A stretch of DNA of 64,000 bases, taken from a virus. Position 1 is the stretch's first letter. Each line of letters begins with the position of its first letter. The stretch lies in the IMG/VR virus record IMGVR_UViG_3300049893_003686; one strand, 5' to 3'. A program made the position numbers and the translations under genes. The notes beneath the pieces were generated by a model, which saw nothing but the letters and a program-made list of their open reading frames with translations, had not been told where the DNA came from and did not search any database. Shown here one piece after another: positions 1-64,000 of this stretch.

Positions 1-160
1 GGGCTTCTAGGGCTTATAGGGCTTCTAGGGTTTCTTGGGCTTCTGAGGCTTCTGTGGCTTCTTGGGTTTCTGGGGCTTATAGGGCTTCTTGGGTTTCTGT
101 GGTTTCTGGGTTTTCGGTGGTTTATAGAGGTTATGTGGTCTCTATAGTAAGAGGCGGTAG

Positions 161-412
161 ATGATTTCTTATGCTGTAGTTTATTTTTATTCTGGGGCTT
201 CTAGGGCTTCTGGGGCTTCTGGGTCTTATAGGGCTTCTGGGTCTTATAGGGCTTCTTGTGTTTCTAGGGCTTCTTGGATTTCTAGGGTTTCTGGGGTTTC
301 TGTGGCTTCTGTGGTTTCTGGGGCTTCTTGGGCTTCTTGGGCTTCTGGCGCTTCTAGGGCTTCTAGGGTTTCTGGGGTTTCTTGGGTTTCTGGAGTAAGG
401 GGTGGTAGATGA
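161..412 (+). CDS. Candidate small repeat protein (unit A1): N-terminal [10 protein letters not shown] followed by (A/V)-S-(G/R/W) triplets, ending RGGR
   Basis: AAGAGG lies 6 nt upstream of the ATG. The TGA stop overlaps the next ATG (ATGA). Low-complexity sequence, so coding status is unproven. Confidence 0.3.
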
Positions 413-678
413 TTTCTTATGCTGTAGTTTATTTGTATGGCGGGGCTTCTTGGGCCTCTAGGGCTTCTGGGGCTTCTAGGGCTTCTGGCGCTTCTGGGGC
501 TTCTGGGGCTTCTGGGGCTTCTGGGGCTTCTAGGGTTTCTAGGGTTTCTGGGACTTCTAGGGCTTCTTGGGCTTCTTGGGTTTCTAGGGCTTCTGGGGCT
601 TATAGGGTTTCTTGGGCTTCTGGGGCTTCTTGGGCTTCTGGAGGTTGTGCAACCTCTATAGTAAGGGGTAGTAGATGA
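409..678 (+). CDS. Candidate small repeat protein (unit A2)
   Basis: AAGGGG-N6-ATG and ATGA junctions at both ends; same (A/V)-S-(G/R/W) frame as unit A1. Confidence 0.3.
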
Positions 679-971
679 TTTCTTATGCTGTAGTTTATTT
701 TTATTCTGGGGCTTCTGGGGCTTCTTTGGTTTCTGGGGCTTCTAGGGCTTCTTGGATTTCTGGGGCTTCTAGGGCTTCTAGGGCTTCTAGGGCTTCTAGG
801 GCTTCTAGGATTTCTGAGGCTTCTGTGGCTTCTTGGGTTTCTGGGGCTTCTGGGGTTTCTGGGGCCTCTGGGGCCTCTGGGACTTCTAGGGTTTCTGGGG
901 CTTCTAGGGCTTCTTGGGTGTCTAGGGTTTCTTGGATTTCTAGGGCTTCTAGAGTAAGAGGCGGTAGATGA
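675..971 (+). CDS. Candidate small repeat protein (unit A3)
   Basis: Same architecture as units A1 and A2. The following copy (ATG 968) runs out of repeats and terminates after ~25 codons. Confidence 0.3.
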
Positions 972-1601
972 TTTCTTATGCTGTAGTTTATTTTTATGGT
1001 GAGGTTTCTGACGCTAACTCATATAGTAGGATATAAGGATCTATCTTTGACGCAGTAGCATCTACATCGGGATTACATCTTGATATAGCTGTTCGTGAGC
1101 ATAATTTTAATTTTCGCAAAGATCAATAGTTGCTAATAATATAGTTTATGATAAATAGCCTAAGTCTAATCCTTAATGTCTATCTATATAGAGATTTGCA
1201 ACAAACCTTATATCAAGGTCCGCAGTCAGTGGGTTATCGGTGTTTATGATTCTTCCCACTACATCATATAGACCTTATTACCAATATAGCTTAATTTAAA
1301 GCCCCGGATTGTAACTGGGAGATGCGAGCTTATATGCTCGCTATTGGTATTTGTAATTTACATATAATCGTATGCCAGTCGCACATACATCTGCTTATAG
1401 CACTTCGATATAATTATAGTTTATTCTGCTTAGAGGGCCATGTGATTACTTCATCACAGGCAGTCTAAAGCGATTTAAACCTTCTTGAAGAAAGCAATTA
1501 TATACACTAGAAAAATACCTAACCTAGATTAAGGAAGGGTAATTCCGTCAGAGGCAATTTTCTACTGCTATCGTATATGATTTTTATATCTCTACACTAG
1601 A

Positions 1602-1715
1602 AGGTTAATATCTTAGCGTCCAAGATATTAAATACTTTTGCGAAAAAACCGATCTATAAGATCACTGAGATCGCGGGGGAAAATATTCTTAGACAAATGC
1701 ATAGGGCGATCCGAG
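1602..1715 (+). repeat. Direct repeat copy 1 (114 bp) inside the gene-free core
   Basis: Matches 2172-2284 with 3 differences seen (two substitutions and one G indel in ..ATCACTGAGATCGCGGGGGA..). Contains the hairpin AATATCTT-agcgtcc-AAGATATT and the palindrome GATCT-ATA-AGATC. Confidence 0.95.
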
Positions 1716-2171
1716 TCTATACTTACTATTATTTCCTCAAGTAAATATATCCTAAGTACCCTATATAATTCTACGAGTTTATTCGACTAATGAGATTCTT
1801 CTTTTCGCGGCCAATAAATGGCACAGCCAGCTACTAGAAGCGCCTCATATTCGGTATAAACGCATTTTATAATAATAATTCTGAGCAACCCGCATAGGCC
1901 ATCTGGGCACCCATTTGGGTCTACTGTAATCATGTATATTTATAAGATTTTATCAAAGCCACTAGTGTGTGAAAAATATATTTGGGTTAATAAATTACTA
2001 ATCTACAATATCCTGCGGCAATTTTATAGTAGGCATCGCAGGTTGCAACATTTTCTATCTTGAAGATGGCGATAAGAATCCATTATATAGCGAGCGTTCT
2101 CACCAAGTGGAAATGTGTCACATCACATTAAGACAATCGTATATAGAGACATCCAGCAATAAATACCGCAT

Positions 2172-2284
2172 AGGTTAATATCTTAGCGTCCAAGATATTA
2201 AATACTTTTGCGAAAAAACCGATCTATAAGATAACCGAGATCGCGGGGAAAATATTCTTAGACAAATGCATAGGGCGATCCGAG
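2172..2284 (+). repeat. Direct repeat copy 2 (113 bp) inside the gene-free core
   Basis: See copy 1; same orientation, about 570 bp downstream. Confidence 0.95.
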
Positions 2285-2630
2285 GATTGGATCTAACACT
2301 ACTAGATCTATTCTAATACAATAGATAGTAACTTTAATTCTCTATATGTTAACCATACTCTAAACTTAAGAGTAATTCTAATCTACCAATATCATGCCTT
2401 TGCTATAAGATCTCCGATATCTATCAAAGCTATAAGTGCGTAATAATTTTTATTAGGTTAATACATTATTAACATTAATATAAATAACTGCCTAAATTCT
2501 ACACCCTAAGTCGCATTTCTTCAGATAATTAACTACACATTAACTGTGTGGGCAGCATACAGATGAGTTTGGTAACAGCTAACCCTAAAAACCTATACGA
2601 CATCATAATATAGCTATGGAGAGCGACGAG

Positions 2631-2846
2631 ATGATTTCTTATACGGCAATTTATTGGTATGGTGAAGATTCTAATACTTATGGGGTTTCTAGGGTTTCTG
2701 GGGATTATAGGGCTTCTTGGGCTTCTGGGACTTCTTGGGATTCTGCGGCTTCTAGTGTTTCTAGGGCTTCTAAGGTTTATAGGGCTTCTTGGGTTTCTGG
2801 GGTTTTTTGGGGTTATGTAATCTCCAGAGCAAGGAGTGGTCAATGA
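2631..2846 (+). CDS. Candidate small repeat protein (unit B1)
   Basis: The homologous ATGATTTCT start is at 2631; the ORF track extends it to an upstream ATG at 2616. ATGA junction at 2843-2846. Confidence 0.25.
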   Translation: MISYTAIYWYGEDSNTYGVSRVSGDYRASWASGTSWDSAASSVSRASKVYRASWVSGVFWGYVISRARSGQ

Positions 2847-3031
2847 TCTCTCATGCGACAGTTTATCTTTATGGTGGAGCTTATTGGACTTCTAAGGCTT
2901 CTAAGGCTTCTGGGATTTCTAAGGCCTCTTGGATTTCTAAGGCTTCTGGGGTTTCTAGGGTTTCTATGGCTTCTAGGGCTTCTGGGGGTTATGGGAGCTA
3001 TATAGTCTCCAGAGCAAGAGGTGGTAGATGA
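2843..3031 (+). CDS. Candidate small repeat protein (unit B2)
   Basis: AAGGAG lies 6 nt upstream of ATG 2843. ATGA junctions at both ends. Confidence 0.3.
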
Positions 3032-3279
3032 TTTCTCATGTGGGAGTTTATTTTTATTCTGTGGCTTCTTTGGTTTCTGGGGCTTCTTTGGTTTCTAGGG
3101 CCTCTAGGGCTTCTAGGGCTTCTAGGGCTTCTGTGGCTTCTGGGGCTTCTGGGGCTTTTAGGATTTCTGGGGTTTCTGGGGCTTCTTTGGTTTCTATGAC
3201 TTCTGGGGTTTCTGGGGCTTCTGGGGTTTCTGGGGCTTCTGGGGTTTCTGGGGTTTCTGGGGCAAGAGGTGGCAGATGA
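3028..3279 (+). CDS. Candidate small repeat protein (unit B3)
   Basis: AAGAGG-N6-ATG and ATGA junctions at both ends. Confidence 0.3.
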
Positions 3280-3551
3280 TTTCTCATGTGGGAGTTTATT
3301 TTTATTCTGGGGCTTCTTGGGTTTCTTGGGTTTCTGGGGTTTCTGTGACTTCTTGGGTTTCTAGGGTTTCTGGGGTTTCTGGGGTTTCTGTGACTTCTGG
3401 GGTTTCTGGGGTTTCTGGGGCTTCTGGGGTTTCTAGGGCTTCTAAGGCCTCTATGGTTTCTGGGGCAAGAGGTGGTAGATTATTTCTCATGTGGGAGTTT
3501 ATTGGTACGGCGAGGTTACTGGAGCGGACCTATTCGTATAGGAATAGATAA
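3276..3551 (+). CDS. Candidate small repeat protein (unit B4), reading through a decayed fifth linker
   Basis: AAGAGG-N6-ATG. The next junction is mutated (AGATTA instead of AGATGA), so the ORF continues to 3551. Confidence 0.25.
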
Positions 3552-3589
3552 TTTAAGTATAAAGCAATATACTTCACATAGAGAGTGAC

Positions 3590-4078
3590 ATGAATATCTT
3601 CCTAGTAGATACTGATCCAATTAAAGCAGCACAAGCGTTATGCGACAAACATTGTATCAAAATGATTCTAGAAACAGCACAATTGCTATCAACATCAGTA
3701 TACCTCACAAAAGGAGATTTAACAGGGCTGTATAAGCCAACCCATTTAGCACATCCATGTACTAAGTGGGCCTCAGAGTCTAAGATTAATTTTAATTGGC
3801 TAAAGAACCATGGATTAGGCCTTCTGTCGGAATATACGTTTCGATATCGAAAAGAGCATAAGTCAACACAGATAATATTAAAATGCACTAATGAATCTCT
3901 ACCAGACTTACCTGCTACAGATTTTGTTCAGGTAATGCCAGAGGTATATAGACGACCAGATCCTACAGAAGCATATAGGGCTTATTATAATAGTGCAAAG
4001 TATATGATGGCCACGTGGACAAGGCGGCAGCCTCCAGAATGGTGGTGCTCACAATTGTACGTAGAAAAGCACGAATAA
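3590..4078 (+). CDS. Conserved hypothetical protein
   Basis: 162-aa ORF and the first gene after the repeat region. The motifs DKHCIKMILETAQLLS and HPCTKWA recall a widespread phage/bacterial family that I cannot name with certainty. Confidence 0.7.
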   Translation: MNIFLVDTDPIKAAQALCDKHCIKMILETAQLLSTSVYLTKGDLTGLYKPTHLAHPCTKWASESKINFNWLKNHGLGLLSEYTFRYRKEHKSTQIILKCTNESLPDLPATDFVQVMPEVYRRPDPTEAYRAYYNSAKYMMATWTRRQPPEWWCSQLYVEKHE

Positions 4079-4114
4079 AGATAATCTATTATAAAATAAT
4101 ATTGAGGAGAATAG

Positions 4115-4477
4115 ATGCAGCCATCAGATATGATAATTAATCAAAAAGACTGCAGAGGGCTATTCGAGCAGCTGATCACATCGCAACCCTATGCTTTGAT
4201 AGATAAAATAAAGCTAGGTGAATTATCCAATGCGCGTATGGGAGAAGCGCTGGAGATAATAGGTCAGCTTAATTACGAATTGATACATGATATCTATGCC
4301 AATTTAGTAAATCATCATAACTCATTGGTACGTGGTGGCATAGTTTGCGGACTAGCCCTACATTCAGAAAATGTACAAGCTAGGCAATTACTTAAACAGA
4401 TGGCTGACTCAGATCCATCAGAGACAATACGATACGCTGCCGGACAAATATATTTCGAACATAGGTCAGTAAAATGA
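4115..4477 (+). CDS. Hypothetical protein, possibly HEAT-like repeats
   Basis: GAGGAG SD upstream. The helical-repeat-like C-terminus (..VQARQLLKQMADSDPSETIRYAAGQ..) is weak evidence. Confidence 0.6.
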   Translation: MQPSDMIINQKDCRGLFEQLITSQPYALIDKIKLGELSNARMGEALEIIGQLNYELIHDIYANLVNHHNSLVRGGIVCGLALHSENVQARQLLKQMADSDPSETIRYAAGQIYFEHRSVK

Positions 4478-4965
4478 TGCAGCATGTAGTTATCCATGAA
4501 GGGTCACTCCTTGATTCTAAGGATCAGTACTTGGCCCACCAGACAAACTGCATTTCAAAAAGAGCAGCACACCTAGCAGATGAGGTATTTGCTAAATATC
4601 CATATGCGAACGTTTATTCCAAACGCACATCTCAGGATGAACCAGGAACAATCATCATTAGCGGTAACGGCAACGATGAAAGATACGTCATCAATATGAT
4701 GGGGCAGGTCTATCCAGGCAAACCTAAGTATAGCGAGAGTGCCACTGATGGGTACAGAGCCCGATATAGATATTTTTTTCTATGCCTAAAAGCTATATCT
4801 AAAATAGATAATTTGCAAAGTATTGCATTTCCATGGCAGATAGGCTGTGGCGCAGCAGGTGGCAACTGGGAAGATTACTATAATTTACTAAATAAATTCG
4901 CGAAACATTTATCAGGTAAAGTAGAAGTAAAGATATATAGACTCCCAGATGATGATCATATATAA
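4474..4965 (+). CDS. Macro-domain protein (ADP-ribose binding/hydrolase, Poa1p/TARG1-like)
   Basis: ATGA overlap with the upstream gene. Motifs YLAHQTNC and IAFPWQIGCGAAGGNW resemble the macro-domain phosphate-binding loops. Confidence 0.65.
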   Translation: MMQHVVIHEGSLLDSKDQYLAHQTNCISKRAAHLADEVFAKYPYANVYSKRTSQDEPGTIIISGNGNDERYVINMMGQVYPGKPKYSESATDGYRARYRYFFLCLKAISKIDNLQSIAFPWQIGCGAAGGNWEDYYNLLNKFAKHLSGKVEVKIYRLPDDDHI

Positions 4966-4988
4966 TTTGTTATAACAAAGGTAAATTC

Positions 4989-5387
4989 ATGAAACAAATG
5001 GCAAGTCCTGGATGGAAGAACAAATCAGGTTACTATATCATAGAAAGAGAGGAATGGCGAGCAGAAATATATCCAAGCTCCAATAATTATGCCTGGCGTC
5101 TAGATCGTGCAGGATATACCCGATTCTCGGGAGAAGATAATAATTTAGAAGAGATTAAAAGAAATTTAGAATTAATACTAGGATATAGATTTCTTGTTAA
5201 AGAAGAGATTGTTATTGATAAATATTGCACATGTGGCGGATGCGCAAGATTTACTGGTCGATGGCAAGTACTTGACTGTATGGGCGAGGAAGAGCCGATC
5301 TTTCAGAGTGAGGATGATGCATTAGCTTGGATAGCCAATCAAGACATGAAGCACGAAATAGCTAATCTGGCACACAAAATGCAATAA
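4989..5387 (+). CDS. Hypothetical protein
   Basis: 132-aa ORF with AAGG upstream of the ATG and no recognised motif. Confidence 0.65.
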   Translation: MKQMASPGWKNKSGYYIIEREEWRAEIYPSSNNYAWRLDRAGYTRFSGEDNNLEEIKRNLELILGYRFLVKEEIVIDKYCTCGGCARFTGRWQVLDCMGEEEPIFQSEDDALAWIANQDMKHEIANLAHKMQ

Positions 5388-5457
5388 TCTGTACATGTGA
5401 TACTCATATTAGCTTAACTTAATATTTGCATATCAGGATATATGTGGAGAACATAAC

Positions 5458-5697
5458 ATGTTATTTACGATAGGAAATAGAGAATTTGAATTTGCTAGAC
5501 AAACTTCTGAAATAGGCAAGCTCTTCTGTGGTATGTATAATACCGAGACTGATGCGTATATAGGGGTACATTTCTTTGTATCAAAACCGACTCATAAGTA
5601 TTGGGGATTTCAGCAAGATGAGTTGGGCGGAACTTTAATGAAGCAATTTGGATTAGGTCCAATAGCATTATTTGTGTGGGTGGCATATGGCGAATAA
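5458..5697 (+). CDS. Hypothetical protein
   Basis: 79-aa ORF with GGAGAA upstream. Confidence 0.55.
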   Translation: MLFTIGNREFEFARQTSEIGKLFCGMYNTETDAYIGVHFFVSKPTHKYWGFQQDELGGTLMKQFGLGPIALFVWVAYGE

Positions 5698-5863
5698 AAA
5701 TAGCTTGAGAGTAGCACATAAAGGGTTGGCCTATCATGAAATGACTTCAGATGTTTATGATGGTCCAAGATCTATAAGTGACCGAAAATGGTGGAAGCGA
5801 TATGCCGCGAAGCGCAAAAGACGCACTGAAGATAATGAAATTGTAGAACAGATTGGCAAGTAA
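5687..5863 (+). CDS. Hypothetical small basic protein
   Basis: ATG at 5687 overlaps the upstream gene by 11 nt; the track's alternative start is 5672. An 8-bp hairpin (GTCTCTTA-atac-TAAGAGAC, 5877-5896) follows. Confidence 0.45.
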   Translation: MANKNSLRVAHKGLAYHEMTSDVYDGPRSISDRKWWKRYAAKRKRRTEDNEIVEQIGK

Positions 5864-6133
5864 GACCTGTACCACAAGTCTCTTAATACTAAGAGACGTA
5901 TGATAGAGAAATTAGGATGGATATAAATAAACGAAATTTAGAGGATGCTGGCGATCACATAGAAGCACACTTTTTGCTCAGAGCGTGGTTATCACGAACT
6001 ATGGTAAGTATTATATATGCTTAGGCTATACTGACAGTTAATTATAGTAATTATTATTGCCTTTACTTACCTCGTATAACGCATCATCAGAGATAATACG
6101 CGGTAACTGAAATCTTATTACTAGAGATTTTAT

Positions 6134-7243
6134 ATGCATGATGAAATCAATGTTGGAGTTGTAATCGGAAGATTCCAACCTCTACACATCTGTCACCTCT
6201 CAGAGGCGATCTTGCCCGCCCTAGATGAATCAGACACATTAATCATTCTTCTCGGATCATCGCACAGACCAAGTACACCTAAAAATCCATGGACGGACTC
6301 TGATAGGGCGGAGATGATTCATCTTGGCCTAAAAGACGCAGGGATGACCGTAGAGGCATATGGAAATTGGTTATTAAAGATAGGTGCGAGTGACACTACT
6401 CAAAAGACGGTATATATTGTTCCAATAAGAGACTTTGCTTATTCAGATATTCAGTGGCAGATGCAAGTGCAGGAGAAAGTAAGAGAGATCGTTTCATCCT
6501 GCTCAAATCTCGATAGCAAATATGAATCTGCAAAAATTAATCTATTTGGAGTAGATCGTGATGATACCACATTCTACCTTAAATTATTTCCTCAATGGAT
6601 AGATAAAACAACTAAGCGGGATAAGAGCTCCGATCAAGTTAAGGGCACAATGTGCAGAGAGCTGATTTTTGCTAGCGGCGCAAAAGGTCATGGGGAGTGG
6701 GGAAAGTACTTGTCACCCCAGGTATCAGAATTCATATTAAATTGGTGTAACTCAATATCATTTTCATCACTTAAAGAAGAGTTTGATTTTCTCAAACGAT
6801 ATAAGGCAGACTTATCTGGATATAAATATCCAATTATATTTCAAACAGTAGATAATATTATTCTATATAAGGGGCACGTCTTCTTGCTAAATAGGAGGAG
6901 TTTCCCTGGAAAAGGATTGCTATCTTTACCGGGCGGGTTTATAGATTCCAGTCTAACTCTACTTCAGAGCGCGCTATCTATAGCCAAAGAGAAAAGTAAA
7001 CTTAATCTTAAATTAGACTGGCTTGTAGCAAGCAAGACTTTCGATTATCCCGGACGCTCACTAAGAGGCAGGACTATCACTACAGCATTTCTCTGGAAAT
7101 TACCCGAGACAATGAATGTAATAGTTGCAGGGGCAAATAAAGAACACTGGTATCAGCTATGCGATATCATGAAAATGAGTGATTTCTTATATGAAGATCA
7201 CTATGATATCATAATTGATATGCTACAGCTTAGCAAGACATAA
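6134..7243 (+). CDS. Bifunctional-type nicotinamide-nucleotide adenylyltransferase (NMNAT) with a C-terminal Nudix-like domain
   Basis: The N-terminal GRFQPLHICH matches the cytidylyltransferase (H/T)xGH motif of NadR/NadM-type NMNAT. The C-terminal LPGGFIDSS..LSIAKEKSKL is a degenerate Nudix box that has lost the REx2EE acidic residues. Confidence 0.8.
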   Translation: MHDEINVGVVIGRFQPLHICHLSEAILPALDESDTLIILLGSSHRPSTPKNPWTDSDRAEMIHLGLKDAGMTVEAYGNWLLKIGASDTTQKTVYIVPIRDFAYSDIQWQMQVQEKVREIVSSCSNLDSKYESAKINLFGVDRDDTTFYLKLFPQWIDKTTKRDKSSDQVKGTMCRELIFASGAKGHGEWGKYLSPQVSEFILNWCNSISFSSLKEEFDFLKRYKADLSGYKYPIIFQTVDNIILYKGHVFLLNRRSFPGKGLLSLPGGFIDSSLTLLQSALSIAKEKSKLNLKLDWLVASKTFDYPGRSLRGRTITTAFLWKLPETMNVIVAGANKEHWYQLCDIMKMSDFLYEDHYDIIIDMLQLSKT

Positions 7244-7286
7244 GTCGATATACGACGCATATAACTTATTTTCGGAGGAATATACC

Positions 7287-8768
7287 ATGGAATTTTCAAA
7301 ATTTCTACATACTGACAGTTATAAATTAGCTCACTTCGAGCAATATCCAGCAGCCAAGAAGATGGTTGCTTATGGTGAATTTCGCAAGCCGTATCCTAAT
7401 ATTAAAGATGAGCGAATTGTTGTATACGGCATACAGTATTTAGTAGATAAATTTTTAAACAAACAGTGGACGGTAGAAGAACTTAATGCCGCATCACAAT
7501 TTGCCAGCAAACATAATGCTGGTTTAAAAGAATACCCATTTCCTCGGAAATTATTTACCGACATGATTGCTGAAAATAACGGATACTTTCCAGTTAAGGT
7601 AGAGGCTGTTCCGGACGGAACAGTGGTATACCCACATGTGCCAGTGTATCAGATTACAGCAGAGGGGAAGTATTCGGGTCTGGTAACATACATCGAAAGT
7701 TTTCTGTCGCACTTATGGTATTCAACTACTGTAGCAACTCTTTCACGACATACTAAAACACTTATCAAAAATGCGTTCGATCTTACTGTAGATGATAATA
7801 TGAGGTGGTTACTTGGGAGTCGATTGCATGATTTTGGTTATCGAGGCTGTGCGTCTGATGAGCAGGCTATGATCGGAGGTGCCGCACACCTACTTAATTT
7901 TGATGGTACAGATACGATGCTAGCTGCTGCATATGCACACTATCAAAATAATGGAGAAGAATTTGCACAAAGTATTCCAGCTACAGAGCATTCGGTAATG
8001 ACATCATGGCCATCAGAAGTTGATGCAGTTCGAAATATGATCCACCACTACGGAGATGGTGTATTTGCCTGTGTAGCTGATAGCTATGACTATAAGCACT
8101 TTCTTCATCATGTATTGCCAGCAGTAGCAGCTGATGTGCAGGCTAAGGGCGGCACAATGGTAATTAGACCAGACTCTGGCGATCCACTTAAATCAGTGAT
8201 AGACGGACTCTATGCTTGTCAAAGATATTTTGGAATATCCTATAATAAAAAGGGATTTAAGGTACTGAACAATAGCGCAATAATTCAAGGTGACGGCATT
8301 AATATAGAGATAGTTGATAACATACTTACTGAGGTTATTAATAATGGATTCAGCGCACAGAACGTAGCCTTCGGCATGGGCGCCGGCCTATTACATAAAC
8401 ATAATAGAGATACTATGAGTTTTGCCACTAAGTTATCATATATTGAATATGCAGATGGGACAAGTAGGAACATTATGAAGGCACCTAAAACGGATCCGGA
8501 GAAGTACTCACTACCTGGTATACTTAAGGTAATTAATGATGACCTATTGAAGGTTGGAACAGAAGAAGATCGTGGTAATAACTTGCTGATAACAGTGTAT
8601 GATGGCAGACCAGTAGATTTTAAAGAGAAATTTTCTAACATCCGCGCTAAGGTAGAACATCAATGGAATCTCTTACCGCCTAAAGTAGAAAACCTATTTA
8701 CAGATAAGTTAAAGATGAAGATAAATGAGACAATCTTTAACTTAAGAAATAGCACGTCCAAATCCTAA
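7287..8768 (+). CDS. nadV: Nicotinamide phosphoribosyltransferase (NAMPT)
   Basis: The N-terminal HTDSYKLAHFEQYP matches the TDSYK signature. CGGAGGAA SD at 7273-7280. The length (~493 aa) and the GYRG and GDG blocks fit NAMPT. The track start at 7215 is probably an upstream extension. Confidence 0.9.
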   Translation: MEFSKFLHTDSYKLAHFEQYPAAKKMVAYGEFRKPYPNIKDERIVVYGIQYLVDKFLNKQWTVEELNAASQFASKHNAGLKEYPFPRKLFTDMIAENNGYFPVKVEAVPDGTVVYPHVPVYQITAEGKYSGLVTYIESFLSHLWYSTTVATLSRHTKTLIKNAFDLTVDDNMRWLLGSRLHDFGYRGCASDEQAMIGGAAHLLNFDGTDTMLAAAYAHYQNNGEEFAQSIPATEHSVMTSWPSEVDAVRNMIHHYGDGVFACVADSYDYKHFLHHVLPAVAADVQAKGGTMVIRPDSGDPLKSVIDGLYACQRYFGISYNKKGFKVLNNSAIIQGDGINIEIVDNILTEVINNGFSAQNVAFGMGAGLLHKHNRDTMSFATKLSYIEYADGTSRNIMKAPKTDPEKYSLPGILKVINDDLLKVGTEEDRGNNLLITVYDGRPVDFKEKFSNIRAKVEHQWNLLPPKVENLFTDKLKMKINETIFNLRNSTSKS

Positions 8769-8812
8769 AATAGTATTTAGGAATAAATTTCACCATCTCA
8801 ATAAAAAATCTT

Positions 8813-9016
8813 ATGATAACAAGATTAAAACAAAGTCTGAATTTGATTTTAAAAAAACTATCACAGGAGCATAAATCTTCTTTAGATTATGATATTCCTG
8901 AGTTAAATACAATATGCTGGAAATCCCCAGCGTATCCAACTCAAATTCATAAAGAAATACAGTTATTTGATAATGATATAATTAAATGGGAGAGGTATTT
9001 CCCAAGAGTGGAGTAG
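8813..9016 (+). CDS. Hypothetical protein
   Basis: 67-aa ORF only. Confidence 0.5.
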   Translation: MITRLKQSLNLILKKLSQEHKSSLDYDIPELNTICWKSPAYPTQIHKEIQLFDNDIIKWERYFPRVE

Positions 9017-9023
9017 AATTAAG

Positions 9024-9149
9024 ATGGCTAATATAATATATAGATTATTGCTGATTATGGCAGTACCAGCATTAATATTTGGATTATTCACTAAATGCTG
9101 GGCACCACTCAATATCTATAGAAAGTGTATACTTGTGAATTTTGAATAA
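9024..9149 (+). CDS. Possible 41-aa membrane peptide
   Basis: ATG 9024, stop 9147-9149. Hydrophobic core LLLIMAVPALIFGLF. Below the ORF-track cutoff. Confidence 0.3.
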   Translation: MANIIYRLLLIMAVPALIFGLFTKCWAPLNIYRKCILVNFE

Positions 9150-9168
9150 AGTTATTAAGGATTAGTAT

Positions 9169-9417
9169 ATGGAAAGAACGCAAATACAAGAAAGGCTCAG
9201 GTTATTAACGGAACGACAGACACTTTTAAGAGAATATTTGATGCGTCCACTGCAAGTGGCTAAAGATAAATCAAAATTATCAATAGTTGATATTAAGAAG
9301 CATCAGGTCTTACCACAACACCTATGGAAAGAAATGCAACTGCAATATTTTAAAACCTCAAAGGAAATTGAAACACTTACTGCTCAAATTGTCGATCACG
9401 GTCAAAATAAAATATGA
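9169..9417 (+). CDS. Hypothetical protein (coiled-coil-like)
   Basis: 82-aa ORF with an ATGA overlap to the next gene. Confidence 0.55.
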   Translation: MERTQIQERLRLLTERQTLLREYLMRPLQVAKDKSKLSIVDIKKHQVLPQHLWKEMQLQYFKTSKEIETLTAQIVDHGQNKI

Positions 9418-9809
9418 TACCGACTACGCTAAATACTTTAGAACAAGCACTTACAACTGGATTTTGGGAAGACCTTTTAGAGGTTTTACTTAAGCTTAAA
9501 GCTGATAAACAAGAATTGCCTAAGCAATTTAGAGGAGTGAAGAATATATATAAGGCTAAGGACCTCAAAGGGCTCTGTTTTGATCGATTAGGTGATGATC
9601 CAGATTGTGAATGGATTTTAGATGATAGACTATGGGGAGTTTTTCAAAAGCATAAAATTACAGGATACTTCGCCCATCTCGATGATAGCACGACTACATA
9701 TATTGGAACTTACTTCATGGAAGGATATGCATATAAAGCAGATGTGCTTCATAAAATGGATATGAATATTGTAGTGCGAGCGGCAGAGGAATTAAAACCT
9801 AAGGTATAA
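9414..9809 (+). CDS. Hypothetical protein
   Basis: 131-aa ORF, translationally coupled to the upstream gene. Confidence 0.6.
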   Translation: MIPTTLNTLEQALTTGFWEDLLEVLLKLKADKQELPKQFRGVKNIYKAKDLKGLCFDRLGDDPDCEWILDDRLWGVFQKHKITGYFAHLDDSTTTYIGTYFMEGYAYKADVLHKMDMNIVVRAAEELKPKV

Positions 9810-9816
9810 TTCATAC

Positions 9817-10827
9817 TTGCGGGAAGCAAAGACACTGATGCTAATTCCATGGAAAACAATACGCTCATTGCTATTTCGTCTAGATGCGGAAGATGCACAT
9901 AGTTTAGCAATTAAATATTTAAAAATATTATCCAAAGCACTCCCAGCTACATCACCAAATATTAGCTCCCCTGTAGAAGTATTCGGCGTACAATTTCCTA
10001 ACCCTTTAGGCTTAGCAGCTGGATTTGATAAAGACGGTGAAGCCATACTTGCCTGGCAAAGACTTGGCTTCGGATTTGTTGAAGCAGGGACAGTAACCGC
10101 ACATCCTCAACAAGGAAATCCTCGTCCGCGTCTAACTAGGATACCAGAGCACTATGCGCTTAAAAATTGTATGGGCTTCAATAATGCCGGAGCCAAGGCC
10201 TTAGGAATTAAGCTGCAAAAGTTACGCGACAAAGAAATAGTAAATATTCCAATAGGAATTAATATTGGAAAATCAAAAATAGTATCAAATGAAGAGGTAA
10301 TACAAGACTATTGCAAGTCGTTCTCATATATAAAAGACGTAGCTGATTATGTCGCAATAAATATCTCAAGCCCAAACACTCCAAGCTTACGAGATCTTCA
10401 GACTGCTAATATGATTAAAAAAATCATGGATGCTTTAATGGAATTAAATCGCAAGCAGGTACCGATACTTATCAAACTTTCTCCAGATTTGGATGATGAT
10501 ACATTAATAAGCTGTGCCATAGGAGCTATTGACTGTGGAGCCCAAGGTCTTATATTAGCAAATACATCTACCTCTACAGGACTGATGCCTAACATGAGCG
10601 GAGGAGTTTCCGGTCAACCTATACGAGAGCGAGCGAATTCCACAATTAAACTCATTAGGACTGCCGTTAGTGATAAGATTCCATTAATTGGAGTTGGAGG
10701 AATAATTGATCATAATGATGCCAACGAGAGGATTAAATCAGGAGCTACGCTTATACAGGCATACACTGGATTTGTTTATGGTGGACCATCGTTTGCAAAA
10801 GACATCATTCGACAATTAGATATATGA
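9817..10827 (+). CDS. pyrD: Dihydroorotate dehydrogenase (quinone), class 2
   Basis: Motifs FPNPLGLAAGFDKDGEA, GFGFVEAGTVT, GNPRPRL and MGFNNAG. The start may be TTG 9817 or ATG 9838. Confidence 0.9.
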   Translation: MREAKTLMLIPWKTIRSLLFRLDAEDAHSLAIKYLKILSKALPATSPNISSPVEVFGVQFPNPLGLAAGFDKDGEAILAWQRLGFGFVEAGTVTAHPQQGNPRPRLTRIPEHYALKNCMGFNNAGAKALGIKLQKLRDKEIVNIPIGINIGKSKIVSNEEVIQDYCKSFSYIKDVADYVAINISSPNTPSLRDLQTANMIKKIMDALMELNRKQVPILIKLSPDLDDDTLISCAIGAIDCGAQGLILANTSTSTGLMPNMSGGVSGQPIRERANSTIKLIRTAVSDKIPLIGVGGIIDHNDANERIKSGATLIQAYTGFVYGGPSFAKDIIRQLDI

Positions 10828-10828
10828 A

Positions 10829-11035
10829 ATGCAGTTCATAGATAAAAATACATACATTGTAATGCTATGGAATATGATACATGGCTGGATACCAGTCACA
10901 AACCCTTTAACTCAAGAGCTAGCAGAAGCCGCATGGCATAGTTTAACGTGTTCAGGCACACTAAATTCCAAATACGAAGACGGCAATTACTTTAAGATCT
11001 TCATACATAGCACTACAGATACCATACAGGATTAA
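10829..11035 (+). CDS. Hypothetical protein
   Basis: 68-aa ORF abutting pyrD. Confidence 0.5.
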   Translation: MQFIDKNTYIVMLWNMIHGWIPVTNPLTQELAEAAWHSLTCSGTLNSKYEDGNYFKIFIHSTTDTIQD

Positions 11036-11039
11036 CAAA

Positions 11040-12137
11040 ATGAAGCTACCGACATTATTTTCTCGTACCTCCAGTGGGGCTATCCAAATATGGGAAGTTG
11101 AAGTAATTGATAATAAACATCGCGTAATATCAGGACAGATTGATGGGCAAAAAGTTCAGTCAGAATGGACTGTGTGCGTATCAAAAAATATCGGAAAAAG
11201 CAATGAGACATCTCCAGCTCAGCAGGCCGAACTAGAAGCAGGAGCTAAGTGGAAGAAGAAATTAGAGTCCGGCTATAAGGAGTCTATAGCCGATATAGAT
11301 CAGGTAGGTTTTATTGAGCCAATGCTAGCCAAATCATTTAGTGATTATGAACACGAGATCAAATATCCTGTGTTTAGTCAGCCTAAGTATGACGGGATTA
11401 GGTGTGTAGCTACAAAAAATGGCCTCAGTAGTAGAGGTGGCAAAAGATTCTCTAGCGTACCTCATATAATGGAGGCACTACGACCAATATTTGATAAATT
11501 CCCGCAGCTAGCTTTTGACGGCGAACTATACTGCGATAAATTTGCTAATGATTTTAATCAAATATGCTCTCTCGTAAAGAAGTCAAAGCCATCTACTCAA
11601 GACCTTAAAAATAGTGCTGAAGCAATAGAGTATTGGGTATATGATATTCCCAATGATGAGATGAACATATTTTCAGACCGATATGAGCTACTAGCCACTT
11701 TATTAAAAGATGCGCCAAAGTGCATTAGGATTGTTCCCACACGAATAGTCTATGATAAGTCCCAATTAGATAACGAATATTCTTCATACCTAGAGTTAGG
11801 ATATGAAGGACAGATGGTTCGACTTAATGGCCCTTATGAGAATAAGAGAAGCAAGTTTCTCTTAAAAAGAAAAGAATTTGTTGATAATGAATATCTGATA
11901 GTTGATATAATTGAGGGCGACGGCAACAAGAGTAATATGGCAGCCTCTATGCTATTGCGAGACTCTACTAGTAAAGAATTTAATTCAAATATTAAAGGTA
12001 ATAGACAATATCTACGCAAACTCTTAATAGACAAGAATAACCTTTTAGGCAAACTGGCAACAGTGAAATATTTTAATTTAACGCCTGATGGTATACCTAG
12101 ATTCCCATATGTGATTGCCATAAGAGATTATGAGTAG
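11040..12137 (+). CDS. ATP-dependent DNA ligase (T7-like size)
   Basis: Motif I KxDG is present as SQPKYDGIRC. The 365-aa length and the EGQMVR and LLKRK blocks resemble adenylation and OB-domain motifs. Confidence 0.9.
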   Translation: MKLPTLFSRTSSGAIQIWEVEVIDNKHRVISGQIDGQKVQSEWTVCVSKNIGKSNETSPAQQAELEAGAKWKKKLESGYKESIADIDQVGFIEPMLAKSFSDYEHEIKYPVFSQPKYDGIRCVATKNGLSSRGGKRFSSVPHIMEALRPIFDKFPQLAFDGELYCDKFANDFNQICSLVKKSKPSTQDLKNSAEAIEYWVYDIPNDEMNIFSDRYELLATLLKDAPKCIRIVPTRIVYDKSQLDNEYSSYLELGYEGQMVRLNGPYENKRSKFLLKRKEFVDNEYLIVDIIEGDGNKSNMAASMLLRDSTSKEFNSNIKGNRQYLRKLLIDKNNLLGKLATVKYFNLTPDGIPRFPYVIAIRDYE

Positions 12138-12161
12138 AGATATTACAATATAGGAGCGGCA

Positions 12162-13163
12162 GTGACTTTAAATAGTGATTGGCAAATGGCCAAAGTGACA
12201 GACCCTAATATAATAAATTTGGCTGTAGGGGAACCATACTTCCTGCAAAATGCATTGCGACAAAGTAATATTCTAGATAAATGTACTGTACGACTATCTG
12301 GTTTAGAGTACCCACCTTTTGGAGGAGAACCTAAATTAATTGAAGCTATCAAACGGTTGCCTAACTTCGGTGACTATAAGCATGTAGTAATTACTAATGG
12401 GGCAAAGCAGGCCATCTCAGCAGCACTGTATGCTGCAACTGAAGTTAGGCATGCCAAGCGACTCGTACATAGTGCCCCATACTGGCCGTCGTACCCAACT
12501 CTAGCATATCAATGTGGACTTCAGTTCTCTGAAATAGGGAGTGGGTTAGATACGGTAGTTGCCATAACATCGCCAAATAATCCAGATGGAATGCAGGTAT
12601 CGGAACAGAAGTGTTATATTTGGGACGCAGCATATGCGTCTCCTCTATATGGATATAAGGGGGATCATCCGACTGCTGAAGTAGCTATAGTAAGCCTAGC
12701 TAAGTCTTTAGGCATATCAGGGTTACGTATAGGAGCAGCACTTACAAATGATGATGTGCTGGCAAAGTACATGGCATATTTCGTTGAAATATCAACTAGC
12801 GGAGTATCTACAACAGCACAAGAGCAGTGTACAATGCTCATCAAGCATATACTTTCAGATGGAAGTGACGAATTCGCTTCAGTTATTGAGCGCGCTAGAA
12901 GCACACTATCGAACAATCGCAGCTTATTTCGTCAAGTATTATTACCGATTTGTGATGAGGCCAAATTTTCTCACGGTATGTTTGCCTGGTTTAAGCCCAA
13001 TAATAAAGTTGAATTCTCAAATATACTTGAGCATGCAGGAGTTAGGGTAGTAGATGGAGGGGCCTGCGGCGTTCAGGGATGGTTTAGAATGAGTTTAGGA
13101 CTGGATATAAATGCATTTACTGCAGCGATAGAAGCGATATCAACACATATATCAGATCAATAA
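12162..13163 (+). CDS. PLP-dependent aminotransferase, class I/II
   Basis: NLAVGEP, ITSPNNPDG, and SLAKSLGISGLRIGA (the PLP-lysine motif S-x-x-K..G-x-R-x-G). GTG start at 12162 or ATG at 12186. Confidence 0.8.
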   Translation: MTLNSDWQMAKVTDPNIINLAVGEPYFLQNALRQSNILDKCTVRLSGLEYPPFGGEPKLIEAIKRLPNFGDYKHVVITNGAKQAISAALYAATEVRHAKRLVHSAPYWPSYPTLAYQCGLQFSEIGSGLDTVVAITSPNNPDGMQVSEQKCYIWDAAYASPLYGYKGDHPTAEVAIVSLAKSLGISGLRIGAALTNDDVLAKYMAYFVEISTSGVSTTAQEQCTMLIKHILSDGSDEFASVIERARSTLSNNRSLFRQVLLPICDEAKFSHGMFAWFKPNNKVEFSNILEHAGVRVVDGGACGVQGWFRMSLGLDINAFTAAIEAISTHISDQ

Positions 13164-13186
13164 AATTCATAATATTAGGAGATAAT

Positions 13187-13396
13187 ATGCCGTTATTTGA
13201 TTACAAATGTAAGTTATGTAATAGTAAAACAGAGTATCTACTCAAAAATAGCGATGAGATTCCCTATATATGCGAGAATTGTGGGGCAGTATTATCATTA
13301 GTTAAAGAGATATCTAGAAGCACATTTGCATTAAAGGGCTCTGGATGGTATAAGGACCTCTATGGAAATAAATCAGAGACGTCATCAAGTAATTAA
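13187..13396 (+). CDS. FmdB-family zinc-ribbon protein
   Basis: MPLFDYKCKLC..CENCG follows the CxxC..CxxC pattern typical of this family. AGGAG SD. Confidence 0.7.
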   Translation: MPLFDYKCKLCNSKTEYLLKNSDEIPYICENCGAVLSLVKEISRSTFALKGSGWYKDLYGNKSETSSSN

Positions 13397-13557
13397 TTAC
13401 ACCAGTGTAGCTAAGCATACATATTAAGATTGATTACTGCATAAGGAAATATGCAGGCTATGCAATCACAAAAGCTGGTTACCAACGAAGCTTTCAGCTC
13501 ACAATATAATAGATGAGTAAAGTATAAAGATTCACTCTCTTCAAGGAAAGATTACAA

Positions 13558-14136
13558 ATGACTATATGGTTCACCAGCGACCTTCATTTCGGACACGCAA
13601 ATATCATCAAATACTGCAAAAGACCCTATTCTAATGTTGATGATATGAATGAAGCTCTAATAGATAATTGGAATAGCATAGTGCAGAAGGATGATATTGT
13701 ATATGTCCTAGGAGATTTTGCATACGGAAGGCACTTTACACCAGATAAAGCAGCGCGTGTGCTACAGAGATTATCAGGGATTAAAGTTCTAATTGCCGGA
13801 AACCATGATGAAGACAACTTAAGATCTTCACAATTTCGCTCTAAGTTCGAAGAGATACATTCATTATTTGAGCTAAAAATTCCACCAAAGCGTGGTGAAC
13901 GACACGGCACTATGATTGTAATGTGCCATTACCCTATGCGCAAATGGAATCAGTCACATAGAGGATCTATTCATCTGTTCGGACATGAGCATGGGTCTTC
14001 GCCTGAAGATAAGGCATCTCGTAGTATGGATGTTGGAGTAGATTGCCATAATTATTACCCAATTTCTTTTGAAGAAGTTTTGGAAAAAATGGAAACTAAG
14101 ACCTGGAAGCCCAAACGAAATAATAATGAGGAATAG
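13558..14136 (+). CDS. Calcineurin-like metallophosphoesterase
   Basis: SDLHFGH, LGDF, GNHD and GHEH motifs in the canonical order. Confidence 0.8.
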   Translation: MTIWFTSDLHFGHANIIKYCKRPYSNVDDMNEALIDNWNSIVQKDDIVYVLGDFAYGRHFTPDKAARVLQRLSGIKVLIAGNHDEDNLRSSQFRSKFEEIHSLFELKIPPKRGERHGTMIVMCHYPMRKWNQSHRGSIHLFGHEHGSSPEDKASRSMDVGVDCHNYYPISFEEVLEKMETKTWKPKRNNNEE

Positions 14137-14139
14137 AAA

Positions 14140-14592
14140 ATGAAGAAGGCATATATCTACGCACCGTTACCACAAGCAGTTCATCATTATTTTCCCAAAG
14201 ATCGAGGAGGAGATGATGACAGCGAACCACACTGTACGATCTTATATGTTGGCGAGATACAAGATTCACTAATACCTAAGTTAAAACAGATTCTTGATGA
14301 AGCTACAAGTGATATGCCACCTATCAAATGTAGTTTTGGACAATTAAAATCATTTCCGGGCGGGGAATACGGAGTGCCGTGGTACGTAGAGATAGATGCG
14401 GATCAAGCACTAGAGCAATTACATAAATCATTATGGAAGAACCTAGAAAACGCAGGTATTGATGTACAGCACAGGTTTAAAAACTATAAGCCACACGCTA
14501 CACTCAAATATCTTCCTGAAGGTAAGAAATATTCCGGAGATATTCCTGTAGGCGACTTCAGTATTTCTGTGGTAGAATTAGATATCCAATAA
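14140..14592 (+). CDS. 2H phosphoesterase superfamily protein (LigT/2'-5' RNA ligase-like or Acb1-like)
   Basis: Two H-x-T-x motifs (HCTI near aa 31 and HATL near aa 118) in a 150-aa protein. Confidence 0.65.
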   Translation: MKKAYIYAPLPQAVHHYFPKDRGGDDDSEPHCTILYVGEIQDSLIPKLKQILDEATSDMPPIKCSFGQLKSFPGGEYGVPWYVEIDADQALEQLHKSLWKNLENAGIDVQHRFKNYKPHATLKYLPEGKKYSGDIPVGDFSISVVELDIQ

Positions 14593-14627
14593 CCATAATT
14601 ATAGTATAATTAGAAGTAATATCAATT

Positions 14628-17222
14628 ATGAATCCAGGCAAATATACACTACAAGCACAGTCTCTATTTATTGACAGCCAGCGAATTGCTAAAGCATATC
14701 AGCACCAGGCAATTGAGCCCGAGCATATGCTGAAGGCACTATTGCAAAATAAGCATGTCTGCAGTGCATTAAGCAAATATACTATCATTAGCGAGCTTGA
14801 GCGTAAAATAGATTTAGAACTACATAAGATACCTCAAGTGCAGGCAGTGAATTATTTGTCACCACGATTTCTTAAAATTGCTTCTGCAGCAGAGGTAATC
14901 GCTACAAAAGCAAACGTTAAGACCGACATAGTGCATTTCTTACTAGCTCTTACCGACGCACGTGTAAATACTTCGATGAGCGGAAGAATATTGCGCGATG
15001 CGGGCTTGACCAGAGAGTATATCGAAGGTGGTATGGCAAGAGCTGGTAAGCCAAAGCAGAAAGCAACAACGGACTCTGCAGTTAGCAAATACGCCATTGA
15101 TCTCACTCAGCGCGCTAGGGACGGGAAAATAGACCCTATAATTGGCAGGGACGAGGAGATACGTAGAATCATTCAGGTTCTCTCCCGACGTTCGAAGAAT
15201 AGTCCAATTCTAATAGGCAAACCAGGTGTAGGGAAAAATACAATTATAAATGGGCTTGCACAGCGAATTGCGGCAGGAGATGTCCCATCCCCACTAATAG
15301 ATTGTAGAATCATGGCGCTAGATATGGGAGCGCTGTTGGCCGGAGCATCATTGCGTGGCCAATTCGAAGAGCGCATGAAGGCAGTAATTGCTGAGGTAAA
15401 TCAAGAAGATGAGAATATCATTTTGTTTATCGATGAAATCCATACATTGGTAGGAGCCGGTGGAGAGGGGGCATCTGATGCTAGTCAGATGCTAAAACCC
15501 CCGCTTGCTCGTGGCGAGATTCAGGTACTTGGAGCTACCACACCAGACGAATATCGCAATTCAATCGAGAAAGATAAGGCTTTGGAGCGTAGATTCCAAC
15601 CCATTCTTGTCGAAGAACCATCATATGATGAGACATTGCGAATTTTACGCGGAATAAAGACCAAATATGAAGTTCATCACGGGGTTCGCATCCAAGATGC
15701 TTCCCTATCTGCTGCCATAAAGTTCTCACAACGGTATATATCTGGACGACATCTACCAGATAAAGCCATTGATTTAATTGATGAGGCAGCCTCTAGGTTG
15801 CGGGTGGCAATAGATTCTGTGCCAGATGAGCTTGATAGTGAAAGTAGAAAGCTAACTCAATTAAAGATGGAATTAGCTGCAATTCATGGTGACTCTGGAC
15901 ACGATACGCACGAGCATAAGAGTAGATTGGAGCATCAAATTTCAGAGGCGGAGAAATCAGTATCAGGATTGAAGTCCAGATGGGAATCCGAGGTTAGCCT
16001 TATACAATCAATTAGGGCTATCAAGGAAGGTATAGAAGAGTCTAGCGCTAAGCTAGAATCCGAAACTAGAAGTGGAAATATAAGCAAGGCCTCAGAATTA
16101 AAGTACGGACAACTACAACGTCTAAAGGCAGATTTAGAAGTAACTACACGCGATTTAAAATCACTACAAAAAGATGCCCCGCTTATCAAAGAAGAGGTAG
16201 ATCCTAGCGATATTGCCGGCGTAGTAGGTGACATTACAGGAATTCCAATTGCATCAATGCTAGAGTCCGAAAAGGAAAAGCTGCGCAACATGGAACAGTA
16301 CTTATCATCACGTGTAATTGGACAAAAGGAGGCATTAAAGGCGATATCTCAAGCCATTCGCCGTAGTCGCTCAGGCCTTAATGATCCAAATCGACCAGTA
16401 GGTAGCTTCTTTTTTCTGGGCCCAACAGGTGTCGGGAAAACTGAGTTAGCTAAAGCGCTTACCCAATTTCTCTTTGATGACGAACGATCTATGATTCGCT
16501 TGGATATGAGTGAATTCCAAGAAAAGCATACTGTAGCGCGACTTATCGGAGCTCCTCCAGGATATAAAGGTGCCGATGATGGAGGGCAATTAACTGAAGC
16601 CGTCAGACTTAAACCATACTCAGTCATCCTATTTGACGAAGTAGAAAAAGCGCACCCTGATATATTCAATATATTATTGCAAGTACTTGATGATGGTCGA
16701 CTAACAGATAGTCAGAGTAGGCTCGTAGATTTCAAGAATACGGTTATTATTATGACATCAAATGTAGGTTCGCAGCATCTACTTACAGCTACAGCCAGTG
16801 ATGGCAGTCTGCCTGATGAGGCAAAAAATGCAGCATTCTCCGATCTACGAAAGTTATTTAGACCAGAATTTCTTGGAAGAATTGATGACGTAATCATGTT
16901 TCACGGTCTCACCAGAAATAATATAGAACATATTGCCAACATTCAACTAAAGAAAGTTTCAGGAATGTTGGCGACACGTAAATTAACGATGAATATATCA
17001 GAAGCAGCACTTAAGGCCATAGTAGATGCTGGGTTTGAGCCACAATTCGGAGCACGACCATTAAGAAGAGCAATCCAGCGTTGGCTGCAAGATCCATTAT
17101 CTTCAGCTATTCTTGAAGGGGGCTACACAGAAGGTGACACCGTATCTGTAGATTTAGCAGAGGATGATGAAAATACAGGCCTTATATTTAGGCGTATAAA
17201 CACTAATGTGAAAAGCAACTAA
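14628..17222 (+). CDS. clpB: ClpB-type AAA+ disaggregase
   Basis: Clp N-domain, two Walker A loops (GKPGVGKN and GPTGVGKT), a long coiled-coil middle domain between them, and 864 aa. Confidence 0.95.
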   Translation: MNPGKYTLQAQSLFIDSQRIAKAYQHQAIEPEHMLKALLQNKHVCSALSKYTIISELERKIDLELHKIPQVQAVNYLSPRFLKIASAAEVIATKANVKTDIVHFLLALTDARVNTSMSGRILRDAGLTREYIEGGMARAGKPKQKATTDSAVSKYAIDLTQRARDGKIDPIIGRDEEIRRIIQVLSRRSKNSPILIGKPGVGKNTIINGLAQRIAAGDVPSPLIDCRIMALDMGALLAGASLRGQFEERMKAVIAEVNQEDENIILFIDEIHTLVGAGGEGASDASQMLKPPLARGEIQVLGATTPDEYRNSIEKDKALERRFQPILVEEPSYDETLRILRGIKTKYEVHHGVRIQDASLSAAIKFSQRYISGRHLPDKAIDLIDEAASRLRVAIDSVPDELDSESRKLTQLKMELAAIHGDSGHDTHEHKSRLEHQISEAEKSVSGLKSRWESEVSLIQSIRAIKEGIEESSAKLESETRSGNISKASELKYGQLQRLKADLEVTTRDLKSLQKDAPLIKEEVDPSDIAGVVGDITGIPIASMLESEKEKLRNMEQYLSSRVIGQKEALKAISQAIRRSRSGLNDPNRPVGSFFFLGPTGVGKTELAKALTQFLFDDERSMIRLDMSEFQEKHTVARLIGAPPGYKGADDGGQLTEAVRLKPYSVILFDEVEKAHPDIFNILLQVLDDGRLTDSQSRLVDFKNTVIIMTSNVGSQHLLTATASDGSLPDEAKNAAFSDLRKLFRPEFLGRIDDVIMFHGLTRNNIEHIANIQLKKVSGMLATRKLTMNISEAALKAIVDAGFEPQFGARPLRRAIQRWLQDPLSSAILEGGYTEGDTVSVDLAEDDENTGLIFRRINTNVKSN

Positions 17223-17278
17223 TATAGTCCTGCAGTAACGGAAATCATAATAATGACTACCTCCTATAAAGAGAATAT

Positions 17279-18409
17279 ATGAAATTCCCTATTATCGAGC
17301 ACACAATTTTACTTACAATAGCAGGCTCTAGGAGTTACGGTATGCACAAAAGTGACTCCGATATAGACCTAAAAGGGATAGCCATCCCTCCTATAGATTC
17401 CTATATTGGAGTTTTACCAAATTTCGAACAAGTAGAGTCATCAGAAGCAATGATGGTATATTATCCTCTACTATCGAATGATGAGAAAGATATTTCAGAT
17501 AAATATAAGCTTGAAGGGGTTATATATGATTTGCGTAAATTCATACGACTGGCATCTGGTTCAAATCCCAATATCTTAGATGTATTATTTTGCGATGATG
17601 AGCACGTCAGGTTCTCATCAAAGGCAGGAGATATCATAAGGGCTAGCAGAGATCTATTCATATCTGCACAGGCTAAGCATACATATTCTGGTTATGCAAC
17701 GGCGCAATTTAAGCGCATTAAGACTCATAGGGGATATCTGCTAAATGCTCCAAAGACAGAGCCAGACAGGAGTGAGTTCGGTCTATCAAAGGACCACTGC
17801 ATTCCACGTGCCCAGGTAGAGGCATCTTTATCAGAGATTAATAAGAAACTTGATGAGTGGGAATTAGATCTTAGCTCTATAGATTCTGAGTCTGACAGAA
17901 TGTCGATATTAAATAATATTGCACAAGTACTATCAGAAATAATGTCAACAACTGACTCTAAATGGAAGAGCTCCGCTAGAAACATCGGCTATGGCGATAA
18001 CCTTATTGAAATTCTAGACAAGGAGCGTAGATTTAGACAGGCTAAGAACGAATGGGATAAATATCAATATTGGAAGAAGGGGCGAAACTCAGCACGAGCG
18101 AAACTAGAAGAAAAATACGGGTATGATACCAAGCACGCTTCTCACTTAGTTAGATTAATGAGGATGTGTTATGAGATTTTAGTAGATGGCAAGGTCAATG
18201 TCAATCGCAAGAAAATAGATGCCGATGAATTAGTTGCGATTCGAGATGGCTCATGGAGCTACGATAAGCTAGAGGAATTCTTTATAACGATGGATAATAA
18301 ATGCAGCGAGCTGTATAATAGTAAGTCATATAGCATTCCACATAGGGTAGATATGAGTGCGATAAATGCATTGTGCGTACAACTCATCTCCGATAAGTAC
18401 AAAATGTGA
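17279..18409 (+). CDS. Pol-beta-superfamily nucleotidyltransferase, RlaP-like (RNA-repair-associated family)
   Basis: The N-terminal GSRSYGMHKSDSDIDLKG matches the G-S-x-x-Y-G..S-D-x-D minimal NTase motif of that family, as I recall it. Confidence 0.6.
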   Translation: MKFPIIEHTILLTIAGSRSYGMHKSDSDIDLKGIAIPPIDSYIGVLPNFEQVESSEAMMVYYPLLSNDEKDISDKYKLEGVIYDLRKFIRLASGSNPNILDVLFCDDEHVRFSSKAGDIIRASRDLFISAQAKHTYSGYATAQFKRIKTHRGYLLNAPKTEPDRSEFGLSKDHCIPRAQVEASLSEINKKLDEWELDLSSIDSESDRMSILNNIAQVLSEIMSTTDSKWKSSARNIGYGDNLIEILDKERRFRQAKNEWDKYQYWKKGRNSARAKLEEKYGYDTKHASHLVRLMRMCYEILVDGKVNVNRKKIDADELVAIRDGSWSYDKLEEFFITMDNKCSELYNSKSYSIPHRVDMSAINALCVQLISDKYKM

Positions 18410-18441
18410 TAGCTTTAACTTTTAAAAGAAAATTGTGATAT

Positions 18442-18644
18442 ATGAATATTAAAGATTTGGATTCAGATAATAAGAAGGTTAAATTTAAGTTTTATCGTAA
18501 GGGTTATATGTATTATGAGACTGATACAGGTTTCCAGTACCAGCAGACGATTGCGGCGATGCGACATTCTTAGCAGAAGACCGAGCCATGTTATTTATGC
18601 GCTATATAAGAAAAGAACTTGAATTGACTCAATCGAACGAGTAA
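18442..18644 (+). pseudogene. Small ORF split by a -1 frame change (43-aa N-part plus 34-aa C-part)
   Basis: ATG 18442 reads ..YYETDTGFQ and stops at 18571-18573. The -1 frame from ~18535 reads FPVPADDCGDATFLAEDRAMLFMRYIRKELELTQSNE up to the stop at 18642-18644. Confidence 0.35.
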
Positions 18645-18649
18645 TAGGC

Positions 18650-18997
18650 CTACAAGCCTAACTTATCAAGCTTATTATAGTACTGCCCATCTTCTTTCAG
18701 ATGAGCCCATGCTATACGTCCGGCATCAAGATAGTTGTGATGAATAACGTCAGTTTCTTGGTCATGCGAGCCATGCTCAAGCTCCACAGCTAATCCTCTG
18801 CGAAAATCATGCAAGCTAAATTTAGCAATACTGAAATCTATGCCTATAGCATCAGCTATTAATCTAGCCTCTTCAAGATCAAATGGAGGAGAGACGTCAT
18901 CTAAAATAGCAATAACGGTAATATCGACGGCATTAGCTAAAGAATAGTGAGCTATACTATCTAGATAATTAGCAATTTTAATTAAGGTATTTAGCAT
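18650..18997 (-). CDS. Hypothetical protein (ELEHG..AHL..YY block, DUF5661-like from memory)
   Basis: 115-aa minus-strand ORF. The N-terminal LIKIANYLDS..ANAVD motif is shared with 18999..19355 and 39464..39910. Confidence 0.65.
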   Translation of the reverse strand: MLNTLIKIANYLDSIAHYSLANAVDITVIAILDDVSPPFDLEEARLIADAIGIDFSIAKFSLHDFRRGLAVELEHGSHDQETDVIHHNYLDAGRIAWAHLKEDGQYYNKLDKLGL

Positions 18998-18998
18998 A

Positions 18999-19355
18999 TT
19001 AATCTCTGCCAGGCCGAGTGGATGCTATACTGACGGTAATTGATGGGTATTTTCGCTTCACTGACTTAACCACAATATTAACGAGTTCCTGTAGCGTACC
19101 ATCCCACCATTCAGGCCTCTTCTTAAATTGATTAACACGAGCTAGTGCATTTCTAGCTTGAGTCAAGCTTCCTAACGGAAAATGATCTCTATTATCAGTT
19201 ACCTTTGGATGAGCGCTTGGTATAGCAGGATTTGCGCGATTGCGTGATTCATTAGCTGAAGCAAGGTGAATAATAAGGTCATCAATAATATCAGCATAGG
19301 AGTACAACCCAGACTTGTCAAGTATATTGGCAATTTTATATAATTGTTCGATCAT
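18999..19355 (-). CDS. Hypothetical protein with the shared KIANxLD..AD.ID motif
   Basis: 118-aa minus-strand ORF. One nucleotide separates it from the downstream minus-strand gene. Confidence 0.65.
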   Translation of the reverse strand: MIEQLYKIANILDKSGLYSYADIIDDLIIHLASANESRNRANPAIPSAHPKVTDNRDHFPLGSLTQARNALARVNQFKKRPEWWDGTLQELVNIVVKSVKRKYPSITVSIASTRPGRD

Positions 19356-19375
19356 TTAAAGCCTCGAGGAGAAAA

Positions 19376-20062
19376 ATGCATTCTATAGTTACATATTATA
19401 ATAATAGAAATGGAGAGACAACTGAAATAATACAATCGATCATTCCGCACTCTCAAGTAGATTTTGATATAGATACATCTCAGTATTATACTCTCGATCC
19501 AGTCACAGAAAAGATGGTCTTACTTCACTCATTTAATGATGAGCCGTGCTTGATTGAAGTCGCGGATAGGCGCCATTGGATGTGGTATGGTGTCCTGCAT
19601 CGGACGTCAGGTCCGGCATTCGAGACATCATCAAATCAAGAATGGTTTGTATTTGGTCAGCCACTTGATCTAGAAGAGTTTGACCAATACAAGGACTATC
19701 TATTTAAAGTTGAGGCGATGGCATTGGCAAATGATATAGCCATGTACGACATTTCCCAGTCTTGCATAGTTGATAATGATGAGAGTATGAGCAAGTACAA
19801 ATACTGCTTATGCTTTCGCGACGAGAGAGAGATAATTCACTATGCGGCACACAATTCAGTTCCACTTAAAAATCTACAAACTGGAGAGGTATCGGTAGTT
19901 AAGCTGGACGAACTTAATGATGAAATTAATAAAGAGTACAATGTAGGCAGTACGATAGCTCTATCTATTATAGGAGCAGCCACAATAGCTATGATCAATA
20001 ATCTTTCTAATCCTAAGAAGGAATTAGTTACGGCAACAGATCGGAGGCAAATTAATGCTTGA
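19376..20062 (+). CDS. Hypothetical protein with a MORN/YwqK-like segment and a C-terminal TM helix
   Basis: GAGGAG SD. The segment WMWYGVLHRTSGPAFE..EWFVFGQP and the hydrophobic stretch IALSIIGAATIAMI. Confidence 0.65.
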   Translation: MHSIVTYYNNRNGETTEIIQSIIPHSQVDFDIDTSQYYTLDPVTEKMVLLHSFNDEPCLIEVADRRHWMWYGVLHRTSGPAFETSSNQEWFVFGQPLDLEEFDQYKDYLFKVEAMALANDIAMYDISQSCIVDNDESMSKYKYCLCFRDEREIIHYAAHNSVPLKNLQTGEVSVVKLDELNDEINKEYNVGSTIALSIIGAATIAMINNLSNPKKELVTATDRRQINA

Positions 20063-20672
20063 CTTAAATAACCATAGCCTCTCAGTGCAATATAAGAATT
20101 ATACATTAAGCCATTGTCAACATCCATCAAAGTTTGTAATAAATACATTCAAACGACATGGTCAAATAACATATTTTTACCTCGCAAAATATAATGTCGA
20201 TAAATGTGGAGAGTATGACTATCACTACAATTCTACAAATCAATACATCACCCTTCCAATAGACAAAATTAGTTCAACACGAGATATAATAGAAGTATGT
20301 GGCGCGAGAGGTATGAGCGAGATTGGGATAACCTCACTTGTGAAAACAATACATGGAAATGCCAACCTTCCTATGATAGATTTTATAGGAAGGCCGCCAA
20401 TAGAAGAAATACAACAATTGTGCATAAAGCTAGCAGATATATTTAATATGGATAGGGTATTTGAAATATATGACAGTGGAAACTCATATCACGCATATTT
20501 CGCTAGCTTATTAGAGCCAGACCACTATAAGGAATACTTGTCATTATTAAAAGATTATAGTATAGTAGATCGTGGTTGGGTTCATTATGCGCTAAGGGGT
20601 CAGACGCCTGTAGCTGTACTCAGATGGTCAGCATTCACAGGTATAAAGGGTGTAATATCAAAAATCGCATGA
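20055..20672 (+). CDS. Hypothetical protein (weak primase-polymerase-like SGNSYHAYF motif)
   Basis: 205-aa ORF. The motif resemblance to the AEP sGxGxH block is weak. Confidence 0.6.
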   Translation: MLDLNNHSLSVQYKNYTLSHCQHPSKFVINTFKRHGQITYFYLAKYNVDKCGEYDYHYNSTNQYITLPIDKISSTRDIIEVCGARGMSEIGITSLVKTIHGNANLPMIDFIGRPPIEEIQQLCIKLADIFNMDRVFEIYDSGNSYHAYFASLLEPDHYKEYLSLLKDYSIVDRGWVHYALRGQTPVAVLRWSAFTGIKGVISKIA

Positions 20673-21322
20673 TTAAAAGTATAACACAAATACCGTTAAC
20701 CTTTCATTGGTCGGTATCGGGAATGATAGCACTTTCTTCTATCATTAGTGGTCCAATAGGAATCTATTATGCTTTTGCAATCTTCCTTTCGGTAATCATA
20801 CATGAATATGCTCATGCTATAGCAGCAAGCAGTCGTGGATTCACTACATCCGGCATTACCATTCATGGTTTTGGAGGAATGGCCAATATAACTGGGTTAG
20901 CGACAGCAAATCAGAGAGATGTAGCTATCATCGCTCTTGCAGGTCCATTAGCCAATGCCGTTGTGGCCGGAATTATGCTCCCAATGACAACTATAGTCCT
21001 AAATACAGGACTAACTACATTATATACTATATGTAATATTCTGCTATTATCAAACATATATATGGCTATAGTGAATATGGCTCCAGTATATCCACTAGAT
21101 GGCGGAAAAGCGCTATCCGCGCTACTAAAGATACACTTTGGCTATTATAAATCTGAACAAATCACTCAAAGAATATGCGCCATATTCCTTATTGCCATGT
21201 GGATAGTAACACTTTCACACCTTCACTCTCTAATAGAGACAACTATACTTCTATCTATTATTGGAATTATATCACTTAGCCTTAACAAAAAGAAAGATAT
21301 TGATTATTCAAAAGTAGATTAA
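20669..21322 (+). CDS. M50-family (site-2 protease-like) membrane metalloprotease
   Basis: HEYAH (HExxH) lies in a TM segment, NMAPVYPLDGG supplies the second motif, and the protein is multi-pass hydrophobic. ATG 20669 forms an ATGA overlap with the upstream stop. Confidence 0.8.
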   Translation: MIKSITQIPLTFHWSVSGMIALSSIISGPIGIYYAFAIFLSVIIHEYAHAIAASSRGFTTSGITIHGFGGMANITGLATANQRDVAIIALAGPLANAVVAGIMLPMTTIVLNTGLTTLYTICNILLLSNIYMAIVNMAPVYPLDGGKALSALLKIHFGYYKSEQITQRICAIFLIAMWIVTLSHLHSLIETTILLSIIGIISLSLNKKKDIDYSKVD

Positions 21323-21406
21323 AAAATTAATTACAGAGTACTGCTCCCGATATCATAGAACTAGTTGCACTAATTGCGGTTTATCCGCAGCATAGGAGAG
21401 AAATAA

Positions 21407-21607
21407 GTGACCACACATGTAGTATATCAAAGCACGGAACATACATTCATTATGTCTATTGATGATGAGGCGGAATTTGTGGCTCGCTTTTTTGGCGAAG
21501 ATGGTATTGACAATGATGAGTGGGAGAGGTTTGAGGTAGATGGTCCTGTAGAAATTGAGACCGCCAAACCATCAATTATTGATGTATATGAGACATATGA
21601 TATGTAA
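21407..21607 (+). CDS. Hypothetical acidic protein
   Basis: 66-aa ORF with a GTG start and AGGAGAG upstream. Confidence 0.45.
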   Translation: MTTHVVYQSTEHTFIMSIDDEAEFVARFFGEDGIDNDEWERFEVDGPVEIETAKPSIIDVYETYDM

Positions 21608-21655
21608 GTTATCTATTTAGATTCATGATATGAAAAGTTAGATCAGCTACCAAAT

Positions 21656-21785
21656 AGCGACATGGTGAAGTGGTATCACGTGAGAACAAACATCTCGGTT
21701 CTTTATAACCTTGCCAGATCTATGGCCGAATAAGAATCGTTATCTTAGTCAATCTTAAATCTCCTGTTCGATTCAGGATGTCGCT
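21656..21785 (+). tRNA. tRNA-like gene with canonical acceptor, D and T arms but about 60 nt of extra sequence in the anticodon/variable region; anticodon unassigned
   Basis: Acceptor AGCGACA/TGTCGCT, then T8-G9. D arm GTGA-AGTGGTA-TCAC with G18-G19. T arm TCCTG-TTCGATT-CAGGA. The 82 nt between 21680 and 21761 replace the expected ~23 nt. Confidence 0.5.
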
Positions 21786-21806
21786 GTCTTTTCAGGATTA
21801 GATATA

Positions 21807-22088
21807 ATGAATAAAATATGGATGTTAACTGCAGTAGTATTACTATCAGCATGTAATGATTCGCAATATGCACGACAAAAGGCATGTAAATCCGTACTAA
21901 CAATCTACTGTCATAAAGTAGCAGAATGCAGCTCTTCTTCAGAAGAAGAGTGCCTAGAGTTCATTGAAAGTAATGCATTGTGCAATAAAGAGATCAAATC
22001 TTATGTTAAGGAAATTTCAGAATGCGGCAAGGCTCTAAGTGCTAATGACTGTACTGGTCTGCCAGCAGAATGTACTACTCTAGAATAA
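21807..22088 (+). CDS. Cys-rich lipoprotein
   Basis: Signal peptide with a lipobox (VVLLSAC) and multiple Cys residues in the mature part. Confidence 0.7.
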   Translation: MNKIWMLTAVVLLSACNDSQYARQKACKSVLTIYCHKVAECSSSSEEECLEFIESNALCNKEIKSYVKEISECGKALSANDCTGLPAECTTLE

Positions 22089-22094
22089 AGATCC

Positions 22095-22781
22095 CTATAC
22101 AAGCCTTCTAGCATGTTCAAGAACAGCCCTAACCTCAGACCAGGACACTATCAAACTAATAGTGTTATGAACATGCATATCCTCTCCTGCATGAAATATA
22201 TGCTCTACGAGGGCGTGTACAACTCCTATAACCTGACCATTATGCAATGATATAACAGGGCCGCCAGATTCGCCGGGATAGCTAATACCTTTACTGACCA
22301 ATAACGACACTCCATTACTGGTAGTATAATCCATTATAATACCTTCTTCAAAGATAAATTGCTGCTGATAATAACCGGGATAGCCCATACTTACAATAGA
22401 GCTTCCTATCTTAGGCATACCATAAAGTCTTTCGCTCCACAGTATCATTGGCTGACCCTTAAAGCCCATAGCCTCAAATACAGCCACGTCCCTATCATTA
22501 TCTACTAGAATTTGTCTCACAGAGTATACTAGCTCCATATCATCTACAATAGTATACTCCTTAGTGTGCTGCAGGCAGTGCCCTGCAGTAATAAAAAGGT
22601 TTCGTCCAACATAAAAGGCGCTGCAACTACTATCATCAGTTTGCAGCCTGACGACAGCATGTCGAGACTCGGATATGCGGGTGGGTAAAAGGTCATACTC
22701 TACACCCTTACTATCTAGGCGACACCCTATTAGTGCAAGTAATAGATAGGATAGGAATAAGAGATATCTGAGCATACTCAT
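22095..22781 (-). CDS. Trypsin-like (S1) serine protease, probably a lipoprotein
   Basis: TAGHC (His), a catalytic-Asp candidate (..NDRDVAV..) and GESGGPV (Ser). The N-terminal LLALIGC is a lipobox. Confidence 0.85.
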   Translation of the reverse strand: MSMLRYLLFLSYLLLALIGCRLDSKGVEYDLLPTRISESRHAVVRLQTDDSSCSAFYVGRNLFITAGHCLQHTKEYTIVDDMELVYSVRQILVDNDRDVAVFEAMGFKGQPMILWSERLYGMPKIGSSIVSMGYPGYYQQQFIFEEGIIMDYTTSNGVSLLVSKGISYPGESGGPVISLHNGQVIGVVHALVEHIFHAGEDMHVHNTISLIVSWSEVRAVLEHARRLV

Positions 22782-22845
22782 ATCAAATATTAACTTATAT
22801 TGGTAGATAATTATATTAGTGACTAATATAAGCTGGGGACTATAA

Positions 22846-23052
22846 ATGGTATCTACAATGATAATATGTATGTTACTTGGGGTAGCATTAGGTACACCAA
22901 TCGGCGGACTTCTAGCTACGTCTTTTCAAGAAAATCGTTGTGGCGATGAATCATGTCATGGCCGCAAAAGTTCGGTGTGTATAGATGGTCTATGCTCACG
23001 TCACTGTCGTGATCTTCACAACAATAAATGCACTAAAGCATTTATAATGTAG
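22846..23052 (+). CDS. Small membrane/Cys-rich protein
   Basis: N-terminal TM helix followed by 7 Cys in 40 aa. Confidence 0.5.
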   Translation: MVSTMIICMLLGVALGTPIGGLLATSFQENRCGDESCHGRKSSVCIDGLCSRHCRDLHNNKCTKAFIM

Positions 23053-23113
23053 TAATTACTAATGTGGTAAAGCAAGCTATTTCGGCAGCACTATATTTAG
23101 GAGAGAGATAAGT

Positions 23114-23926
23114 ATGAAAAATTTTACGAGATTAGTTGGCGCACTTTCTATTGCTCTATTGCATGGCTGCGGCTGTGAAATTGTTGATCCAGGAAATAGA
23201 GGTGTGGTGGTAGAATGGGGTAAAGTACAAGAGCCAGCAAGAGGAGAGGGATTCCAAACTTATTGTCCAATTGGTTGTACCTTAGAGCAAGTAAGTGTGC
23301 GACAGCAAAAAATCGACGTAGCTGCACCATGCTTCAGCAGTGATTTACAACAGGTAAATCTTAATGTCACAGTCATGTATCGCATTCCTGAAAAGTCAGT
23401 TCCAGCTATTTTTCGAGATTTCCACGGAGAACCATTCGATGTACTAGTGTCACCACGAGTGCAGGAATCGATCAAAGAGGCTACAGCCACACGATCTGCT
23501 GAGATGATTGTTAAGGAAAGAGAAACAGTAAAGAATCTGGCACTTGAAGCAGTACGTAAAAAGGTTGGGCCAATCCTTGTAATTGAGGATATGATTATTT
23601 CAGATGTTAAATTAAGCAAGCAACTAACCGACTCAATTGAAAGCAAAATGGTACAAGAACAAGAAGCCGCAAAGGCGAAGTATATGCAACAACAAAAGCA
23701 AATTGAAGCAGATACTCGCGTATTGGAGGCCACTGCAGAGGCAAAGGCCACTCTAGCTCGTGCTCAAGCCGAGGCAGAGTCAATCAAAATTCGCGGCGAG
23801 GCACTGCAGGAGAATCCTGGAGTAGTCCAATTGCAACTGATTGAAAAGTGGAATGGCATTAGTCCCCAGATTATTTCCGGAGCAAGCGGAATAAATGTAC
23901 TACTACCAGCCTCAACCACAAAATAG
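23114..23926 (+). CDS. SPFH/band-7 (prohibitin-like) protein, lipoprotein-type signal
   Basis: The signal ends LLHGC. The SPFH core (..VVVEWGKV..NLNVTVMYRI..) is followed by an Ala/Glu/Gln-rich coiled coil. Confidence 0.85.
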   Translation: MKNFTRLVGALSIALLHGCGCEIVDPGNRGVVVEWGKVQEPARGEGFQTYCPIGCTLEQVSVRQQKIDVAAPCFSSDLQQVNLNVTVMYRIPEKSVPAIFRDFHGEPFDVLVSPRVQESIKEATATRSAEMIVKERETVKNLALEAVRKKVGPILVIEDMIISDVKLSKQLTDSIESKMVQEQEAAKAKYMQQQKQIEADTRVLEATAEAKATLARAQAEAESIKIRGEALQENPGVVQLQLIEKWNGISPQIISGASGINVLLPASTTK

Positions 23927-24148
23927 TAGGCCGACAACTTACAGCATAAGTACGTCGAGGTATTCATGAAAATGATGTATATAAAATAATTTATATAGTA
24001 TGGATACCTATAAGAAGTAAATTAGCTATAGTTACATCAACTAGGTCTAGCGCTAATCATGTAGATTAATGATGATGGGACGGAAGCTATTTATGAAGTA
24101 GCAGACTACAGAGATGGCCCAGACGACATCTTTTTTGCAGAGAAAGAT

Positions 24149-24640
24149 GTGCCATTAGAAAAGATAGAAATATTATCAATGAGTCTCTGCGCAGAAAAGG
24201 AGATAACAATGGATGACAATTATATCGGATATTTTTTATATTCCACAAATAACGACGAGACTCTTATTACCGAAGCACTTAGTCTTTTTACTGATATTGA
24301 ACTACTTTGTAGTTGGATAGAGGAGTTTCTTATAGATAATCCTAATTCGAATATCTTTTTCGAAATGTTGCTCTTAAATCCTTCACCAGGAAGCTATCAT
24401 ATTGATAACTCACATTATAGTGGAGAAGGAGCAATCCTTCACACAATGAAAAACGGGCATATTGAAGAGATCCTCTGTATGTTTACTGATACAGATAAAT
24501 TTATCGAATGGGCAGAAGATTTCGTCAAAAAGAACCCATCGATAGATCTTTACTATACTGTATTAGCAGTAAATCCGCTTCCAGGAGAGCGGCTGCATAC
24601 TACAGAGCGCTATCGTGCAATTAAAATGTTATCAAGATAA
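24149..24640 (+). CDS. Hypothetical protein with an internal two-fold duplication
   Basis: The halves ..FTDIELLCSWIEEFLIDNPNSNIFFEMLLLNPSPG.. and ..FTDTDKFIEWAEDFVKKNPSIDLYYTVLAVNPLPG.. align. The start is uncertain (GTG 24149, ATG 24179 or ATG 24209). Confidence 0.55.
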   Translation: MPLEKIEILSMSLCAEKEITMDDNYIGYFLYSTNNDETLITEALSLFTDIELLCSWIEEFLIDNPNSNIFFEMLLLNPSPGSYHIDNSHYSGEGAILHTMKNGHIEEILCMFTDTDKFIEWAEDFVKKNPSIDLYYTVLAVNPLPGERLHTTERYRAIKMLSR

Positions 24641-24660
24641 GGTCAGTAGGTGATTGAAGA

Positions 24661-25164
24661 GTGAAACTTAATGATCTTAAGAATTTCCCGCCCTCCTATA
24701 AACTGAGCCACTTATTGTCACTACAGCGTATCACTCCAGAGTATGGCACGAATATATGCCATCGGTATAGTTATTGGGATGGAATTCTTTCAGGAATACT
24801 AAGGTGGAATGGAGGACTATTCTATTTTCACTGCATTCTTGATGAAATGGATTTTGCCCTTCCGGTATCATCAAATCCACATGATTCAGGCATCGGGTTT
24901 GAACATACTTCTGACGGCACGAGGAGATACTACGCTGTATGTTTGTACTCAACAGCTAAGATGATAGATATGGTAAGAACTGCCGTGTCGCACAGAAGGT
25001 ATGTGAACCCACGGGGTGATTATCGTTATATGGCTAGGCACAATCTTTCAGAAAGTACATTGCTATCAAAAAAGAATGATCGGCCATCATGGTCAAATAG
25101 AAATCTCCGTAAGGTACGTGAGGAGCCCTACGATGGCGAGGTAATTGCCTGGTTTACTCTATAA
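24661..25164 (+). CDS. Hypothetical protein
   Basis: 167-aa ORF with a GTG start. Confidence 0.5.
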   Translation: MKLNDLKNFPPSYKLSHLLSLQRITPEYGTNICHRYSYWDGILSGILRWNGGLFYFHCILDEMDFALPVSSNPHDSGIGFEHTSDGTRRYYAVCLYSTAKMIDMVRTAVSHRRYVNPRGDYRYMARHNLSESTLLSKKNDRPSWSNRNLRKVREEPYDGEVIAWFTL

Positions 25165-25226
25165 TACTATATTTGTTATATAAACATAATTTCCTTATCT
25201 AGAAAAAGGTAACCTGGTGGTGGTTA

Positions 25227-25496
25227 ATGAAAATACTTGAAGTAGACTTCTATTTGGATGGCGGTTCAGCAAAGATTGTTACAGATAATGGCATCTATTT
25301 TGTAAATAGAAGAGTTGATGCTAAAGATAATTGGTGCGAACTATATGATAGGTATCCTGGAGATCGTGAGGCAAAAAAGATATCTCTAGATAAAGACTTG
25401 CTAATCTCTGCTCTAAAAGAATTTACTGTAAACACAGAGATGTCTAATTCTCTAAATTTACTATTAGAACATCTAATAGGCAATGATGTGGCGTGA
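25227..25496 (+). CDS. Hypothetical protein
   Basis: 89-aa ORF with GGTGGTGG upstream. Confidence 0.6.
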   Translation: MKILEVDFYLDGGSAKIVTDNGIYFVNRRVDAKDNWCELYDRYPGDREAKKISLDKDLLISALKEFTVNTEMSNSLNLLLEHLIGNDVA

Positions 25497-25567
25497 TAAT
25501 TAATTGCTCCGGATATCTGGGAGTACACATATAATATAGCATAGGTAGTTGATAACAACAACAAAAT

Positions 25568-25643
25568 GCGCCTGTAGCTCAGCGGATAGAGTACTTGTCT
25601 TCTAAATAAGGTGTCGTAGGTTCGAATCCTACCAGGCGCGCCA
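25568..25643 (+). tRNA. tRNA-Arg (anticodon TCT), CCA encoded
   Basis: Cloverleaf read by hand. Acceptor GCGCCTG/CAGGCGC. D arm GCTC-AGCGGATA-GAGT. Anticodon arm CTTGT-CTTCTAA-ATAAG. Variable loop GTGTC. T arm GTAGG-TTCGAAT-CCTAC. Discriminator G followed by CCA. Confidence 0.9.
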
Positions 25644-25708
25644 CTTAGTCAGTTAATTAATCACTCCATACTGCTATCTCGTAGATAATATCGTTCACAA
25701 CGTCATAT

Positions 25709-25792
25709 GGGCCAGTAGACGCGCTCCGCTCATAACGGAGTAAGGGTAATTTGGTTCTGAAAATGTGGGTTCAAGTCCCACCTGGCCCACCA
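25709..25792 (+). tRNA. Atypical tRNA-like element, copy 1 (CAU anticodon loop, no canonical D arm, 24-nt variable region, CCA encoded)
   Basis: Acceptor GGGCCAG/CTGGCCC. Hairpin CTCCG-CTCATAA-CGGAG. T arm GTGGG-TTCAAGT-CCCAC. Discriminator A followed by CCA. Only 8 nt (TAGACGCG) lie in the D-arm position. Identical to 42249..42332. Confidence 0.5.
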
Positions 25793-25936
25793 TTTACACG
25801 TACTCAATTCCTAATCTGACGTACGGTAATAGAATGATTAGGATCTCACTCTTCGGGATTTAAGAGCAACCCTTTAGCCTTAGGCGTTGTAGTACGGAGA
25901 GAAAAGGCCATCTTCTTTTAAGGAGAGCGTCAGCTA

Positions 25937-26560
25937 ATGCTTAGAGCTGAAGGTAAGCTGCCTAGAGATGTATACGTAGCTTGTTCTGGCGGCGTAGACA
26001 GTATGGCAGTGCTTGCGTTTTTAATGCGCCGAGAAGTTAAGCCACAAGTAGTCTACTTTAATCATAGGACTGATCATTCAGAAAAAGCAGAAGAACATGT
26101 ACGTACATTCTGCACTAAGCACGCCCTCAATCTTACCATAGGAACTATTCTTCGTGATCGCCTTAGCCGTGAGTCTAAAGAGGAATTTTGGCGAAACGAG
26201 AGATATAAATTCCTGCACGGACTATCTCTACCAGTAATTACAGCGCATAACTTAGACGATTGTATTGAAACATGGATCTTCTCTTCATTGCATGGAGAAG
26301 GAAAAATGATTCCATACAGAAATCGAAATGTAATTAGACCATTTAGACAAACACATAAGGCAGAGTTTATCAGATGGTGCACGAAGAATAACATCCCATG
26401 GATAGAGGACGAGTCAAATAAGAATATATTATTTGCACGCAATAGAATCAGACATGCACTTATGCCAGAAGTTCTAAAAATCAATCCTGGAATTTCTAAA
26501 GTAATTAGAAAGAAAATCTTGGCAGAAAGTGATATGCATAGGCTTTCCCCGCCACTCTAA
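25937..26560 (+). CDS. tilS: tRNA(Ile)-lysidine synthetase-like PP-loop ATPase (N-terminal catalytic domain only)
   Basis: PP-loop ACSGGVDSMAV, then ..VYFNHRTDHSEKAEEHVRTFC..L.. as in TilS. AAGGAGAG SD. At 207 aa it lacks the long TilS C-terminal domains. Confidence 0.7.
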   Translation: MLRAEGKLPRDVYVACSGGVDSMAVLAFLMRREVKPQVVYFNHRTDHSEKAEEHVRTFCTKHALNLTIGTILRDRLSRESKEEFWRNERYKFLHGLSLPVITAHNLDDCIETWIFSSLHGEGKMIPYRNRNVIRPFRQTHKAEFIRWCTKNNIPWIEDESNKNILFARNRIRHALMPEVLKINPGISKVIRKKILAESDMHRLSPPL

Positions 26561-26572
26561 AGAAGGATAATT

Positions 26573-27049
26573 ATGTACTATAACCATATGGCCTTTGCCG
26601 AACGTGTTGCTCGCAAATTTAGCAATGAAGATAGGCATCTTGTTGCCGCACTGCAGATTCGGGGAGGTAATATAGTCAATTATGGGATTAACCGACTTCA
26701 GTATAAAAGAGGCAGTAGCTATTTCGACTGTAGTATTCATGCAGAGGTAGACCTCGCGAGAAAAAGTGGATTCTCGCTAAATGGAGATAAAATCTGCATA
26801 TACCGGTTCAATCGAGCCCAAGAAACAAATGACTATAGAGACAGTAAGCCATGTCCTTTATGCGTAAGGGTCTTATTCCAATCTGGAGCAGGCAAGGTAT
26901 ATTATTCTTTAAACAACAAGGTTCTTAGTAGCAAGGTACACTCTCTTCCCATGCTGGCAGTGGATCCAATCATGTTTACCAAGCAGTATATTCCAAAATA
27001 CAGTACCGAAAGTACAAGGCATATGGATTTTGATGGTTACCTCATTTAG
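26573..27049 (+). CDS. CDA-fold (cytidine/deoxycytidylate-type) zinc deaminase, specificity unknown
   Basis: HAE (..CSIHAEVD..) and PCxxC (..SKPCPLC..) zinc-binding motifs with the expected spacing. Confidence 0.6.
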   Translation: MYYNHMAFAERVARKFSNEDRHLVAALQIRGGNIVNYGINRLQYKRGSSYFDCSIHAEVDLARKSGFSLNGDKICIYRFNRAQETNDYRDSKPCPLCVRVLFQSGAGKVYYSLNNKVLSSKVHSLPMLAVDPIMFTKQYIPKYSTESTRHMDFDGYLI

Positions 27050-27058
27050 GATTCAAAT

Positions 27059-27283
27059 ATGAACGCACGCTTATTGCCGGGAATCTTTTGGCCATATGGT
27101 GATTTCGACACTAAAGTTCGAATGTCCACATTACTATGGAATATTAAATGCGAGTATTTGTTGACAGCTGAACTAGCAGATGATGGGTCGATTTATGATC
27201 AGTCCGAGATAGAGTGTGAATTAGCTCGCGCACGCAGATATATTGTCAAGCAGACAGACGAGCTAATATCGCTACTTGCCTAA
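27059..27283 (+). CDS. Hypothetical protein
   Basis: 74-aa ORF. Confidence 0.5.
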   Translation: MNARLLPGIFWPYGDFDTKVRMSTLLWNIKCEYLLTAELADDGSIYDQSEIECELARARRYIVKQTDELISLLA

Positions 27284-27293
27284 TAAAGCTATT

Positions 27294-27692
27294 ATGACAT
27301 CAAGTTTTACTACACGAGCAGAGCAAGCAGCATTGCTTTTATCTAGATTGAATGATGATGACATTGCAGATGAGAGAGCCAGAAATGCATTGCGCACGAT
27401 TACAAAGTCAGAACTAGAAACATGTATAAAATTATACTTTGCTTGGTGCAGCATTGCGATTACGGCAAAGAAGTTATCAGATATAGGCTACGAGCTAGAT
27501 CCGCAATGGGAAGAGCGGCTTACATCTGCATACATGCATATAATTAATCTCTGCGTATCTAATCTTCAAGTAGCAGATCTAGCAAAGTTCAATCGAAATA
27601 ATATAATTATATTTTCAAATGCATTACACTTGAATCCATATGTTGCAGTAGCTGGTTATACTGAAGAATTAGATCTAAAAGACTTCTTATAG
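27294..27692 (+). CDS. Hypothetical protein
   Basis: ATG at 27294; the track's start is TTG 27276. Confidence 0.55.
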   Translation: MTSSFTTRAEQAALLLSRLNDDDIADERARNALRTITKSELETCIKLYFAWCSIAITAKKLSDIGYELDPQWEERLTSAYMHIINLCVSNLQVADLAKFNRNNIIIFSNALHLNPYVAVAGYTEELDLKDFL

Positions 27693-27709
27693 CATACGGA
27701 TAACATCGG

Positions 27710-28075
27710 ATGAGTAATAGTAAGTTCCATAAATTAAAGAAGAGACTGAAATTTCGAGCTGTAAAAGCCGGAATGGCATGTGATGTATCAACAGAATTTC
27801 TACGGTTTATATGGAATGCTGACACTAAATGTCAGATATGCAGTGTAAGTTTTGTATTAGATATGAACAGCGCGTCATCTAAATCAATAGACAGATTTAA
27901 TTCAGAACTTGGATACACTAAGGATAATGTGCATGTCATGTGTAGAAGATGCAATTCAATTAAATCAGTATTTGATCGTGACGGCCTATCTGGGCTGAGA
28001 ACGTACCAGCTTCGTAATCCAAGAATGCCAGTAGATAATTTAATTAAATGGATTACTAAAAATAAGAAGGATTAA
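27710..28075 (+). CDS. HNH/Endo-VII-like zinc-finger nuclease family protein
   Basis: CQIC..SIDRFNSELGYTKDNVHVMCRRCNSIK follows the CxxC..D-R-x-x..GY..N..CxxCN pattern seen in phage HNH-type proteins. Confidence 0.45.
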   Translation: MSNSKFHKLKKRLKFRAVKAGMACDVSTEFLRFIWNADTKCQICSVSFVLDMNSASSKSIDRFNSELGYTKDNVHVMCRRCNSIKSVFDRDGLSGLRTYQLRNPRMPVDNLIKWITKNKKD

Positions 28076-28076
28076 T

Positions 28077-28430
28077 ATGCTTTTGATGTTTGACCTCTCA
28101 GGTAATCGTGTTGCTGAATGGAGTCTGGGGAAAAAGCTAGTTTTTCCAAAAACCATAGATGCGGTAGACATTACGGCTATATGTACCGAGGGATTGGAGT
28201 TAGAATTTCTAGCATCAATATTAGAAAATTTAGTATATCCTAAAAATTATAGCACTGTTTGGTGGTACGGTGCAGACGCAAAGACAGTTGCTTCTGTAAT
28301 GGAATCCTACCATTCCTTGGAAAAAGATAGCAGGGATTTTTTACAACGTAAGTTGAAAATTGATTCAGCAAAGAAAAAGGTTGGCGTCGCATTAGACAAG
28401 ATAAAGGATCTTACATTCCCTCAATCCTGA
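28077..28430 (+). CDS. Hypothetical protein
   Basis: 117-aa ORF starting 1 nt after the upstream stop. Confidence 0.55.
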   Translation: MLLMFDLSGNRVAEWSLGKKLVFPKTIDAVDITAICTEGLELEFLASILENLVYPKNYSTVWWYGADAKTVASVMESYHSLEKDSRDFLQRKLKIDSAKKKVGVALDKIKDLTFPQS

Positions 28431-28510
28431 GAGAATTAATCTAGATATAAGGTCACATTAACTATAACTATAGCGTCATGCTGGCGTATATAGGAATAAT
28501 CGGAGAAAAG

Positions 28511-30802
28511 ATGAAGAAATATATTTTCGCAACGCTACTGCTCGCAACTACAGCGGCAGCATCAAATAGCGATAAATCTCATCATGAAAAGGTGGAGATT
28601 TGTCATAAGGATCATCATGAAATTAGTGTCGACGAGCATGCTGTCGAGGCGCATATTGATCACGGCGATTGTCTCGGGACATGTCCATGCGCCCCATTGC
28701 CAGAATGCCAATCTGATGCTGATTGTACTAACGATCTATTCTGTGATGGCAACGAATCATGCCTCAATGGAAGCTGTGTGGCAGGAGAGTCTCCGTGTGA
28801 GCACAGCTTATCATGTGACGAAGTGGAAGACCTATGTGTGCAACAGCCAGATTGCATTACCGATAGCGATTGTGACGACGGAGTATTTTGTAATAATCAA
28901 GAATTATGTTTAAATGGCTCCTGTGTTTCTTTTGGAGATAGTCCATGCCCAGACTACATTTGTGTAGAAAAGTATGCCATATGCGTATTGCCACCAGAGT
29001 GTCATGTAGATGACGATTGTACGAATGGACTATTTTGCGACGGGCACGAATTATGTTCAAATGGAGCATGCGTATCCAATGTACTTCCATGCCCTGAAAC
29101 AGAACAGTGTGACGAAGAATCTGATGCTTGTTTTAATGCAGGTGAGGGTGAAGGAGAAGGCGAGGGAGAAGGTGAGGGTGAAGGAGAAGGCGAGGGAGAA
29201 GGTGAGGGTGAAGGAGAAGGCGAGGGAGAAGGTGAGGGTGAAGGAGAAGGCGAGGGAGAAGGTGAAGGCGAGGGTGAAGGTGCCGAGAAAACAAACTTAT
29301 TTGTCTCAGGGTCAGGGATTTTTTCATGCTCTGAGTCATCATCTCCAGACCTGTTTATACTTGCACTATTCTTGCCAGCACTGCTAATATCACAAAAGCG
29401 TAGGGCACTAGTAGCAACCTTAGTAATTGGACTATTTTCATTCTCTGCTTCTGCAGAAGGATTAAATCGTGTAGGTGGCCCAACATCATTTAACGATTCC
29501 CCGCAAGCATCATCAGCGGATCTACTGCCTAACCTTACATTGCAGACTGGTCTAAACTTAGATTACTCGCATGCTCCATTGGTGCTCAGAGACGTAGCTT
29601 TTATTAAGCATAGTGATTTGGTCGAACACCAATTCTCAAGTAGCATCAATGCAGCAATGGGATTTCGCGATGTCGTGCAATTAGATCTAGCATTGCCCAT
29701 TTCAGTCGCAACAGGACAGGGTTTAAATTTGGATGGAACACCATCAGCTGGTCTTCAGGATATGACAGCTGGTGTTAGATTGCGGTTGACTGACAGCAAA
29801 GCACCATTACGCACTGCCCTTAGCCTTAAAGGTACGATGCCAACATCGCTATTGTCATTTAATGGAATGCCAACATTTGGAGAGGTATTCCCGACGCTTA
29901 CCCCAGGAGTCTTACTTACTGCCGGCAATGAGTTGGCATCAGTTACACTAAATACAGGATACACTATTCGTATTCCTAAAAATGTAGCGGATCTTCAAAT
30001 GGGACATACTGTAAATGCAGCTGTAGGTGGACAACTGTGCTTACTTAAAGATAGCTTGTGGTTAGTCGGAGATGTTGGCACAAGTCTATCAGCACAAGGC
30101 TTGTTTACAAATCGATTATTTATGCCAGTAGAGGCGACACTTGGCTTTAAAGGAAAGCACGGTCCTTTCTATGGAATGGTAGCCGCTGGCTCTGGGCTAT
30201 TGCCCGACGTTGGGACCCCTGATGTGCGCGTTTTGGCTTCATTAGGTCTTAATTTTGACTTTGCAACTAAGCAGAAAGCACGTACCACTAGCAAGTTAGT
30301 TACAGAGCATAATCCTCTGCCACCTCCACTTGATTCCGATGGCGATGGGATCCTTGATCAAGATGATAAGTGTCCAAATGATCCAGAGGATTTTGATGGA
30401 TTTGAGGATTCAGATGGGTGCCCAGAGCAAGAGTTAGTAGTAATAGAGTCAGAAAAAATCATATTGTTATCCCCAGTGTACTTTTTCTTTGACTCAGATC
30501 AAATTAAACCAGAAAGCTTTCAAGTATTGAATGATGTGGCAACTGTACTAAAAGAGCATACTGAGATTAAGCTATTGTCTATTGAGGGGCATGCCTCAGC
30601 AGAAGGTGAATTGGATTATAACCAAGCACTTAGTGAACGCCGAGCTTTGGCAATAGTAAAATTCCTCCAAAAGGCAGGAGTTGCTACAGAACGACTTGTT
30701 GCACTCGGGCATGGAGAGAATAATCCGGCTGAATCAAATAAGACAAAAGCTGGACGTGAAAAAAATCGCCGCGTAGAGTTTCGTATTCTAGAAAAGCAGT
30801 GA
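28511..30802 (+). CDS. Composite OmpA-family envelope protein: signal peptide, 4 Cys-rich repeats, (EG)n tract, internal sorting-signal-like/TM pair, putative beta-barrel region, thrombospondin type-3 (DxDxDG) repeats, OmpA C-terminal peptidoglycan-binding domain
   Basis: GGAGAAAAG SD precedes ATG 28511 (MKKYIFATLLLATTAAAS). Four repeats match DxDCxxxxFCxGxExCxNGxC. The TSP3 repeats read DSDGDGILDQDDKCPNDPEDFDGFEDSDGCPE. The OmpA_C domain reads ..IEGHASAEG..YNQALSERRA..NRRVEF. Confidence 0.85.
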   Translation: MKKYIFATLLLATTAAASNSDKSHHEKVEICHKDHHEISVDEHAVEAHIDHGDCLGTCPCAPLPECQSDADCTNDLFCDGNESCLNGSCVAGESPCEHSLSCDEVEDLCVQQPDCITDSDCDDGVFCNNQELCLNGSCVSFGDSPCPDYICVEKYAICVLPPECHVDDDCTNGLFCDGHELCSNGACVSNVLPCPETEQCDEESDACFNAGEGEGEGEGEGEGEGEGEGEGEGEGEGEGEGEGEGEGEGEGEGEGEGAEKTNLFVSGSGIFSCSESSSPDLFILALFLPALLISQKRRALVATLVIGLFSFSASAEGLNRVGGPTSFNDSPQASSADLLPNLTLQTGLNLDYSHAPLVLRDVAFIKHSDLVEHQFSSSINAAMGFRDVVQLDLALPISVATGQGLNLDGTPSAGLQDMTAGVRLRLTDSKAPLRTALSLKGTMPTSLLSFNGMPTFGEVFPTLTPGVLLTAGNELASVTLNTGYTIRIPKNVADLQMGHTVNAAVGGQLCLLKDSLWLVGDVGTSLSAQGLFTNRLFMPVEATLGFKGKHGPFYGMVAAGSGLLPDVGTPDVRVLASLGLNFDFATKQKARTTSKLVTEHNPLPPPLDSDGDGILDQDDKCPNDPEDFDGFEDSDGCPEQELVVIESEKIILLSPVYFFFDSDQIKPESFQVLNDVATVLKEHTEIKLLSIEGHASAEGELDYNQALSERRALAIVKFLQKAGVATERLVALGHGENNPAESNKTKAGREKNRRVEFRILEKQ
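29141..29282 (+). repeat. Perfect 30-bp tandem repeat x4 plus a partial copy, encoding (GE)n inside the OmpA-family gene
   Basis: GGTGAGGGTGAAGGAGAAGGCGAGGGAGAA occurs at 29141, 29171, 29201 and 29231 with no mismatch seen. A divergent partial copy spans 29261-29282. Confidence 0.95.
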
Positions 30803-30805
30803 TAT

Positions 30806-30835
30806 AAGGCGGCTCCATTATGGAGCTCGCGCCTT
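30806..30835 (+). terminator. Terminator-like bulged hairpin after the OmpA-family gene
   Basis: AAGGCG-GCTCCA-tta-TGGAGC-(tcg)-CGCCTT. There is no clear U-tract. Confidence 0.4.
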
Positions 30836-30857
30836 AAGCGCAGCTATAATAATATTT

Positions 30858-31628
30858 ATGAGCAGTAATGAACTTGGTTTGAAGATTAAAAGTTTATATG
30901 AAAATCGTACACGACTCTTGCTAGATCAAGATGAGTATATAATTATCAGAATTGATGGTAAGAATTTTTCAAGATATACTCGTAAGCTCAAAAAGCCATT
31001 CGATCAGGATCTTGCAGATGATTTCGACCAAACTGCTAAGATATTGTGCTCTCAAATCATGGGAGCACATATGGCATATACTCAAAGTGATGAGATAAGT
31101 ATTGTAGTTTCGAATTTTAGTTCTTCAGGTAAGGACATCTGGTTTAACGGAAATATACAAAAAATAGTTTCAGTATCATGTTCAATGGCAACAGCATCAT
31201 TTAATGATTCAAGAATAAAGCGAAGTGTTGATTATAAAGGTGGAATTTTTGATTCTAGGGTATTTACAATACCTGATCGCTCATCAGTATTAGAGTATTT
31301 AACCTGGAGACAAAAGGATGCAAGTAGAAATTCCATTTCCATGATTGCAAGAAGCGTAATGAGTAGTAAAGAAATGCATGGAATTTCTACTGGCAAAATA
31401 ATAGAGATTTTAAAAGATAGAGGAATAGACCTCAAAATATATAATCAAGGTCTATTGTATGGAAGAATTATTTTCAAAGAAAAATTTACAGTAACCGCTA
31501 CTCATAGTGAATACGGGATTGCTCAAAATTCTGATTCACTCAGAACAAGATGGGTAGCTAAGACAGCACCAAATTTCTCTAAAGAAGACATTTCCATAGA
31601 ATTGATTCCAGAAAGAAAGCTTTCTTGA
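30858..31628 (+). CDS. Thg1-like protein (tRNA-His guanylyltransferase / 3'-5' polymerase family, TLP)
   Basis: IIRIDGKNFSRYT..KPFDQDLADDF..MAYTQSDEISIV matches the Thg1 palm-domain blocks. Confidence 0.8.
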   Translation: MSSNELGLKIKSLYENRTRLLLDQDEYIIIRIDGKNFSRYTRKLKKPFDQDLADDFDQTAKILCSQIMGAHMAYTQSDEISIVVSNFSSSGKDIWFNGNIQKIVSVSCSMATASFNDSRIKRSVDYKGGIFDSRVFTIPDRSSVLEYLTWRQKDASRNSISMIARSVMSSKEMHGISTGKIIEILKDRGIDLKIYNQGLLYGRIIFKEKFTVTATHSEYGIAQNSDSLRTRWVAKTAPNFSKEDISIELIPERKLS

Positions 31629-31640
31629 TAGGAGCATAAT

Positions 31641-31973
31641 ATGAACGTATTTATAAGCACAAATTTCTATCTTTCAATGTTCCAAGATTTAGATAAGAAG
31701 GCAAAGATAGTGACATTTGACCAAATTGGTCTTAATATGGTAAAGCGATTTCTCGGACAAAATCCTATTAGTGTAAATATTGATTTACGTACAGCAACAG
31801 CGTTATCGGCAGCCCTATCTATTCCTATTATGGAATCATCAAGATTTGAAGTTGTAAAATCAGGCGATGCAGTCGTGATTGCCAAATATCATGGTCCAGA
31901 TTTGAAGACAACAAAAGACAAAGCTATGCCGCATAACGGCAGGTTTGACTTTTACCGTGCGGTTATCTCATGA
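31641..31973 (+). CDS. Hypothetical protein
   Basis: 110-aa ORF with a GGAG SD. Confidence 0.55.
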   Translation: MNVFISTNFYLSMFQDLDKKAKIVTFDQIGLNMVKRFLGQNPISVNIDLRTATALSAALSIPIMESSRFEVVKSGDAVVIAKYHGPDLKTTKDKAMPHNGRFDFYRAVIS

Positions 31974-32182
31974 AACTTATAGCACGATTAATCCTCTCAC
32001 CAGCCATACTTACGACATATGCTACATATGGAGCTGTATTAGCTGCACAATCTTGTAGAGATGATTGCACTCTCTTATCTAGTTTAAAGCACGGATTATC
32101 AGGTTGTGTAGCGGGATTTGCTCATGGATCCTATTATATTGTAAGCGGTCGTAAACTAAGTAACTCTTTATTTGATGAGTAA
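31970..32182 (+). CDS. Hypothetical membrane protein
   Basis: ATGA overlap with the upstream gene and two hydrophobic segments. Confidence 0.5.
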   Translation: MKLIARLILSPAILTTYATYGAVLAAQSCRDDCTLLSSLKHGLSGCVAGFAHGSYYIVSGRKLSNSLFDE

Positions 32183-32184
32183 AT

Positions 32185-33492
32185 ATGATTAAGATTCCGC
32201 TTTCAATCTCCCCGTCATATGTTAGCTGGTCATGGTGGCATGCAATGCGCGAATTATTCCAAAATGGAATGGACGCACATGAGCAAGGGCTGCTAATGAC
32301 CTATTCATTTGATGAGAAGTTGCGACAATTAGCGATCAAGAATGAGGGAGCTAGTTTACCTAGAGAATCGCTTGTTCTTGGAGTTACATCGAAGAGAAAT
32401 GCCGCTAATCAACGCGGAGAATTTGGAGAGGGCTATAAGCTTGCAATGGCAACACTGTGTCGCTTAGGAGCGCATGTTACTATTTTTAACGGTAAAGAGA
32501 TCTGGATTCCGGAACTAATTCACTCAGATGTATTTAATACAGAAGTTCTATCATTTACCATTAAACCTAGCGCTATAGAGCATTCGCTTACAATTGTAGT
32601 AACAGGGATTCCAGTAGCAGAGTGGGAATTAGCAAATGAAAGATTGCTATTCTTATATGATACCCAACCTAAAGCGCTATCATGCAATGATGGCTCTATT
32701 TTATTAGAGCCGCAATATGCCGGTAAATTATATGTAAAAGGCATTTTTGTAAATGACTTACCAGATAAACATAAATTTGGATATGATTTATCTAAAATTA
32801 AGCTAGATCGAGATAGGCAAATTCCAGACATATATGCGTTAAGATATGCTTTATGCTGCCTGCTAAAAAGAACTACAGAGCTTGGCTTGCTAAAGCCGCT
32901 AGAAGTACTGGAAATTCTAGAGGCAGAATCAGGTGAGATTAGAGCATTTGATGCAGATTTTGCGAAATCTCCAGTCTTTGAGAAAATTGTAGCAGAAGCA
33001 TTCGATACAAAATACGGGAAAGATGCCATCCCAGTTAAATCATTAGATGACAGTATCAGAGCCAAAGATTTTGCTCTAAAAGGAGTAATTGTTAACTCTA
33101 CCCTTCTAAGGATTCTTAATAATACCAAGGTATCATTAAATCAGATTGTGGAATCTATGGTTCTATTGCCAACTAAAATCTGGTCGGCAAATGAACTTTC
33201 TAATGAGGAGATTTCAAATTTAAAATGGGCTGTAGAGTTAACGGCAAGGGTAGAGCCAATATCACTAACTCAAATTTCTGTTGTAGATTTTATAGGCGAT
33301 AAATTATATGGAAAGTTTGAATTTAGTACAGAGCACGTATCTATCGCTAGAAGAATTTTATGCGACAAGGTAGAACTAATTGCCACCATGGTGCATGAAA
33401 TATGTCATCGCTATGGTCCAGATGGCGACCTGAGACACAGATATGCAGTAGAAAATAGGTTGTCAAAACTCATCCTACTAGGGCAGAACTAA
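32185..33492 (+). CDS. GHKL/sacsin-like ATPase-fold protein with a C-terminal HExxH motif
   Basis: The N-box ExxxNxxD appears as MRELFQNGMDAH. RGEFGEGYK resembles the GxFGxGF block. VHEICH lies near the C-terminus. Confidence 0.55.
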   Translation: MIKIPLSISPSYVSWSWWHAMRELFQNGMDAHEQGLLMTYSFDEKLRQLAIKNEGASLPRESLVLGVTSKRNAANQRGEFGEGYKLAMATLCRLGAHVTIFNGKEIWIPELIHSDVFNTEVLSFTIKPSAIEHSLTIVVTGIPVAEWELANERLLFLYDTQPKALSCNDGSILLEPQYAGKLYVKGIFVNDLPDKHKFGYDLSKIKLDRDRQIPDIYALRYALCCLLKRTTELGLLKPLEVLEILEAESGEIRAFDADFAKSPVFEKIVAEAFDTKYGKDAIPVKSLDDSIRAKDFALKGVIVNSTLLRILNNTKVSLNQIVESMVLLPTKIWSANELSNEEISNLKWAVELTARVEPISLTQISVVDFIGDKLYGKFEFSTEHVSIARRILCDKVELIATMVHEICHRYGPDGDLRHRYAVENRLSKLILLGQN

Positions 33493-33572
33493 TCTATTAG
33501 ATTAAATAATCTGCTTATAATTATAACACAATGTTAATTATAATATAACCAAGGATATCGGTATGCAGTTAA

Positions 33573-33938
33573 ATGAAAGACATAACAAGAGAATATATTA
33601 AGTTCTTTGCAATAGAGGAACAGATAAATAATATACTAGATGATTTCTTTGCAATGCTAATGAATTCATTAAATACATATGATGCTAATTATTTTCTCAG
33701 ACTGAGAGCTGGCTTTGATATGATCCTTCTATCTGAGAAAATTGGAGCAATTTTAGAAGATACATTTTCAGATGCAGAGTTACAGGAAATAATTGTTCTA
33801 TATAAGGCAAACCCTGTTCTGCTCAAAGTATTAGATGCCAGAGATGTTATATCATCCGCTCAGGCTAAAGCCGGCCAGGAAATGGTTGAAGAGGCGCTAT
33901 GCAAGGTACCTTTTGTCGTTTCTGATGGGAGCTGTTAA
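33573..33938 (+). CDS. Hypothetical protein
   Basis: 121-aa ORF. Confidence 0.55.
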   Translation: MKDITREYIKFFAIEEQINNILDDFFAMLMNSLNTYDANYFLRLRAGFDMILLSEKIGAILEDTFSDAELQEIIVLYKANPVLLKVLDARDVISSAQAKAGQEMVEEALCKVPFVVSDGSC

Positions 33939-34588
33939 TGAAAGTCGTATGTGTGAGTGATACACATAATTATGCTAATTATGTAGAAATTCCAGAAGGA
34001 GATGTGCTGGTTCATGCTGGAGATTTTACAATGAGCGGCTCACAAAAAGAATTTGAAGCATTCGCTAGATGGCTGGCCACTTTGACACACGAACATGTTA
34101 TTATAGTAGCCGGCAATCATGACTGGTTGGCTGAAAAAGACCCAGTACAAGCCAGGCAAATTATTGAAGGGGCCAGGCATAACATACATTATTTAGTAGA
34201 TCAATCTATAATACTTAGTGGAATTAAATTCTACGGATCGCCATATCAGCCAGAGTTTCGTCAATGGGCATTTAATTTACCAAGAGGAGATAGAAGTAAA
34301 GAGAAATGGGCTGAAATACCTGATGATACGAACGTGTTAATCACACATGGTCCACCAATTATGATTGGAGATCAGGTACATAGGAGTGATACTATTGTAG
34401 TTGAAAATGTTGGATGCAAAGATCTAGCGGAGAGGATAGCTACATTATCACAATTAAAAGCTCATATATATGGGCATATTCATGACGGATATGGACATAG
34501 GGTGATTAATAATATCTCCTATATTAATGCATCTGCGTTGAATGATAAATATCAGATAGCCCATAAACCAATTTTACTTAATCTATAG
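33938..34588 (+). CDS. Calcineurin-like metallophosphoesterase (second copy type, MPPED/239FB-like)
   Basis: SDTH, AGDF, GNHD, THGPP and GHIH motifs in order. Confidence 0.8.
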   Translation: MKVVCVSDTHNYANYVEIPEGDVLVHAGDFTMSGSQKEFEAFARWLATLTHEHVIIVAGNHDWLAEKDPVQARQIIEGARHNIHYLVDQSIILSGIKFYGSPYQPEFRQWAFNLPRGDRSKEKWAEIPDDTNVLITHGPPIMIGDQVHRSDTIVVENVGCKDLAERIATLSQLKAHIYGHIHDGYGHRVINNISYINASALNDKYQIAHKPILLNL

Positions 34589-34693
34589 CATGATAATTAA
34601 AATTAATAATATGAGCGGGAATCGCACTCTAATTTCTTTATATATGTAAAGATCTTATACATATATTGATATTAGCGATAGCAAATATAACAA

Positions 34694-34879
34694 ATGGGAG
34701 TATATAAAATGATTGATCTACATATCCAAGAAGCTCTTGAAGAGGTGCGCGACACTCTTTCGAATTATATGAGCGAAGCAGAGATGTTCGATGACACTGA
34801 TGAGCGATTGGCATCAGCAGAAGAAGTAATGCAGGAAGTGCTTGACAAGATTACGGCTTTAATTGAAGGTTCACTATGA
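34694..34879 (+). CDS. Hypothetical acidic protein
   Basis: 61-aa ORF with an alternative ATG at 34709. A 9-bp-stem hairpin lies upstream at ~34641-34668. Confidence 0.5.
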   Translation: MGVYKMIDLHIQEALEEVRDTLSNYMSEAEMFDDTDERLASAEEVMQEVLDKITALIEGSL

Positions 34880-35238
34880 AGGAATCGATAGAAATTTTCC
34901 AGATTAGAACTAAGTCTGGATTATTTAGCTCAGGTGGTATCAGACCGAGCTTTAAGAAAAAAGGAAAAGCATGGTATAAACTTACTGATGTGCTAAGACA
35001 TCTTGCTGAACTTGACGGTTTACGGCGAGAGGAAATATATAAAGGATGTGTTATTACCTCAAGAGTTTATGAGCTTAGGACACAGATAGATCAGCCAATA
35101 GAAAATGTACTGTCTGAATTAACAGAAAAAGAAAATAAGAAGATGCAGAAAAGAGAAGCTGATCGAAGGGCCTATATTGAGCGCGAAGAGTTAGCAGAAC
35201 TAGAGCGGCTAAAAGCCAAATATAGTAATGTGCGGTAA
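34876..35238 (+). CDS. Hypothetical protein
   Basis: ATGA overlap with the upstream gene; 120 aa. Confidence 0.6.
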   Translation: MKESIEIFQIRTKSGLFSSGGIRPSFKKKGKAWYKLTDVLRHLAELDGLRREEIYKGCVITSRVYELRTQIDQPIENVLSELTEKENKKMQKREADRRAYIEREELAELERLKAKYSNVR

Positions 35239-35288
35239 GTCATTGACCTTATTGGAAATAAAAGCTCCCTATTATAGCAGAATATTAT

Positions 35289-35450
35289 ATGGCAAAGAAA
35301 AATAAAAAGAAAAATAAGATACGTATTCCAAGAAAGCTTGCACGCTTAGCATGGGAGCGTAATGGGGCAGGTCAACATAAGGACAAGAAACATCAAAAAA
35401 ATATAGATGAATGTCGCAAGTGGACTGCAGATCAGGAGTTAGATAATTAA
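35289..35450 (+). CDS. Possible 53-aa highly basic protein
   Basis: Begins MAKKNKKKNKIRIPRKLARLAWERNG.. and is below the ORF-track cutoff. Confidence 0.35.
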   Translation: MAKKNKKKNKIRIPRKLARLAWERNGAGQHKDKKHQKNIDECRKWTADQELDN

Positions 35451-35527
35451 TTCCACCAGTCGACAGACATGCTCATATATTTTATTATCAACAATTCTCT
35501 AACAAATCTATATAATTTGGTGATAAT

Positions 35528-35929
35528 ATGATTGAATTTACATCTGCAGAAAATGGTGACCCTCAATATGATAATCGCAAATGGGTGGATAAAATGTTCA
35601 CCGATGCTAGTCAAAACGGACCTGTCCCACTAGATGTTGTCGTACATGATTGCAGTGATAAATCAAATTTAGGAACAGTAGAGCTAAATCCCAATAGTAT
35701 TAGCGTACTGGCAGATTTTGCTATAAATACTTCAAGTAAGAATATCCTAAAGGGAGAACACATACTTGTACTTGGAGGAAATCGTCAAGCAAGAGGTGGA
35801 CTGGGTAGACTGTGGGTGCCAGCAAGCCAGCTAGGAGATTTGATCAATCATCTACAGACACTAAAAGCATCTCTTGACCAGGACCTAACTAGATTAGTTG
35901 AGCAGATGCGCTCAGAGCGGGATGACTAG
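35528..35929 (+). CDS. Hypothetical protein
   Basis: 133-aa ORF. Confidence 0.6.
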   Translation: MIEFTSAENGDPQYDNRKWVDKMFTDASQNGPVPLDVVVHDCSDKSNLGTVELNPNSISVLADFAINTSSKNILKGEHILVLGGNRQARGGLGRLWVPASQLGDLINHLQTLKASLDQDLTRLVEQMRSERDD

Positions 35930-36039
35930 AACTAGCAAATAATTTGAAAGAAAAAAGTCACGCAGTACTTTACGTAGGGATGCTACCTGATTATATTACC
36001 AATAATCAGGCGCACATGCGCACCTTACGGAGGTATACT

Positions 36040-36435
36040 ATGCTGTTCAAGTACTTAACTTTGGATCCAATGGATAATTTGCTTGGGTCATTTGGGCGTA
36101 CATATAACTCAACCCACAATAAGCTACCAGCGAATATTTCATCTCAACAAGATAAATACGAAATAAGCATCCTTATTCCAGGATTTACCAAAGACGAGAT
36201 TAAGTTAACTGTAAGTGGTAATACTATGCTAATTTTAGCTGAAAAATCAACCATTTCTGATGTGGAATATTTCCATAAAGAATTTGCAATTGAAACAGTA
36301 GAGCGTAAAATATCATTACCTTCTTCAGTTAAGAAGGATGCCATTTCAGCATCATATAATGAAGGAATTCTGACCATTACACTCCCACACTCTAACTTAA
36401 GAAATGAGTCTTCCATTGAAATTCAAGTTTGCTAA
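36040..36435 (+). CDS. Hsp20/alpha-crystallin small heat-shock protein
   Basis: The alpha-crystallin domain reads ..ISILIPGFTKDEIKLTVSGNTMLILAEK..ISLPSSV..ISASYNEGILTITLP. A GGAGG SD precedes ATG 36040. Confidence 0.85.
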   Translation: MLFKYLTLDPMDNLLGSFGRTYNSTHNKLPANISSQQDKYEISILIPGFTKDEIKLTVSGNTMLILAEKSTISDVEYFHKEFAIETVERKISLPSSVKKDAISASYNEGILTITLPHSNLRNESSIEIQVC

Positions 36436-37300
36436 CAATCACCATAATGGTATAGATTACTGTATCATCTATCATGCTAACTGTGCCGACGGCTTTGCGG
36501 CTGCTTGGGCCATATGGAAAGTGCTAGGGGACCAGCTGGCCAGCTATCATCCGGCAGCATACGGCTCAGAGCCACCTGAAGAAATAAAGGATAGGCACGT
36601 AGTTATAGTAGATTTTTCATACTCTCGTAAGGTTCTTGAAGAAATCAAGAGCAAGGCAAAAAGCCTGTTAGTTCTCGATCATCATAAAAGTGCTGAAGAG
36701 AGTTTGCGTGATTTCGAGGGAGCTCATTTTGATATGAATCGCAGCGGGGCCGGTATGGCATGGGATTATTTCCATGAAAAGCCCCGTCCGCCACTCATTA
36801 ATTATGTAGAGGATCGAGACTTATGGAACTGGAAGCTGCCATATGCTAAAGAACTAACCGCTATGTTTGAAATTGATAATCAATCATTTCAAGATCTCTC
36901 TGAATTTAATAGCAAGTTAGAGTCACCTGAAGAATTTCAAGTCTTGGTAACTAAGGGGTCTGCTGTCCTAGAATATAAGAATTCTAGAGTTAAAATGCTG
37001 TCCTCCAAACCTTATATGGTAGACATATCCAGTATATGTATGTTAGATGACCTGACATTGCAGATTCCATGTGTCAATTCTCAACTTTTTCAAAGTGAAA
37101 TTGGTAATGTTTTGGCTCAAAAGCATCCAATGGCAATAGTTTGGTATCGCGCAGAAGACGGATCATATAGACACTCATTGCGTTCGAATGGCAAAATTGA
37201 TTGTAGCAAGATTGCTCAATTTTGGGGAGGCGGGGGTCATGCAAATGCAGCAGGATTTACAACGCAAGAACCCTTAGTTAGAATGGATGATAAAAGCTAA
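36404..37300 (+). CDS. DHH/DHHA1-family phosphoesterase
   Basis: YHANCADGFAAAW, the DHH motif in VLDHHKS, and the C-terminal GGGGHANAAG (DHHA1 GGGH). Confidence 0.8.
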   Translation: MSLPLKFKFANNHHNGIDYCIIYHANCADGFAAAWAIWKVLGDQLASYHPAAYGSEPPEEIKDRHVVIVDFSYSRKVLEEIKSKAKSLLVLDHHKSAEESLRDFEGAHFDMNRSGAGMAWDYFHEKPRPPLINYVEDRDLWNWKLPYAKELTAMFEIDNQSFQDLSEFNSKLESPEEFQVLVTKGSAVLEYKNSRVKMLSSKPYMVDISSICMLDDLTLQIPCVNSQLFQSEIGNVLAQKHPMAIVWYRAEDGSYRHSLRSNGKIDCSKIAQFWGGGGHANAAGFTTQEPLVRMDDKS

Positions 37301-37320
37301 GCTTGCATATAATTTATGGG

Positions 37321-37484
37321 TGATGGACCCACAAGCCATCAGTTGGTCGCTAAAAGACTCGGCAAGGGCTGCCGCTATAATAGCCTATATTTATTAGTTT
37401 AATAGCTTATTAAACCACCCACAAGCAGATATATACATATGCCTTAATTTTAAGGTAGTATTATGTACTGCTTGTGGGTGGGTT
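37321..37484 (+). ncRNA. Candidate structured RNA upstream of the Ro60/TROVE gene (possible Y-RNA-like or regulatory element)
   Basis: First hairpin: TGATGG-ACCCACAAG-CCATCA (37321-37341). Second, long hairpin at 37413-37484: AACCACCCACAAGCAG..CTGCTTGTGGGTGGGTT, with 14 perfect bp, a bulged G and an inner CCTTAA-tt-TTAAGG. CCCACAAGC occurs twice and its complement once. Confidence 0.35.
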
Positions 37485-37506
37485 ATTAATAACTATATAC
37501 TGATAT

Positions 37507-37782
37507 ATGGCAATTACTCCATTAGAGTTGCAAACTCTTAGTACAGAGCAGATATCGAGCATCTCTCGGGCACGCTCTATAATAGACGCAGAGTTACGAT
37601 TAAAAGTCGACGAAGCATTTCCTATAAAGATTAGGCAGGGTATAATTGACTTTATTTTTAAAGAAAATGCAATGGTGCTCGATGCTCTGATATCAGAGTA
37701 CCGCGCAGCAGGATGGGAAGTGGTTACTTATTTGAGCGACAGTCAAGGTACATGGCTCAGCTTCTATCCTAGTTCTACGTGA
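37507..37782 (+). CDS. Hypothetical protein
   Basis: 91-aa ORF. Confidence 0.55.
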   Translation: MAITPLELQTLSTEQISSISRARSIIDAELRLKVDEAFPIKIRQGIIDFIFKENAMVLDALISEYRAAGWEVVTYLSDSQGTWLSFYPSST

Positions 37783-37852
37783 GCGGTAGAATTTATAATT
37801 CACATCATATATACTCTATATTTCTACTTGTCAGGCAAGCAGTAGGTGATTT

Positions 37853-39460
37853 ATGTCAATATTAAATACCGATGCAACTCAAACTCAGATATATGATAAT
37901 CGACAGATAAGAAATTCTGCTGGCGGCTATTCATTTGCAGTGGAAAATATGGATTATGTGCGGCGATTTCTAATTTTAGGAAGCGAGGGCGCGCAATATA
38001 GCCTACAGAATAGGCCAACTCTGTCGTTAGAGAACTGCCCGCATATATTGTTTATGCTAGATGCCGATGGCCAAAAAGTAGTAGAAGAGCTGGTCAAGGT
38101 ATCATTACAAGGCAGGGCGCCGAAGCAAGAGCCGACACTATTCGTATTAGCACTGGCAGCTAGACATAAGGATCTCGCTGTGCGTAAAGCCGCATTTGAT
38201 GCCGTGCAGAAGGTATGTCGCACAGCAACTATGCTATTTACCTTCTTAGATTTCTATAAAAAGTCCGGGGTGACATCTGGCTGGGGTCGCCTTATGCGAG
38301 ATGCGATATCGTCATGGTATAATAATAAGGATTTGCAATCTTTAATATATCAAGTTACGAAATATGGTAGTAGAAATGGGTGGTCGCATCAAGATGTGCT
38401 ACGTTTAGCACACACAAGGCCAGTAGATCAAGATCATTCTCTGTTATATAAGAAGATTACTTCTAAAAATAAGTTTAATATCGACATCAATATCGCTTCT
38501 GATAAGAATGCTTTTAATAAACTGCTAGCCATTGAAGCGGTGAAATTAGCAACAGAGGCAAAAAGTATCATCCCGTTAATTACAGAATTTAATTTAGTAC
38601 ATGAGCAGGTACCATCATCGCTAAAGCTTTGTCCCGATGTATGGGATGCATTGCTAGATAATATGCCATTAACTGCATTAATTCGTAATCTAGGAGCGAT
38701 GACATCCTCCGGGTTGCTTGTTAATGGAAATAGTGCTTCAAGAAGAGTGAGAGAAAAGCTATCTAATTTAGATACAATTAAGAGTGCAAGAATACATCCA
38801 TTTAATGTACTCACAGCATACAATACCTATGCAAAAGGAGTTGGTCAATTAGGTCACAAAAAATGGAACCCTAGTGAAGATATTATTGAAGCGCTAGATA
38901 GCCTATTCTATACCTCATTTACATTTATAGATCCATCGCATAAGCGCACACATCTCGCTATTGATGTATCGCGTTCGATGGATATGGGTACAATTCTTGG
39001 CTCGCCGGGGATGTCTCCTCGATTCGGCGCAGCCGCAATGTCAATGGCAACGCTGCGTTCTGAGGATAATGTTTCGATGAGCGCATTTTCGCATACATTA
39101 GTACCGCTACAATTTTCACCCAAAGATGATTTGCAGACAGTTATCAAGAAGATGAGGTCTATTAAAATGGGCGCCACAGATTGCGCCCTACCAATAACCA
39201 CTGCCATGCAGTCGAAGACCCCTATTGATACATTTGTTATATATACCGATAATGAAACTTGGTTCGGAAACGTTCACCCAATGGCAGCATTGCGCCAATA
39301 TCGAGATAGAATGGGAATTCCTGCCAGACTCATTGTCGTTGCAATGAAAGAAACAAACTTTACCATTGCAGATCCCGAAGATGCGGGTGCATTGGATGTA
39401 GTTGGATTTGATTCTGCCACTCCAGCTGTCATAGCAGAATTTTCACGCGGGGAGTTATAA
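37853..39460 (+). CDS. Ro60-related TROVE-domain protein with a C-terminal vWA domain
   Basis: The N-terminal NSAGGYSFAVENMDYVRRFLILGSEGAQY is characteristic of Ro/Rsr. The MIDAS DxSxS motif appears as IDVSRSM. 535 aa. Confidence 0.9.
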   Translation: MSILNTDATQTQIYDNRQIRNSAGGYSFAVENMDYVRRFLILGSEGAQYSLQNRPTLSLENCPHILFMLDADGQKVVEELVKVSLQGRAPKQEPTLFVLALAARHKDLAVRKAAFDAVQKVCRTATMLFTFLDFYKKSGVTSGWGRLMRDAISSWYNNKDLQSLIYQVTKYGSRNGWSHQDVLRLAHTRPVDQDHSLLYKKITSKNKFNIDINIASDKNAFNKLLAIEAVKLATEAKSIIPLITEFNLVHEQVPSSLKLCPDVWDALLDNMPLTALIRNLGAMTSSGLLVNGNSASRRVREKLSNLDTIKSARIHPFNVLTAYNTYAKGVGQLGHKKWNPSEDIIEALDSLFYTSFTFIDPSHKRTHLAIDVSRSMDMGTILGSPGMSPRFGAAAMSMATLRSEDNVSMSAFSHTLVPLQFSPKDDLQTVIKKMRSIKMGATDCALPITTAMQSKTPIDTFVIYTDNETWFGNVHPMAALRQYRDRMGIPARLIVVAMKETNFTIADPEDAGALDVVGFDSATPAVIAEFSRGEL

Positions 39461-39463
39461 ACC

Positions 39464-39910
39464 CTATTCTATATCAAATAGCAGGTCGTCAATCTTATCG
39501 GCCAAAAGAAAATTTCCAGCCAGGTCAAGATCATTAGCTAGTTTAGCTAGGGTGGCCAGCTTTATTGGGCTTAGAGTACCCTTTTGTACCGCCATCCCTA
39601 CGGCTATAATTGCAGCCCTTTGCACAGTTGGCATGGTAACTGTAGAGGTAAAAGCTGAAGCCTTTTGTTGGGCCATACCTACTTCTTGCGCTGTTAGCAT
39701 GCCAGTTGATTGAAGTTGGCGTAATACTTCACGGCACTCATCTTCGGTAAATGATCGCTTGATAGCAGATACTAATTCGCTTGCTTCAGTAAAAACACGA
39801 GCGCCTATTTTAATAGGCGCAGTACGGCCCTTCATAGATTGGCCACCAGTTAGAAATGACATTTCACGTTCAGAAATACCCAGATCAGCATCACTCATAC
39901 TATCCTCCAA
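39464..39910 (-). CDS. Hypothetical protein ending with the shared LAKLANDLD..ADKIDDL motif
   Basis: 148-aa minus-strand ORF with GGAGGA upstream of the ATG on the minus strand. Confidence 0.65.
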   Translation of the reverse strand: MEDSMSDADLGISEREMSFLTGGQSMKGRTAPIKIGARVFTEASELVSAIKRSFTEDECREVLRQLQSTGMLTAQEVGMAQQKASAFTSTVTMPTVQRAAIIAVGMAVQKGTLSPIKLATLAKLANDLDLAGNFLLADKIDDLLFDIE

Positions 39911-39977
39911 GATTGTAATAGTATGTAACTATGCGTATATTTATGGCCAATAACTAAATAGCAAAAGGACGCAGATA

Positions 39978-40217
39978 TTGATCACCATAGTATCAAACTT
40001 CTTTGAAGATATAAATAAAGCTACCCATAGTAATATAGCCCTGGCATCATTGCTAATGAAGATGCCTGAATATATTCTTCATATAGGGGCACTGTCAGAA
40101 CAAGAATATTTAGATACTATTGAAAAGGCCAAGGATATTACTTCAGATACCCAGCTTCAGGCTTTGTTAATAGAGGTTCTAACTAAAATGAGATCTACAG
40201 GCAAATCTTATTCTTAA
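39978..40217 (+). CDS. Hypothetical protein
   Basis: 79-aa ORF with a TTG start. Confidence 0.45.
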   Translation: MITIVSNFFEDINKATHSNIALASLLMKMPEYILHIGALSEQEYLDTIEKAKDITSDTQLQALLIEVLTKMRSTGKSYS

Positions 40218-40285
40218 TTTTATTGAGAGATAATTTACTATTGAAATTACTGCTATAAAATATTGCGATAATAGCGATAAATATT

Positions 40286-40762
40286 ATGAATACAATGTTA
40301 GTATTATTGCAGTTAATAACATTAACATATCAGGCCGAGGCAGTGCAGCATAAGTATACTGCTGGGTATATCCGTGGCACACCAGTCAAACTAAGAGTTG
40401 TAGAGGTGGGCGGTTATGATAATGATGGAAGGCCGCTAATGCTTGAGCAGAGAGCAGCTGATAGTTTTATCAAAATGAGAGCAGCCATGGTAGCTGATGG
40501 GTTAAATTTGCAAGTAAATTATGCTCACAGATCAATGAAGCAGCAAACATCGCTTTTTCGTAAAAATCATAAATTGGCCAGCCGACCAGGAACAAGCCCT
40601 CATCAAAAAGGTATCGCTATAGATGTAGCTAATTGTACTAAATATATAAGTAATCGTAGGGTTGATACTAGAACATGTCGATGGTTAAGACGACATGCAA
40701 AACAATATGGATTTTCTAGAACAATAAAAAGTGAGCCATGGCACTGGCAGTATATATACTAA
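40286..40762 (+). CDS. Peptidase M15 (VanY / D-Ala-D-Ala carboxypeptidase-like) with an N-terminal signal; endolysin candidate
   Basis: SPHQKGIAIDV matches SxHxxGxAxD. EPWHWQY is also present. The N-terminus is hydrophobic (MNTMLVLLQLITLTYQAEA). Confidence 0.8.
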   Translation: MNTMLVLLQLITLTYQAEAVQHKYTAGYIRGTPVKLRVVEVGGYDNDGRPLMLEQRAADSFIKMRAAMVADGLNLQVNYAHRSMKQQTSLFRKNHKLASRPGTSPHQKGIAIDVANCTKYISNRRVDTRTCRWLRRHAKQYGFSRTIKSEPWHWQYIY

Positions 40763-40764
40763 AT

Positions 40765-40938
40765 ATGCAAACCATACACTTATTCATCTTTATTATGATA
40801 GTTGGCGTGACGCCACACTTGTATATATTATCAGTAATTTTAAAGAGACAAATCAGGAGTATTTATGACCGATCCAAACAATACTACAGACGCAAATACA
40901 GCAGCAATCTGCATGGCAATACAGCACCTCTTGATTAA
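40765..40938 (+). CDS. Possible holin-like small membrane protein
   Basis: ATG lies 3 nt after the peptidase stop. A TM core (IHLFIFIMIVGVTPHLYILSVIL) is followed by a basic tail. It overlaps the next, SD-led gene by 74 nt, which weakens the call. Confidence 0.3.
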   Translation: MQTIHLFIFIMIVGVTPHLYILSVILKRQIRSIYDRSKQYYRRKYSSNLHGNTAPLD

Positions 40939-41161
40939 AAAGGGAGTATGTTCATATAATGAGCTGGTCGAAGCCAATGGTAAGGCGCAGAAAGTTTTAG
41001 AGAAAATTTACGCATCTGTTTCAGATGAAAGTGGCAACATTAATGCCTTACATGAATCTGTTAAAGATATGTTAATGTTTATTGGAGGAGAAGAGGCAAT
41101 GCCCTCATTAGAAGCTGCATTTGCACGTGCAGCTGATTTGACCCCAGAGGAGAATGAATAA
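40865..41161 (+). CDS. Hypothetical protein
   Basis: Strong AGGAG SD; 98 aa. Confidence 0.6.
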   Translation: MTDPNNTTDANTAAICMAIQHLLIKKGVCSYNELVEANGKAQKVLEKIYASVSDESGNINALHESVKDMLMFIGGEEAMPSLEAAFARAADLTPEENE

Positions 41162-41677
41162 GTGGCTCTAATAGGATTCAATCCACGTCATAACTATGAT
41201 GTACGACTTACTATAGAAGATGGCCCGCAACTTGGAGTTTATAAGTTACAGGATGCAATAAGAATTGCCACAGAGCGTGGATTGGATCTGGTAAATATAT
41301 CGCCGCAAGCTAAGCCGCCAGTAGCAAAGATAATGGATCATGGTCGGTTCAAGTATCGCCAAAAGCAGGCTGCTAAAGAGGCTAAGAAGAAGCAGCATGT
41401 GGTTGTGCTCAAAGAAATCAAATTAGGCGTAAACATAGAGAGGCACGATCTTGATGTTAAGCTATCTAAGATTAAAGAATGTATTGTTGATGGATGCAAG
41501 GTAAAGATTGTCATTCGATTCTATGGTAGAGAAAACGCTCATAAGGAACTCGGTTCTACATTGATGGATGCAATTCTTACGGAAATCAAAGATTTTGTCA
41601 TAATAGAAACCCCACCTACCTCAGAACGCAGGGAGATTTTCGCTATAGTGAGACCTAAAAATGATAAAAAAGCTTAA
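41162..41677 (+). CDS. infC: Translation initiation factor IF-3
   Basis: The N-domain reads VRLTIEDGPQLGVYKLQDAIRIATERGLDLV, the linker reads KYRQKQAAKEAKKKQ, and the C-domain reads LKEIKLGVNIERHDLDVK..FYGRENAH. The predicted GTG start abuts the upstream stop. Confidence 0.9.
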   Translation: MALIGFNPRHNYDVRLTIEDGPQLGVYKLQDAIRIATERGLDLVNISPQAKPPVAKIMDHGRFKYRQKQAAKEAKKKQHVVVLKEIKLGVNIERHDLDVKLSKIKECIVDGCKVKIVIRFYGRENAHKELGSTLMDAILTEIKDFVIIETPPTSERREIFAIVRPKNDKKA

Positions 41678-41822
41678 AACAATAGCATATACTCTTGCTG
41701 GAACTACAGTTACGCTAGCATCACTAATTTATATTGAGAGGGCGCTCAGCAATATTATTTTAAAGCATGCAAGTAAGCATGCTCGTAAGATTAATAGTGT
41801 AGATGAGAAAAATGACAGATAA
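41661..41822 (+). CDS. Possible 53-aa membrane peptide overlapping the infC end
   Basis: Begins MIKKLKTIAYTLAGTTVTLASLIYIERAL.. and is below the track cutoff. It overlaps both neighbours by 17-20 nt. Confidence 0.3.
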   Translation: MIKKLKTIAYTLAGTTVTLASLIYIERALSNIILKHASKHARKINSVDEKNDR

Positions 41823-42201
41823 TATACTATATGTTGATTTTAAGAATAAAAAACGAATAGAACACTCCATTGCAGAGGCCCCATCTGCAGTGCCTACATT
41901 GTTTAATGAAAAAAGGCGGAGATTCCTAGAGCTACTAGAACTTGGCATTGTCCGGACGGTATCTTCTGGTAATGATCCAAATCTATTGCTTCCACAGCAC
42001 ATATACGCTCAAGAAGTTCATTTAAATTGGAGCTCTAAATTTCTGATATCAGATTTAGTGATCAATGATAATGGTATAAGTGGAACATTATCATTTAATC
42101 AAACGCCATCGCATGTTACGGTACCGTGGAGTTCTATTATTTCCATGTGGAGCCTCAGTCATCCAAAAGATTATAGATTCGACTGGGATATAAATGAGTG
42201 A
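41803..42201 (+). CDS. SspB-like (ClpXP adaptor family) protein
   Basis: ..HLNWSSKFLISDLVINDNGISGTLSFNQTPSHVTVPWSSIISMWS aligns by eye with E. coli SspB ..LNIAPRAVGNLELANDEVRFNARFGGIPRQVSVPLAAVLAIYA. Confidence 0.5.
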   Translation: MRKMTDNILYVDFKNKKRIEHSIAEAPSAVPTLFNEKRRRFLELLELGIVRTVSSGNDPNLLLPQHIYAQEVHLNWSSKFLISDLVINDNGISGTLSFNQTPSHVTVPWSSIISMWSLSHPKDYRFDWDINE

Positions 42202-42248
42202 AAATAAATTAATTAACGCCATCTTCTGTCAGTAGCATAATTAGGTGC

Positions 42249-42332
42249 GGGCCAGTAGACGCGCTCCGCTCATAACGGAGTAAGGGTAATTTGGTTCTGA
42301 AAATGTGGGTTCAAGTCCCACCTGGCCCACCA
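42249..42332 (+). tRNA. Atypical tRNA-like element, copy 2 (identical to 25709..25792)
   Basis: The 84 nt are identical by eye, including the CCA. Identity continues for 3 nt (TTT) downstream, while the upstream flanks differ. Confidence 0.5.
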
Positions 42333-42346
42333 TTTTAACATCTTAG

Positions 42347-42616
42347 ATGAAATCTATACTAAATACTATAATGTTAAATAATGATAAATCATTTTTAACT
42401 AAAGCAATAATTGCTATTAAAGCAGCTCACTTGGGACCATTTATTTCGAGTGATGATATGAGTATGCTTCATGCTTATTATGCATCGGCAGAGCAAGAGT
42501 TGTATGCGCATTTTTGTGCGCAAGTAAACATACTCTATAAAACCAATGAAGTTAATAAACAAGATATTAATGTCTCTAATAGAGAAAGAGCCGTCTTTAG
42601 AAAAGATCATTCATGA
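42347..42616 (+). CDS. Hypothetical protein
   Basis: 89-aa ORF. Confidence 0.5.
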   Translation: MKSILNTIMLNNDKSFLTKAIIAIKAAHLGPFISSDDMSMLHAYYASAEQELYAHFCAQVNILYKTNEVNKQDINVSNRERAVFRKDHS

Positions 42617-43085
42617 ATTGGAACTATCATTAATTGATGATCCGCTCTTTGCATGTGCAGCAATATCAATTAAGGATGGTAATGTTGTACTTACCATTAA
42701 TCAAAGAAAATTCGATCTTTTAACTCAAGATGAGATGGTCGCTGTTATGGCCCATGAGATAGGACATCTTATATTAGGTCACCTATCTCATCGTACAATT
42801 CATGCTAATGATAGATTTATCATTAGCTTAGCTCAAGATTTGGCATTAAATTCTGGACTCGAACAATCATATACGCTGCCAAAGTGGTTTGTCACAGCAG
42901 AAAAGCTAAAGTTACCGCCTATGCTATCTACAGAGCAATACATAGAGCTACTTAGCCTTGATAATCAGTATGAGCTTAAAAAAATAGTTAAGATACCAGA
43001 TATTATAATGAATAGTGATCACGTCTCTAATAAAAAAATACTGAAGTCATTGATAGATAAAGTGCCCATGTCAATTATATTATAA
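42546..43085 (+). CDS. Putative zinc metallopeptidase (HExxH)
   Basis: VAVMAHEIGHLILGH. The start is uncertain: 42546 overlaps the upstream ORF by 71 nt. Confidence 0.55.
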   Translation: MKLINKILMSLIEKEPSLEKIIHELELSLIDDPLFACAAISIKDGNVVLTINQRKFDLLTQDEMVAVMAHEIGHLILGHLSHRTIHANDRFIISLAQDLALNSGLEQSYTLPKWFVTAEKLKLPPMLSTEQYIELLSLDNQYELKKIVKIPDIIMNSDHVSNKKILKSLIDKVPMSIIL

Positions 43086-43097
43086 TAAACAACTATA

Positions 43098-43340
43098 ATG
43101 TTTATGATGACAGCAAAAATATCTCTCGATGCAGATAGCAATCTCGTCATCAGTATGGATGATTACCCAAATAGATATCTTAGCGACTCATTAATTAAAC
43201 TGTCTATAGATAATAAAACATTCTCCGCTCCATCAGGATCAAGTCCTCAGAATCCTTGGAGTTGGAGATTTGCACAACAATTCAAACCAGCTCTTCTTTC
43301 TTTGTTAGAAAAGCATAAGATTGCAATAGAATATTTGTGA
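43098..43340 (+). CDS. Hypothetical protein
   Basis: 80-aa ORF. Confidence 0.55.
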   Translation: MFMMTAKISLDADSNLVISMDDYPNRYLSDSLIKLSIDNKTFSAPSGSSPQNPWSWRFAQQFKPALLSLLEKHKIAIEYL

Positions 43341-43825
43341 TGTCAAGCAGACCTGATTGGGATCAGTATTTTCTTAACTTAGCTGCAGCTGCAGCCACTC
43401 GTGCTACATGTGATCGGGCTAAAGTGGGCTGTGTTCTGGTAAGAGATAACAGGATTATCTCTACGGGATACAATGCATCTATTAGCGGGCATGCACATTG
43501 CGACGATGCTGGGCATATAATTGTGAATAATTCATGCATACGAGCTGCTCATGCGGAAGAGAATGCAGTTATTACGGCAGCTAAATTCGGCACATCAATT
43601 GCTGATACGACCGCATATACTACACATTTTCCGTGCTGGAGATGCTTTAGGATGCTAGCAAATGCCGGGATTACGCGTATAGTATTCTTAAATATTAAAA
43701 TTAGTGATATGACGGCCGAGATACTAGACGAGTATCTCGCATCTTCAATAATGATCGAGAATGGTGAAGGTGCAACCTTGACCGATTTAAAACAAGTTAT
43801 CATTCAACAGATATCTAATAGATAA
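43337..43825 (+). CDS. dCMP deaminase (ComEB/Dcd-type)
   Basis: WDQYFLNLA..TCDRAKVGCVLV..HAEENA..PCWRC..GITRIVF. Start is GTG 43337 or ATG 43340. Confidence 0.9.
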   Translation: MMSSRPDWDQYFLNLAAAAATRATCDRAKVGCVLVRDNRIISTGYNASISGHAHCDDAGHIIVNNSCIRAAHAEENAVITAAKFGTSIADTTAYTTHFPCWRCFRMLANAGITRIVFLNIKISDMTAEILDEYLASSIMIENGEGATLTDLKQVIIQQISNR

Positions 43826-43836
43826 GGTAGAAATAA

Positions 43837-44925
43837 GTGGCAGACCAAACAAGCACTGTTCCATCTACAGTTGATTTTGAGCGTGTACTAAAATCTTTAG
43901 GAATTAAAGCAACTGTAGTCTGTGTAGAGATAAACTTTCCGCTTGCAAGGTATCAGATCAGATTAGATCCTAAGACTAGATTATCAAAATTAGAGAGCAT
44001 GGCTGACGATATCGCACTTGCCATGAAGCCACTTGCGCCACCAGTAATTAGACCGGCATTTACGAGCGGCATGGTCATTGCTGAAATGATGTTTGCAGAA
44101 CATCCAATAGTAGAATTTGATTCCATCTTTACTAAGCATGCAAGCGGTAACCTTCCGCTAACCTTAGGAGCTACCGATATAACAACTCCGCTTGTTATTG
44201 ATCTAACAAAGATGCCGCACCTGATAATTGCCGGAACTACAGGCAGTGGGAAAAGCATGTTACTACATGCCATTATTACATCAATAATTAGACTATATTC
44301 AGATATAGGAATTAAACTAGCCCTTCTAGATCCTAAGCTAGTAGAATTTGCAAGATATACGGATCACAACTCGTTACTATACTCAGTTATTAATGAGCCA
44401 GAACAGGCGATTGAGATGCTGGATGATTTAAGAGAAGAGATGAATAACAGATATAGGGTTTTTCAAAAGTTTAACTGCAGGGATATATCAGAATATAGAG
44501 TTAAATTTAAAAAAATACCATATATAGTATTAGTAATAGATGAGCTAGCTGACTTGATGCGTATCAAGGGTTTTGAAAAAGGCCTATGTGAAATAGCTCA
44601 AAAGAGTCGTGCCGCCGGCATACATATAGTAGCTGCTACACAGCACCCGTCATCAAAAGTATTGACCGGAGAAATCAGAGCAAACTTTCCAAGTAAAATA
44701 GCGTGCAAAGTAGCCACTCAAGTGCACTCTCGGGTTGTTCTAGATAGAAGCGGCGCAGAGAATTTACTGGGTAAAGGAGATGCTATTTTACTTGACGAAG
44801 CCGGGAATTCATTTAGATTTAGGGGAGCCTATGTTCCAAATGAAAAGCGTAATATAATAAATAAGGGGCCACATAATAAAGAGACTATACTTACCAAATT
44901 AGTCAAGGCCATGTCAAAGAAGTGA
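43837..44925 (+). CDS. FtsK/SpoIIIE-family DNA translocase ATPase
   Basis: Walker A IIAGTTGSGKS, Walker B LVIDELADL, and the ..IHIVAATQHPS.. block. GTG start. Confidence 0.85.
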   Translation: MADQTSTVPSTVDFERVLKSLGIKATVVCVEINFPLARYQIRLDPKTRLSKLESMADDIALAMKPLAPPVIRPAFTSGMVIAEMMFAEHPIVEFDSIFTKHASGNLPLTLGATDITTPLVIDLTKMPHLIIAGTTGSGKSMLLHAIITSIIRLYSDIGIKLALLDPKLVEFARYTDHNSLLYSVINEPEQAIEMLDDLREEMNNRYRVFQKFNCRDISEYRVKFKKIPYIVLVIDELADLMRIKGFEKGLCEIAQKSRAAGIHIVAATQHPSSKVLTGEIRANFPSKIACKVATQVHSRVVLDRSGAENLLGKGDAILLDEAGNSFRFRGAYVPNEKRNIINKGPHNKETILTKLVKAMSKK

Positions 44926-44958
44926 TTGAATTAATTAACTTCATACAAAGCCGCCGTT

Positions 44959-45318
44959 CTACATAGAACGTTTCGGACGCATTGATACTGTGCCGATTGG
45001 TTTTGAAGGAGCGTCTTCGCGGCCCTTCTCTAGAATGCTACGAAGCAGTTCTTCATATTCAGGACTAAGAGATTCAGCCGTAGGATCAGGCTCTCCAGGA
45101 ACCTTGCCAAAAACTAAGTCAACATCGTCTTCTCTAGAAGCTTGTTTGGTTGTAGTGCCGATTAGGCTCAGTAAGCGCGTACGGATATCTTCAATGCGGC
45201 CATCTTCGGTCAACTGACCTGTATTTACGGGGTTATTTATAGCTGAAGGCGGAAGAGGCAGATCAGTGGTGTCAGCGGCAGTGACTAAAAATTTATAAAG
45301 CTCGTTTTTAGAGATCAT
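44959..45318 (-). CDS. Hypothetical protein
   Basis: 119-aa minus-strand ORF with AAGGAG upstream on the minus strand. Confidence 0.55.
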   Translation of the reverse strand: MISKNELYKFLVTAADTTDLPLPPSAINNPVNTGQLTEDGRIEDIRTRLLSLIGTTTKQASREDDVDLVFGKVPGEPDPTAESLSPEYEELLRSILEKGREDAPSKPIGTVSMRPKRSM

Positions 45319-45359
45319 CTATATACTCCTTGTGTTAATATAGATAAATTAGTATTAGA

Positions 45360-45857
45360 ATGGAGTCAAAAATGACCGATGCTCAGTTATCAGATTCAGA
45401 TTCACGTAGAATAACAGTTATGCGTGGCGTAAAAGAAGGTGCACTTAAAAGTGTTGTTGATAAATTAGTGCATACGATGTCAGACCCAGTCTGTCAAGCA
45501 ATTATGCCAAAGTTTAAAGAAACTTTTCCTCAGGGAGGGCACATGCTTGAGCCGGCTGTTAAAGTCGCCCTAGAATTTGCTTTTATTATGGGGATCGCAG
45601 AGCTCATGCTATTCGCTGCTCCAACAGCATCTAGAATAATTCCTACAACCTCTCCAGAAGAGATGACCAAAAAGAGTCAGCTACTGGCGACATGGATGCG
45701 CAAATATGCTGGTGAGCGCGTAGGAGAGCAGCTTGTTGAAGCGGCATTGGCAGTATTTCCCATGGTAATGACTCAGTTTAGTGAAATTAGCTCTACTGAT
45801 GTGGCGGAAATTCTTGGAGAATCAACAGTTGAGCTAGCTGGCTCTGAGCGAAAATAA
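45360..45857 (+). CDS. Hypothetical protein, paralog family member 1
   Basis: Aligns along its whole length with 47280..47786 (RGVKEGALKS/RGVKQGMLKS; EPAVKVALEFAF/DPAVKSLLEFAL; YAGERVGEQLVEAA/YSGEKLGEQAVDAA). Confidence 0.65.
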   Translation: MESKMTDAQLSDSDSRRITVMRGVKEGALKSVVDKLVHTMSDPVCQAIMPKFKETFPQGGHMLEPAVKVALEFAFIMGIAELMLFAAPTASRIIPTTSPEEMTKKSQLLATWMRKYAGERVGEQLVEAALAVFPMVMTQFSEISSTDVAEILGESTVELAGSERK

Positions 45858-45894
45858 GCGGATGTCTAAACGCTGTTAGCAAGTACTAGTACTG

Positions 45895-46209
45895 ATGACG
45901 CATTCGGGCGTCAAACAACATATGCATTTTGCATTCGGAGTAGTGATGAAGTCAAAGGTTAGTACTTTCGATCTCGCCGTATCTCAGGTTCGCGCGGCGA
46001 TTCGCCGTCGACTGCGGCGTGAGCGCACAATTAGTGCGCTAAATATAGCGAACGTAGCGCTCTCAGTCAAGGGCGCCCGGCGCGGTGCTGTCGTACGTAC
46101 AGCATTTCGCCAACTTGAATCAGAGGGGGTGATTGAACCGACTGCCGAACAGGCATATAATGAACGTAATCGACATTACGTTACAGTATATAGTCGGAAA
46201 GGTCGCTAA
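45895..46209 (+). CDS. Hypothetical Arg-rich protein, possibly a winged-helix DNA binder; locally GC-rich
   Basis: ..RGAVVRTAFRQLESEGVIEP.. resembles a wHTH wing. The composition is visibly more GC-rich than its neighbours. Alternative ATG at 45946. Confidence 0.55.
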   Translation: MTHSGVKQHMHFAFGVVMKSKVSTFDLAVSQVRAAIRRRLRRERTISALNIANVALSVKGARRGAVVRTAFRQLESEGVIEPTAEQAYNERNRHYVTVYSRKGR

Positions 46210-46214
46210 GAATT

Positions 46215-46244
46215 ATTCCCGCCGCAAGGCGGGAATTTCATTTG
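46215..46244 (+). terminator. Rho-independent terminator
   Basis: 9-bp GC-rich stem ATTCCCGCC-gcaa-GGCGGGAAT followed by TTCATTTG. Confidence 0.75.
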
Positions 46245-46354
46245 TGTTAGTATGTTGACCCGGTCTACATATGATGTAGGTCAGGTCACCAGATAGGTGA
46301 TGATAGTAGTTGGATAAGAATAACGTCAATACGACACTTACAAAAGGTACGGAA

Positions 46355-46690
46355 ATGCAAAAGTTAAGCCTACATACCAAACTTCGTTCATTGTTAGAAT
46401 TAGGGAGCCTGCATCTTAGGCAAGACCCTGATTTGGGGCATGTGCTCACCGGCGAAGGCAGTTACTATATGGGCGACGATAAGGTGGAGATTTTAGCAAA
46501 TTTTCACGGCACATTGCCAGGTGATGCTGACATTACATTTTCTGCTCCAAGCGATGTAGCGTGGATTCCAAGGACAGGAGTTATTGTAGCATTCGCATTG
46601 GCAGAAGACGAGCCATTTGAGATCATGCCTGCACCTCTACGAGATGTGGTCTCTAAGTTTAAACAGAAGCAAAGTTCATCACTTAACTGA
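46355..46690 (+). CDS. Hypothetical protein
   Basis: ATG at 46355; the track's start is TTG 46310. Confidence 0.5.
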   Translation: MQKLSLHTKLRSLLELGSLHLRQDPDLGHVLTGEGSYYMGDDKVEILANFHGTLPGDADITFSAPSDVAWIPRTGVIVAFALAEDEPFEIMPAPLRDVVSKFKQKQSSSLN

Positions 46691-46702
46691 AAGGGTATAT
46701 TT

Positions 46703-47038
46703 ATGAATTCAACACAAGATTCACAAGTCAAGAAATTCTTAAAGCAAGTTGGAAATATCGTTGCCGTACAGGCCGTTGCAGGAGCAGTTACAGAGTTAGG
46801 CAAAAAGGTTTGGCCGAAGGCAAAGGAAAAGCTTAATTTTGTACTAGACAAGGCTGAGGAATTACAGAAGGCCAAAGAGATGCGTCAAGGTTTAAATGAT
46901 CTTGTTAAGGATACAACATCGCATTATAAGCGAGTGCGTAAAGTTAGTAAAGAGGACCTTGCTGCACAATTAGATGCTCAGCTATCAGAAGATCCGCCAG
47001 TAGATGCAACTTTTGCAGAGGATAGTAGCAGTGAGTAA
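46703..47038 (+). CDS. Hypothetical protein
   Basis: 111-aa ORF. Confidence 0.55.
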
Positions 47039-47255
47039 AGCAGATAAGATTGAATTTGAAGGCGTTGTAATAGACGTTTGTAAGGATAAATTCAGAGTTG
47101 AGGTTGCTCAGCAAAGCGGCACCCTTATTGTGATATGTACACCATCAGGCAAGATGCGTCAAAATTCAATTAAAATTGTGCCAGGAGATATGGTAGATGT
47201 AGAAGTATCTCCATATGATTTAAGTCGCGGTAGAATCATCTATAGGGCTAAGTGA
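47031..47255 (+). CDS. infA: Translation initiation factor IF-1
   Basis: ..[52 protein letters not shown] aligns with E. coli IF1 (..[53 protein letters not shown]). GTG 47031 overlaps the upstream stop, with GAGGA 8 nt upstream. Confidence 0.9.
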
Positions 47256-47279
47256 TATATTTTTAGCATAGGAGAATTT

Positions 47280-47786
47280 ATGGCAGGTGTTCCAAAGGAG
47301 AAGATTGTGAAAGTTGTTAAAGAAAAGCGTACCAGTCAGGTTGCGCGTGGCGTAAAGCAAGGTATGCTAAAAAGTACACTTGATCGCTTCGTAGATCAAC
47401 TCATTACCCCAATTACAGATAGTATCACGCCTAAGCTACATGAGTTTCATCCGGGATTGCGGTTAGCCGATCCTGCAGTAAAATCATTGTTAGAATTTGC
47501 ATTACTTAATGCTATTGCTGAAATTCTAGATGTAGGAGGCCCTTTGATTGCTAAGGCTCCTGGCATTTCTTTATCCAAAGATGAAGCCTCAGCTAAAGCG
47601 CAAGCTCTATCATTATGGATCCGGAATTACTCAGGTGAAAAACTAGGGGAGCAGGCTGTCGATGCAGCAATACAACTCACTCCACTGTTTAAAGATCTAT
47701 TAGTTCAAACCGATCTAGGCGAACTACTTAACGCTGCTGATCTAACATCAGAAGAGCACGTTGAAGAGAAGTCGCTATTATCATAG
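47280..47786 (+). CDS. Hypothetical protein, paralog family member 2
   Basis: See 45360..45857. GGAGAA SD. Confidence 0.65.
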   Translation: MAGVPKEKIVKVVKEKRTSQVARGVKQGMLKSTLDRFVDQLITPITDSITPKLHEFHPGLRLADPAVKSLLEFALLNAIAEILDVGGPLIAKAPGISLSKDEASAKAQALSLWIRNYSGEKLGEQAVDAAIQLTPLFKDLLVQTDLGELLNAADLTSEEHVEEKSLLS

Positions 47787-47796
47787 GTATAAATAT

Positions 47797-47997
47797 ATGG
47801 CAAGAAAAACTTTAACAGAAAAGGTAGTAGATATATTTATTTCTACTATTGCACGTGACATTAGCAAAACAGCACTTAAGAAAATCAAGGGTTCGTTTAC
47901 GTCAAGCGCGGTTTCCCGTAAGCGCTTGCGAAAAAATACAGAATATCTTGAGCCAACGAATCCTACGGGCGATATTGACGGAGAGCAGAATGTTTAA
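47797..47997 (+). CDS. Hypothetical basic protein
   Basis: ATG at 47797; overlaps the protease start by 8 nt. Confidence 0.45.
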   Translation: MARKTLTEKVVDIFISTIARDISKTALKKIKGSFTSSAVSRKRLRKNTEYLEPTNPTGDIDGEQNV

Positions 47998-49327
47998 CTT
48001 TGGTAAAAAGATGCTATATCTAGCACTATTTTTAGGTCAATCAGCTGCACTTGCATCACCAATTAAATTAATTGTCGACTTTCGCGATGAAGCATCAGAT
48101 AGTGATATTTCAGATACAGAAGATGATTTAGGAATAAAGCTAAATTCAAATTCAAAGATGTTCTCATCTACAAAGATAATGACTGCAATTGTAGATTCTG
48201 ACAATGTAGAAGAGCTAATTCAGAGCATCGAAGATGATTCTGATATTCAAAGTGTTGAAATATCACAAACATATAGGATACTATCTGACGGTGTAGACTT
48301 TGATGTGCCAAACGATCCATTTTTGACTAAGCAACTATGGCATTTTGATATGATCGGACTGCAACAAGCCTGGCGTCATACTACAGGAAAGGGTGCAGTA
48401 GTAGCGGTATTGGATACTGGAGTTTCAGGACCACATAGCAAATTCCCGCAGGTACCAGATTTAAAAGATACCTGCTTTGTTCCTGGCTATAACTTTGCAG
48501 ATAATACGTCAGATCCATATGATGCTCAAAGTCACGGTACGCATGTAGCATCGACTATCGCTGAGAGTACAAATAATTCTTTGGGTGGAGTAGGTATTGC
48601 ATTTGGCGCATGCATTATGCCAGTTAAGGTACTAAATGACTACGGCAGTGGCAGTACAGAGGACATTGCTGAAGGAATCAGATTTGCAGCAGACAACGGA
48701 GCACATATCATTAATATGTCTCTTGGTGGCGGAGGATATAGCCAGGTAATGCAAGATGCGATAGACTATGCTGTAGATAAAAATGTTTTAATATTTTGTG
48801 CTGCTGGTAATTCTGGGCGTGATCGGATCGAATATCCTGCAGGTATGGAAGGCTGTTTGGCGATATCATCGGTCGGACCAGATCAAAAACTAGCGCCATA
48901 TTCATCGCATGGACGAGATGCCAATGATCAAGAAGGGCTATTCTTAGCTGCTCCTGGTGGAAATATGATGGACTTTGGGCCAGACGGTGGTGTATGGCAA
49001 TCTACAATTAATCCTGATGATCCATATACATGGGGTATGTTTCCATATCAAGGGACTTCTATGGCTACGCCAATGGCTGCAGGGTCAGCAGCATTATTAG
49101 TATCATTACTAGGTCCAGGTGTAGATAGGGAAGAAGTCATTAAACTGATGTCCTCTACAGCATTAGATGTTGATGATGAGTATAAGTATGGTGCAGGAAT
49201 ATTAAATGTTGGGGCTGCAGTTGAAGAGGCAAAGGGTAAGGGTGTAACACGCAATTCCGTGATGATGGCAATGGTGCTCTTTGTATTGTTTGCTATATTT
49301 GTTGCCGGCAAAAAGGTGTTCGGGTAG
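47990..49327 (+). CDS. Subtilisin-like (S8) serine protease with a signal peptide and a C-terminal TM anchor
   Basis: Catalytic triad blocks VAVLDTGV, SHGTHVAS and GTSMATPMAAG. The N-terminal MFNFGKKMLYLALFLGQSAALA is the signal, and the C-terminal VMMAMVLFVLFAIFVAG is the anchor. Confidence 0.9.
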   Translation: MFNFGKKMLYLALFLGQSAALASPIKLIVDFRDEASDSDISDTEDDLGIKLNSNSKMFSSTKIMTAIVDSDNVEELIQSIEDDSDIQSVEISQTYRILSDGVDFDVPNDPFLTKQLWHFDMIGLQQAWRHTTGKGAVVAVLDTGVSGPHSKFPQVPDLKDTCFVPGYNFADNTSDPYDAQSHGTHVASTIAESTNNSLGGVGIAFGACIMPVKVLNDYGSGSTEDIAEGIRFAADNGAHIINMSLGGGGYSQVMQDAIDYAVDKNVLIFCAAGNSGRDRIEYPAGMEGCLAISSVGPDQKLAPYSSHGRDANDQEGLFLAAPGGNMMDFGPDGGVWQSTINPDDPYTWGMFPYQGTSMATPMAAGSAALLVSLLGPGVDREEVIKLMSSTALDVDDEYKYGAGILNVGAAVEEAKGKGVTRNSVMMAMVLFVLFAIFVAGKKVFG

Positions 49328-49333
49328 GTACTT

Positions 49334-50161
49334 ATGATAAACACTATACCAGCAGAGCTGACTGAAGAATTATTTATAGAGCTTGAGCCAGCTCTTGCTG
49401 GTATAGCAGCGAAATTAGGTACAGCAGATCCGGCGGGAGAGGCTAGATCTTGGTATGCTAGATTTTCGGAAATAATTCAAGCATTTAATTCTGGCAGATT
49501 ACATGGAGAAATTCATAGAGATGATGGTACGATTGAGCAGTTGTCGGACCATCCTACCAAAGAGCAGGTCGCAGCGTTTAAGAAATCGCTCAAAGCATAT
49601 TTGAAAACTTCATTCAAGAACGACTTAAGACAAGCTTATAAGATTAGAAGTAGACATGCCTCACTTTCATCAGATTTAGAACAAAGCAGTATAGAGAAGA
49701 CACTACATCATGATCATAATCTTTCAGAAGAAGAGGTAATTCGATTATCAGATCTCGTCCTATTAATCAAACGAGATGTTGAAAGACAAAGGCGTACGGC
49801 CACGGCAGCAAGAGATCATGCCAATCTACTATTTCTAGTAGCTATGTTAGATTTTCATATGCAACTTATTGCGGATTACGGTGACATGCCAATTGTACGC
49901 GATCTCAGCGCATGTGATCCACGGGAATTTTTCGTATATGATATACGAGAAGGTAGGACTGCAGCAATAAGTAAGAGATTAAAGGAATTATTAGAGAGTG
50001 AGCCTGCAAAGGCAGTGCATTTGTGTAGTAAAAAGCTTTTGTCGCCAGACAAGGGATATTTTACTTTAAATAGAAAGATTTCTAGATATTTTAACGATAA
50101 TTTAGGTGGAATGCCCTTGCGATTAAAAAAGATAAGACTAGAACTTAGTAGCAGTAAGTAA
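49334..50161 (+). CDS. Hypothetical protein
   Basis: 275-aa ORF with no recognised motif. Confidence 0.65.
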   Translation: MINTIPAELTEELFIELEPALAGIAAKLGTADPAGEARSWYARFSEIIQAFNSGRLHGEIHRDDGTIEQLSDHPTKEQVAAFKKSLKAYLKTSFKNDLRQAYKIRSRHASLSSDLEQSSIEKTLHHDHNLSEEEVIRLSDLVLLIKRDVERQRRTATAARDHANLLFLVAMLDFHMQLIADYGDMPIVRDLSACDPREFFVYDIREGRTAAISKRLKELLESEPAKAVHLCSKKLLSPDKGYFTLNRKISRYFNDNLGGMPLRLKKIRLELSSSK

Positions 50162-50166
50162 TATTT

Positions 50167-50349
50167 ATGAATTTCAAATCAGTAGCTACAAAAGCCTTAT
50201 TAGCCTCAATGGTAATTATTATGCCAGGAGGCTTTCTAATTTGGTCAGGAATTGTATCATATAAAGGTATAATGGAGAAAATTAATGCAGTTCGTATTAA
50301 AACTCGCAACGGAAGCGCCGGCCAAAACAAGGACGAAAAATCTACCTGA
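50167..50349 (+). CDS. Small membrane protein
   Basis: 60 aa with a TM core (LLASMVIIMPGGFLIWSGIV). Confidence 0.45.
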   Translation: MNFKSVATKALLASMVIIMPGGFLIWSGIVSYKGIMEKINAVRIKTRNGSAGQNKDEKST

Positions 50350-50611
50350 TATTTCAAATTCTGGACTTGAGCCAGGAGAATATGTTACCGCTGAGGCTCT
50401 AGCAGAAGAATTTAAGATACCCAGAGAATTAGTATTGAGAATATTAGATCATGCCAAGGTCTGGCCTATAGCTAAAGTACTCAATCGTGAACCTTCGGCA
50501 GATGGAATTGGTTTAGGATTACGTAAGGATGGTAGACCGAAAATGGCCTTCGCATCAGCTATAGCAAGAGGGGCGGTAGAATCAGGAATAGAAGCAGTGT
50601 ACGGAAGGTAA
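50285..50611 (+). CDS. Hypothetical protein (possible HTH)
   Basis: 108-aa ORF that overlaps the upstream ORF by 65 nt, so one of the two may be spurious. Confidence 0.5.
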   Translation: MQFVLKLATEAPAKTRTKNLPDISNSGLEPGEYVTAEALAEEFKIPRELVLRILDHAKVWPIAKVLNREPSADGIGLGLRKDGRPKMAFASAIARGAVESGIEAVYGR

Positions 50612-50662
50612 AAATTCCTTACTCACCATTGTATATATTTATATATTCAATACAGGTGAGTT

Positions 50663-52498
50663 ATGTCAATAAAGAGCAAGGACTGGGTTTCAGTTTTAAA
50701 AGAAATAAAGAGATGCCCATCTAAAATTTCTATCAGAAAAGACAGAGTTTCGATCGGCCCAAATACATCATTAATGTTAGATGGAGAAGAGATTCCATAT
50801 GAGCATTTATCACTAGCATTTGATTGCCTCTCATATAGAACAAAAAGGCAATTTGAAGATGATGGTTCTCGCAAAACAACTAACTTTTTAGATGTAGATG
50901 ATGCTCATTTTACCTATATTAAATTCGATAATGGCGACTTTGAGATTAGGGTCAATAATAAGTTGCATTGTTCTTCTGGTGCAGCAAGAAAATGTGGAGC
51001 TACAACAGAGTACTATAAGCATGGATTGTTGCACAATGAGATTGGCCCTGCCGTAGTTGTAGGTTATAAGAATAAATTTTATCTTGATGGAAAAGAGTTA
51101 ACACAAGCAGAATTACTGGAATGTAGTCCTAAATCTACCCATTCATGGGGAATTATAGGGGATAAGTCATTTACCATTGCAAAGTTAGGGGACCACGCTA
51201 TTGTTAGAGGGGTAGACGGCACAGCCGCTCTACTTACCAAAAGTGATAATTCTCCAAATATAGATGACTTAGTATTGGATTTAATTGGTACTAGAATAGC
51301 AGGTTATAAGGTAGAGAAGTATCTTAATGTTGGAAATAAAATCGGGCCACTTTATGATTACCTTGTATCAGAAAATGGCACATGGAAGATGGAGTATGAG
51401 CGGGAGCAGATTAAAGCATCATGCCTGCATACAGACGGAACAGAAATAAAGCTCTCATTAGCTATTAGAACCAGGCATTTGAGTCTAAAAATAAAATTAC
51501 CAGATGAACATATTTATTCGGTAGTGACAAACTTCACATTCAATGATATCAGCGCTCAGACTTCTGCATTTTTGCAATTTCCAACAATTGAAGTTCATAG
51601 AAGCGATGGACTGTTGCACAATACAATGGGGCCAGCAATTATTTTGCCAGCCGCCACAAGGAATTCTACTCAATATGAAGGTTACTTTATTAATGGTAAA
51701 AAAACAGATCTTACATCTCAACGTAAGTACAACAATTCATTGTTAGAATTAATTACTGATACTAATAGTTCAACTCAAAGCAGACATGACATAGACGATA
51801 TAGAGGGCTCTCATTTACAGAATATATTAGATCATGTTAATGAGAATAATAATAGTACTCTTAGCTCTTTCGGTGGTGATAAGTTAATTAACTCAACAGA
51901 GGCGATGATGACGACATATACAGATACGAACGTTAGTAATGAGCAGCGTCAAAGTAAATTTGAAGAGGCGCTAAAGCGCGTAGCACGAAAAAATGCTGAC
52001 GCAAATAAAATCAATCTTATCGGAGATACGATGGAAACCAAGACAATTAAATATGGCGATACGACTGCATCTAGTAAGGATTCTCGCGTCAGACAAGTAA
52101 CGTCTGGTGCTAAACTTGGCGTTCAAAAGGCTGCATTGCGGACGGTATCGCAAAAGGCAGCAGAGAAGATTGTCGACATAGCTTCACCAACAGATAATAT
52201 TGTCGTACAACGAATAGTGCAACTAGCGCTTTTATTGGGGACGGCAGAGTTAAGCGAACGCCTTCCAGATGGAGCAGCATCAAAAATAGGCCTTACTGAA
52301 GATAGGCGTGAAGGCTACGGCGGTCTCGCCAGATATGTTGCAGGTGAGACGCTGGGTCGCGATGCAGTTGATATTATGAATTATATAGCGCCACTATTAC
52401 TTGATAAGCTGCAGGATATTTCGGCCGAAGAAATTGCCGAGCTTACAGTTGATTCAGAAGAGTACGACTCTCTTAAAATACCAACATTTTCTAAATAA
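50663..52498 (+). CDS. Large hypothetical protein: MORN/YwqK-like repeats in the N-terminal two-thirds and a C-terminal domain paralogous to 45360 and 47280
   Basis: The repeats read YYKHGLLHNEIGPAVVVGYKNKFYLDGKEL and HRSDGLLHNTMGPAIIL..YFINGKK. The C-terminus reads SGAKLGVQKAAL..VQLALLLGTAEL..YVAGETLGRDAVD. Confidence 0.7.
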   Translation: MSIKSKDWVSVLKEIKRCPSKISIRKDRVSIGPNTSLMLDGEEIPYEHLSLAFDCLSYRTKRQFEDDGSRKTTNFLDVDDAHFTYIKFDNGDFEIRVNNKLHCSSGAARKCGATTEYYKHGLLHNEIGPAVVVGYKNKFYLDGKELTQAELLECSPKSTHSWGIIGDKSFTIAKLGDHAIVRGVDGTAALLTKSDNSPNIDDLVLDLIGTRIAGYKVEKYLNVGNKIGPLYDYLVSENGTWKMEYEREQIKASCLHTDGTEIKLSLAIRTRHLSLKIKLPDEHIYSVVTNFTFNDISAQTSAFLQFPTIEVHRSDGLLHNTMGPAIILPAATRNSTQYEGYFINGKKTDLTSQRKYNNSLLELITDTNSSTQSRHDIDDIEGSHLQNILDHVNENNNSTLSSFGGDKLINSTEAMMTTYTDTNVSNEQRQSKFEEALKRVARKNADANKINLIGDTMETKTIKYGDTTASSKDSRVRQVTSGAKLGVQKAALRTVSQKAAEKIVDIASPTDNIVVQRIVQLALLLGTAELSERLPDGAASKIGLTEDRREGYGGLARYVAGETLGRDAVDIMNYIAPLLLDKLQDISAEEIAELTVDSEEYDSLKIPTFSK

Positions 52499-52505
52499 AG
52501 AGTTA

Positions 52506-52880
52506 ATGATGCAATCTAAGTTTTCACTAGTCGACAGCAAGTACCTTTTTCATGATGAAAGCATCATGGCAGTAGTTTCTAATGTAAAAAAGGCCAGACA
52601 GCTACTTTCCAAGTTAGAGAATATAGAGTGCGCTGAAGGTACGGACTATGCGATTAAGCTATTACGCGAATTGTTATCTTCAAATGACCTGGCCACTAAA
52701 ATCTCAAGTAGAGAACCATCTGACGCAGATCGCATAGCCATCAGATCTTCATTGTGTGGTCCTCAAACAAAACATGGTCGAAAGCATACGTGCACTAAGT
52801 GTAATCAGAAATTTTTCGATTTGAATGGCAAGATTGATAAATGTCCAGGTTGCAAAACACCAATATCATCAAACAAATAA
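52506..52880 (+). CDS. FYDLN-type zinc-ribbon protein (TIGR02300-like, from memory)
   Basis: The C-terminal CTKCNQKFFDLNGKIDKCPGCKT. ATG at 52506. Confidence 0.6.
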   Translation: MMQSKFSLVDSKYLFHDESIMAVVSNVKKARQLLSKLENIECAEGTDYAIKLLRELLSSNDLATKISSREPSDADRIAIRSSLCGPQTKHGRKHTCTKCNQKFFDLNGKIDKCPGCKTPISSNK

Positions 52881-52892
52881 GGAGAATGGTTA

Positions 52893-53078
52893 ATGTTAAT
52901 TGACGTAGAAGAGCTGAAAACCCTAATCAAGGATCATCTTCCTTCGATTGCAGCTAAAAATGCTGGCGTACAACTACTTATTAAATTTGTAGGTAAAACA
53001 GTTCATGCCGTAAATGCTTTAGATACTCGCTTAAAGGCAGTAGAAGCCTCGCTAAAGACGGAACAACCTAAGGACTAA
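52893..53078 (+). CDS. Hypothetical protein
   Basis: GGAGAA SD; 61 aa. Confidence 0.5.
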   Translation: MLIDVEELKTLIKDHLPSIAAKNAGVQLLIKFVGKTVHAVNALDTRLKAVEASLKTEQPKD

Positions 53079-53080
53079 AT

Positions 53081-53308
53081 ATGAGAAGGGTTACATTAAC
53101 TCTTCAGTCAGGTGATAAAAGTGTAGAGTATATAATAGATCTTAGTACTAATACATTTAATTCTACCGTAACCGATGCTTCGGGCGACAGAACGACTATT
53201 CAAACCGGGATGGTAGGACAATCTGATGTAGAAAAGCAAGATCTAGCACTACGCTTATATCATATAATGCTAGCAGCATTAAGAGCGTCTGATAATGAAG
53301 GAAGCTGA
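53081..53308 (+). CDS. Hypothetical protein
   Basis: 75-aa ORF. Confidence 0.5.
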   Translation: MRRVTLTLQSGDKSVEYIIDLSTNTFNSTVTDASGDRTTIQTGMVGQSDVEKQDLALRLYHIMLAALRASDNEGS

Positions 53309-53654
53309 TATTATAGTTATTGCAGAGGATTTAATAAGGGAATATATAAATATTCTTCATATAGATCCGTACTTCAAGATTCAGCTAGAAATTTCAGATG
53401 CGGCAAAAATATCAGAGTGCATAGAGTCAGACGCTCCGGCCACATGGATCTTGAGATTAAATCCAAATAGGCATGGAGACGAGATAGACATAAGACTATC
53501 AGTAGTCAATGCCACTTTAAACATACTCTTCAGGGATGTGCCTACATCAAATAGATTAAATGAGGCGCTTTCAAAGCTGACGCACTCTATAGTAGAGCTA
53601 ACATCTGCAGATGATGATGGTGACATGGAAGAAGAAGAGTATGTTGAAGATTAA
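53295..53654 (+). CDS. Hypothetical acidic protein
   Basis: 119-aa ORF overlapping the upstream gene by 14 nt. Confidence 0.55.
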   Translation: MKEADIIVIAEDLIREYINILHIDPYFKIQLEISDAAKISECIESDAPATWILRLNPNRHGDEIDIRLSVVNATLNILFRDVPTSNRLNEALSKLTHSIVELTSADDDGDMEEEEYVED

Positions 53655-53743
53655 AAAGAGCCGTCCAAGACGTCCGTGAGAACACTAACTACTCTCACTA
53701 GTAGTAATGGCAGCGTGGTACAAACCTCATACAAGGAGAATAT

Positions 53744-53965
53744 ATGACTGGATTATTAAAGTTACTTGGTGTAGCAGCTGCCGGAGGCGCAGCAGTAGGC
53801 GTTTTAGCGTCGAAAAAAATTAATCAGATGCTTTCTGGTGAAAAAGCCAGAGTTAGTAAGAAGAGAGTTTCAGTAGTAGAAGTACCAGTTGAAGACGGAG
53901 ATCCAGAAGAATTGGATATAGTGGTACTTAAGCGCTCTCGCAAACAATTGAGAGAGCGGGAGTAA
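53744..53965 (+). CDS. Small protein with an N-terminal TM helix and a basic/acidic tail; first gene of the Ubl cassette neighbourhood
   Basis: AAGGAGAA SD. Begins LLKLLGVAAAGGAAVGVLA. Confidence 0.5.
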   Translation: MTGLLKLLGVAAAGGAAVGVLASKKINQMLSGEKARVSKKRVSVVEVPVEDGDPEELDIVVLKRSRKQLRERE

Positions 53966-54097
53966 CAGTTTTAACTTATTACCCATAGCATTGCTATGGC
54001 AAATATTTGTGAAAGAAGATAGTTCACAACAATATCACCTCTGTTGTGGTGCTGAGGTTGGTAGAAGTATAAAAGCACACCACTTTAGGAGAATAGC

Positions 54098-54283
54098 ATG
54101 CAAGATACAGTAATTTTTCAAGGCATTACCTACCACCTTCCAACCGGCCATACTGAAGCTGAAATTCGAGCCGCGCTCGCTGAGCAGGCGCCCTCGATTA
54201 CCACAGCGCAAGTAGTCACCACCCTTAATGGCGATGGTTCAACTACCTGGGAGTTTTCAGAAAAGGCCGGCACCAAGGGCTGA
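54098..54283 (+). CDS. Ubiquitin-like (beta-grasp, Prok_Ub/PRTRC-C-like) protein ending in Gly
   Basis: 61 aa whose C-terminus is ..WEFSEKAGTKG followed by stop. TAGGAGAA SD. A strong terminator follows immediately. Confidence 0.65.
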   Translation: MQDTVIFQGITYHLPTGHTEAEIRAALAEQAPSITTAQVVTTLNGDGSTTWEFSEKAGTKG

Positions 54284-54301
54284 TAGCATTATGCAATAAT
54301 T

Positions 54302-54340
54302 ATGGCAGGAGGTTCTTTAAAAAGCCTCCTGCCATTTTGT
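54302..54340 (+). terminator. Rho-independent terminator directly after the Ubl gene
   Basis: 11-bp perfect stem ATGGCAGGAGG (54302-54312) / CCTCCTGCCAT (54325-54335), a 12-nt loop, then TTTTGTT. Confidence 0.8.
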
Positions 54341-54350
54341 TGGAGAAATA

Positions 54351-54620
54351 ATGAAAGTAAGTAGTTTAAGTGATACTATATATCACATTTTTTTTGGCGA
54401 GGAGTTTCACCATCATGAAAATAATATAACTCGCATCCTCTCATCTAGCTCATTTGATAAACTGCTGCAAGTTTATCAAACCTTGCAACAAGAAGATAAA
54501 AATTATATTTTTGACAGTTGCATTCAGAAAAATGTGGCATCCTCAAGATTTTCGACACGCGATTGTCAAAATATTTTTATGAGAATGAGAGCTGTTGATC
54601 ATAACGCTGATTTCATATAG
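54351..54620 (+). CDS. Hypothetical protein (cassette member)
   Basis: 89-aa ORF with GGAGAAA upstream. Confidence 0.5.
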   Translation: MKVSSLSDTIYHIFFGEEFHHHENNITRILSSSSFDKLLQVYQTLQQEDKNYIFDSCIQKNVASSRFSTRDCQNIFMRMRAVDHNADFI

Positions 54621-54629
54621 GGAATTTCA

Positions 54630-55493
54630 ATGAGACTTAGAGAGCAGCTGGCGGCAGTATTGTTAAATCACGTTTATGTAGTAGAGCACAGTTTAGCTAT
54701 AGGAAGCAGGCATCGAAAACCAACATCCTCTAAATATAATGAGATAAATAGTTTAGATTTCGATGATACTAATGCCGCCGCTAAACTAATAAAATCATTT
54801 GCAACATTTAATGCCAAACATTTTATTGAAAATAATCGCTTCTGCCTAGATAAAGAGATTAGTGAAATTAATGGTCTACATATCGAATGGGCACCCAAAG
54901 TTCTTGTGCGAGGTCTATCCGGCAAGATTATCATATTAGGCATGCCATATATCAAGGCAGCTACTTTTCTAAATGCAATGAGATATGCGCGGCAATCAGA
55001 TGACTGCATTGCGACTATAAGTAATATAGGAGATCTCGCTGGTGCTAGCAGTACCATAGCAGCATCCAACGAGTCTGTCGCCGCAATATCAATCCTAATA
55101 CCTGGGATGAGAACATCTGCATATCTAAATTTAGCTATGGAACAAAGAGATTTAGATATTCTTTTTAGAAAAAAGATTAACTTTGCTAAGATTTTAAATT
55201 TATGTAATTCACTTTCAGCAGATGAGTATCAACAAATTTTAGATGGACAAAGCAATCTCTATGTAGAATTTGTTAACGGTAGTCCATTAGCAGTTCGTTT
55301 AGATGAAACTGATGCTGCACGAGCACAGAGATTAGCACGAGAGGCTTTAGAAGCATTGCGTATAGCAAGGACGATGGTAATAAATGACGTAACCGATACC
55401 TCTAATGCTATTACTTACAATGTAAGTCCAATTAATAACATAGAAAACACACAAGACTTTTCTGTAGATACAGACTTCTTATTCGGATGGTAA
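54630..55493 (+). CDS. Hypothetical protein (cassette member)
   Basis: 287-aa ORF whose stop lies 1 nt before the E2-like gene. Confidence 0.6.
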   Translation: MRLREQLAAVLLNHVYVVEHSLAIGSRHRKPTSSKYNEINSLDFDDTNAAAKLIKSFATFNAKHFIENNRFCLDKEISEINGLHIEWAPKVLVRGLSGKIIILGMPYIKAATFLNAMRYARQSDDCIATISNIGDLAGASSTIAASNESVAAISILIPGMRTSAYLNLAMEQRDLDILFRKKINFAKILNLCNSLSADEYQQILDGQSNLYVEFVNGSPLAVRLDETDAARAQRLAREALEALRIARTMVINDVTDTSNAITYNVSPINNIENTQDFSVDTDFLFGW

Positions 55494-55494
55494 A

Positions 55495-56205
55495 ATGTTA
55501 GACATAAAAATTTCGGATGCAGGAACAACTTTAGGCTACACAGATCATGCTGGAAACAAAAGCGTAAAGGGAATCGATCTATCAGATTTAATAAAGGTAT
55601 TATCGGCAAATGTTGGATTCGATATGGGGTTTCTACCTATTGGTACCAGATACTTAGGTACCAGGGGAGAGCAAACTCATATTGTAATCGAGAGACCAGC
55701 TAGCACATATAAAATAAAGTTTGATGCAAGAAATTCATTGCCAGCTTATGAAATTGAAGATGTTAAGTTACCGCCGGCACTAATATTCTTCTGTTTGTCA
55801 AAAGCAAATGATGCTTATTTTGTTAGCGATTCACGAATATTTGCTATGGCGCAAAATCATATTATGCTTGGAATAGATGGATTATACAAGTATCCAACGC
55901 CCAATATTTATTCCGATGCCCGCATTTGTTGGGGTCAAAATGACGATGGAAATAAGAATTTTAAATCACTGGCAGCATTAAATGGTATCGTACAGAGATT
56001 TTTCACAGCGCCGTTTAATGATGACCTGTTTGGCACTACCATGGTCCAAACCTCATTTCCATGGGCGGGAAGCACAGGAGGAGCAATGGGGTATTTTAAA
56101 CAGCTGGTAAATCAACCGTTTGATAATAAATGGCTCGTGCCAGCGACAAATGAATTTAAGAACTTCGAAACAGCAGTCAAAACTATATTTAAGACTGGAG
56201 TATAA
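55495..56205 (+). CDS. E2/UBC-like protein (prokaryotic E2 family)
   Basis: YPTPNIYSDARICWGQ (aa 133-148) parallels the UBC HPN..C active-site block. The candidate catalytic residue is Cys145 (nt 55927-55929). Confidence 0.6.
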   Translation: MLDIKISDAGTTLGYTDHAGNKSVKGIDLSDLIKVLSANVGFDMGFLPIGTRYLGTRGEQTHIVIERPASTYKIKFDARNSLPAYEIEDVKLPPALIFFCLSKANDAYFVSDSRIFAMAQNHIMLGIDGLYKYPTPNIYSDARICWGQNDDGNKNFKSLAALNGIVQRFFTAPFNDDLFGTTMVQTSFPWAGSTGGAMGYFKQLVNQPFDNKWLVPATNEFKNFETAVKTIFKTGV

Positions 56206-56208
56206 TAT

Positions 56209-57372
56209 ATGAGCAACTCTCAGAATTTAGATTTAAAAACATTAATGGCCAGACAAAATACTGGATATATAACAGATGTGCAGTGGCCTACCGATCTCAA
56301 TCTTATTAAACCTATCAATTATATTGTTAGGCGAGATGGGTTATGGGAAATGCGTAAATCTCGAGCAGGAGTATTTGTGATGCAACGTGAGAAATTTGCC
56401 ACGCCACTACCGGGATTTCCTGAAGAAAATAATGTAGAATATGGACAAAGTCATTTCGGTAAGATCCCAGATGTTCTATTTAAGGAAATCATTGCATTTT
56501 TTAAGTCAATTTGTGATGAAAGCAAGGATGAAGCATATATACAGACATTCTGGGATCCTCTTGAAAAGAAGTGGTTTAATCACGTTCCAGTGCAACGTGT
56601 GAGTGGAGCGTCAGTTAATTTCGAACGCAACGTAGAACTAGAATCAAGATGCAACTTAGTATTAGAGACTCATTCCCATAATACCATGGAAGCATTCTTT
56701 TCTGGAACTGACAATGCGGACGAGAAGAGTGATAGGTTCTTTGGCGTAATAGGTCGATTAAATCAGAGCGTCCCCACTATGCTCTTTTCATTTGTTTGCG
56801 GTGGGAAAAGAGTTATTATAAATAAATCAGATATATTCGAATCAGAACCAGAGGTATCGTTTCCTTCTGATTGGAAGCAACGCATCACCAAATCTCAACC
56901 ACATCAGTCAAATTTATATTCTGGAGCTACTGGCTACACTCCACGTGCATATAATAACTATAAGTATAGCACTAGCCTAGCATATGAAGGCGAGGATGAT
57001 GTAGATGAAGCCATTTCAGAAGCGCGTCGTCGTTTAGGAGGTGCGACTACCAACCAACGTTTTTTTCCTCAAAACGCGAGAAGCGTAAACGAGACAAGCG
57101 CAACAGAAAAGGACGCTAATGCGAGCATTAGCAATATTATAACAAAGTTTAAGACATATGGAGTAACAATGACAAGAGTAGCAAAGCAGCGGATGTTTGA
57201 GAGTCTCATATCTCTTATGTCTGATGATGATGTAATTGATCTGGTCGGCTGTTTATTGGAAGCTGGACACGAGGAGACTATTGTAGCCTTGTTGCCAGAA
57301 GGGACAGTTGGTGCCGTTGAAGTAGATTTGACTGAAGCAAATAATGCGACAGAATTTGATTATAACGACTAA
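56209..57372 (+). CDS. JAB/JAMM metalloisopeptidase-domain protein with a long C-terminal extension
   Basis: Exact JAMM motif H155-S-H157-x7-S165-x2-D168 (ETHSHNTMEAFFSGTD, nt 56671-56712) with an upstream conserved-type Glu (KDEAY). Confidence 0.85.
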   Translation: MSNSQNLDLKTLMARQNTGYITDVQWPTDLNLIKPINYIVRRDGLWEMRKSRAGVFVMQREKFATPLPGFPEENNVEYGQSHFGKIPDVLFKEIIAFFKSICDESKDEAYIQTFWDPLEKKWFNHVPVQRVSGASVNFERNVELESRCNLVLETHSHNTMEAFFSGTDNADEKSDRFFGVIGRLNQSVPTMLFSFVCGGKRVIINKSDIFESEPEVSFPSDWKQRITKSQPHQSNLYSGATGYTPRAYNNYKYSTSLAYEGEDDVDEAISEARRRLGGATTNQRFFPQNARSVNETSATEKDANASISNIITKFKTYGVTMTRVAKQRMFESLISLMSDDDVIDLVGCLLEAGHEETIVALLPEGTVGAVEVDLTEANNATEFDYND

Positions 57373-57381
57373 GGTGTATAC

Positions 57382-58239
57382 ATGACAAAGATCAATTCTT
57401 TAAATATAGAGCGCATTTATCCGCTAAAGCCTCAACCTAATATACATAATATCTTAGTTATAGGCTGCGGCGGAACAGGCAGCTATATAGTTCCTAATCT
57501 AGTAAGACTGGCGGTAAATGGCAAGCATCCAGTATGTATCACACTTGCTGATGCTGATATTGTTGAGCATAAGAATCTTATTAGGCAGAATTTCATCAAA
57601 TCAGATATAGGTAGAAATAAAGCAGAAGTTCTTGCAAGCAGATACTCTGCTGCATTCGGCACACAGCTTCAATTTATTCCAAAATACCTAGAGACAGCAG
57701 AAGCCATCGGCACAGCTTTATCTAAAGCTCAGATTAATAACATCTCCTATGGAAAGGCAACCCCGCTAATTATTTCGTGCGTCGATAATATTAAATCACG
57801 AAAGAAAATGATTGAGGCTCTGACACTGCATTACCCACGTGGAGCATATATAATTGATTGCGGAAATGAAGAGATGACCGGACAGGTGCTGCTGACATGC
57901 CTTACTACTACTAATACTCCAGCTGCCGGGCTCTATAGCACTCCGCATCTTTTTCAGTTATTTCCTGAATTAAATGAGAGGGAGAAGAATGATAAACTAG
58001 CTAGTGAATTAAGTTGCGCAGAGCTAGCAGAGTCATCAGAACAATTTGGGTTCGTAAATCTTAATGCGGCCACAATTGCTCTAAATTTCATTCATATGTT
58101 GTTAAATAGAAGCCATATATCAACATATATGACTGAGTTTTCAATAGAAAATAAATTCTCTCAGCGCTCTCTTAAAGAATCCGCCCTTAAATCTTGGGCA
58201 TCGTTTGGCCTAAATCCAGATATTGCTACAGTTAAATGA
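57382..58239 (+). CDS. ThiF/MoeB/E1-like adenylyltransferase
   Basis: Rossmann loop VIGCGGTGSY, then DADIVEHKNLIRQNF and GRNKAEV. Confidence 0.85.
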   Translation: MTKINSLNIERIYPLKPQPNIHNILVIGCGGTGSYIVPNLVRLAVNGKHPVCITLADADIVEHKNLIRQNFIKSDIGRNKAEVLASRYSAAFGTQLQFIPKYLETAEAIGTALSKAQINNISYGKATPLIISCVDNIKSRKKMIEALTLHYPRGAYIIDCGNEEMTGQVLLTCLTTTNTPAAGLYSTPHLFQLFPELNEREKNDKLASELSCAELAESSEQFGFVNLNAATIALNFIHMLLNRSHISTYMTEFSIENKFSQRSLKESALKSWASFGLNPDIATVK

Positions 58240-58253
58240 CAGGAGTATAACTG

Positions 58254-58994
58254 ATGCGGAGCCTCACCTTTGCAGAAAAATACACGTTCACATCGGACTT
58301 CTCTCCACTTAACATGAGTTTGATAGCGCAAACAGAATCAAAGGAGCTTGCAAGAAAATACTTCTTTACAAAATACTTTGTACCATTAGCCTTAACTGCC
58401 TGGTATCAAGTAGAAGATTTTTCGCCGGCGGATAAATCACATTGTATTTCAATTGAGTTATCTCACAGTGAAAATGGGCTAATGCCTATATTATCTTTTA
58501 TAAAGACAATCACATCAGACAGAACTCATTTCCCTAAAGAGATCTATGAAAAGATATGTAGAATGGTATTTACGAAGCACACGCCTGATACATGGCTTGT
58601 AAATCATGATCAAAACATTAATTTCGACAGAATCCTACATTCAGTCTTTCACGATTGTCTTCCTGAAGAAGGTAAAAATATTTTCAATACAATGCTTGGC
58701 TCTATTAGACGAGCATATATCGGAACTTTGGGTGGATATAAAGTTTCACTCAGTATCATGGTCAAGACGAAGGACAAAGTTCCCTCTCAGCGTGCCCTAT
58801 TTAATCAAGCAGTGCATAAATCGGACCCATTAATCCTAGTTAATTCACAGAAATATAATAAAATGTTTAATGAAATTACTGGTAAATGGGCATCTCCTTG
58901 TAACAAATCATCCGAAAGCATATGCGCAGCATGTAATGCTATATATAACAGTCCAGCTGCTGATAATGCCTATGATGATCCTACAATAACATGA
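58254..58994 (+). CDS. Hypothetical protein (last co-directional gene of the cassette)
   Basis: 246-aa ORF with a GGAG SD. Confidence 0.6.
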   Translation: MRSLTFAEKYTFTSDFSPLNMSLIAQTESKELARKYFFTKYFVPLALTAWYQVEDFSPADKSHCISIELSHSENGLMPILSFIKTITSDRTHFPKEIYEKICRMVFTKHTPDTWLVNHDQNINFDRILHSVFHDCLPEEGKNIFNTMLGSIRRAYIGTLGGYKVSLSIMVKTKDKVPSQRALFNQAVHKSDPLILVNSQKYNKMFNEITGKWASPCNKSSESICAACNAIYNSPAADNAYDDPTIT

Positions 58995-59000
58995 GGATAT

Positions 59001-59459
59001 ATGCTATTACAATTTTTGAAATTAGATAAAGATGTAGTGCTCCCATCGCGTAAGAATATATCAGACGCAGGAGCTGATATACAGTGGTTTTCTCCAGATG
59101 AAAGAACTTTGAATTTAGAACCAGGTAAAAGTGTGAAGCTCAAAACTGGACTAAAGGTTCATGTTCCGCATGGTTATGCCCTAATCGTAATGAATAGGTC
59201 TGGAATTGCTTCCGATAAGGTCCTTAAGGTAGGAGCTCAGGTAATAGATCCGGGTTATAGCGGAGAGATTATGGTAAACCTCCATAATGACGGACTTACA
59301 ACTCAAGTCATCTCCCATGGTGAGCGGATAGCTCAGCTATTATTAATGCCAGTAGTACACTTTAATGCATTCGAATGCTCTTCTGAAGAAGAGCTATACG
59401 CTACTCCGCTGTATATATCTAAGCGTGGAACTGGGGGTTTTGGTTCCAGTGGGGAGTGA
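59001..59459 (+). CDS. dut: dUTP diphosphatase (trimeric dUTPase)
   Basis: Motifs AGADI, NRSGIA, IDPGYSGEI, RIAQLLL and RGTGGFGSSG. Confidence 0.9.
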   Translation: MLLQFLKLDKDVVLPSRKNISDAGADIQWFSPDERTLNLEPGKSVKLKTGLKVHVPHGYALIVMNRSGIASDKVLKVGAQVIDPGYSGEIMVNLHNDGLTTQVISHGERIAQLLLMPVVHFNAFECSSEEELYATPLYISKRGTGGFGSSGE

Positions 59460-61075
59460 TGTCTCTAATATCGAAATACCCATTCCAATCCTTTAGGCCA
59501 TATGCAGAAGATGCATTGCGCGATGCTGAGGGTGCTTTTAATTCAGGTAAAAGATTTGTACTTATAAATGCACCTACTGGTTCAGGGAAATCAGGTATTG
59601 CAGTAGCTTTTGCGCGCCACTTTAAATCAGCAATTTTAACTCCAACTAAAGTGCTTCAGAATCAATATGCTGATACTAAAGAGTTTGGAACTGAGTATGC
59701 TATATTTGGTAAAAATAATTACAGATGCGGCCTTAAAGCCTTTAAACATCTTACTGTAGATCAGGCGATATGTTGTTCTGATGCCGCTACTATAGAATAT
59801 GCTGATTTAACAGACTGGAGCAAAGAGTTAAGTTCAGAGAAATTACCCTCGGTAGCACTTAAGTCAAAATGCAAAAGTGCAGACATATGCCCATATTATA
59901 GTTTAATATCTAATATCCCTACTAGACCAGGACCAATAGTCAACTATGATCTGTTCTTTCATCTAAAAAAGAATCCTATTAATTCTCGTGATGGAATAGA
60001 TTTTGGTGAAAATATAGTTTTTGACGAGGCGCATCATATTTTGTCAAAAGCAAGATCTATATTTGGCTATAAAATTATAGAATCTGTGGCCGAGAAGCTT
60101 TTAGGACAAGCAGCTAAGCGCAATAAAGGGGAGACTCCAGCACAATGGTTAGCTCGACATGTAATGCTATCAGCAGAAGCTTTAAAGAGCGAATGCGATA
60201 TTAAGGCAGCGCCTGAGCTGCAAAAATTTTATTTAAACGCATCTTTTATCTCCCAGCTTGAAATAGATGATGAGAGAAAATTTTTTATAGATGACAGAGG
60301 TACTGAAGTAGATATTAAGCCGGTCAACTTCAAATACCTAAAAAATTTAATCTTCTATCCCTTCAAAAAGATACTTCTTCTCTCAGCCACCTTTCCGAAA
60401 AACTTCTGTGAGATATTCAATATATCAAATGATGAGATGGAAGCTATAGACATCCCATCATCCTTTAGCAAGGAAAGAAGACCTCTCGTTTTTGTCAAAA
60501 ATCTTCCATCACTAAACTATAAATCCGAATTGAGTGACACTCATCCTACGATCGTAGCCCTTAAAACAATTGTAGAAAAACATTCTGAAGATAAAGGAAT
60601 TATTCATTGTTCCAGCTACTCTTTCTTCAAGCAATTGAAGAGAGTGTTGAAAAGTGACAAAAGATTTTTGTGGGTAGAACAAGGTGATAATAAAAGCAGG
60701 TATTTAGCAAGACATGCCTCGACAAAAGATAACTCAGTGTTAGTTTCAGCTGCTATGCTAGAGGGTGTTGACCTAAAGGACAATCTAGCTAGATTCCAGA
60801 TTATGCTAAAGCTGCCATTTCCTAGTTTGGATGATTATATGCGTCGCATGATGTCATTATATGATAACTACTATGATAACGAGGTTGCAATGTCTATACT
60901 TCAAGCTTATGGCAGAGCGGTACGATCTGATACGGACTATGCGACGTTTTATATTCTAGATGGGGCATTTTATAAATTTCTCAGTAGAAAAGAGATTTTA
61001 TCGCATTATGCAGTAGAAGCTCTTCACTCTATAACAACAAACGATCTTGATAAAATCAAGATATTAATAGGATAG
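59456..61075 (+). CDS. Superfamily-2 DNA helicase, XPD/Rad3/DinG-like with a probable Fe-S Cys cluster
   Basis: Walker A NAPTGSGKS and DEAH box VFDEAHH. The Cys residues between them (..YRCG..ICCS..KCKSADICPYY) are arranged like the XPD 4Fe-4S insert. Confidence 0.85.
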   Translation: MMSLISKYPFQSFRPYAEDALRDAEGAFNSGKRFVLINAPTGSGKSGIAVAFARHFKSAILTPTKVLQNQYADTKEFGTEYAIFGKNNYRCGLKAFKHLTVDQAICCSDAATIEYADLTDWSKELSSEKLPSVALKSKCKSADICPYYSLISNIPTRPGPIVNYDLFFHLKKNPINSRDGIDFGENIVFDEAHHILSKARSIFGYKIIESVAEKLLGQAAKRNKGETPAQWLARHVMLSAEALKSECDIKAAPELQKFYLNASFISQLEIDDERKFFIDDRGTEVDIKPVNFKYLKNLIFYPFKKILLLSATFPKNFCEIFNISNDEMEAIDIPSSFSKERRPLVFVKNLPSLNYKSELSDTHPTIVALKTIVEKHSEDKGIIHCSSYSFFKQLKRVLKSDKRFLWVEQGDNKSRYLARHASTKDNSVLVSAAMLEGVDLKDNLARFQIMLKLPFPSLDDYMRRMMSLYDNYYDNEVAMSILQAYGRAVRSDTDYATFYILDGAFYKFLSRKEILSHYAVEALHSITTNDLDKIKILIG

Positions 61076-61081
61076 TCAAGA

Positions 61082-61327
61082 ATGAATAAGGCAATTGTAA
61101 AAAAGATGCTATTTGTTGCAACAGTTGGCGGTCTAGCAGTATTAGGGCTGCATGCACAGAAATATATTAGATTATTTCTAGCTTTTAGAGGAAAGAGTGC
61201 AGCTACAGAAGAGCGCACTGATTCAGACAGCAATGATGATTACTTAGATGATTTGATTAATTCTGGTGAGGCAGTCAAGGTGCGTATTGTGTCCACACCA
61301 GATGATGAGGACGGCGCTGCAGATTGA
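61082..61327 (+). CDS. Small membrane protein with an acidic tail
   Basis: TM core LFVATVGGLAVLGL; 81 aa. Confidence 0.5.
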   Translation: MNKAIVKKMLFVATVGGLAVLGLHAQKYIRLFLAFRGKSAATEERTDSDSNDDYLDDLINSGEAVKVRIVSTPDDEDGAAD

Positions 61328-61353
61328 TTAACTGGAGGATGAGGAGGTGATAG

Positions 61354-62775
61354 ATGGAACGAGATTGGCGAAAAACATTGACTAGAGTGGTAAATCAGCT
61401 CAATAGGCCTATAGTTAGAAATCTGTCTAAATTCTCATTTCTCCTTCTTGAGACACTTGATATGGTCAAGCGACGTGATCCGATAACGATCACAGCCGCA
61501 GGACTAAGCATGGCCAATGCTATAGCAGAATCGTTTAATCTACCACAACTAACTCCACTAGAATCATATCTGGCTACACTAGATATTGAGCGCGGATATG
61601 GATATTTACCACAATTAGTATTCACTTCCAATCTATTCTCTTCTTTAGACAAAGAAGTCATATTCGCCTCAGAACATGAGGAATTAATAGAGCTCAGGCC
61701 TACAAAAGACAGCTCGCTGTATATTATTCAATATAAAAATACAACAGATTCATATAAGCAGCTAAGAAGAGATGATGTTGGAATGGATTTCTTCTATTCC
61801 AGTACATTAGATTTTAACCTTCTATTTGATAAATTATGGAGCTTATACCCATTTGGAATTTTTTTAAAGAGGAATAAACAGACACAAACTCTAGAGCTAA
61901 AATCACTACCAGCAACAACACCAGAGTATGTAGGTAAGTATAATTTAGAAGAGTTTTGTGCAAGATTAAAGAAAGCACATGATGAGGGAATCTCAAGGTC
62001 TTTCCTATTTCACGGACCTCCTGGTGTAGGAAAAACAACATCAGTATTACAGATAGCGTATAGGCATTTCAATAGAATTATTAAAATAGATCCCGCTATT
62101 GCCAGAACATTAGAGACCGGTGAATTAGAATTCTTCATCAATCAGCTTAAGCCACAAATTATTGTTTTTGAAGACTTTGATAGGGCATATAATTCTGTTG
62201 ACGTGGCGCTATTTATGATAGAAAATATAAAGCAGTCACATCCAGATGTTGCCATATTTGCAACAGTGAATAATCTCAATAAGTTAGACTCAGCGCTATT
62301 GAGACCCGGCAGATTTGATAAATTAATGTACTTCGGCTATCCTCAAGATCATGAATACGAGGCGATAGTTGATATGTACTTCAGCAAATACAATGCATCT
62401 GTAACGAAAGAGCAGAGATTACAGATAGCTTCCAGTGTTATAGGTTTAAGTCCAGCATATCTTAAAGAACTAGCTATAGAGAGTAGAAATTTTTCTGAAA
62501 CATCATTTGATCAAGAATTAGCCGATGCTATTGATGAGTATAAGCAGAGAATAGCTAGAGAAAAGTTAGATTTTGAAAATGCGGCCGAGGTAGATTCAAC
62601 TGAAGAAAATGATTCTGCTAGTGAAAACTTACGAACAATAGATATAGATGAAGGCTTGTCTTTGCTTAGTGAGATAAAGGCCGGACTATCTTCAGAAGAT
62701 TGGGAATCTCTTAAAGATCAACTCGTTGAGATGTATGCTAGAGATGCAGATCCGGAACAAATAAAGGAATTATAA
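61354..62775 (+). CDS. Classic AAA-family ATPase
   Basis: Walker A GPPGVGKTT, Walker B IIVFEDFD, and the second region of homology ATVNNLNKLDSALLRPGRFD. Confidence 0.85.
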   Translation: MERDWRKTLTRVVNQLNRPIVRNLSKFSFLLLETLDMVKRRDPITITAAGLSMANAIAESFNLPQLTPLESYLATLDIERGYGYLPQLVFTSNLFSSLDKEVIFASEHEELIELRPTKDSSLYIIQYKNTTDSYKQLRRDDVGMDFFYSSTLDFNLLFDKLWSLYPFGIFLKRNKQTQTLELKSLPATTPEYVGKYNLEEFCARLKKAHDEGISRSFLFHGPPGVGKTTSVLQIAYRHFNRIIKIDPAIARTLETGELEFFINQLKPQIIVFEDFDRAYNSVDVALFMIENIKQSHPDVAIFATVNNLNKLDSALLRPGRFDKLMYFGYPQDHEYEAIVDMYFSKYNASVTKEQRLQIASSVIGLSPAYLKELAIESRNFSETSFDQELADAIDEYKQRIAREKLDFENAAEVDSTEENDSASENLRTIDIDEGLSLLSEIKAGLSSEDWESLKDQLVEMYARDADPEQIKEL

Positions 62776-63593
62776 TGGCCAAGCCTTTTCTAAAGTGGGC
62801 TGGCGGAAAAACTCAGCTGCTCGAAGAGATCCTCTCTCGCCCACCAGAATCATATAGCAGATACATTGAGCCAATGGTCGGCGGAGGTGCGGTCTTCTTC
62901 TCACTTGCATCAAGAAATAATCCGCCAGAATCAGTAATTAATGATTTAAATGCAGAATTGATAAATGCTTATAGACAGATAAAGGCAAATCCAAACCTGG
63001 TAATAGAAGAATTGCAGGCTCTTGCACAAAATTCTGAAACATATTATCATATTAGAGATGCTGAGCGCTCACCAGAATTCTTGACGTGGGAGCTGCATAA
63101 GAAGGCGGCCAGAACTATCTACCTTAATAAATTAGGATTTAATGGTCTATATAGAGTTAATTCATCGGGATTTTTTAACGTGCCCTTCGGCAAGAGATCC
63201 GGTATTGATTTTAATTCTACAAATATACTAGCCGCATCTGAGGCGCTCCAGAGTTGTGAGATCATGAATGTCTCATATGTTGATATATTACAACACATTT
63301 TACCTGGTGACTGGGTGTACTTGGATCCACCGTACCTACCTATTAATGAGACATCTAACTTTACGCAATATACTGCAGGTGGCTTTGATATAACGGATCA
63401 TAGAGCGCTAAGACAATTCTGTGATACTATAACAGAGCGCGGCGCTAAATTTACTTTATCAAATGCCCATTCTAATCAAATAATTGAACTATATAGTAAT
63501 TATAATATTTCTGTTGTTTTTGCTAAAAGAAGCATTAATAAAAACGGTGCGCGCAGAGGCGCCATCCCTGAAGTAATAATTAGAAATTTTTAA
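62775..63593 (+). CDS. dam: DNA adenine methyltransferase (Dam family)
   Basis: The N-terminal FLKWAGGK and the catalytic DPPY (YLDPPYLP). Confidence 0.9.
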   Translation: MAKPFLKWAGGKTQLLEEILSRPPESYSRYIEPMVGGGAVFFSLASRNNPPESVINDLNAELINAYRQIKANPNLVIEELQALAQNSETYYHIRDAERSPEFLTWELHKKAARTIYLNKLGFNGLYRVNSSGFFNVPFGKRSGIDFNSTNILAASEALQSCEIMNVSYVDILQHILPGDWVYLDPPYLPINETSNFTQYTAGGFDITDHRALRQFCDTITERGAKFTLSNAHSNQIIELYSNYNISVVFAKRSINKNGARRGAIPEVIIRNF

Positions 63594-63594
63594 T

Positions 63595-64000
63595 ATGATA
63601 AAAGAGATTTCTTATGGCATAATTCCTGTTAGAGATGGGAAGGTACTACTTCTACGCTCATATCATATATGGGACTTTCCTAAGGGTAAGCCTAATCCGT
63701 CAGAAAGTCATATTAATACCGCAGTGCGCGAATTGCGCGAAGAGACTTCTCTCGAATCACCATTATTTATCTGGGGATTAGATCATGTAGAATCTATGCC
63801 GTATAAGAAAGGTAAGAAGATAGCGGTATATTTTATAGCATCATGTCCATTTGGGGAGGTACAGTTACTACCAAATCCAGAGTCGGGAATAGTAGAACAT
63901 CACGAGTTTGCATGGTTTTCTCTAGAGAACGCCAAAAGGTTAGTCGGAGATAGGTTGCAGCCAGTAATGAGTTGGATAGAGGAGAGGCTATCTTATGTCG
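63595..64000 (+). CDS. Nudix hydrolase (3' end beyond the window)
   Basis: Near-canonical Nudix box GKPNPSESHINTAVRELREETSL. The frame stays open to the window end, so the ORF is absent from the track. Confidence 0.8.
   Translation, partial: MIKEISYGIIPVRDGKVLLLRSYHIWDFPKGKPNPSESHINTAVRELREETSLESPLFIWGLDHVESMPYKKGKKIAVYFIASCPFGEVQLLPNPESGIVEHHEFAWFSLENAKRLVGDRLQPVMSWIEERLSYV

Follow-up and report, generated by a model that had tools for sequence, protein, structure and literature searches.

Nested 9-bp repeat arrays in large-phage contigs as probable tandem copies of a small gene encoding basic tripeptide-repeat products

The two arrays of nested 9-bp repeats at the left end of the virus record IMGVR_UViG_3300049893_003686, of which a stretch of 64,000 nucleotides was analysed (the window), probably derive from one small phage gene, present as tandem paralogues: A0 to A3 and a terminal stub in array A, and B1 to B4 and a terminal stub in array B. 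We assign this interpretation a probability of about 0.6. The sequence-only reading had listed four candidate roles for the arrays (genome terminus or packaging region, replication origin with iterons, protein-binding or partition array, tandem gene family), and it is the tandem gene family that fits the evidence, while the remaining roles do not.

The 9-bp arrays at positions 1–1000 and 2616–3551 are real, Tandem Repeats Finder reporting period 9 at 1–123, 190–950, 2677–2816, 2889–2987 and 3057–3466, and about 150 contiguous units are present in the window. The interrupting linker is conserved, as had been noticed, over roughly 45–59 bp with a divergence of about 15–17% (our own count). Its core, GATGATYTCTYATG, occurs nine times with at most one mismatch, always within 160–3491 and always on the + strand, so that both arrays share the same orientation; 0.19 occurrences are expected from shuffled sequences and none of 100 shuffles reached nine. 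The anchors at 161, 409, 675, 968, 2631, 2843, 3028, 3276 and 3479 were correctly positioned, but they are not all exact matches (2843 reads ATGATCTCT and 3479 reads ATTATTTCT). The anchor spacings (248, 266 and 293 bp in array A; 212, 185, 248 and 203 bp in array B) each equal 9k+5, because the lengths of the underlying open reading frames (ORFs) are multiples of 9 nt, from which the 4 nt of an ATGA stop/start overlap are subtracted. The codon count, including the stop, is in fact divisible by 3 in 14 of 16 family members, which yields the 9k+5 spacing; the exceptions are L2, a unit described below, and the read-through ORF B4, whose count to the original stop position is also divisible by 3. 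A CRISPR array, which needs repeats of 24–48 bp and unique spacers, was rejected, since here the unit has 9 bp without spacers and the linker itself is conserved, and telomere-like repeats were dropped on account of the wrong orientation of the G-strand and the existence of internal copies. A promoter and terminator scan returned weak consensus matches only, the "terminators" inside the arrays being artefacts of G-U-paired repeats.

The macro-units are + strand ORFs of 62–98 codons. In array A, the 3' part of A0 (1–164), recognised by its translation and 9-nt register, is cut by the contig end and stops at a TGA at 162–164. It is followed by A1 (161–412, 83 aa), which has AAGAGG 6 nt 5' of its ATG and ATGA overlaps at both ends, by A2 (409–678, 89 aa) and A3 (675–971, 98 aa), and by a terminal stub (968–1036), homologous to that of array B, which keeps the leader and meets a stop after 22 codons. 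Array B, also on the + strand, opens with a divergent first unit, B1 (2631–2846), whose ATG at 2631 gives 71 aa (an alternative in-frame upstream ATG at 2616 would give 76 aa) and which is also called as a gene on the Logan contig L116. B2 (2843–3031, 62 aa) and B3 (3028–3279, 83 aa) come next. B4 (3276–3551) is a 91-aa ORF that reads through the terminal stub (3479–3541) to a TAA at 3549–3551, because a change of ATGA to ATTA at the junction (3479–3482) removes both the B4 stop and the stub start. All ten intact units, taken from two contigs, carry a Shine-Dalgarno-like motif (AAGAGG, AAGGGG, AAGGAG or AAAAGG) 6 nt upstream of the ATG and end in a TGA or TAA overlapping the start of the following copy. 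Each unit begins with a conserved leader of 12 codons (M-I-S-[HY]-x-x-V-Y-[FWL]-Y-[GS]-G), continues with a variable run of 9-nt units, GYT-TCT-NGG, which read (Ala/Val)-Ser-(Arg/Gly/Trp), and ends with (G-Y-[IV]-x-S)-x-[VA]-R-G-G-R.

Three further contigs carry the family, which amounts overall to about 16 small ORFs in four large-phage contigs, a rarity to be set against roughly 15 billion predicted proteins. A search of IMG/VR with the linker and 9-mer pattern found one true relative, IMGVR_UViG_3300049893_002454 (L057, extended from L053), a 125-kb contig in which three units and a stub, at about 21.5 kb, are flanked by an RmlD-like gene and a DAO oxidoreductase gene; the remaining matches were due to chance or to PEAPE/KKP linkers on the opposite strand. 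Five predicted proteins from one 47.6-kb JGI contig (P0001, P0002, P0006, P0025 and P0027) and one from an 18-kb JGI contig (P0010) share the common leader, and all end in RGGR or RGDR except P0027 (…EARSVR). No family member was confirmed among the 48 candidates of a metagenome protein-pattern scan, none of the 43 loci of a metagenome DNA-pattern scan was related, and a scan of GTDB genomes gave 15 chance matches and no prophage or host clue. We also looked at 34 IMG/VR loci with homologues (30–60% identity) of Pyr_excise, a neighbour of the array; these share only this gene with the window and have no comparable 9-bp array. A blastn search of window positions 1–8000 against GenBank phages returned one spurious repeat match (prophage BK070126). 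In IMGVR_UViG_3300043177_000268, a close relative that is collinear with the window (60–83% amino acid identity), four array and linker patterns gave zero matches, so the family is either accessory or located outside that contig.

Judging from the sequence, coding by these units is likely. Bona fide genes of the window use similar devices, with ATGA/GTGA overlaps at 4474 and 59456 and a core Shine-Dalgarno (SD) motif at 16 of the 41 gene starts checked, and two independent gene callers made CDS calls for such units. Replacements in the leader are conservative (mean BLOSUM62 score of +0.54, against −0.51 for random one-step changes), a value reached in 354 of 20,000 randomisations (P about 0.018), and, among all six frames, it is this one that gives the most conservative replacements through the linker. 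In unit L2, insertions of +1 and +2 in G-runs about 10 nt apart break the 9-nt register and restore the reading frame. The + frame that reads GLL has no consistent start and runs into ATG-CTG-TAG. Stop-codon recoding was dropped as an explanation, since code 11 gives good translations of the ordinary long ORFs.

Other observations count against coding. The way the repeats are built keeps four of the six frames free of stops, which makes an open frame in the repeat body weak evidence. Variation in the repeats is lowest at third codon positions (1.5–2.0 bits) and falls on the first and second ones, opposite to the pattern that purifying selection ordinarily leaves. At the NGG position, 185 units have AGG (54), GGG (59) and TGG (27), and CGG, which also encodes Arg, is absent. 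In the leader, codon-position entropy is flat (4.8, 5.1 and 5.1) and synonymous changes are only slightly in excess (0.19 against 0.13–0.15).

In a rival reading, the arrays are a non-coding satellite acting at the DNA or RNA level. Such a satellite could be a 9-mer array that forms G-quadruplexes or binds protein, or it could serve as an RNA sponge or structured leader, and the ORFs would be incidental to the repeat composition. The conservation of third positions, with T-TCT and GG nearly invariant, would be expected of such an element, as would the use of rare codons (GGG, AGG and TCT belong to the less used codons of this genome) and a product without a predicted fold. The 64-kb window has 70 canonical G3+N1-7 G-quadruplex motifs, all of them + strand motifs within the arrays, but allowing for G-quadruplexes lowers the predicted RNA energy only slightly (from −100.3 to −102.1 and from −90.0 to −100.6 kcal/mol). 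The 9-mer consensus and its polymorphic sites are common to two contigs that share nothing else in the 21 kb compared; with nine consensus positions and a linker divergence of 15–17%, however, an unchanged consensus would not be statistically surprising. A satellite also fails to account for the conserved SD-ATG…TGA arrangement found in all units, the double indel that restores the frame of L2, the conservative leader replacements and the specific loss of the ATG in two of three stubs, and we consider it rather unlikely.

The AT-rich core of 1.6 kb between the arrays (35% GC) contains no ORF of at least 60 aa, as described, but it is not gene-free, since putative RNA genes lie at 1211–1279 and 1280–1349. 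The second of these (1280–1349, + strand) is a tRNA-like gene with a UGU (Thr) anticodon and an atypical T-loop, which scores 37.4 bits with the Rfam tRNA model (gathering threshold 29) and is detected by ARAGORN at lowered thresholds only. Abutting it with zero gap, and adjacent to rather than enclosing this tRNA-like module, is a Y-RNA-like stem-loop (1211–1279, + strand; fold z = −3.1), which contains GGUCCG and remains below the gathering thresholds of 38 of RF01656, nematode sRNA ceN72-3_ceN74-2 (30.7 bits), and Rfam Y_RNA (17 bits). GGUCCGA is the contact motif of Ro60, and a position within 4 kb of Ro60 is a criterion for YrlA (PMC4201824). Ro60 is encoded in this genome at 37853–39460, about 36.5 kb from the element at 1211–1349 and thus outside that distance. 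The Y-RNA-like stem had no match when IMG/VR was scanned. We also noticed a 115-bp direct repeat on the + strand, with copies at 1602–1716, containing the hairpin TTAATATCTT-AGCGTCC-AAGATATTAA, and at 2172–2284, which are 96–100% identical and have non-homologous flanks; its RNA fold is no better than that of shuffled sequences (z = −0.69).

The arrays, which flank this Y-RNA-like and tRNA-like pair in a genome with Ro60, could be imagined to act mainly as nucleic acid, as G-rich (GGGCUUCUN)n transcripts or DNA connected to the Ro60/Y-RNA RNA-quality-control system of the phage. They would then be a structured-RNA decoy or substrate, or a G-quadruplex barrier, and the conserved short ORFs would merely load or clear ribosomes. 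We regard this as improbable.

That the arrays form a genome terminus or packaging region, or an origin in which iterons bracket an AT-rich core, is very improbable. The window does start inside array A, the core is AT-rich and lacks long ORFs, and direct repeats around an AT-rich stretch look superficially like an origin. The start inside a repeat had been attributed to either a contig break or a genome end; since the JGI contig has 65,057 bp, a contig end within the repeat is almost certain for window position 1, and a genome end is unsupported. We found no support for a terminus or packaging role: the arrays also interrupt a second assembly, the array is missing from the right-hand end of the contig, and the homologous array of L057, the only other one with available DNA, is internal, with neither an AT-rich core nor RNA genes beside it. 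The proposed role as an origin did not hold either, as cumulative GC skew, calculated on the window, rises steadily and its trend never changes; slightly negative values occur in just three isolated 1-kb bins. Plasmid and phage origin iterons resemble the arrays in being short direct repeats that flank an AT-rich stretch, but the array units are contiguous 9-mers (GGGYTTCTD, by our own reading), about 150 in the window and without a skew signal, and are neither helically phased iterons of 17–22 bp nor DnaA boxes, and the core is occupied by RNA genes. No initiator gene was found in the approximately 14 kb annotated downstream, where the neighbours are repair and NAD genes.

An assembly artefact is hardly credible. 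Short-read assemblers do mishandle such repeats and both assemblies break in the arrays, the Logan contigs of run SRR35532387 inside array B. Nevertheless, these Logan contigs are 100% identical to window positions 2255–3229, which include two linkers, and 3405–14078, an unrelated IMG/VR contig of a different sample shows the same nested architecture, and family members are predicted on two further JGI contigs. The true copy numbers of the 9-mers may well differ from those of the assembly. Equally implausible is coding on the minus strand, as acidic P-E-[AT] repeat peptides or as part of one large protein: many viral matches to the 9-mer pattern are indeed PEAPEAPE/KKPKKP linkers in large opposite-strand proteins (e.g., in prophage BK070126), and minus-strand ORFs of 62–77 aa with an ATG occur in B3, B4 and L057, but all four array A linkers read CATAAG and so offer no start codon, no SD is found upstream, any minus frame meets a TAG within about two units, because the period equals 2 mod 3 and the frame therefore rotates, and nearly all long ORFs of the window are on the + strand.

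Returning to the units as small genes, the predicted products have 38–98 aa, a pI of 9–12, and contents of 12–30% Ser, 8–15% Arg and 0–7% Trp. The AlphaFold model of a unit protein has a pLDDT of 45.6, a low value that fits disorder and equally a sequence that is not a protein. As a tentative guess from composition, the products might be disordered polycations with a role early in infection, binding nucleic acid or some other polyanion.

Searches of the unit proteins against Pfam, PHROGs and the PDB returned nothing significant. The 9-nt/3-aa periodicity recalls the collagen-like Gly-X-Y repeats of phage tail fibres, and B3, which has G-[AV]-S runs, gave weak matches to Pfam Collagen and to PHROG tail fibres, all below thresholds. 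We rejected a collagen-like protein, given the Pfam Collagen score of 17 bits against a threshold of 27.2 and the lack of Gly at every third residue; Arg or Trp occupies the first position of the unit about as frequently as Gly does, which rules out a triple-helix register, and, unlike tail fibres, the unit proteins have only 38–98 aa and no fibre domains. Among small phage ORFs, translationally coupled clusters of tandem paralogues with ATGA stop/start overlaps are known. The arrays resemble them in having an SD inside the end of the upstream ORF, a 4-nt ATGA overlap, copies oriented with the surrounding genes and degenerate edge copies, but here each paralogue is a 9-nt minisatellite in register from start to stop. 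Heterocycloanthracin/TOMM-type bacteriocin precursors, with their strain-variable Cys-Xaa-Xaa tripeptide repeats, are likewise encoded by small ORFs in which tripeptide repeats vary in number behind a conserved leader. The repeated residue is Ser instead of Cys in our units, which moreover occur as multiple coupled copies, and an array of RiPP precursors was rejected, since neither array has a cyclodehydratase, dehydrogenase or other modifying enzyme beside it. RGG and Arg-Ser-rich low-complexity regions bind nucleic acid, and the unit proteins are like them in their basic Ser/Gly/Arg-rich composition, their terminal RGGR and the lack of a confident predicted fold; this likeness is one of composition, and the unit proteins differ in their strict tripeptide period and frequent Trp and Val.

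If the units are genes, ribosomes ending one copy would re-initiate on the next, that is, the copies would be translationally coupled. Both 9-nt units and whole genes may be gained or lost by replication slippage and unequal recombination, and, with changes by 9-nt units, gene lengths would stay multiples of 9 and spacings 9k+5. Concerted evolution would homogenise the central copies, leaving edge copies and stubs to decay.

What appeared to be an exotic two-level repeat element thus becomes a concrete and testable object, a rare and unannotated family of basic tripeptide-repeat ORFs, whose strict arithmetic spacing rule arises from an in-gene minisatellite and ATGA coupling. The family also calls for caution, since such arrays break assemblies and can pass for genome ends. 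The invariant third positions and the restriction of G-quadruplex motifs to the arrays leave room for a role at the RNA or DNA level. In biological interest, the arrays may be outranked by the metazoan-style Y-RNA-like stem, which lies beside a tRNA-like gene in a phage with its own Ro60 gene. If the proteins are real, they would be a new kind of phage polycation, whose activity could be tuned by slippage-driven variation in length.

We best read the repeat-bearing left end of the window as a pair of clusters, one on each side of a small RNA-gene island, made up of small ORFs from a rare and unannotated family; neighbouring ORFs would be translationally coupled, and each contains a 9-nt minisatellite. 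In array A (approximately 1–1036), the truncated unit A0 precedes three complete units and a stub of 22 codons, a short terminal remnant; array B (2616–3551) consists of four units (B1–B4) and a stub. Tandem Repeats Finder recovered the 9-bp arrays described in the sequence-only reading, with period 9 at 1–123, 190–950, 2677–2816, 2889–2987 and 3057–3466. The core of the linker between the 9-mer runs, GATGATYTCTYATG, occurs nine times with at most one mismatch, always on the + strand and within 160–3491 (0.19 copies expected from shuffles). The anchor positions given by that reading are correct, but the exact match fails at two of them, ATGATCTCT at 2843 and ATTATTTCT at 3479. Logan contigs of run SRR35532387, which may or may not be the source of the JGI contig, are 100% identical to window positions 2255–3229 and 3405–14078, and the array sequence is thus reproducible, copy numbers apart; these contigs stop inside array B, and true copy numbers in the homogeneous stretches may differ from the assembled ones.

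Read from ATG, the macro-units are open frames of 62–98 codons, in which a leader (M-I-S-[HY]-x-x-V-Y-[FWL]-Y-[GS]-G) is followed by a body of (Ala/Val)-Ser-(Arg/Gly/Trp) triplets and, in the less homogenised units, by a tail G-Y-[IV]-x-S-x-[VA]-R-G-G-R. The TGA of each unit shares the tetranucleotide ATGA with the ATG of the following one, and AAGAGG, AAGGGG, AAGGAG or AAAAGG is present in the 20 nt upstream of each ATG, with the motif end 6 nt from the start; these Shine-Dalgarno (SD)-like bases double as codons for the C-terminal [VA]-R-G-G-R. The same devices serve real genes of the window, with ATGA or GTGA overlaps at 4474 and 59456 and a core SD motif in 16 of the 41 starts checked. Counted from ATG, the 9-nt register is kept from start to stop in every macro-unit of the window, so that gene length is a multiple of 9 and, after subtraction of the 4-nt ATGA overlap, the spacing is 9k+5. 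This accounts for the arithmetic rule noticed earlier, which all the spacings follow without exception (248, 266, 293, 212, 185, 248 and 203 bp). At the last junction of array B, a single G-to-T change turned ATGA into ATTA, by which B4 lost its stop and the stub its start, and B4 therefore reads through to 3551. The stubs of both arrays are homologous past the leader (YGEV[ST][DG]A[ND]), and the two arrays therefore have a common right-hand boundary.

Scans of IMG/VR with four DNA patterns returned a single true relative, IMGVR_UViG_3300049893_002454 (L057), a 125-kb contig in which units of 65, 75 and 77 aa, three in all, and a stub are found near 21.5 kb. An RmlD-like sugar-nucleotide gene borders this array on one side and a DAO-family oxidoreductase gene on the other. 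Its surroundings lack an AT-rich core and any Rfam match, and the 21 kb fetched around it have nothing else in common with the window. The Pfam DAO domain of the downstream gene (L057 9913–10040) begins only at residue 13; its first 12 residues, MMCNHVVVECGP, are similar to the unit leader MMSHAVVYWYGG, and its start follows an S-G-D-R-stop/ATGA junction, so that this neighbour seems to have acquired the translation-start module of a unit. Only six members were added when 5.8 billion cluster representatives were searched by profile and 1.84 billion representatives exhaustively with HMMER: P0001, P0002, P0006, P0025 and P0027 from one 47.6-kb JGI contig and P0010 from an 18-kb contig; the remaining matches were rejected as unrelated low-complexity proteins. 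The codon count, stop included, is divisible by 3 in 14 of 16 family members, the exceptions being L2, a unit of the L057 array, and the read-through ORF B4, which fits if counted to its original stop position. It is this unit anatomy, together with recurrence in four contigs, that favours the tandem gene family among the roles proposed for the arrays. Window 56.4–64 kb is collinear, at 60–83% amino acid identity, with part of a close relative of the virus, IMGVR_UViG_3300043177_000268 (142 kb), which matches none of the four array/linker patterns; the arrays are therefore accessory or lie outside that contig. Among GenBank phages, the only match to the arrays was a similar 9-mer run in a Helicobacter heilmannii prophage (BK070126.1, 1501–1705), located within a large hypothetical protein on the opposite strand; thus, the same 9-mer is elsewhere commonly a minus-strand P-E-A-type linker.

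The alternative that survives best is that the repeats are maintained as nucleic acid. Several observations count for coding: the SD-ATG...stop layout is present in every intact unit, the ATG is lost in two of three stubs, and two gene callers call the unit ORFs. Leader replacements among 16 members have a mean BLOSUM62 score of +0.54, compared with −0.51 for random one-step changes, the observed score being reached in 354 of 20,000 randomisations, and among the six frames the MIS frame shows the most conservative replacements. In L2, +1 and +2 G-run insertions approximately 10 nt apart break the 9-nt register and restore the reading frame, which taken alone is weak evidence for coding, the chance of such a pairing being about one in three. 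Against coding, third codon positions of the repeat are the least variable (1.5–2.0 bits), the variable repeat sites being p2 (C/T) and p7 (A/G/T); p7 is never C in 185 units, though CGG also encodes Arg; GGG, AGG and TCT are minority codons here (14%, 14% and 23%); leader entropy is flat across codon positions; and AlphaFold gives the unit protein a pLDDT of 45.6. Slippage would homogenise silent sites within the repeats, with selection probably keeping the mixed R/G/W and A/V composition. With only nine positions in the consensus, and linkers that diverge by approximately 15–17% in our own count, an unchanged consensus is not statistically surprising. Nucleotide-level constraint may nevertheless act on the repeats: the 70 canonical G-quadruplex motifs found in the window map without exception to the arrays and to the + strand, where runs of GGGCUUCUN may form such structures; allowing quadruplexes brings only a slight gain in predicted RNA energy. 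Other frames were rejected. In array A, the + frame reading G-L-L runs into ATG-CTG-TAG; it also lacks a consistent start. The minus frames lack a start codon (CATAAG) and an SD in array A; with a period of 2 mod 3, the frame shifts at each successive unit, and any minus frame therefore meets TAG within about two units.

Comparison of contig ends, of the homologous array and of GC skew gave no terminus or origin signal for the arrays. The window had been noted to begin within a repeat unit and, the JGI contig being 65,057 bp long, position 1 is almost certainly a contig end inside that repeat; as a genome terminus the array fares poorly, since its homologue in IMGVR_UViG_3300049893_002454 is internal and the right-hand contig end has no array, an ordinary gene running into it. 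An origin finds no support in cumulative GC skew, which climbs steadily over the whole window with its trend unchanged.

Between the small-ORF clusters, an ORF scan confirmed the absence of ORFs of at least 60 aa, but the core, earlier proposed to be gene-free, is not so, since 1280–1349 (+ strand) matches the Rfam tRNA model at 37.4 bits (gathering threshold 29). ARAGORN reports a tRNA-Thr(UGU) here only if its thresholds are lowered, and the T-loop is atypical. Directly abutting it, a Y-RNA-like bulged stem at 1211–1279 (+) scores 30.7 bits, under the threshold of 38, with RF01656 (nematode sRNA ceN72-3_ceN74-2), and gives a weak, sub-threshold match to Rfam Y_RNA; the ceN72-3_ceN74-2 stem-bulge RNAs are regarded as homologues of Y RNAs. 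In the predicted fold of the 148-nt stretch (z = −3.1), a bulged stem-loop precedes a cloverleaf, and the stem could be released by RNase P processing. A Ro60/TROVE-vWA protein is encoded at 37853–39460, and the stem contains GGUCCG, the Ro60 contact motif being GGUCCGA (PMC4201824). YrlA RNAs lie at most 4 kb from Ro60 and have a tRNA-like module nested inside (PMC4201824), whereas the element at 1211–1349 is approximately 36.5 kb from Ro60 and its tRNA-like part is directly fused. The core also holds two copies of a 115-bp direct repeat (1602–1716 and 2172–2284; 96–100% identical, with a 10-bp AT-rich hairpin) in otherwise unrelated flanks; no further copies exist in the window, and its predicted fold is no better than that of shuffles.

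Elsewhere, two identical 81-nt tRNA-like elements (25709–25789 and 42249–42329, both +; Rfam tRNA model 42.1 bits each) were missed by ARAGORN; in both, CCA is encoded, the anticodon loop carries CAU, the D-arm is poor and the variable region is long. With the Ro60 gene 2.8 kb upstream on its own strand, one of the two may be a tRNA mimic of the YrlA type. At 25568–25643 there is a normal tRNA-Arg(UCU). The auxiliary gene content is typical of a large uncultured phage, with NMNAT and NAMPT (6134–8768), a ClpB-like AAA+ protein (14628–17222) and, in a row, ubiquitin-like conjugation genes (Prok-E2_D, Prok-JAB and ThiF/E1-like; 55495–58239), followed by dUTPase, helicase, AAA ATPase, D12 methyltransferase and NUDIX genes; DHODH, DNA ligase, subtilase and a macro-domain protein are also encoded. 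The window ORFs checked included no identifiable capsid, portal or terminase gene. A 30-bp tandem repeat (12/18/30-period) at 29140–29282, with approximately 4.7 copies and 96% matching, encodes a Gly/Glu-rich repeat in a 774-aa ORF (28478–30802) with a C-terminal OmpA domain.

For the small-ORF family, the arrays would have grown by slippage and unequal crossing-over, and the ORFs would be translated, with coupling between neighbours. Searches of Pfam, PHROG and PDB with the unit proteins found no relative. All family members are basic (pI 9.0–12.0, net charge +2 to +12), and our guess is that these products, which have no confident predicted fold, bind nucleic acid or another polyanion.

Follow-up and report, generated by a model that had tools for sequence, protein, structure and literature searches.

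Tandem DNA repeats with a unit divisible by three and a reading frame that is never broken have been described for the Borgs as aaTRs or "de novo repeat peptides" (PMC9879509). They yield low-complexity, disorder-prone segments, some of the predicted proteins being almost entirely repeat, and the reality of these proteins was argued from their start codons and from the divisibility by three (PMC9879509). The copy number of the Borg repeats turns over fast, and the repeats are perfect, recent and of independent origin at each locus (PMC9879509).

The window analysed here, a 64-kb (64,000-nucleotide) stretch of the IMG/VR virus record IMGVR_UViG_3300049893_003686, contains two arrays of the 9-mer TCT-DGG-GYT, at positions 1–1036 (block A) and 2616–3551 (block B), which are split into units by a linker of ~50 nt with AAGRRG-N6-ATGA. 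Judged from sequence, these arrays of a large phage are rather likely to be genuine genes that slippage has remodelled; they would encode basic, disordered proteins rich in Ser, Arg and Trp, with selection on frame, composition and termini.

Array anatomy and translation signals

The window contains seven complete units, one 5′-truncated unit and two decayed terminal linkers (Table 1). The initial annotation described seven consecutive ORFs of 60–98 aa; all seven are complete, but three belong to block A and four to block B, with ~1.6 kb of ORF-free DNA between them. This spacer also contains a tRNA-like element (1280–1349) and a 115-nt direct repeat (1602–1715 / 2172–2284). The arrays lie just upstream of the first genes in the window. 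The stretches between linkers comprise 110–240 nt of one 9-mer, with 12–27 copies per block, more than 140 altogether, and a TRF match rate of 71–81%. A CRISPR array, which has repeats of 23–50 nt and unique spacers of similar length, was rejected because the inter-linker stretches consist of one 9-mer and are not unique.

Table 1. Coordinates of the array features in the 64-kb window
Feature	Position	Strand	Details
5′-truncated first unit	3..164	+	same frame open from window edge; TGA 162–164; following SD AAGAGG 149–154
Unit ORF, 83 aa	161..412	+	22 tripeptides after head, then VRGGR; TGA overlaps next ATG
Unit ORF, 89 aa	409..678	+	SD AAGGGG 397–402
Unit ORF, 98 aa	675..971	+	SD AAGGGG 663–668; tail RVRGGR
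Block A terminal remnant	968..1036	+	SD, ATG and head intact; no 9-mers after; 22-codon ORF ending TAA
Inter-array spacer	1037..2615		AT-rich, ORF-free, ~1.6 kb, outside the repeat
Block B first unit, 71 aa	2631..2846	+	own GGAGAG upstream; degenerate body
Unit ORF, 62 aa	2843..3031	+	SD AAGGAG 2831–2836
Unit ORF, 83 aa	3028..3279	+	SD AAGAGG 3016–3021; tail ARGGR
Block B last unit, 91 aa	3276..3551	+	SD AAGAGG 3264–3269; ends TAA 3549–3551
Block B decayed terminal linker	3464..3515	+	SD kept; ATG to ATT at 3479–3481; no array after

As first noted, an SD lies 6 nt before the ATG (AAGRRG at 149, 397, 663, 956, 2831, 3016 and 3264), and the units are joined by ATGA junctions (at 161, 409, 675, 968, 2843, 3028 and 3276). 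That every unit has such an SD is correct for these seven junctions, but block B opens with a unit (ATG 2631) that is preceded by GGAGAG; each array's first unit possesses its own SD-like site despite the lack of an upstream repeat. AAGRRG-N6-ATGA is matched eight times in the window, seven times in the arrays, with 0.99 matches expected from shuffled sequence (both strands, 128 kb). Similar sites are used by real genes of the window (GAGGAGAATAGATG at 4115 and GAGGAGGTGATAGATG at 61354), and a real gene pair with an ATGA overlap is found at 4474–4477. The units show the features of a translationally coupled polycistron, an SD at 5–9 nt from the start and a stop that overlaps the next start. 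Each macro-unit is probably a small gene, with AAGRRG 6 nt before its ATG and a TGA overlapping the next ATG, and a single rightward transcript would give a series of paralogous 60–98-aa proteins by termination-reinitiation coupling, with the junction style that real gene pairs of this phage also have.

The six macro-unit periods (248, 266, 293, 212, 185 and 248) are all 2 mod 3, in agreement with the initial annotation, and also 5 mod 9. With all periods at 5 mod 9, agreement in frame among the units follows automatically and counts once, not seven times; the window units are copies of each other, and independent support thus comes from other genomes rather than from the number of units.

The ORFs read (A/V)-S-(G/R/W), the frame originally assigned to them. 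The predicted products have a short head of aromatic and aliphatic residues with the consensus M-I-S-[YH]-x-x-V-Y-[FWL]-Y, a body of 12–27 tripeptides with G (45%), R (35%) or W (about 20%) in the third slot, and a tail [GS]-[YH]-[VI]-x-S-x-[VA]-R-G-G-R, or plain [VA]RGGR. The C-terminal RGGR first attributed to all ORFs is present in four units, with RGSR in one and RSGQ in one; the last ORF reads through the decayed linker to 3551 because ATGA became ATTA (3479) and the normal stop was lost. The first unit of block B has a possible earlier ATG at 2616, giving 76 aa, and the 5′-truncated unit matches the family profile with an E-value of 6.5e-14. Serine makes up 22–30% of the predicted products, acidic residues are almost absent, W and Y are present and the pI is 9.5–12. 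AlphaFold2 gave a mean pLDDT of 46, with no confident fold and no structural clue. The profile search of ten ORFs against Pfam-A and PHROGs gave no significant family match, the best PHROG hit (E 0.005) being to a low-complexity collagen-like model, phrog_30509. This and a 17-bit match to PF01391 come from the last third of ORF 3028–3279, which reads G-V-S/G-A-S. Collagen was rejected, as the PF01391 cut-off is 27.2 bits and the other nine ORFs have no match. The products most likely form a previously undescribed family of small, basic, disordered proteins rich in serine.

Relatives in other phage contigs

The SD, ATG, ATGA and frame are kept in a second genome, while the 9-mer number varies, in keeping with the expectation of the initial annotation. 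This array (L064/L070, below L064) is located in IMGVR_UViG_3300049893_002454, an IMG/VR phage contig of 125.5 kb that is otherwise unrelated to the window. It occupies a slot between co-directional genes at 21.4–22.2 kb and is thus internal to the contig, on which ground a telomere-like end was rejected. Its units have about 16, 21 and 20 9-mers, with the head MMSHAVVYWYGG and the tail ARGGR, and a terminal G-to-A change turns TGA into TAA, so that the stop is retained. Two of its junctions have AAGRRG-N6-ATGA in the one frame of the seven window junctions, the first unit having AAAAGG instead. Comparison of the 21-kb L064 locus with the 64-kb window by tblastx detected the arrays alone. The linkers share ~85% nucleotide identity, as estimated by eye, between regions otherwise without detectable similarity, which indicates nucleotide-level constraint or recent transfer. 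In intact units, indels whose length is not a multiple of 9 are all multiples of 3; unit 2 of L064 carries an insertion of 12 nt, and L198 shows three shifts of a single codon.

Beyond the window and L064, the family includes nine small proteins predicted on three further metagenome contigs. Eight of them have the head MIS[HY]xxVY[FW]Y and the tail xRGGR, and were called independently by gene callers in two JGI contigs of 47,627 and 18,087 bp. A single-sequence protein search found nothing, and only the profile search (1.84 billion proteins) succeeded, recovering P0013, P0049, P0088, P0140, P0146, P0147 and P0149, for all of which one 47,627-bp contig is on record, and P0058. The recovered proteins are 35–68 aa long and share head and tail, with short, degenerate bodies; in the JGI-contig members these are just 4–14 degenerate tripeptides. 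Logan contig L071 starts inside the last unit.

The ninth protein is the link to a further sub-family, "type 2", whose head and tail differ. Its master 9-mer contains TCC in place of the TCT of type 1, a synonymous difference in the ASx frame. The type 2 units mostly have no SD at a usable distance and two are frameshifted. The type 2 head pattern found nothing in IMG/VR.

No real match to the region came from megablast or blastn searches of 50,697 GenBank phage records. Linker-pattern scans of IMG/VR, metagenome contigs and GTDB genomes gave only L064 and chance matches inside ordinary genes. A four-unit 9-mer scan of metagenome contigs yielded at least 120 loci, which were screened by 9-mer density and linker motif; the linker is absent from all loci among the matches listed. 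The densest of these, L084, was rejected as the opposite-strand reading of a eukaryotic PEAPE gene, and the remaining loci among the matches listed are taken to be similar coding repeats. Short-read assemblies break in the array, gene callers disagree on the strand and homology filters discard the products, so that such families are systematically under-seen.

Sequence variation and alternative readings

The array sequences evolve unlike ordinary protein genes. Variation among the 9-mers is concentrated, as initially described, at the first base of NGG and the Y of GYT, i.e., at position 4 (G 66, A 51, T 29, C 0) and position 8 (C 88, T 56; n=146 units), while T1, T3, G6 and T9 hardly vary. 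The 197 units comprise 51 distinct 9-mers, and the consensus is identical in the window and L064. A tally by codon position, suggested earlier as a check on coding, gave the opposite of ordinary purifying selection: third positions vary least, the minor-allele fractions at positions 3, 6 and 9 summing to 0.075 (window) and 0.18 (L064), compared with 0.64–0.80 for the other two phases. The pN/pS ratio is 1.0 for the heads and ~0.9 for type 2 paralogues, with the three codon positions equally variable, and 0.41 for the RGGR tail, where it is the lowest of three frames. The combination of third-position excess and pN/pS well below 1 that marks an ordinary gene under purifying selection was not found. 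Array codon usage (GGG, AGG, TCT, GCT, GTT) differs from the A-ending preference of the phage; GGG and AGG each account for 14% of their codon families in real genes and dominate in the arrays. Stop-codon avoidance was discarded as a coding test, having no statistical power, with TGG and TAT alone reaching a stop in one step. The tandem protein family originally proposed is thus favoured by the signals and frame kept in the second genome, and opposed by the codon-position tally. The translation signals of the array units are well supported, while a protein with an exact sequence that matters is not.

It is possible, but on balance doubtful, that the arrays are a non-coding G-rich repeat acting as DNA or RNA, with the ORFs as by-products. 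The functional unit would then be GGGYTTCTD and the linker a second binding site. The repeat (GGGGCTTCT)n is a candidate former of G-quadruplexes or R-loops on the non-template strand, or a candidate set of binding sites for phage or host proteins, like contiguous iteron or centromere repeats; the ParB centromere of plasmid pCXC100, with its contiguous 9-bp repeats, is a reported precedent (PMC3074162). Conservation at the nucleotide level even where changes are synonymous (T1, T3, G6, T9) is in line with this, as is position 4, which is never C although CGG likewise encodes Arg and which counts against a coding reading. The pN/pS values show no coding signature, and the codon usage is atypical for the phage. 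All 19 non-overlapping canonical G-quadruplex sequence motifs (G3+ N1–7, at least four times) of the 64-kb window are in the arrays and on the + strand, and C runs of three or more are absent from the arrays. Moreover, the make-up of the repeat leaves four of six frames open (ASx and LLG on the + strand, xEA and PRS on the − strand), several open frames being a caveat already raised in the initial annotation. The type 2 units were not all called on the same strand by gene callers, and the ORF-free AT-rich spacer is flanked by the two blocks.

Several findings argue against the non-coding repeat. The probability of SD-N6-ATGA arising by chance in a random 50-nt linker is roughly 4e-4, and signal, frame and stop are retained in the second genome. 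The ATG is intact in 10/10 linkers that precede an array and mutated in 2/3 terminal linkers, being lost solely where no array lies behind (ATT at window 3479, ATA at L064 779). The JGI members keep heads and tails around their few degenerate tripeptides, which is hard to fit to a function of 9-mer runs. The 9-bp period is out of helical phase. The linker has no conserved RNA structure (−4 kcal/mol, no compensatory pairs or covariation), and a whole unit is only slightly more stable when folded than its shuffled versions (z = −2.2). With Rfam 15 covariance models, neither the gathering threshold nor a cut-off of E 1 gave a match in 1–1036 or 2616–3551. A promoter (T7/SP6-like or other) in "CTATAG" was also rejected, as there is no enrichment.

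An unlikely alternative combines both functions in dual-use "accordion genes", where the G-rich 9-mer would be functional as nucleic acid and also be read into variable-length polycationic peptides. The nucleic-acid layer may consist of G-quadruplexes or R-loops on the non-template strand, or of RNA with alternating SD-like GGGG and anti-SD-like CUUCU, and slippage would give the phage a contingency locus tuning both layers. This would explain the frozen synonymous positions alongside the kept start, stop and frame.

Coding in another frame or strand, i.e., hydrophobic G-L-L / G-F-L peptides from the second frame of the + strand or P-E-(A/T) peptides from the − strand, is hardly probable. In the LLG phase, the position that varies most (N) is the synonymous third base of CTN, Y gives Leu or Phe, and ORFs of 46–74 aa exist; however, this frame has no consistent start and no SD, and is closed by ATG-CTG-TAG (linkers 161, 409 and 675), by ATG-CGG-TAG (L064 linkers) and by TAA in GTAAGR (block A linkers). 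The − strand xEA frame uses the phage-preferred codons CCA and GAA and has block B ORFs of 62–104 aa, and two type 2 units were placed on the − strand by JGI. However, the CAT needed for an ATG is TAT throughout block A, no SD is present, L198 − strand starts are TTG or GTG codons without a consistent location, and the direction is contrary to that of essentially all neighbouring genes, which run with the arrays as read on the + strand. The xEA frame also shares the low-variability third-position phase of ASx.

It is quite improbable that the arrays are a selfish or decaying satellite, a once-coding small gene expanded by slippage and functionless now, translated or not. A pN/pS of about 1 would fit such a satellite, as would the rarity of the family, the linker scans having given a single other contig, and the decayed units at both array edges (window 968 and 3479; L064 779; L198 1338 and 1556). 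However, at least four or five phage contigs retain the architecture among different neighbours, every internal unit keeps an intact start, stop and SD, and the window devotes ~1.9 kb to the arrays in an otherwise tightly packed genome.

Proposed role and comparison with known systems

For the favoured reading, that of slippage-remodelled genes, it is hypothesized that the 9-bp repeat lengthens and shortens in 9-bp steps through slipped-strand mispairing or unequal recombination; because the steps are 9 bp, the frame is kept automatically. Selection would act on frame, composition, termini and copy number and not on exact sequence. The products may be disordered polycations that bind or condense nucleic acid, similarly to protamines or RGG/SR-type low-complexity proteins. 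If translated, they would constitute an undescribed phage protein family built wholly from a short DNA repeat and arranged as a coupled paralogue series, a family conserved by architecture and not by sequence. Such a family would parallel, in a bacterial virus, the disordered Borg proteins born from repeats, and would be a test case for genes that arise from, and coexist with, tandem repeats. If non-coding, the arrays, as the window's sole G-quadruplex-dense segment, would be a candidate regulatory or replication element.

Protamine, SR and RGG-box proteins are Arg/Ser/Gly-rich, strongly basic and without a stable fold, and their composition is conserved while the sequence drifts. The predicted phage products are similarly Arg/Ser/Gly-rich, basic and probably unfolded, with a C-terminal RGG-like motif, but carry Trp/Tyr and a hydrophobic N-terminal decapeptide; the likeness is only an analogy in how they may work. 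Collagen-like G-X-Y phage tail fibre proteins also derive a tripeptide repeat from a 9-bp DNA unit. In the phage products, however, the third slot is Gly in only about 45% of cases and mostly Arg or Trp otherwise, prolines are absent, and the proteins are stand-alone, of 60–98 aa, as opposed to fibre domains.

The junction logic is identical to that of ATGA-coupled genes in phage operons, but here the junction itself belongs to a tandem repeat and joins paralogous copies of a single low-complexity gene. Short-repeat arrays bound by partition or regulatory proteins are generally far shorter than 12–27 units per block, and unlike them the phage arrays carry translation signals; no candidate binding protein for the repeat was identified among the genes of the window. 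The centromere of pCXC100 is reported to have likewise head-to-tail 9-bp units with a conserved core (PMC3074162).

Like the Borg aaTRs, the phage arrays have a 9-bp unit divisible by three, and every unit lies in an ATG-to-stop ORF. Unlike the perfect or single-SNP Borg repeats, the phage 9-mer is imperfect, as its many distinct versions show, and its consensus is common to phages that are otherwise dissimilar in the regions compared. The phage units are polycistronic, SD/ATGA-coupled mini-genes with conserved heads and tails, and their carrier is a bacteriophage as opposed to an archaeal extrachromosomal element.

Architecture of the repeat arrays and their junctions

The 9-mer, in the register TCT-DGG-GYT, fills positions 1–1036 (block A) and 2616–3551 (block B) of the window, and in both blocks its runs are broken by a conserved linker of ~50 nt. 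The unit ORFs have the same layout throughout: an N-terminal head, a body of (A/V)-S-(G/R/W) tripeptides (the ASx frame) and a C-terminal tail. The repeat units, the SD sites in the linkers, the ATGA junctions and the common ASx frame described in the initial annotation were borne out with small corrections. The seven ORFs stand, but they are arranged as three plus four in blocks ~1.6 kb apart rather than consecutively. The AAGRRG site 6 nt before the ATG, ascribed to each linker, is found at seven junctions, while the unit at 2631 has GGAGAG, and the C-terminal RGGR ascribed to each ORF is present in some tails, others differing from it.

Features of the window and their positions
Feature	Position	Strand	Remarks
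5'-truncated unit	3–164	+	same frame as other units
Unit ORF, block A	161–412	+	
Unit ORF, block A	409–678	+	
Unit ORF, block A	675–971	+	
22-codon remnant	968–1036	+	end of block A
Structured region	1211–1349		second structured piece (~69 nt) directly 5' of the tRNA-like element
tRNA-like element	1280–1349	+	anticodon loop AUUGUAA, atypical T-loop
Direct repeat, 115 nt	1602–1715		first copy
Direct repeat, 115 nt	2172–2284		second copy
Unit ORF, block B	2631–2846	+	
Unit ORF, block B	2843–3031	+	
Unit ORF, block B	3028–3279	+	
Unit ORF, block B	3276–3551	+	
Gene cluster 3' of array	3590–8768		DenV-like and macro-domain proteins, NAD-salvage pair
NMNAT	6134–7243		
NAMPT	7215–8768		
RlaP-family nucleotidyltransferase	17279–18409		
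tRNA-like element, 87 nt	25709–25795		first copy
Tandem repeat, 12/18/30 nt	29140–29280		within a 774-aa ORF
Ro60 orthologue	37853–39460		TROVE plus vWA_Ro60, E 5e-62
tRNA-like element, 87 nt	42249–42335		second copy, identical

The motif AAGRRG-N6-ATGA occurs at 149, 397, 663, 956, 2831, 3016 and 3264, and has one further match in the window, for which 0.99 would be expected over both strands. In the final linker the ATG is replaced by ATT at 3479, and therefore the last ORF lacks its TGA and continues to the end of block B. Very similar start sites are found in real genes of the phage, for example GAGGAGAATAGATG at 4115 and GAGGAGGTGATAGATG at 61354, as is the ATGA overlap, for example at 4474. 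No additional family member was found by family-profile search in the rest of the window.

The macro-unit periods (248, 266, 293, 212, 185, 248 and 203) are all 2 mod 3, as had been stated, and also all 5 mod 9; the recurrent agreement in frame hence counts as one event that comes with the 9-bp period. By construction, the consensus 9-mer can hold no stop in four frames of six (+ strand ASx and LLG, – strand xEA and PRS), so that openness by itself is uninformative. Stop avoidance is likewise powerless as a test of coding, because only TGG and TAT lie one step from a stop. Unlike the frame agreement, the junction signal is not automatic, SD-N6-ATGA having a probability of roughly 4e-4 in a random 50-nt linker.

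Related arrays and the small-protein family

A scan of IMG/VR with the 9-mer yielded one true relative, IMGVR_UViG_3300049893_002454, whose array is internal to the contig (21.4–22.2 kb of 125.5 kb) and flanked by a co-directional epimerase-like gene and an FAD oxidoreductase, with nucleotide-sugar genes upstream. On L070, a piece of this relative, genes for a UDP-glucose dehydrogenase-like protein, a HAD hydrolase and three epimerase-like proteins lie directly upstream of the array, and the FAD oxidoreductase and two IscA/HesB-like Fe-S proteins downstream (969–9052). When the relative's 21-kb locus was compared with the 64-kb window by tblastx, the arrays were the sole similarity detected.

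L064, another piece covering this array, shows its three units, which are 65, 75 and 77 aa long. Their SD is AAAAGG or AAGAGG, in the arrangement SD-N6-ATGA; the heads read MMSHAVVYWYGG or MIAHAVVYFYSL, and the proteins end in ARGGR or VRGGR. The comparison with relatives that the initial annotation had proposed came out in its favor, the internal units of L064 keeping the SD, the ATG and the ATGA junctions. In the terminal linker the ATG has become ATA, a substitution that also yields TAA in place of TGA and so preserves the stop. Unit 2 carries 12-nt and 18-nt insertions relative to unit 1, the former disrupting the 9-mer register and leaving the frame unaffected. In the window and L064 together, all 10 linkers that precede an array have an intact ATG, and two of three terminal linkers a mutated one (hypergeometric p about 0.04).

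With a profile built from the ORFs of the window, 1.84 billion representative proteins were searched. The matches were mostly long low-complexity proteins, together with short proteins aligning from residue 1. Seven of the latter (P0013, P0049, P0088, P0140, P0146, P0147 and P0149) each have one 47,627 bp contig on record, taken to be one and the same JGI contig, and P0058 comes from an 18,087-bp contig. These eight proteins, of 35–68 aa, have heads MI[SC][HS]xxVY[FW][YH]G and tails [GNS][YH][VI]TSx[VA]RG[GD]R, the latter in agreement with those of the window, and degenerate bodies of 4–14 tripeptides. The termini, and not the repeat, are therefore the conserved parts in that JGI genome.

A weaker match, P0128, led to L198 (JGI Ga0255825_1000582, 57.5 kb), whose FtsK-like gene is 52% identical to that of the window. 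Its positions 1338–5953 hold a second family, type 2, with seven + strand ORFs of 78–93 aa, heads M[RK]AV[RK]AAxTxAxYVRG, tails ASEFSxKK and bodies of (A/T/S)-S-x, underlain by the 9-mer GCTTCCNGG. Units are divided by conserved 36–37-nt spacers, not by ATGA overlaps, and at the 5' edge two extra units have shifted into the LPG frame. An SD at usable distance is missing from most type 2 units and present in about half of the real genes of L198. The JGI gene caller placed two units on the + strand and two on the – strand, leaving the others uncalled. The master 9-mers of type 1, the family of the window and L064, and type 2 differ by TCT versus TCC, synonymous in the ASx frame; serine codons of type 2 are TCC 81, TCT 39, TCA 11, TCG 7 and AGY 7.

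Codon positions, composition and alternative readings

The tally of 9-mer substitutions by codon position (146 units of the window and 51 of L064) went against the proposed frame. In both, variability is lowest at its third positions (3, 6 and 9), with no signature of purifying selection. The summed minor fraction is 0.075 in the window and 0.18 in L064 for phase 3, 6, 9 (ASx/xEA), as compared with 0.66 and 0.71 for phase 1, 4, 7 (LLG/PRS) and 0.64 and 0.80 for phase 2, 5, 8 (FxG/QKP), and a clean coding signature is absent from all three phases. Variation in the proposed frame is nearly all non-synonymous, and C is absent at position 4, though CGG also encodes Arg. For type 1, pN/pS is 1.00 in the heads and 0.41 in the tails, where the other two frames give higher values; for type 2 paralogues it is about 0.9 in heads and tails alike, with entropies of 4.4, 3.6 and 3.5 bits at codon positions 1, 2 and 3. 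Coding in another frame or on the other strand appears very improbable. The arrays use GGG, AGG, TCT, GCT and GTT, whereas the phage genes prefer GGA, AGA, TCA, GCA and GTA, and GGG and AGG each make up 14% of their codon families in the real genes.

The + strand of the arrays is 32–34% G, 40% T, 15–16% C and 9–13% A, with no C runs of three or more. The arrays hold every one of the window's 19 canonical G-quadruplex motifs, on the + strand only, with runs of GGGGCTTCT as the candidate quadruplex-forming sequence. Such a composition, and would-be synonymous sites that stay fixed, would suit a non-coding G-rich DNA or RNA element, a reading regarded as possible but doubtful; no conserved RNA structure was found in the linker, Rfam gave no match within the arrays, and the junction signals count against it. 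No array ORF scored above threshold against Pfam or PHROGs, one having weak collagen-like matches; collagen, CRISPR and any Pfam, PHROG or Rfam family were rejected as the identity of the arrays.

On balance, the arrays probably represent real coupled mini-genes in the frame first proposed. The strongest evidence comes from the translation signals, which are specific, typical of this phage and preserved, alongside independent substitutions, in a second genome. The opening unit of every array carries the signals too, and their decay is confined to places with no array behind them; the family with its conserved termini also persists where the repeat has shrunk. Satellite DNA without function, which would account for the lack of protein-level purifying selection but hardly for these signals, is improbable. 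That lack, and the fixed would-be synonymous sites, count against coding; the conflict can be reconciled by concerted evolution of a slippage-prone repeat or by selection for composition instead of sequence, as in protamine-like and disordered proteins, and possibly by an additional constraint at the nucleic-acid level. The predicted proteins have 22–30% Ser, a pI of 9.5–12 and 7–13 basic against 0–4 acidic residues, and AlphaFold2 gave a pLDDT of 46 for a predicted product. From this composition, it is proposed that they would be disordered polycations binding nucleic acid.

Genomic surroundings and known systems

The window is a portion of a large phage genome for which nucleotide searches found no similar phage in GenBank, and its ORFs of 120 aa or more almost all lie on the + strand. 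Its genes encode, among others, a DenV-like protein, a macro domain, an NMNAT/NAMPT NAD-salvage pair, a ClpB/Lon-like ATPase, Ro60/TROVE, RlaP, an FtsK-like ATPase and a subtilase. The DenV-like protein (PHROG "DNA binding protein", weak Pyr_excise hit) is encoded immediately 3' of the array and is followed by the macro-domain protein. The Logan short-read contig L071 is identical to 3405–14078 and begins within the last repeat unit, and short-read assemblies therefore break in the array.

The ORF-free spacer between the blocks (1037–2615) contains a tRNA-like element (37.4 bits against Rfam tRNA) missed by ARAGORN. The 115-nt direct repeat, in AT-rich non-coding spacer, has copies 96–100% identical and ~570 nt apart, with short hairpins and a fold no better than shuffles (z = -0.7). 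Two further tRNA-like elements, which match Rfam at 42 bits, again with no ARAGORN prediction, end in an encoded CCA; the D-arm is reduced, the anticodon loop carries CAU and the variable insert measures 21 nt. Ro60 and RlaP both belong to bacterial RNA-repair/Y-RNA modules, and because of the nearby Ro60 gene these 87-nt elements may be candidate tRNA mimics of the Y-RNA/YrlA kind. The tandem repeat (AGGTGAAGGAGA and variants) in the ORF with a C-terminal OmpA-family domain is separate from and unrelated to the 9-mer arrays.

No description of such phage arrays was found in the literature searched. The closest described phenomenon is that of the amino-acid tandem repeats and "de novo repeat peptides" of Borg elements, which likewise have unit lengths divisible by three, disorder-prone products and rapid change of copy number (PMC9879509). 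Unlike the Borg repeats, the phage 9-mer is imperfect and its consensus is conserved across phages, and the arrays are polycistronic series of SD/ATGA-coupled paralogues with conserved heads and tails.

Follow-up and report, generated by a model that had tools for sequence, protein, structure and literature searches.

Hairpin-type Y RNAs of bacteria include YrlB of S. Typhimurium and M. smegmatis and Yrn2 of D. radiodurans (PMC4201824). The known Y RNAs of bacteria and phages stem mainly from searches beside Ro60 with a YrlA model, searches that the hairpin types escape, and those published lie at most 4 kb from Ro60 (PMC4201824). The cleavage of M. smegmatis YrlA by RNase P provides a precedent for the processing of Y RNAs in the manner of tRNAs. 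Here we describe a candidate Y RNA of the hairpin type in a non-coding core of 1.6 kb (1001-2615) near one end of a stretch of 64,000 nucleotides (the window) from the virus record IMGVR_UViG_3300049893_003686. Its most likely content is a set of small RNA genes, among them a probable Y RNA attached to a tRNA-like fold; the core also has a 113-base element in two near-identical copies. We put at roughly 60% the probability that the core is an island of small-RNA genes in a large phage equipped for RNA quality control and repair.

The hairpin-type (mini) Y RNA candidate lies at 1215-1276 on the plus strand and was recognized by two Rfam models, by three custom models and by its fold. Its 62 nt have the layout GGUCCG...GGGUUAUC / CCCACU...GACC and form one long stem from the 5' and 3' ends (AAGGUCCGCA...GGGUUAUC / CCCACU...GACCUU), which consists of a lower stem AAGGUC/GACCUU, the GGUCCG motif, an upper stem AGUGGG/CCCACU with GGGUUAUC, and a small U-rich loop in which 10 of 16 bases are U or C. 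GGUCCG matches GGUCCGA, a motif contacted by Ro60 (PMC4201824). In the fold as read, the helix just above the GGUC/GACC stem is devoid of the G-U/A-U pairs found in vertebrates. The earlier note on this DNA had proposed an Rfam scan, which yielded Y-type matches at 1215-1276 and a tRNA match at 1280-1349. At 1211-1279 the RF01656 model of stem-bulge RNAs reaches 30.7 bits (E = 7e-4 in a search of the region and 0.027 in the whole window) and the Y_RNA model RF00019 gives a weak match of 17.1 bits at the same site, both below the Rfam gathering score of 38 bits that applies to each family. Mini-Y RNAs that closely precede Ro60 in other phage contigs were the only input for covariance models R1, R2 and R3, from which the window sequence was left out. 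All three have their best window match at 1215-1276 on the plus strand (11.6, 18.0 and 19.3 bits; whole-window E = 2, 0.21 and 0.1, respectively), and the runner-up reaches about 10 bits. The same 62 nt are thus the best match in the window for the Rfam stem-bulge and Y models as well as for R1-R3, with scores that are sub-threshold or marginal. As judged from sequence and predicted fold, 1215-1276 is a probable Y RNA and partner of the phage-encoded Ro60. In a search for further Y-like sites, one weak motif at 21726 was discarded for want of a Y-stem fold (z = 0.26).

The presumed protein partner is encoded on the plus strand at 37853-39460. This Ro60 is full length and contains both the TROVE domain (E = 4e-39) and the Ro60 vWA domain (E = 5e-62). 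The mini-Y candidate is located 36,577 nt upstream on the same strand, a distance well beyond the proximity criterion of about 4 kb (PMC4201824), and no Y-like or YrlA match adjoins the Ro60 gene. The window also encodes RlaP and Thg1; it derives from a large phage carrying RNA quality-control and repair genes, namely Ro60, RlaP, Thg1 and phosphoesterases.

The candidate resembles YrlB and Yrn2 in its long hairpin formed from both ends, its 5' Ro60 motif (GGUCCG here; GNCGAA or GGUCCGA in the known RNAs), its small pyrimidine-rich loop and the presence of a Ro60 gene on the same strand of the same genome. It differs from them in being 36.6 kb rather than 2-4 kb from Ro60, in being joined to a separate cloverleaf and in scoring below the Rfam thresholds, and its binding by Ro60 is a prediction. 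Several contigs of uncultured phages (L003, L004, L005/6, L007, L008, L010 and L012) have arrays of mini-Y RNAs ahead of Ro60. These RNAs share the hairpin architecture and the GGUUAUC box with the candidate, and L004 also has mini-Ys beside tRNA-like elements; however, their arrays of two to six copies abut the Ro60 start codon, whereas the window holds a single, distant copy. Their lower stem is GGGCC/GCCC with CGAA, whereas that of the candidate is GGUC/GACC with CGCA and is nearer to the metazoan form. RF01656 scores 32.2 bits (L007) and 28.6 bits (L003) on hairpins directly upstream of Ro60, and the candidate is identical to the L007 hairpin at 44 of 62 positions (about 70%). In the phage mini-Y family, 13 of 14 pairs have changed on both sides, and 93.6% of cells are paired, compared to 34-49% when the partners are slid. 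Among the 27 family matches in the relatives (E up to 1), 26 precede Ro60 on its own strand by no more than about 800 nt; the exception, in L011, is the weakest.

Metazoan Y RNAs and nematode stem-bulge RNAs (RF00019 and RF01656) have in common with the candidate the layout GGUCCG-N5-AGUGGGUUAUC / CCCACU-N-GACC, the conserved Ro60-binding module. Unlike these RNAs, the candidate is of phage origin and contains neither the large internal loop nor the other loop modules. A motif search of IMG/VR and a metagenome collection returned only chance matches inside coding sequence and one eukaryote-type Y RNA (L055), which was found by the same 5' pattern and has the same 3' strand.

Three nucleotides downstream of the mini-Y hairpin begins a tRNA-like cloverleaf of 70 nt (1280-1349, plus strand). 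It is the minimum-free-energy fold of this segment (z = -4.1). The acceptor stem has 7 bp, and the 7-nt anticodon loop, AUUGUAA (anticodon UGU), has U33 and a purine at position 37; no CCA is encoded. In a scan with lax filters the Rfam tRNA model gives 37.4 bits (threshold 29), and the cloverleaf was not reported by the default and whole-window Rfam scans. The D loop (AAUUUA) and the 6-nt T loop (UUAUAU) depart from the canonical GG and 7-nt TTCRA. ARAGORN does not call the element at its default threshold and calls it as Thr-tgt only when the threshold is lowered. The T arm is also terminator-like by score and may be no more than a terminator hairpin. A possible second tRNA (2252-2325) was rejected, since ARAGORN needs a lowered threshold to report it and copy A of the 113-nt unit described below is not followed by a counterpart.

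The juxtaposition of a Ro60-binding stem and a tRNA-like module at one locus is reminiscent of YrlA (RF02553). However, the Y stem in the window is a closed hairpin with the cloverleaf on its 3' side, whereas the module of YrlA is nested inside the stem, and the cloverleaf combines a normal anticodon arm with degenerate D and T loops. With E values up to 10 allowed, RF02553 still matches neither the core nor the surroundings of Ro60. The layout of 1215-1349 is the same as in L004, where a mini-Y RNA is followed by a tRNA-like element about 10 nt later.

The remainder of the core is likewise free of genes. As the earlier note had observed, no ORF of at least 60 amino acids lies in 1001-2615 apart from the tail of a minus-strand ORF (2529-2843). 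The best dicodon coding score of the six frames is at most 0.32, against a 5th percentile of 0.46 for genes of the window. No plausible ribosome binding site precedes any core ORF of at least 20 amino acids, the sole one listed overlapping the tRNA-like fold, and exact-protein look-ups with the small core ORFs and one ORF of the left flanking array returned no match. Coding DNA or a pseudogene was consequently dropped as an explanation, there being no coding signal and no small ORF led by a ribosome binding site. By a rough gene calling, the two longest non-coding pieces of the window are those of the core (666 and 738 nt; the next is 513 nt), and they are separated only by a 50-aa ORF with a TTG start that has no support from the ribosome-binding-site check.

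The description of the core as hairpin-rich proved to be overstated, since just three structures exceed shuffled controls. In a sliding scan the fold z-score is near 0 on both strands over most of 1700-2600; thus the core as a whole is not hairpin-rich. A hairpin placed at 1437-1461 extends further than had been noted, forming an imperfect stem of about 16 bp at 1427-1472 on the plus strand (loop UACUUC, z = -3.9), with a GATATAAT box ahead of it at 1406-1413. Another, at 2012-2042, does not go beyond chance (z = -1.4). The short direct repeat ACACTAGAA is indeed present at 1504 and 1594, and is found once more on the minus strand at 2750; three matches compare with 0.53 expected, and 3 of 100 shuffles reach this number.

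The most conspicuous repeat of the core is a unit of 113/114 nt on the plus strand, with copy A at 1602-1715 and copy B at 2172-2284. The three differences counted earlier were recovered: the copies are 114 and 113 nt long and are distinguished by substitutions at 1663 (C/A) and 1666 (T/C) and by one indel in a run of G. A coding function is disfavoured because the indel breaks the frame. There is no third copy in the window. Each copy contains a hairpin whose stem, previously given as 8 bp, is a perfect 10 bp (TTAATATCTT-agcgtcc-AAGATATTAA; 1605-1631 in copy A), and copy A additionally has four GATC sites and a GATCGC...GCGATC stem. The palindrome GATCT-ATA-AGATC, attributed earlier to both copies, is perfect in copy A, whereas copy B reads GATCT-ATA-AGATA. 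Neither copy folds significantly more stably than shuffled sequence (z = -0.7 and -1.3), and the units match no Rfam family and show no clear terminator.

A second, diverged pair of paralogues is formed by element C (1945-2026) and element D (2415-2501, the most AT-rich part of the core), both on the plus strand. They are identical at 63 positions of 82/87 (about 75% identity; z = 7.3) and contain GGTTAATA at 1985 and 2456, respectively, a motif with four occurrences in the window, all on the plus strand of the core. The C/D pair interleaves with the 113-nt pair, implying an old duplication of about 570 bp of which the remaining duplicated segment is no longer alignable. The near identity of the 113-nt copies had been ascribed to either recent duplication or selection. 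Because C and D have diverged to about 75% identity, selection (or gene conversion) is favoured over recency as the cause of the 97% identity of the 113-nt unit; at 28% divergence, the probability of three or fewer differences in the unit is of the order of 1e-12. A grouping of A/B and C/D into one four-member family was abandoned, similarity beyond GGTTAATA being at z = 0-0.7, as was pairing of the units with the array start regions or with other small RNAs, for which no duplex exceeds shuffles. Elsewhere in the window, an 87-nt tRNA-like gene is likewise kept as an identical, sharp-edged duplicate.

Promoter-like boxes, picked out by inspection and after the fact, precede these elements on the plus strand. 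The box TATATAGAGA, with ATC before it, lies at 1185-1194, 21 nt upstream of the mini-Y candidate, and the window has it in exact form only once more, at 2140 ahead of unit B. Unit A is preceded at 20 nt by ACTGCTATCGTATATGAT (1564-1581) and unit B at 23 nt by ATCGTATATAGAGA (2136-2149). The combination of ACTGCTATC followed by GTAKATRAT is found only at the 1564 box and upstream of the tRNA-like gene at 25709. The occurrence of boxes common to the mini-Y candidate and the tRNA-like gene suggests that the 113-nt units may be transcribed. A general promoter motif derived from intergenic 8-mers and a loose TATC...TAKAT pattern were both too unspecific and were not retained.

On its left side the core is bordered by an array of tandem small ORFs and 9-nt repeats with ATGA overlaps (1-1000, plus strand), the final copy of which is shortened to 22 amino acids at the core's left edge (968-1036). 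The right array (2616-3551, plus strand) has four units of the same small-ORF family. No homologues of the array ORF were found. Logan contigs whose sequence is identical to that of the window confirm 2255-3229 and 3405-14078. They probably derive from the same sample (SRR35532387 is a run that has such contigs), and one of them begins inside copy B at 2255; the junction of the left array and the core lies outside their coverage. Relatives of the core were found neither by blastn and megablast against 50,697 phage records nor by nhmmer against 814 kb of fetched loci, and an exact 27-mer of the 113-nt unit had no match in IMG/VR. No homologue of the neighbouring pyrimidine-dimer glycosylase gene exceeds 54% identity, and around the two nearest, P0003 (54%) and P0002 (52%), there is no gene order in common with the window.

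Three options had been proposed for the core: a replication origin, a packaging site or non-coding RNA genes. The last gains support from the present data, while nothing positive was found for the other two. An origin would draw its initiator-binding and unwinding elements from the direct repeats, the GATC cluster, the 10-bp inverted repeat and the AT-rich segment at 2300-2550, and these could coexist with RNA genes. The region is indeed gene-free, with two direct-repeat pairs, a perfect 10-bp inverted repeat and 12 GATC sites in 1.6 kb (four of them inside unit A) against 3.6 per kb window-wide; GC content is 24-31% at 2300-2550, a feature that is not specific to origins. However, the core has no DnaA-box-like site (TTATCCACA-like, up to one mismatch), the repeats of 113 nt, just two and 570 bp apart, do not resemble iterons, the neighbouring genes examined include no recognisable replication initiator, and RNA elements already account for about 135 nt of the core. 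Cumulative GC skew, which the earlier note had suggested as a guide together with DnaA boxes, climbs steadily over the 64 kb with no turning point; it is uninformative because the core is within about 1 kb of the contig end and the left side lies beyond it. An origin is therefore an unlikely explanation. A packaging site or genome terminus is less likely still. The succession of array, core and array would then mark the point at which the phage DNA ends or its concatemers join, much as short repeat arrays border the terminal repeat in T7-like ends. The arrays lie about 1 kb or less from the end of the 65,057-bp source contig and on both sides of the core, and the genes to the right all point away from it, but short-read assemblies break at repeats anyway, and Logan contigs break inside the arrays and the 113-nt unit. 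Moreover, the arrays resemble small coding genes with ribosome binding sites and ATGA overlaps, and the window contains no terminase, portal or capsid gene.

The units and boxes might instead control transcription, as promoters and operators for the right array and the downstream plus-strand genes, with the palindromes as repressor sites. This explanation is about as improbable as an origin. It would account for 18 sigma-70-like matches in 1-4200 (9.1 expected), for the concentration of TATATAG-type boxes in the core (5 of 15, with at most one mismatch), for a perfect palindrome typical of operators and for the orientation of the downstream genes, all on the plus strand. However, operators and promoters rarely need 113 nt at 97% identity with sharp edges, the palindrome is absent at other promoters in the window, and an upstream box in common with the tRNA-like gene points to short RNA products. 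Modest Y and tRNA scores, the lack of excess structure over most of the core and the truncation of the last array ORF at its left edge could also be taken to indicate leftover, decaying spacer DNA, in which the Y- and tRNA-like matches are coincidental and the 113-nt identity reflects a recent gene conversion without function. This is improbable to a greater degree, as the 62 nt of the Y candidate are the best or only match of five models and are adjoined by a cloverleaf with z = -4, the same genome encodes Ro60, and a conversion limited to exactly 113 nt would still imply a discrete unit.

A small-RNA gene island thus remains the favoured interpretation of the core. In phage T4, the tRNA region that includes the species 1 and 2 RNAs is a cluster of tRNAs and small stable RNAs. 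The core would resemble such a cluster in being a compact non-coding block of a large phage with several small structured RNA genes on one strand, but it has only one tRNA-like fold, and the 113-nt units and elements C and D have no known counterpart. In such an island, the mini-Y hairpin would be a Y RNA of the YrlB/Yrn2 type that binds the phage Ro60. Like bacterial Y RNAs in published work, it may act as a gate on Ro60 or as its tether to an exoribonuclease. The cloverleaf could be an RNase P site that frees the 3' end of the Y RNA or, alternatively, a tRNA-like effector module placed in tandem with the Y stem, whereas it is nested in that stem in YrlA. The 113-nt units, the 1427-1472 hairpin and perhaps C and D would represent additional small transcripts of the plus strand, starting from the promoter-like boxes common to the mini-Y candidate and the tRNA-like gene at 25709. 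A more specific proposal holds that the Y hairpin and cloverleaf form one bipartite RNA (tandem and YrlA-like, or with a 3' end cut by RNase P) and that the 113-nt units, perhaps with C and D, are a new phage small-RNA family working with Ro60, RlaP and Thg1, for example by acting as further ligands of Ro60 or as decoys against RNA-targeting host defences. This combination is conceivable but doubtful.

The locus suggests that a Ro60 partner can be located tens of kb from Ro60, joined to a tRNA-like fold and within a small-RNA island. If this is confirmed, surveys of phage RNA repair systems must search beyond the neighbourhood of Ro60, and the candidate would provide a compact hairpin of 62 nt for the study of RNA recognition by Ro60. 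The 113-nt unit, nearly unchanged amid diverged surroundings, is a clean candidate for a novel element of phages, whether RNA or DNA.

The core at 1001-2615, a gene-free stretch between two arrays of small ORFs, is best interpreted as a small-RNA island, whose sequence points to a new, unlinked, hairpin-type Y RNA candidate adjoining a tRNA-like fold, and to a strongly constrained 113-nt element. The feature is real: as the earlier note had stated, ORFs of at least 60 aa are absent except for the tail of a minus ORF (2529..2843). A coding signal is also absent (top dicodon score in six frames 0.32 vs 0.46 at the 5th percentile of real genes), and no ORF of at least 20 aa in the core has a credible ribosome binding site. 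Approximate gene calling divides the core into non-coding pieces of 666 and 738 nt, separated only by a 50-aa TTG ORF unsupported by the ribosome-binding-site check; they are the longest in the window, followed by a stretch of 513 nt. The core lies within ~1 kb of the contig end, since the source is a 65,057-bp JGI contig; confirmation by a second assembly was not found for the left array/core junction near 1000. The description of the core as hairpin-rich was overstated, because a sliding fold scan detected excess structure at three places only (1260-1380, 1380-1500 and the hairpins of the 113-nt units) and most of 1700-2600 is unremarkable. The hairpin noted at 1437-1461 is part of a 16-bp hairpin (1427-1472, z = -3.9), and that at 2012-2042 folds no better than chance (z = -1.4).

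The flanking arrays (1-1000 and 2616-3551, + strand) consist of tandem ORFs of 62-98 aa with ribosome binding sites and ATGA stop-start overlaps, a conserved start (MIS[YH]..VY.Y) and 9-nt repeats encoding x-[A/V]-S triplets. The repeats are also open in a second frame, which encodes (G-L-L)n and in which most differences between repeats are synonymous. Where the left array meets the core, its last copy is truncated to 22 aa, and no homologue of the array ORFs was found among 5.8 billion proteins.

An Rfam scan of the core with permissive settings, as proposed earlier, returned two adjoining + strand matches, to tRNA and to stem-bulge RNA. The nematode stem-bulge family matches 1211-1279 (30.7 bits, E = 7e-4), and Rfam Y_RNA matches weakly at the same place. 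Nematode stem-bulge RNAs are homologues of Y RNAs. The 62-nt site at 1215-1276 (hereafter mini-Y) comprises AAGGUCCGCAGUCAGUGGGUUAUC, a 16-nt U-rich loop and CCCACUACAUCAUAUAGACCUU, and thereby carries what is, judged by sequence, the two-strand signature of a Ro60-binding stem. Xenopus Ro60 contacts the motif GGUCCGA, of which the bacterial counterpart is GNCGAA (PMC4201824).

Ten viral contigs encoding a Ro60 35-41% identical to that of the window were fetched as relatives. At least eight of the ten loci contain two to six hairpins of the mini-Y design, on the same strand as Ro60 and a few hundred bases upstream of it; these arrays occupy ~4200-4940 in L003, L004, L005/L006, L007, L008/L009, L010 and L012 (672-816 in the shorter L009). 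Some of the hairpins score 28.6-32.2 bits on the Rfam stem-bulge model, and one is YrlA-like; many array members in uncultured phage contigs are 60-80-nt hairpins missed by the YrlA model. In a covariance-model alignment of the family, 13 of 14 pairs show changes on both sides, and 93.6% of cells are paired vs 34-49% with partners slid, although fitting the alignment to the model biases these figures in the family's favour. Three models built solely from the relatives and searched on both strands of the whole window all had their best match at 1215-1276 (+), with 11.6, 18.0 and 19.3 bits against a runner-up of ~10; their E-values of 2 to 0.1 are alone not significant. Five models thus converge on this single site, which is identical to an L007 hairpin at 44 of 62 positions. 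Because of this agreement, the identity to L007 and the presence of Ro60 in the genome, 1215-1276 is predicted to be a Ro60-partner RNA with a probability of roughly 0.8.

The hairpins of the relatives are rich in GC (GGGCCGAA...GCCC); the candidate instead has a GGUC...GACC form, which is nearer to the metazoan motif. Published Y RNAs lie within 4 kb of Ro60, whereas mini-Y is 36.6 kb upstream, and no Y-like element was found beside the window's own Ro60 gene. An 83-nt near-perfect hairpin (37407-37489, ~30 bp) occupies a 206-nt gap ~370 nt upstream of that gene; its Rfam matches are unrelated microRNA models only, far under thresholds. Another site, 21721-21790 (+) in the intergenic stretch 21608-21806, has a weak Y-like 5' motif (UGGCCGAAUAAGAAUCGUUAUC) and a possible partner CGAUUC; it was rejected, showing no Y-stem fold (z = 0.26) and being reported by no model.

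The tRNA match at 1280-1349 (+; 37.4 bits, E = 8e-6) begins 3 nt past the mini-Y hairpin. In this cloverleaf the acceptor stem spans 7 bp and the anticodon stem 5 bp, and the anticodon loop is AUUGUAA, including U33 and A37. The D loop is atypical, the T loop measures 6 nt, and CCA is not encoded. ARAGORN calls it Thr-tgt at a lowered threshold only, and terminator scoring also flags its T arm. The tandem layout recurs, because L004 has tRNA-like elements ~10 nt after its mini-Y hairpins. In that contig three hairpins are interleaved with such elements, one of which Rfam reports, and the elements have an apparent inserted Y-type stem in place of the anticodon region. The cloverleaf might be an RNase P site that would set the Y RNA 3' end, M. 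smegmatis YrlA being an RNase P substrate; alternatively, it may be a tRNA-like module in tandem, whereas YrlA carries such a module nested.

A separate, unusual 87-nt tRNA-like gene is present in two identical, sharp-edged copies (25709-25795 and 42249-42335, +). Acceptor, anticodon (CAU) and T arms can be recognised in it, CCA is encoded, the variable region measures 24 nt and a proper D arm is missing; it scores 42.1 bits with Rfam tRNA but is not called by ARAGORN. The first copy lies next to tRNA-Arg(TCT) and is closely followed by a TilS-like PP-loop gene (25937-26560), which hints that the phage may pair a tRNA-Ile(CAU) with a lysidine synthetase. The other copy lies 2.8 kb downstream of Ro60.

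The direct repeat reported earlier is confirmed: units A (1602-1715) and B (2172-2284) differ by two substitutions and a single-base indel in a G run, which would disrupt any reading frame through the unit, and the window holds no third copy. Their hairpin has a perfect 10-bp stem rather than the 8 bp described, and the small palindrome is perfect in A only. A second pair, C (1945-2026) and D (2415-2501), shares 63 identical positions of 82/87 (pairwise alignment; z = 7.3 vs shuffles). The order A-C-B-D (1602, 1945, 2172, 2415) is consistent with a single ancient tandem duplication of ~570 bp. Since then C and D have come to differ at about a quarter of their positions, and the rest of the duplicated sequence can no longer be aligned. 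At that divergence, three or fewer differences in the unit have a chance of order 1e-12. Of the two causes that the earlier note offered for the near-identity, recent duplication or selection, recency therefore falls away; the near-identity reflects either purifying selection or gene conversion restricted to a discrete unit.

Mini-Y and B share an upstream box, ATC(G)TATATAGAGA, at distances of 21 and 23 nt respectively, and the window contains no other exact copy. A and the 25709 tRNA-like gene are likewise preceded, at 20 and 19 nt, by the window's only two occurrences of ACTGCTATC followed by GTAKATRAT. The window has four occurrences of GGTTAATA, all on the core + strand: one at the start of each unit and one within each of C and D. 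These boxes are leads, not proof, because they were noticed by inspection; together they suggest that A and B, like mini-Y, may be short transcription units on the + strand. The units overall fold no better than shuffles (z = -0.7 and -1.3), and searches revealed no Rfam family match, clear terminator or significant pairing to array start regions or other small RNAs. That they are RNA genes is tentative, at slightly less than even odds; the chief alternative is that they bind proteins as DNA.

A replication origin is a possible rival for the core as a whole. Its repeats and inverted repeat, an AT-rich tract (2300-2550) and clustered GATC sites (12 in 1.6 kb vs 3.6 per kb across the window) would suit one; however, the DnaA-like boxes sought on the earlier note's suggestion are absent from the core, no initiator gene is recognised nearby, and the repeats do not resemble iterons. 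Skew is uninformative this close to a contig end. That same contig-edge position is the sole basis for a terminus or packaging region, and contigs of the independent Logan assembly, identical to the window, break within the arrays and within the unit, so that repeats alone explain the breaks. A promoter or operator region is possible and partly compatible with the RNA reading, whereas junk is unlikely because of the unit's conservation pattern.

The window is part of a large phage genome (GC ~38%, nearly all genes on the + strand). None of 50,697 deposited phage genomes is related to it at the DNA level, and no search route found a related genome; the closest match of its DNA ligase is in an uncultured phage of 595 kb (50% identity). 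Genes for RNA handling are abundant in it: those for RNA repair and quality control, spread over 20 kb, encode an RlaP-type nucleotidyltransferase (17279-18409), a Thg1-like enzyme (30858-31628), two metallophosphoesterases and a DHH phosphoesterase (13558-14136, 33938-34588 and 36404-37300) and Ro60 with TROVE and vWA domains (37853-39460), in addition to the TilS-like protein. Other genes encode a ClpB-like ATPase, NAMPT and an NMN-adenylyltransferase-like protein, and none of the window's genes was recognised as structural or as serving packaging. ORF 28478-30802 (774 aa, C-terminal OmpA domain) contains a tandem repeat (29140-29282; periods 12, 18 and 30 nt, 96% matches at period 30) encoding a G/E-rich stretch.

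A motif scan also found a canonical eukaryote-type Y RNA (CAGGTCCGGAGTAAGTGGGTTATC...CCCACTTCAGACACATGACCTG) at 913-1050 of a soil metagenome contig (Ga0164306_10098062, GC 30%). Its stem is of the same kind as that of the window's candidate, which makes it useful for outside comparison.
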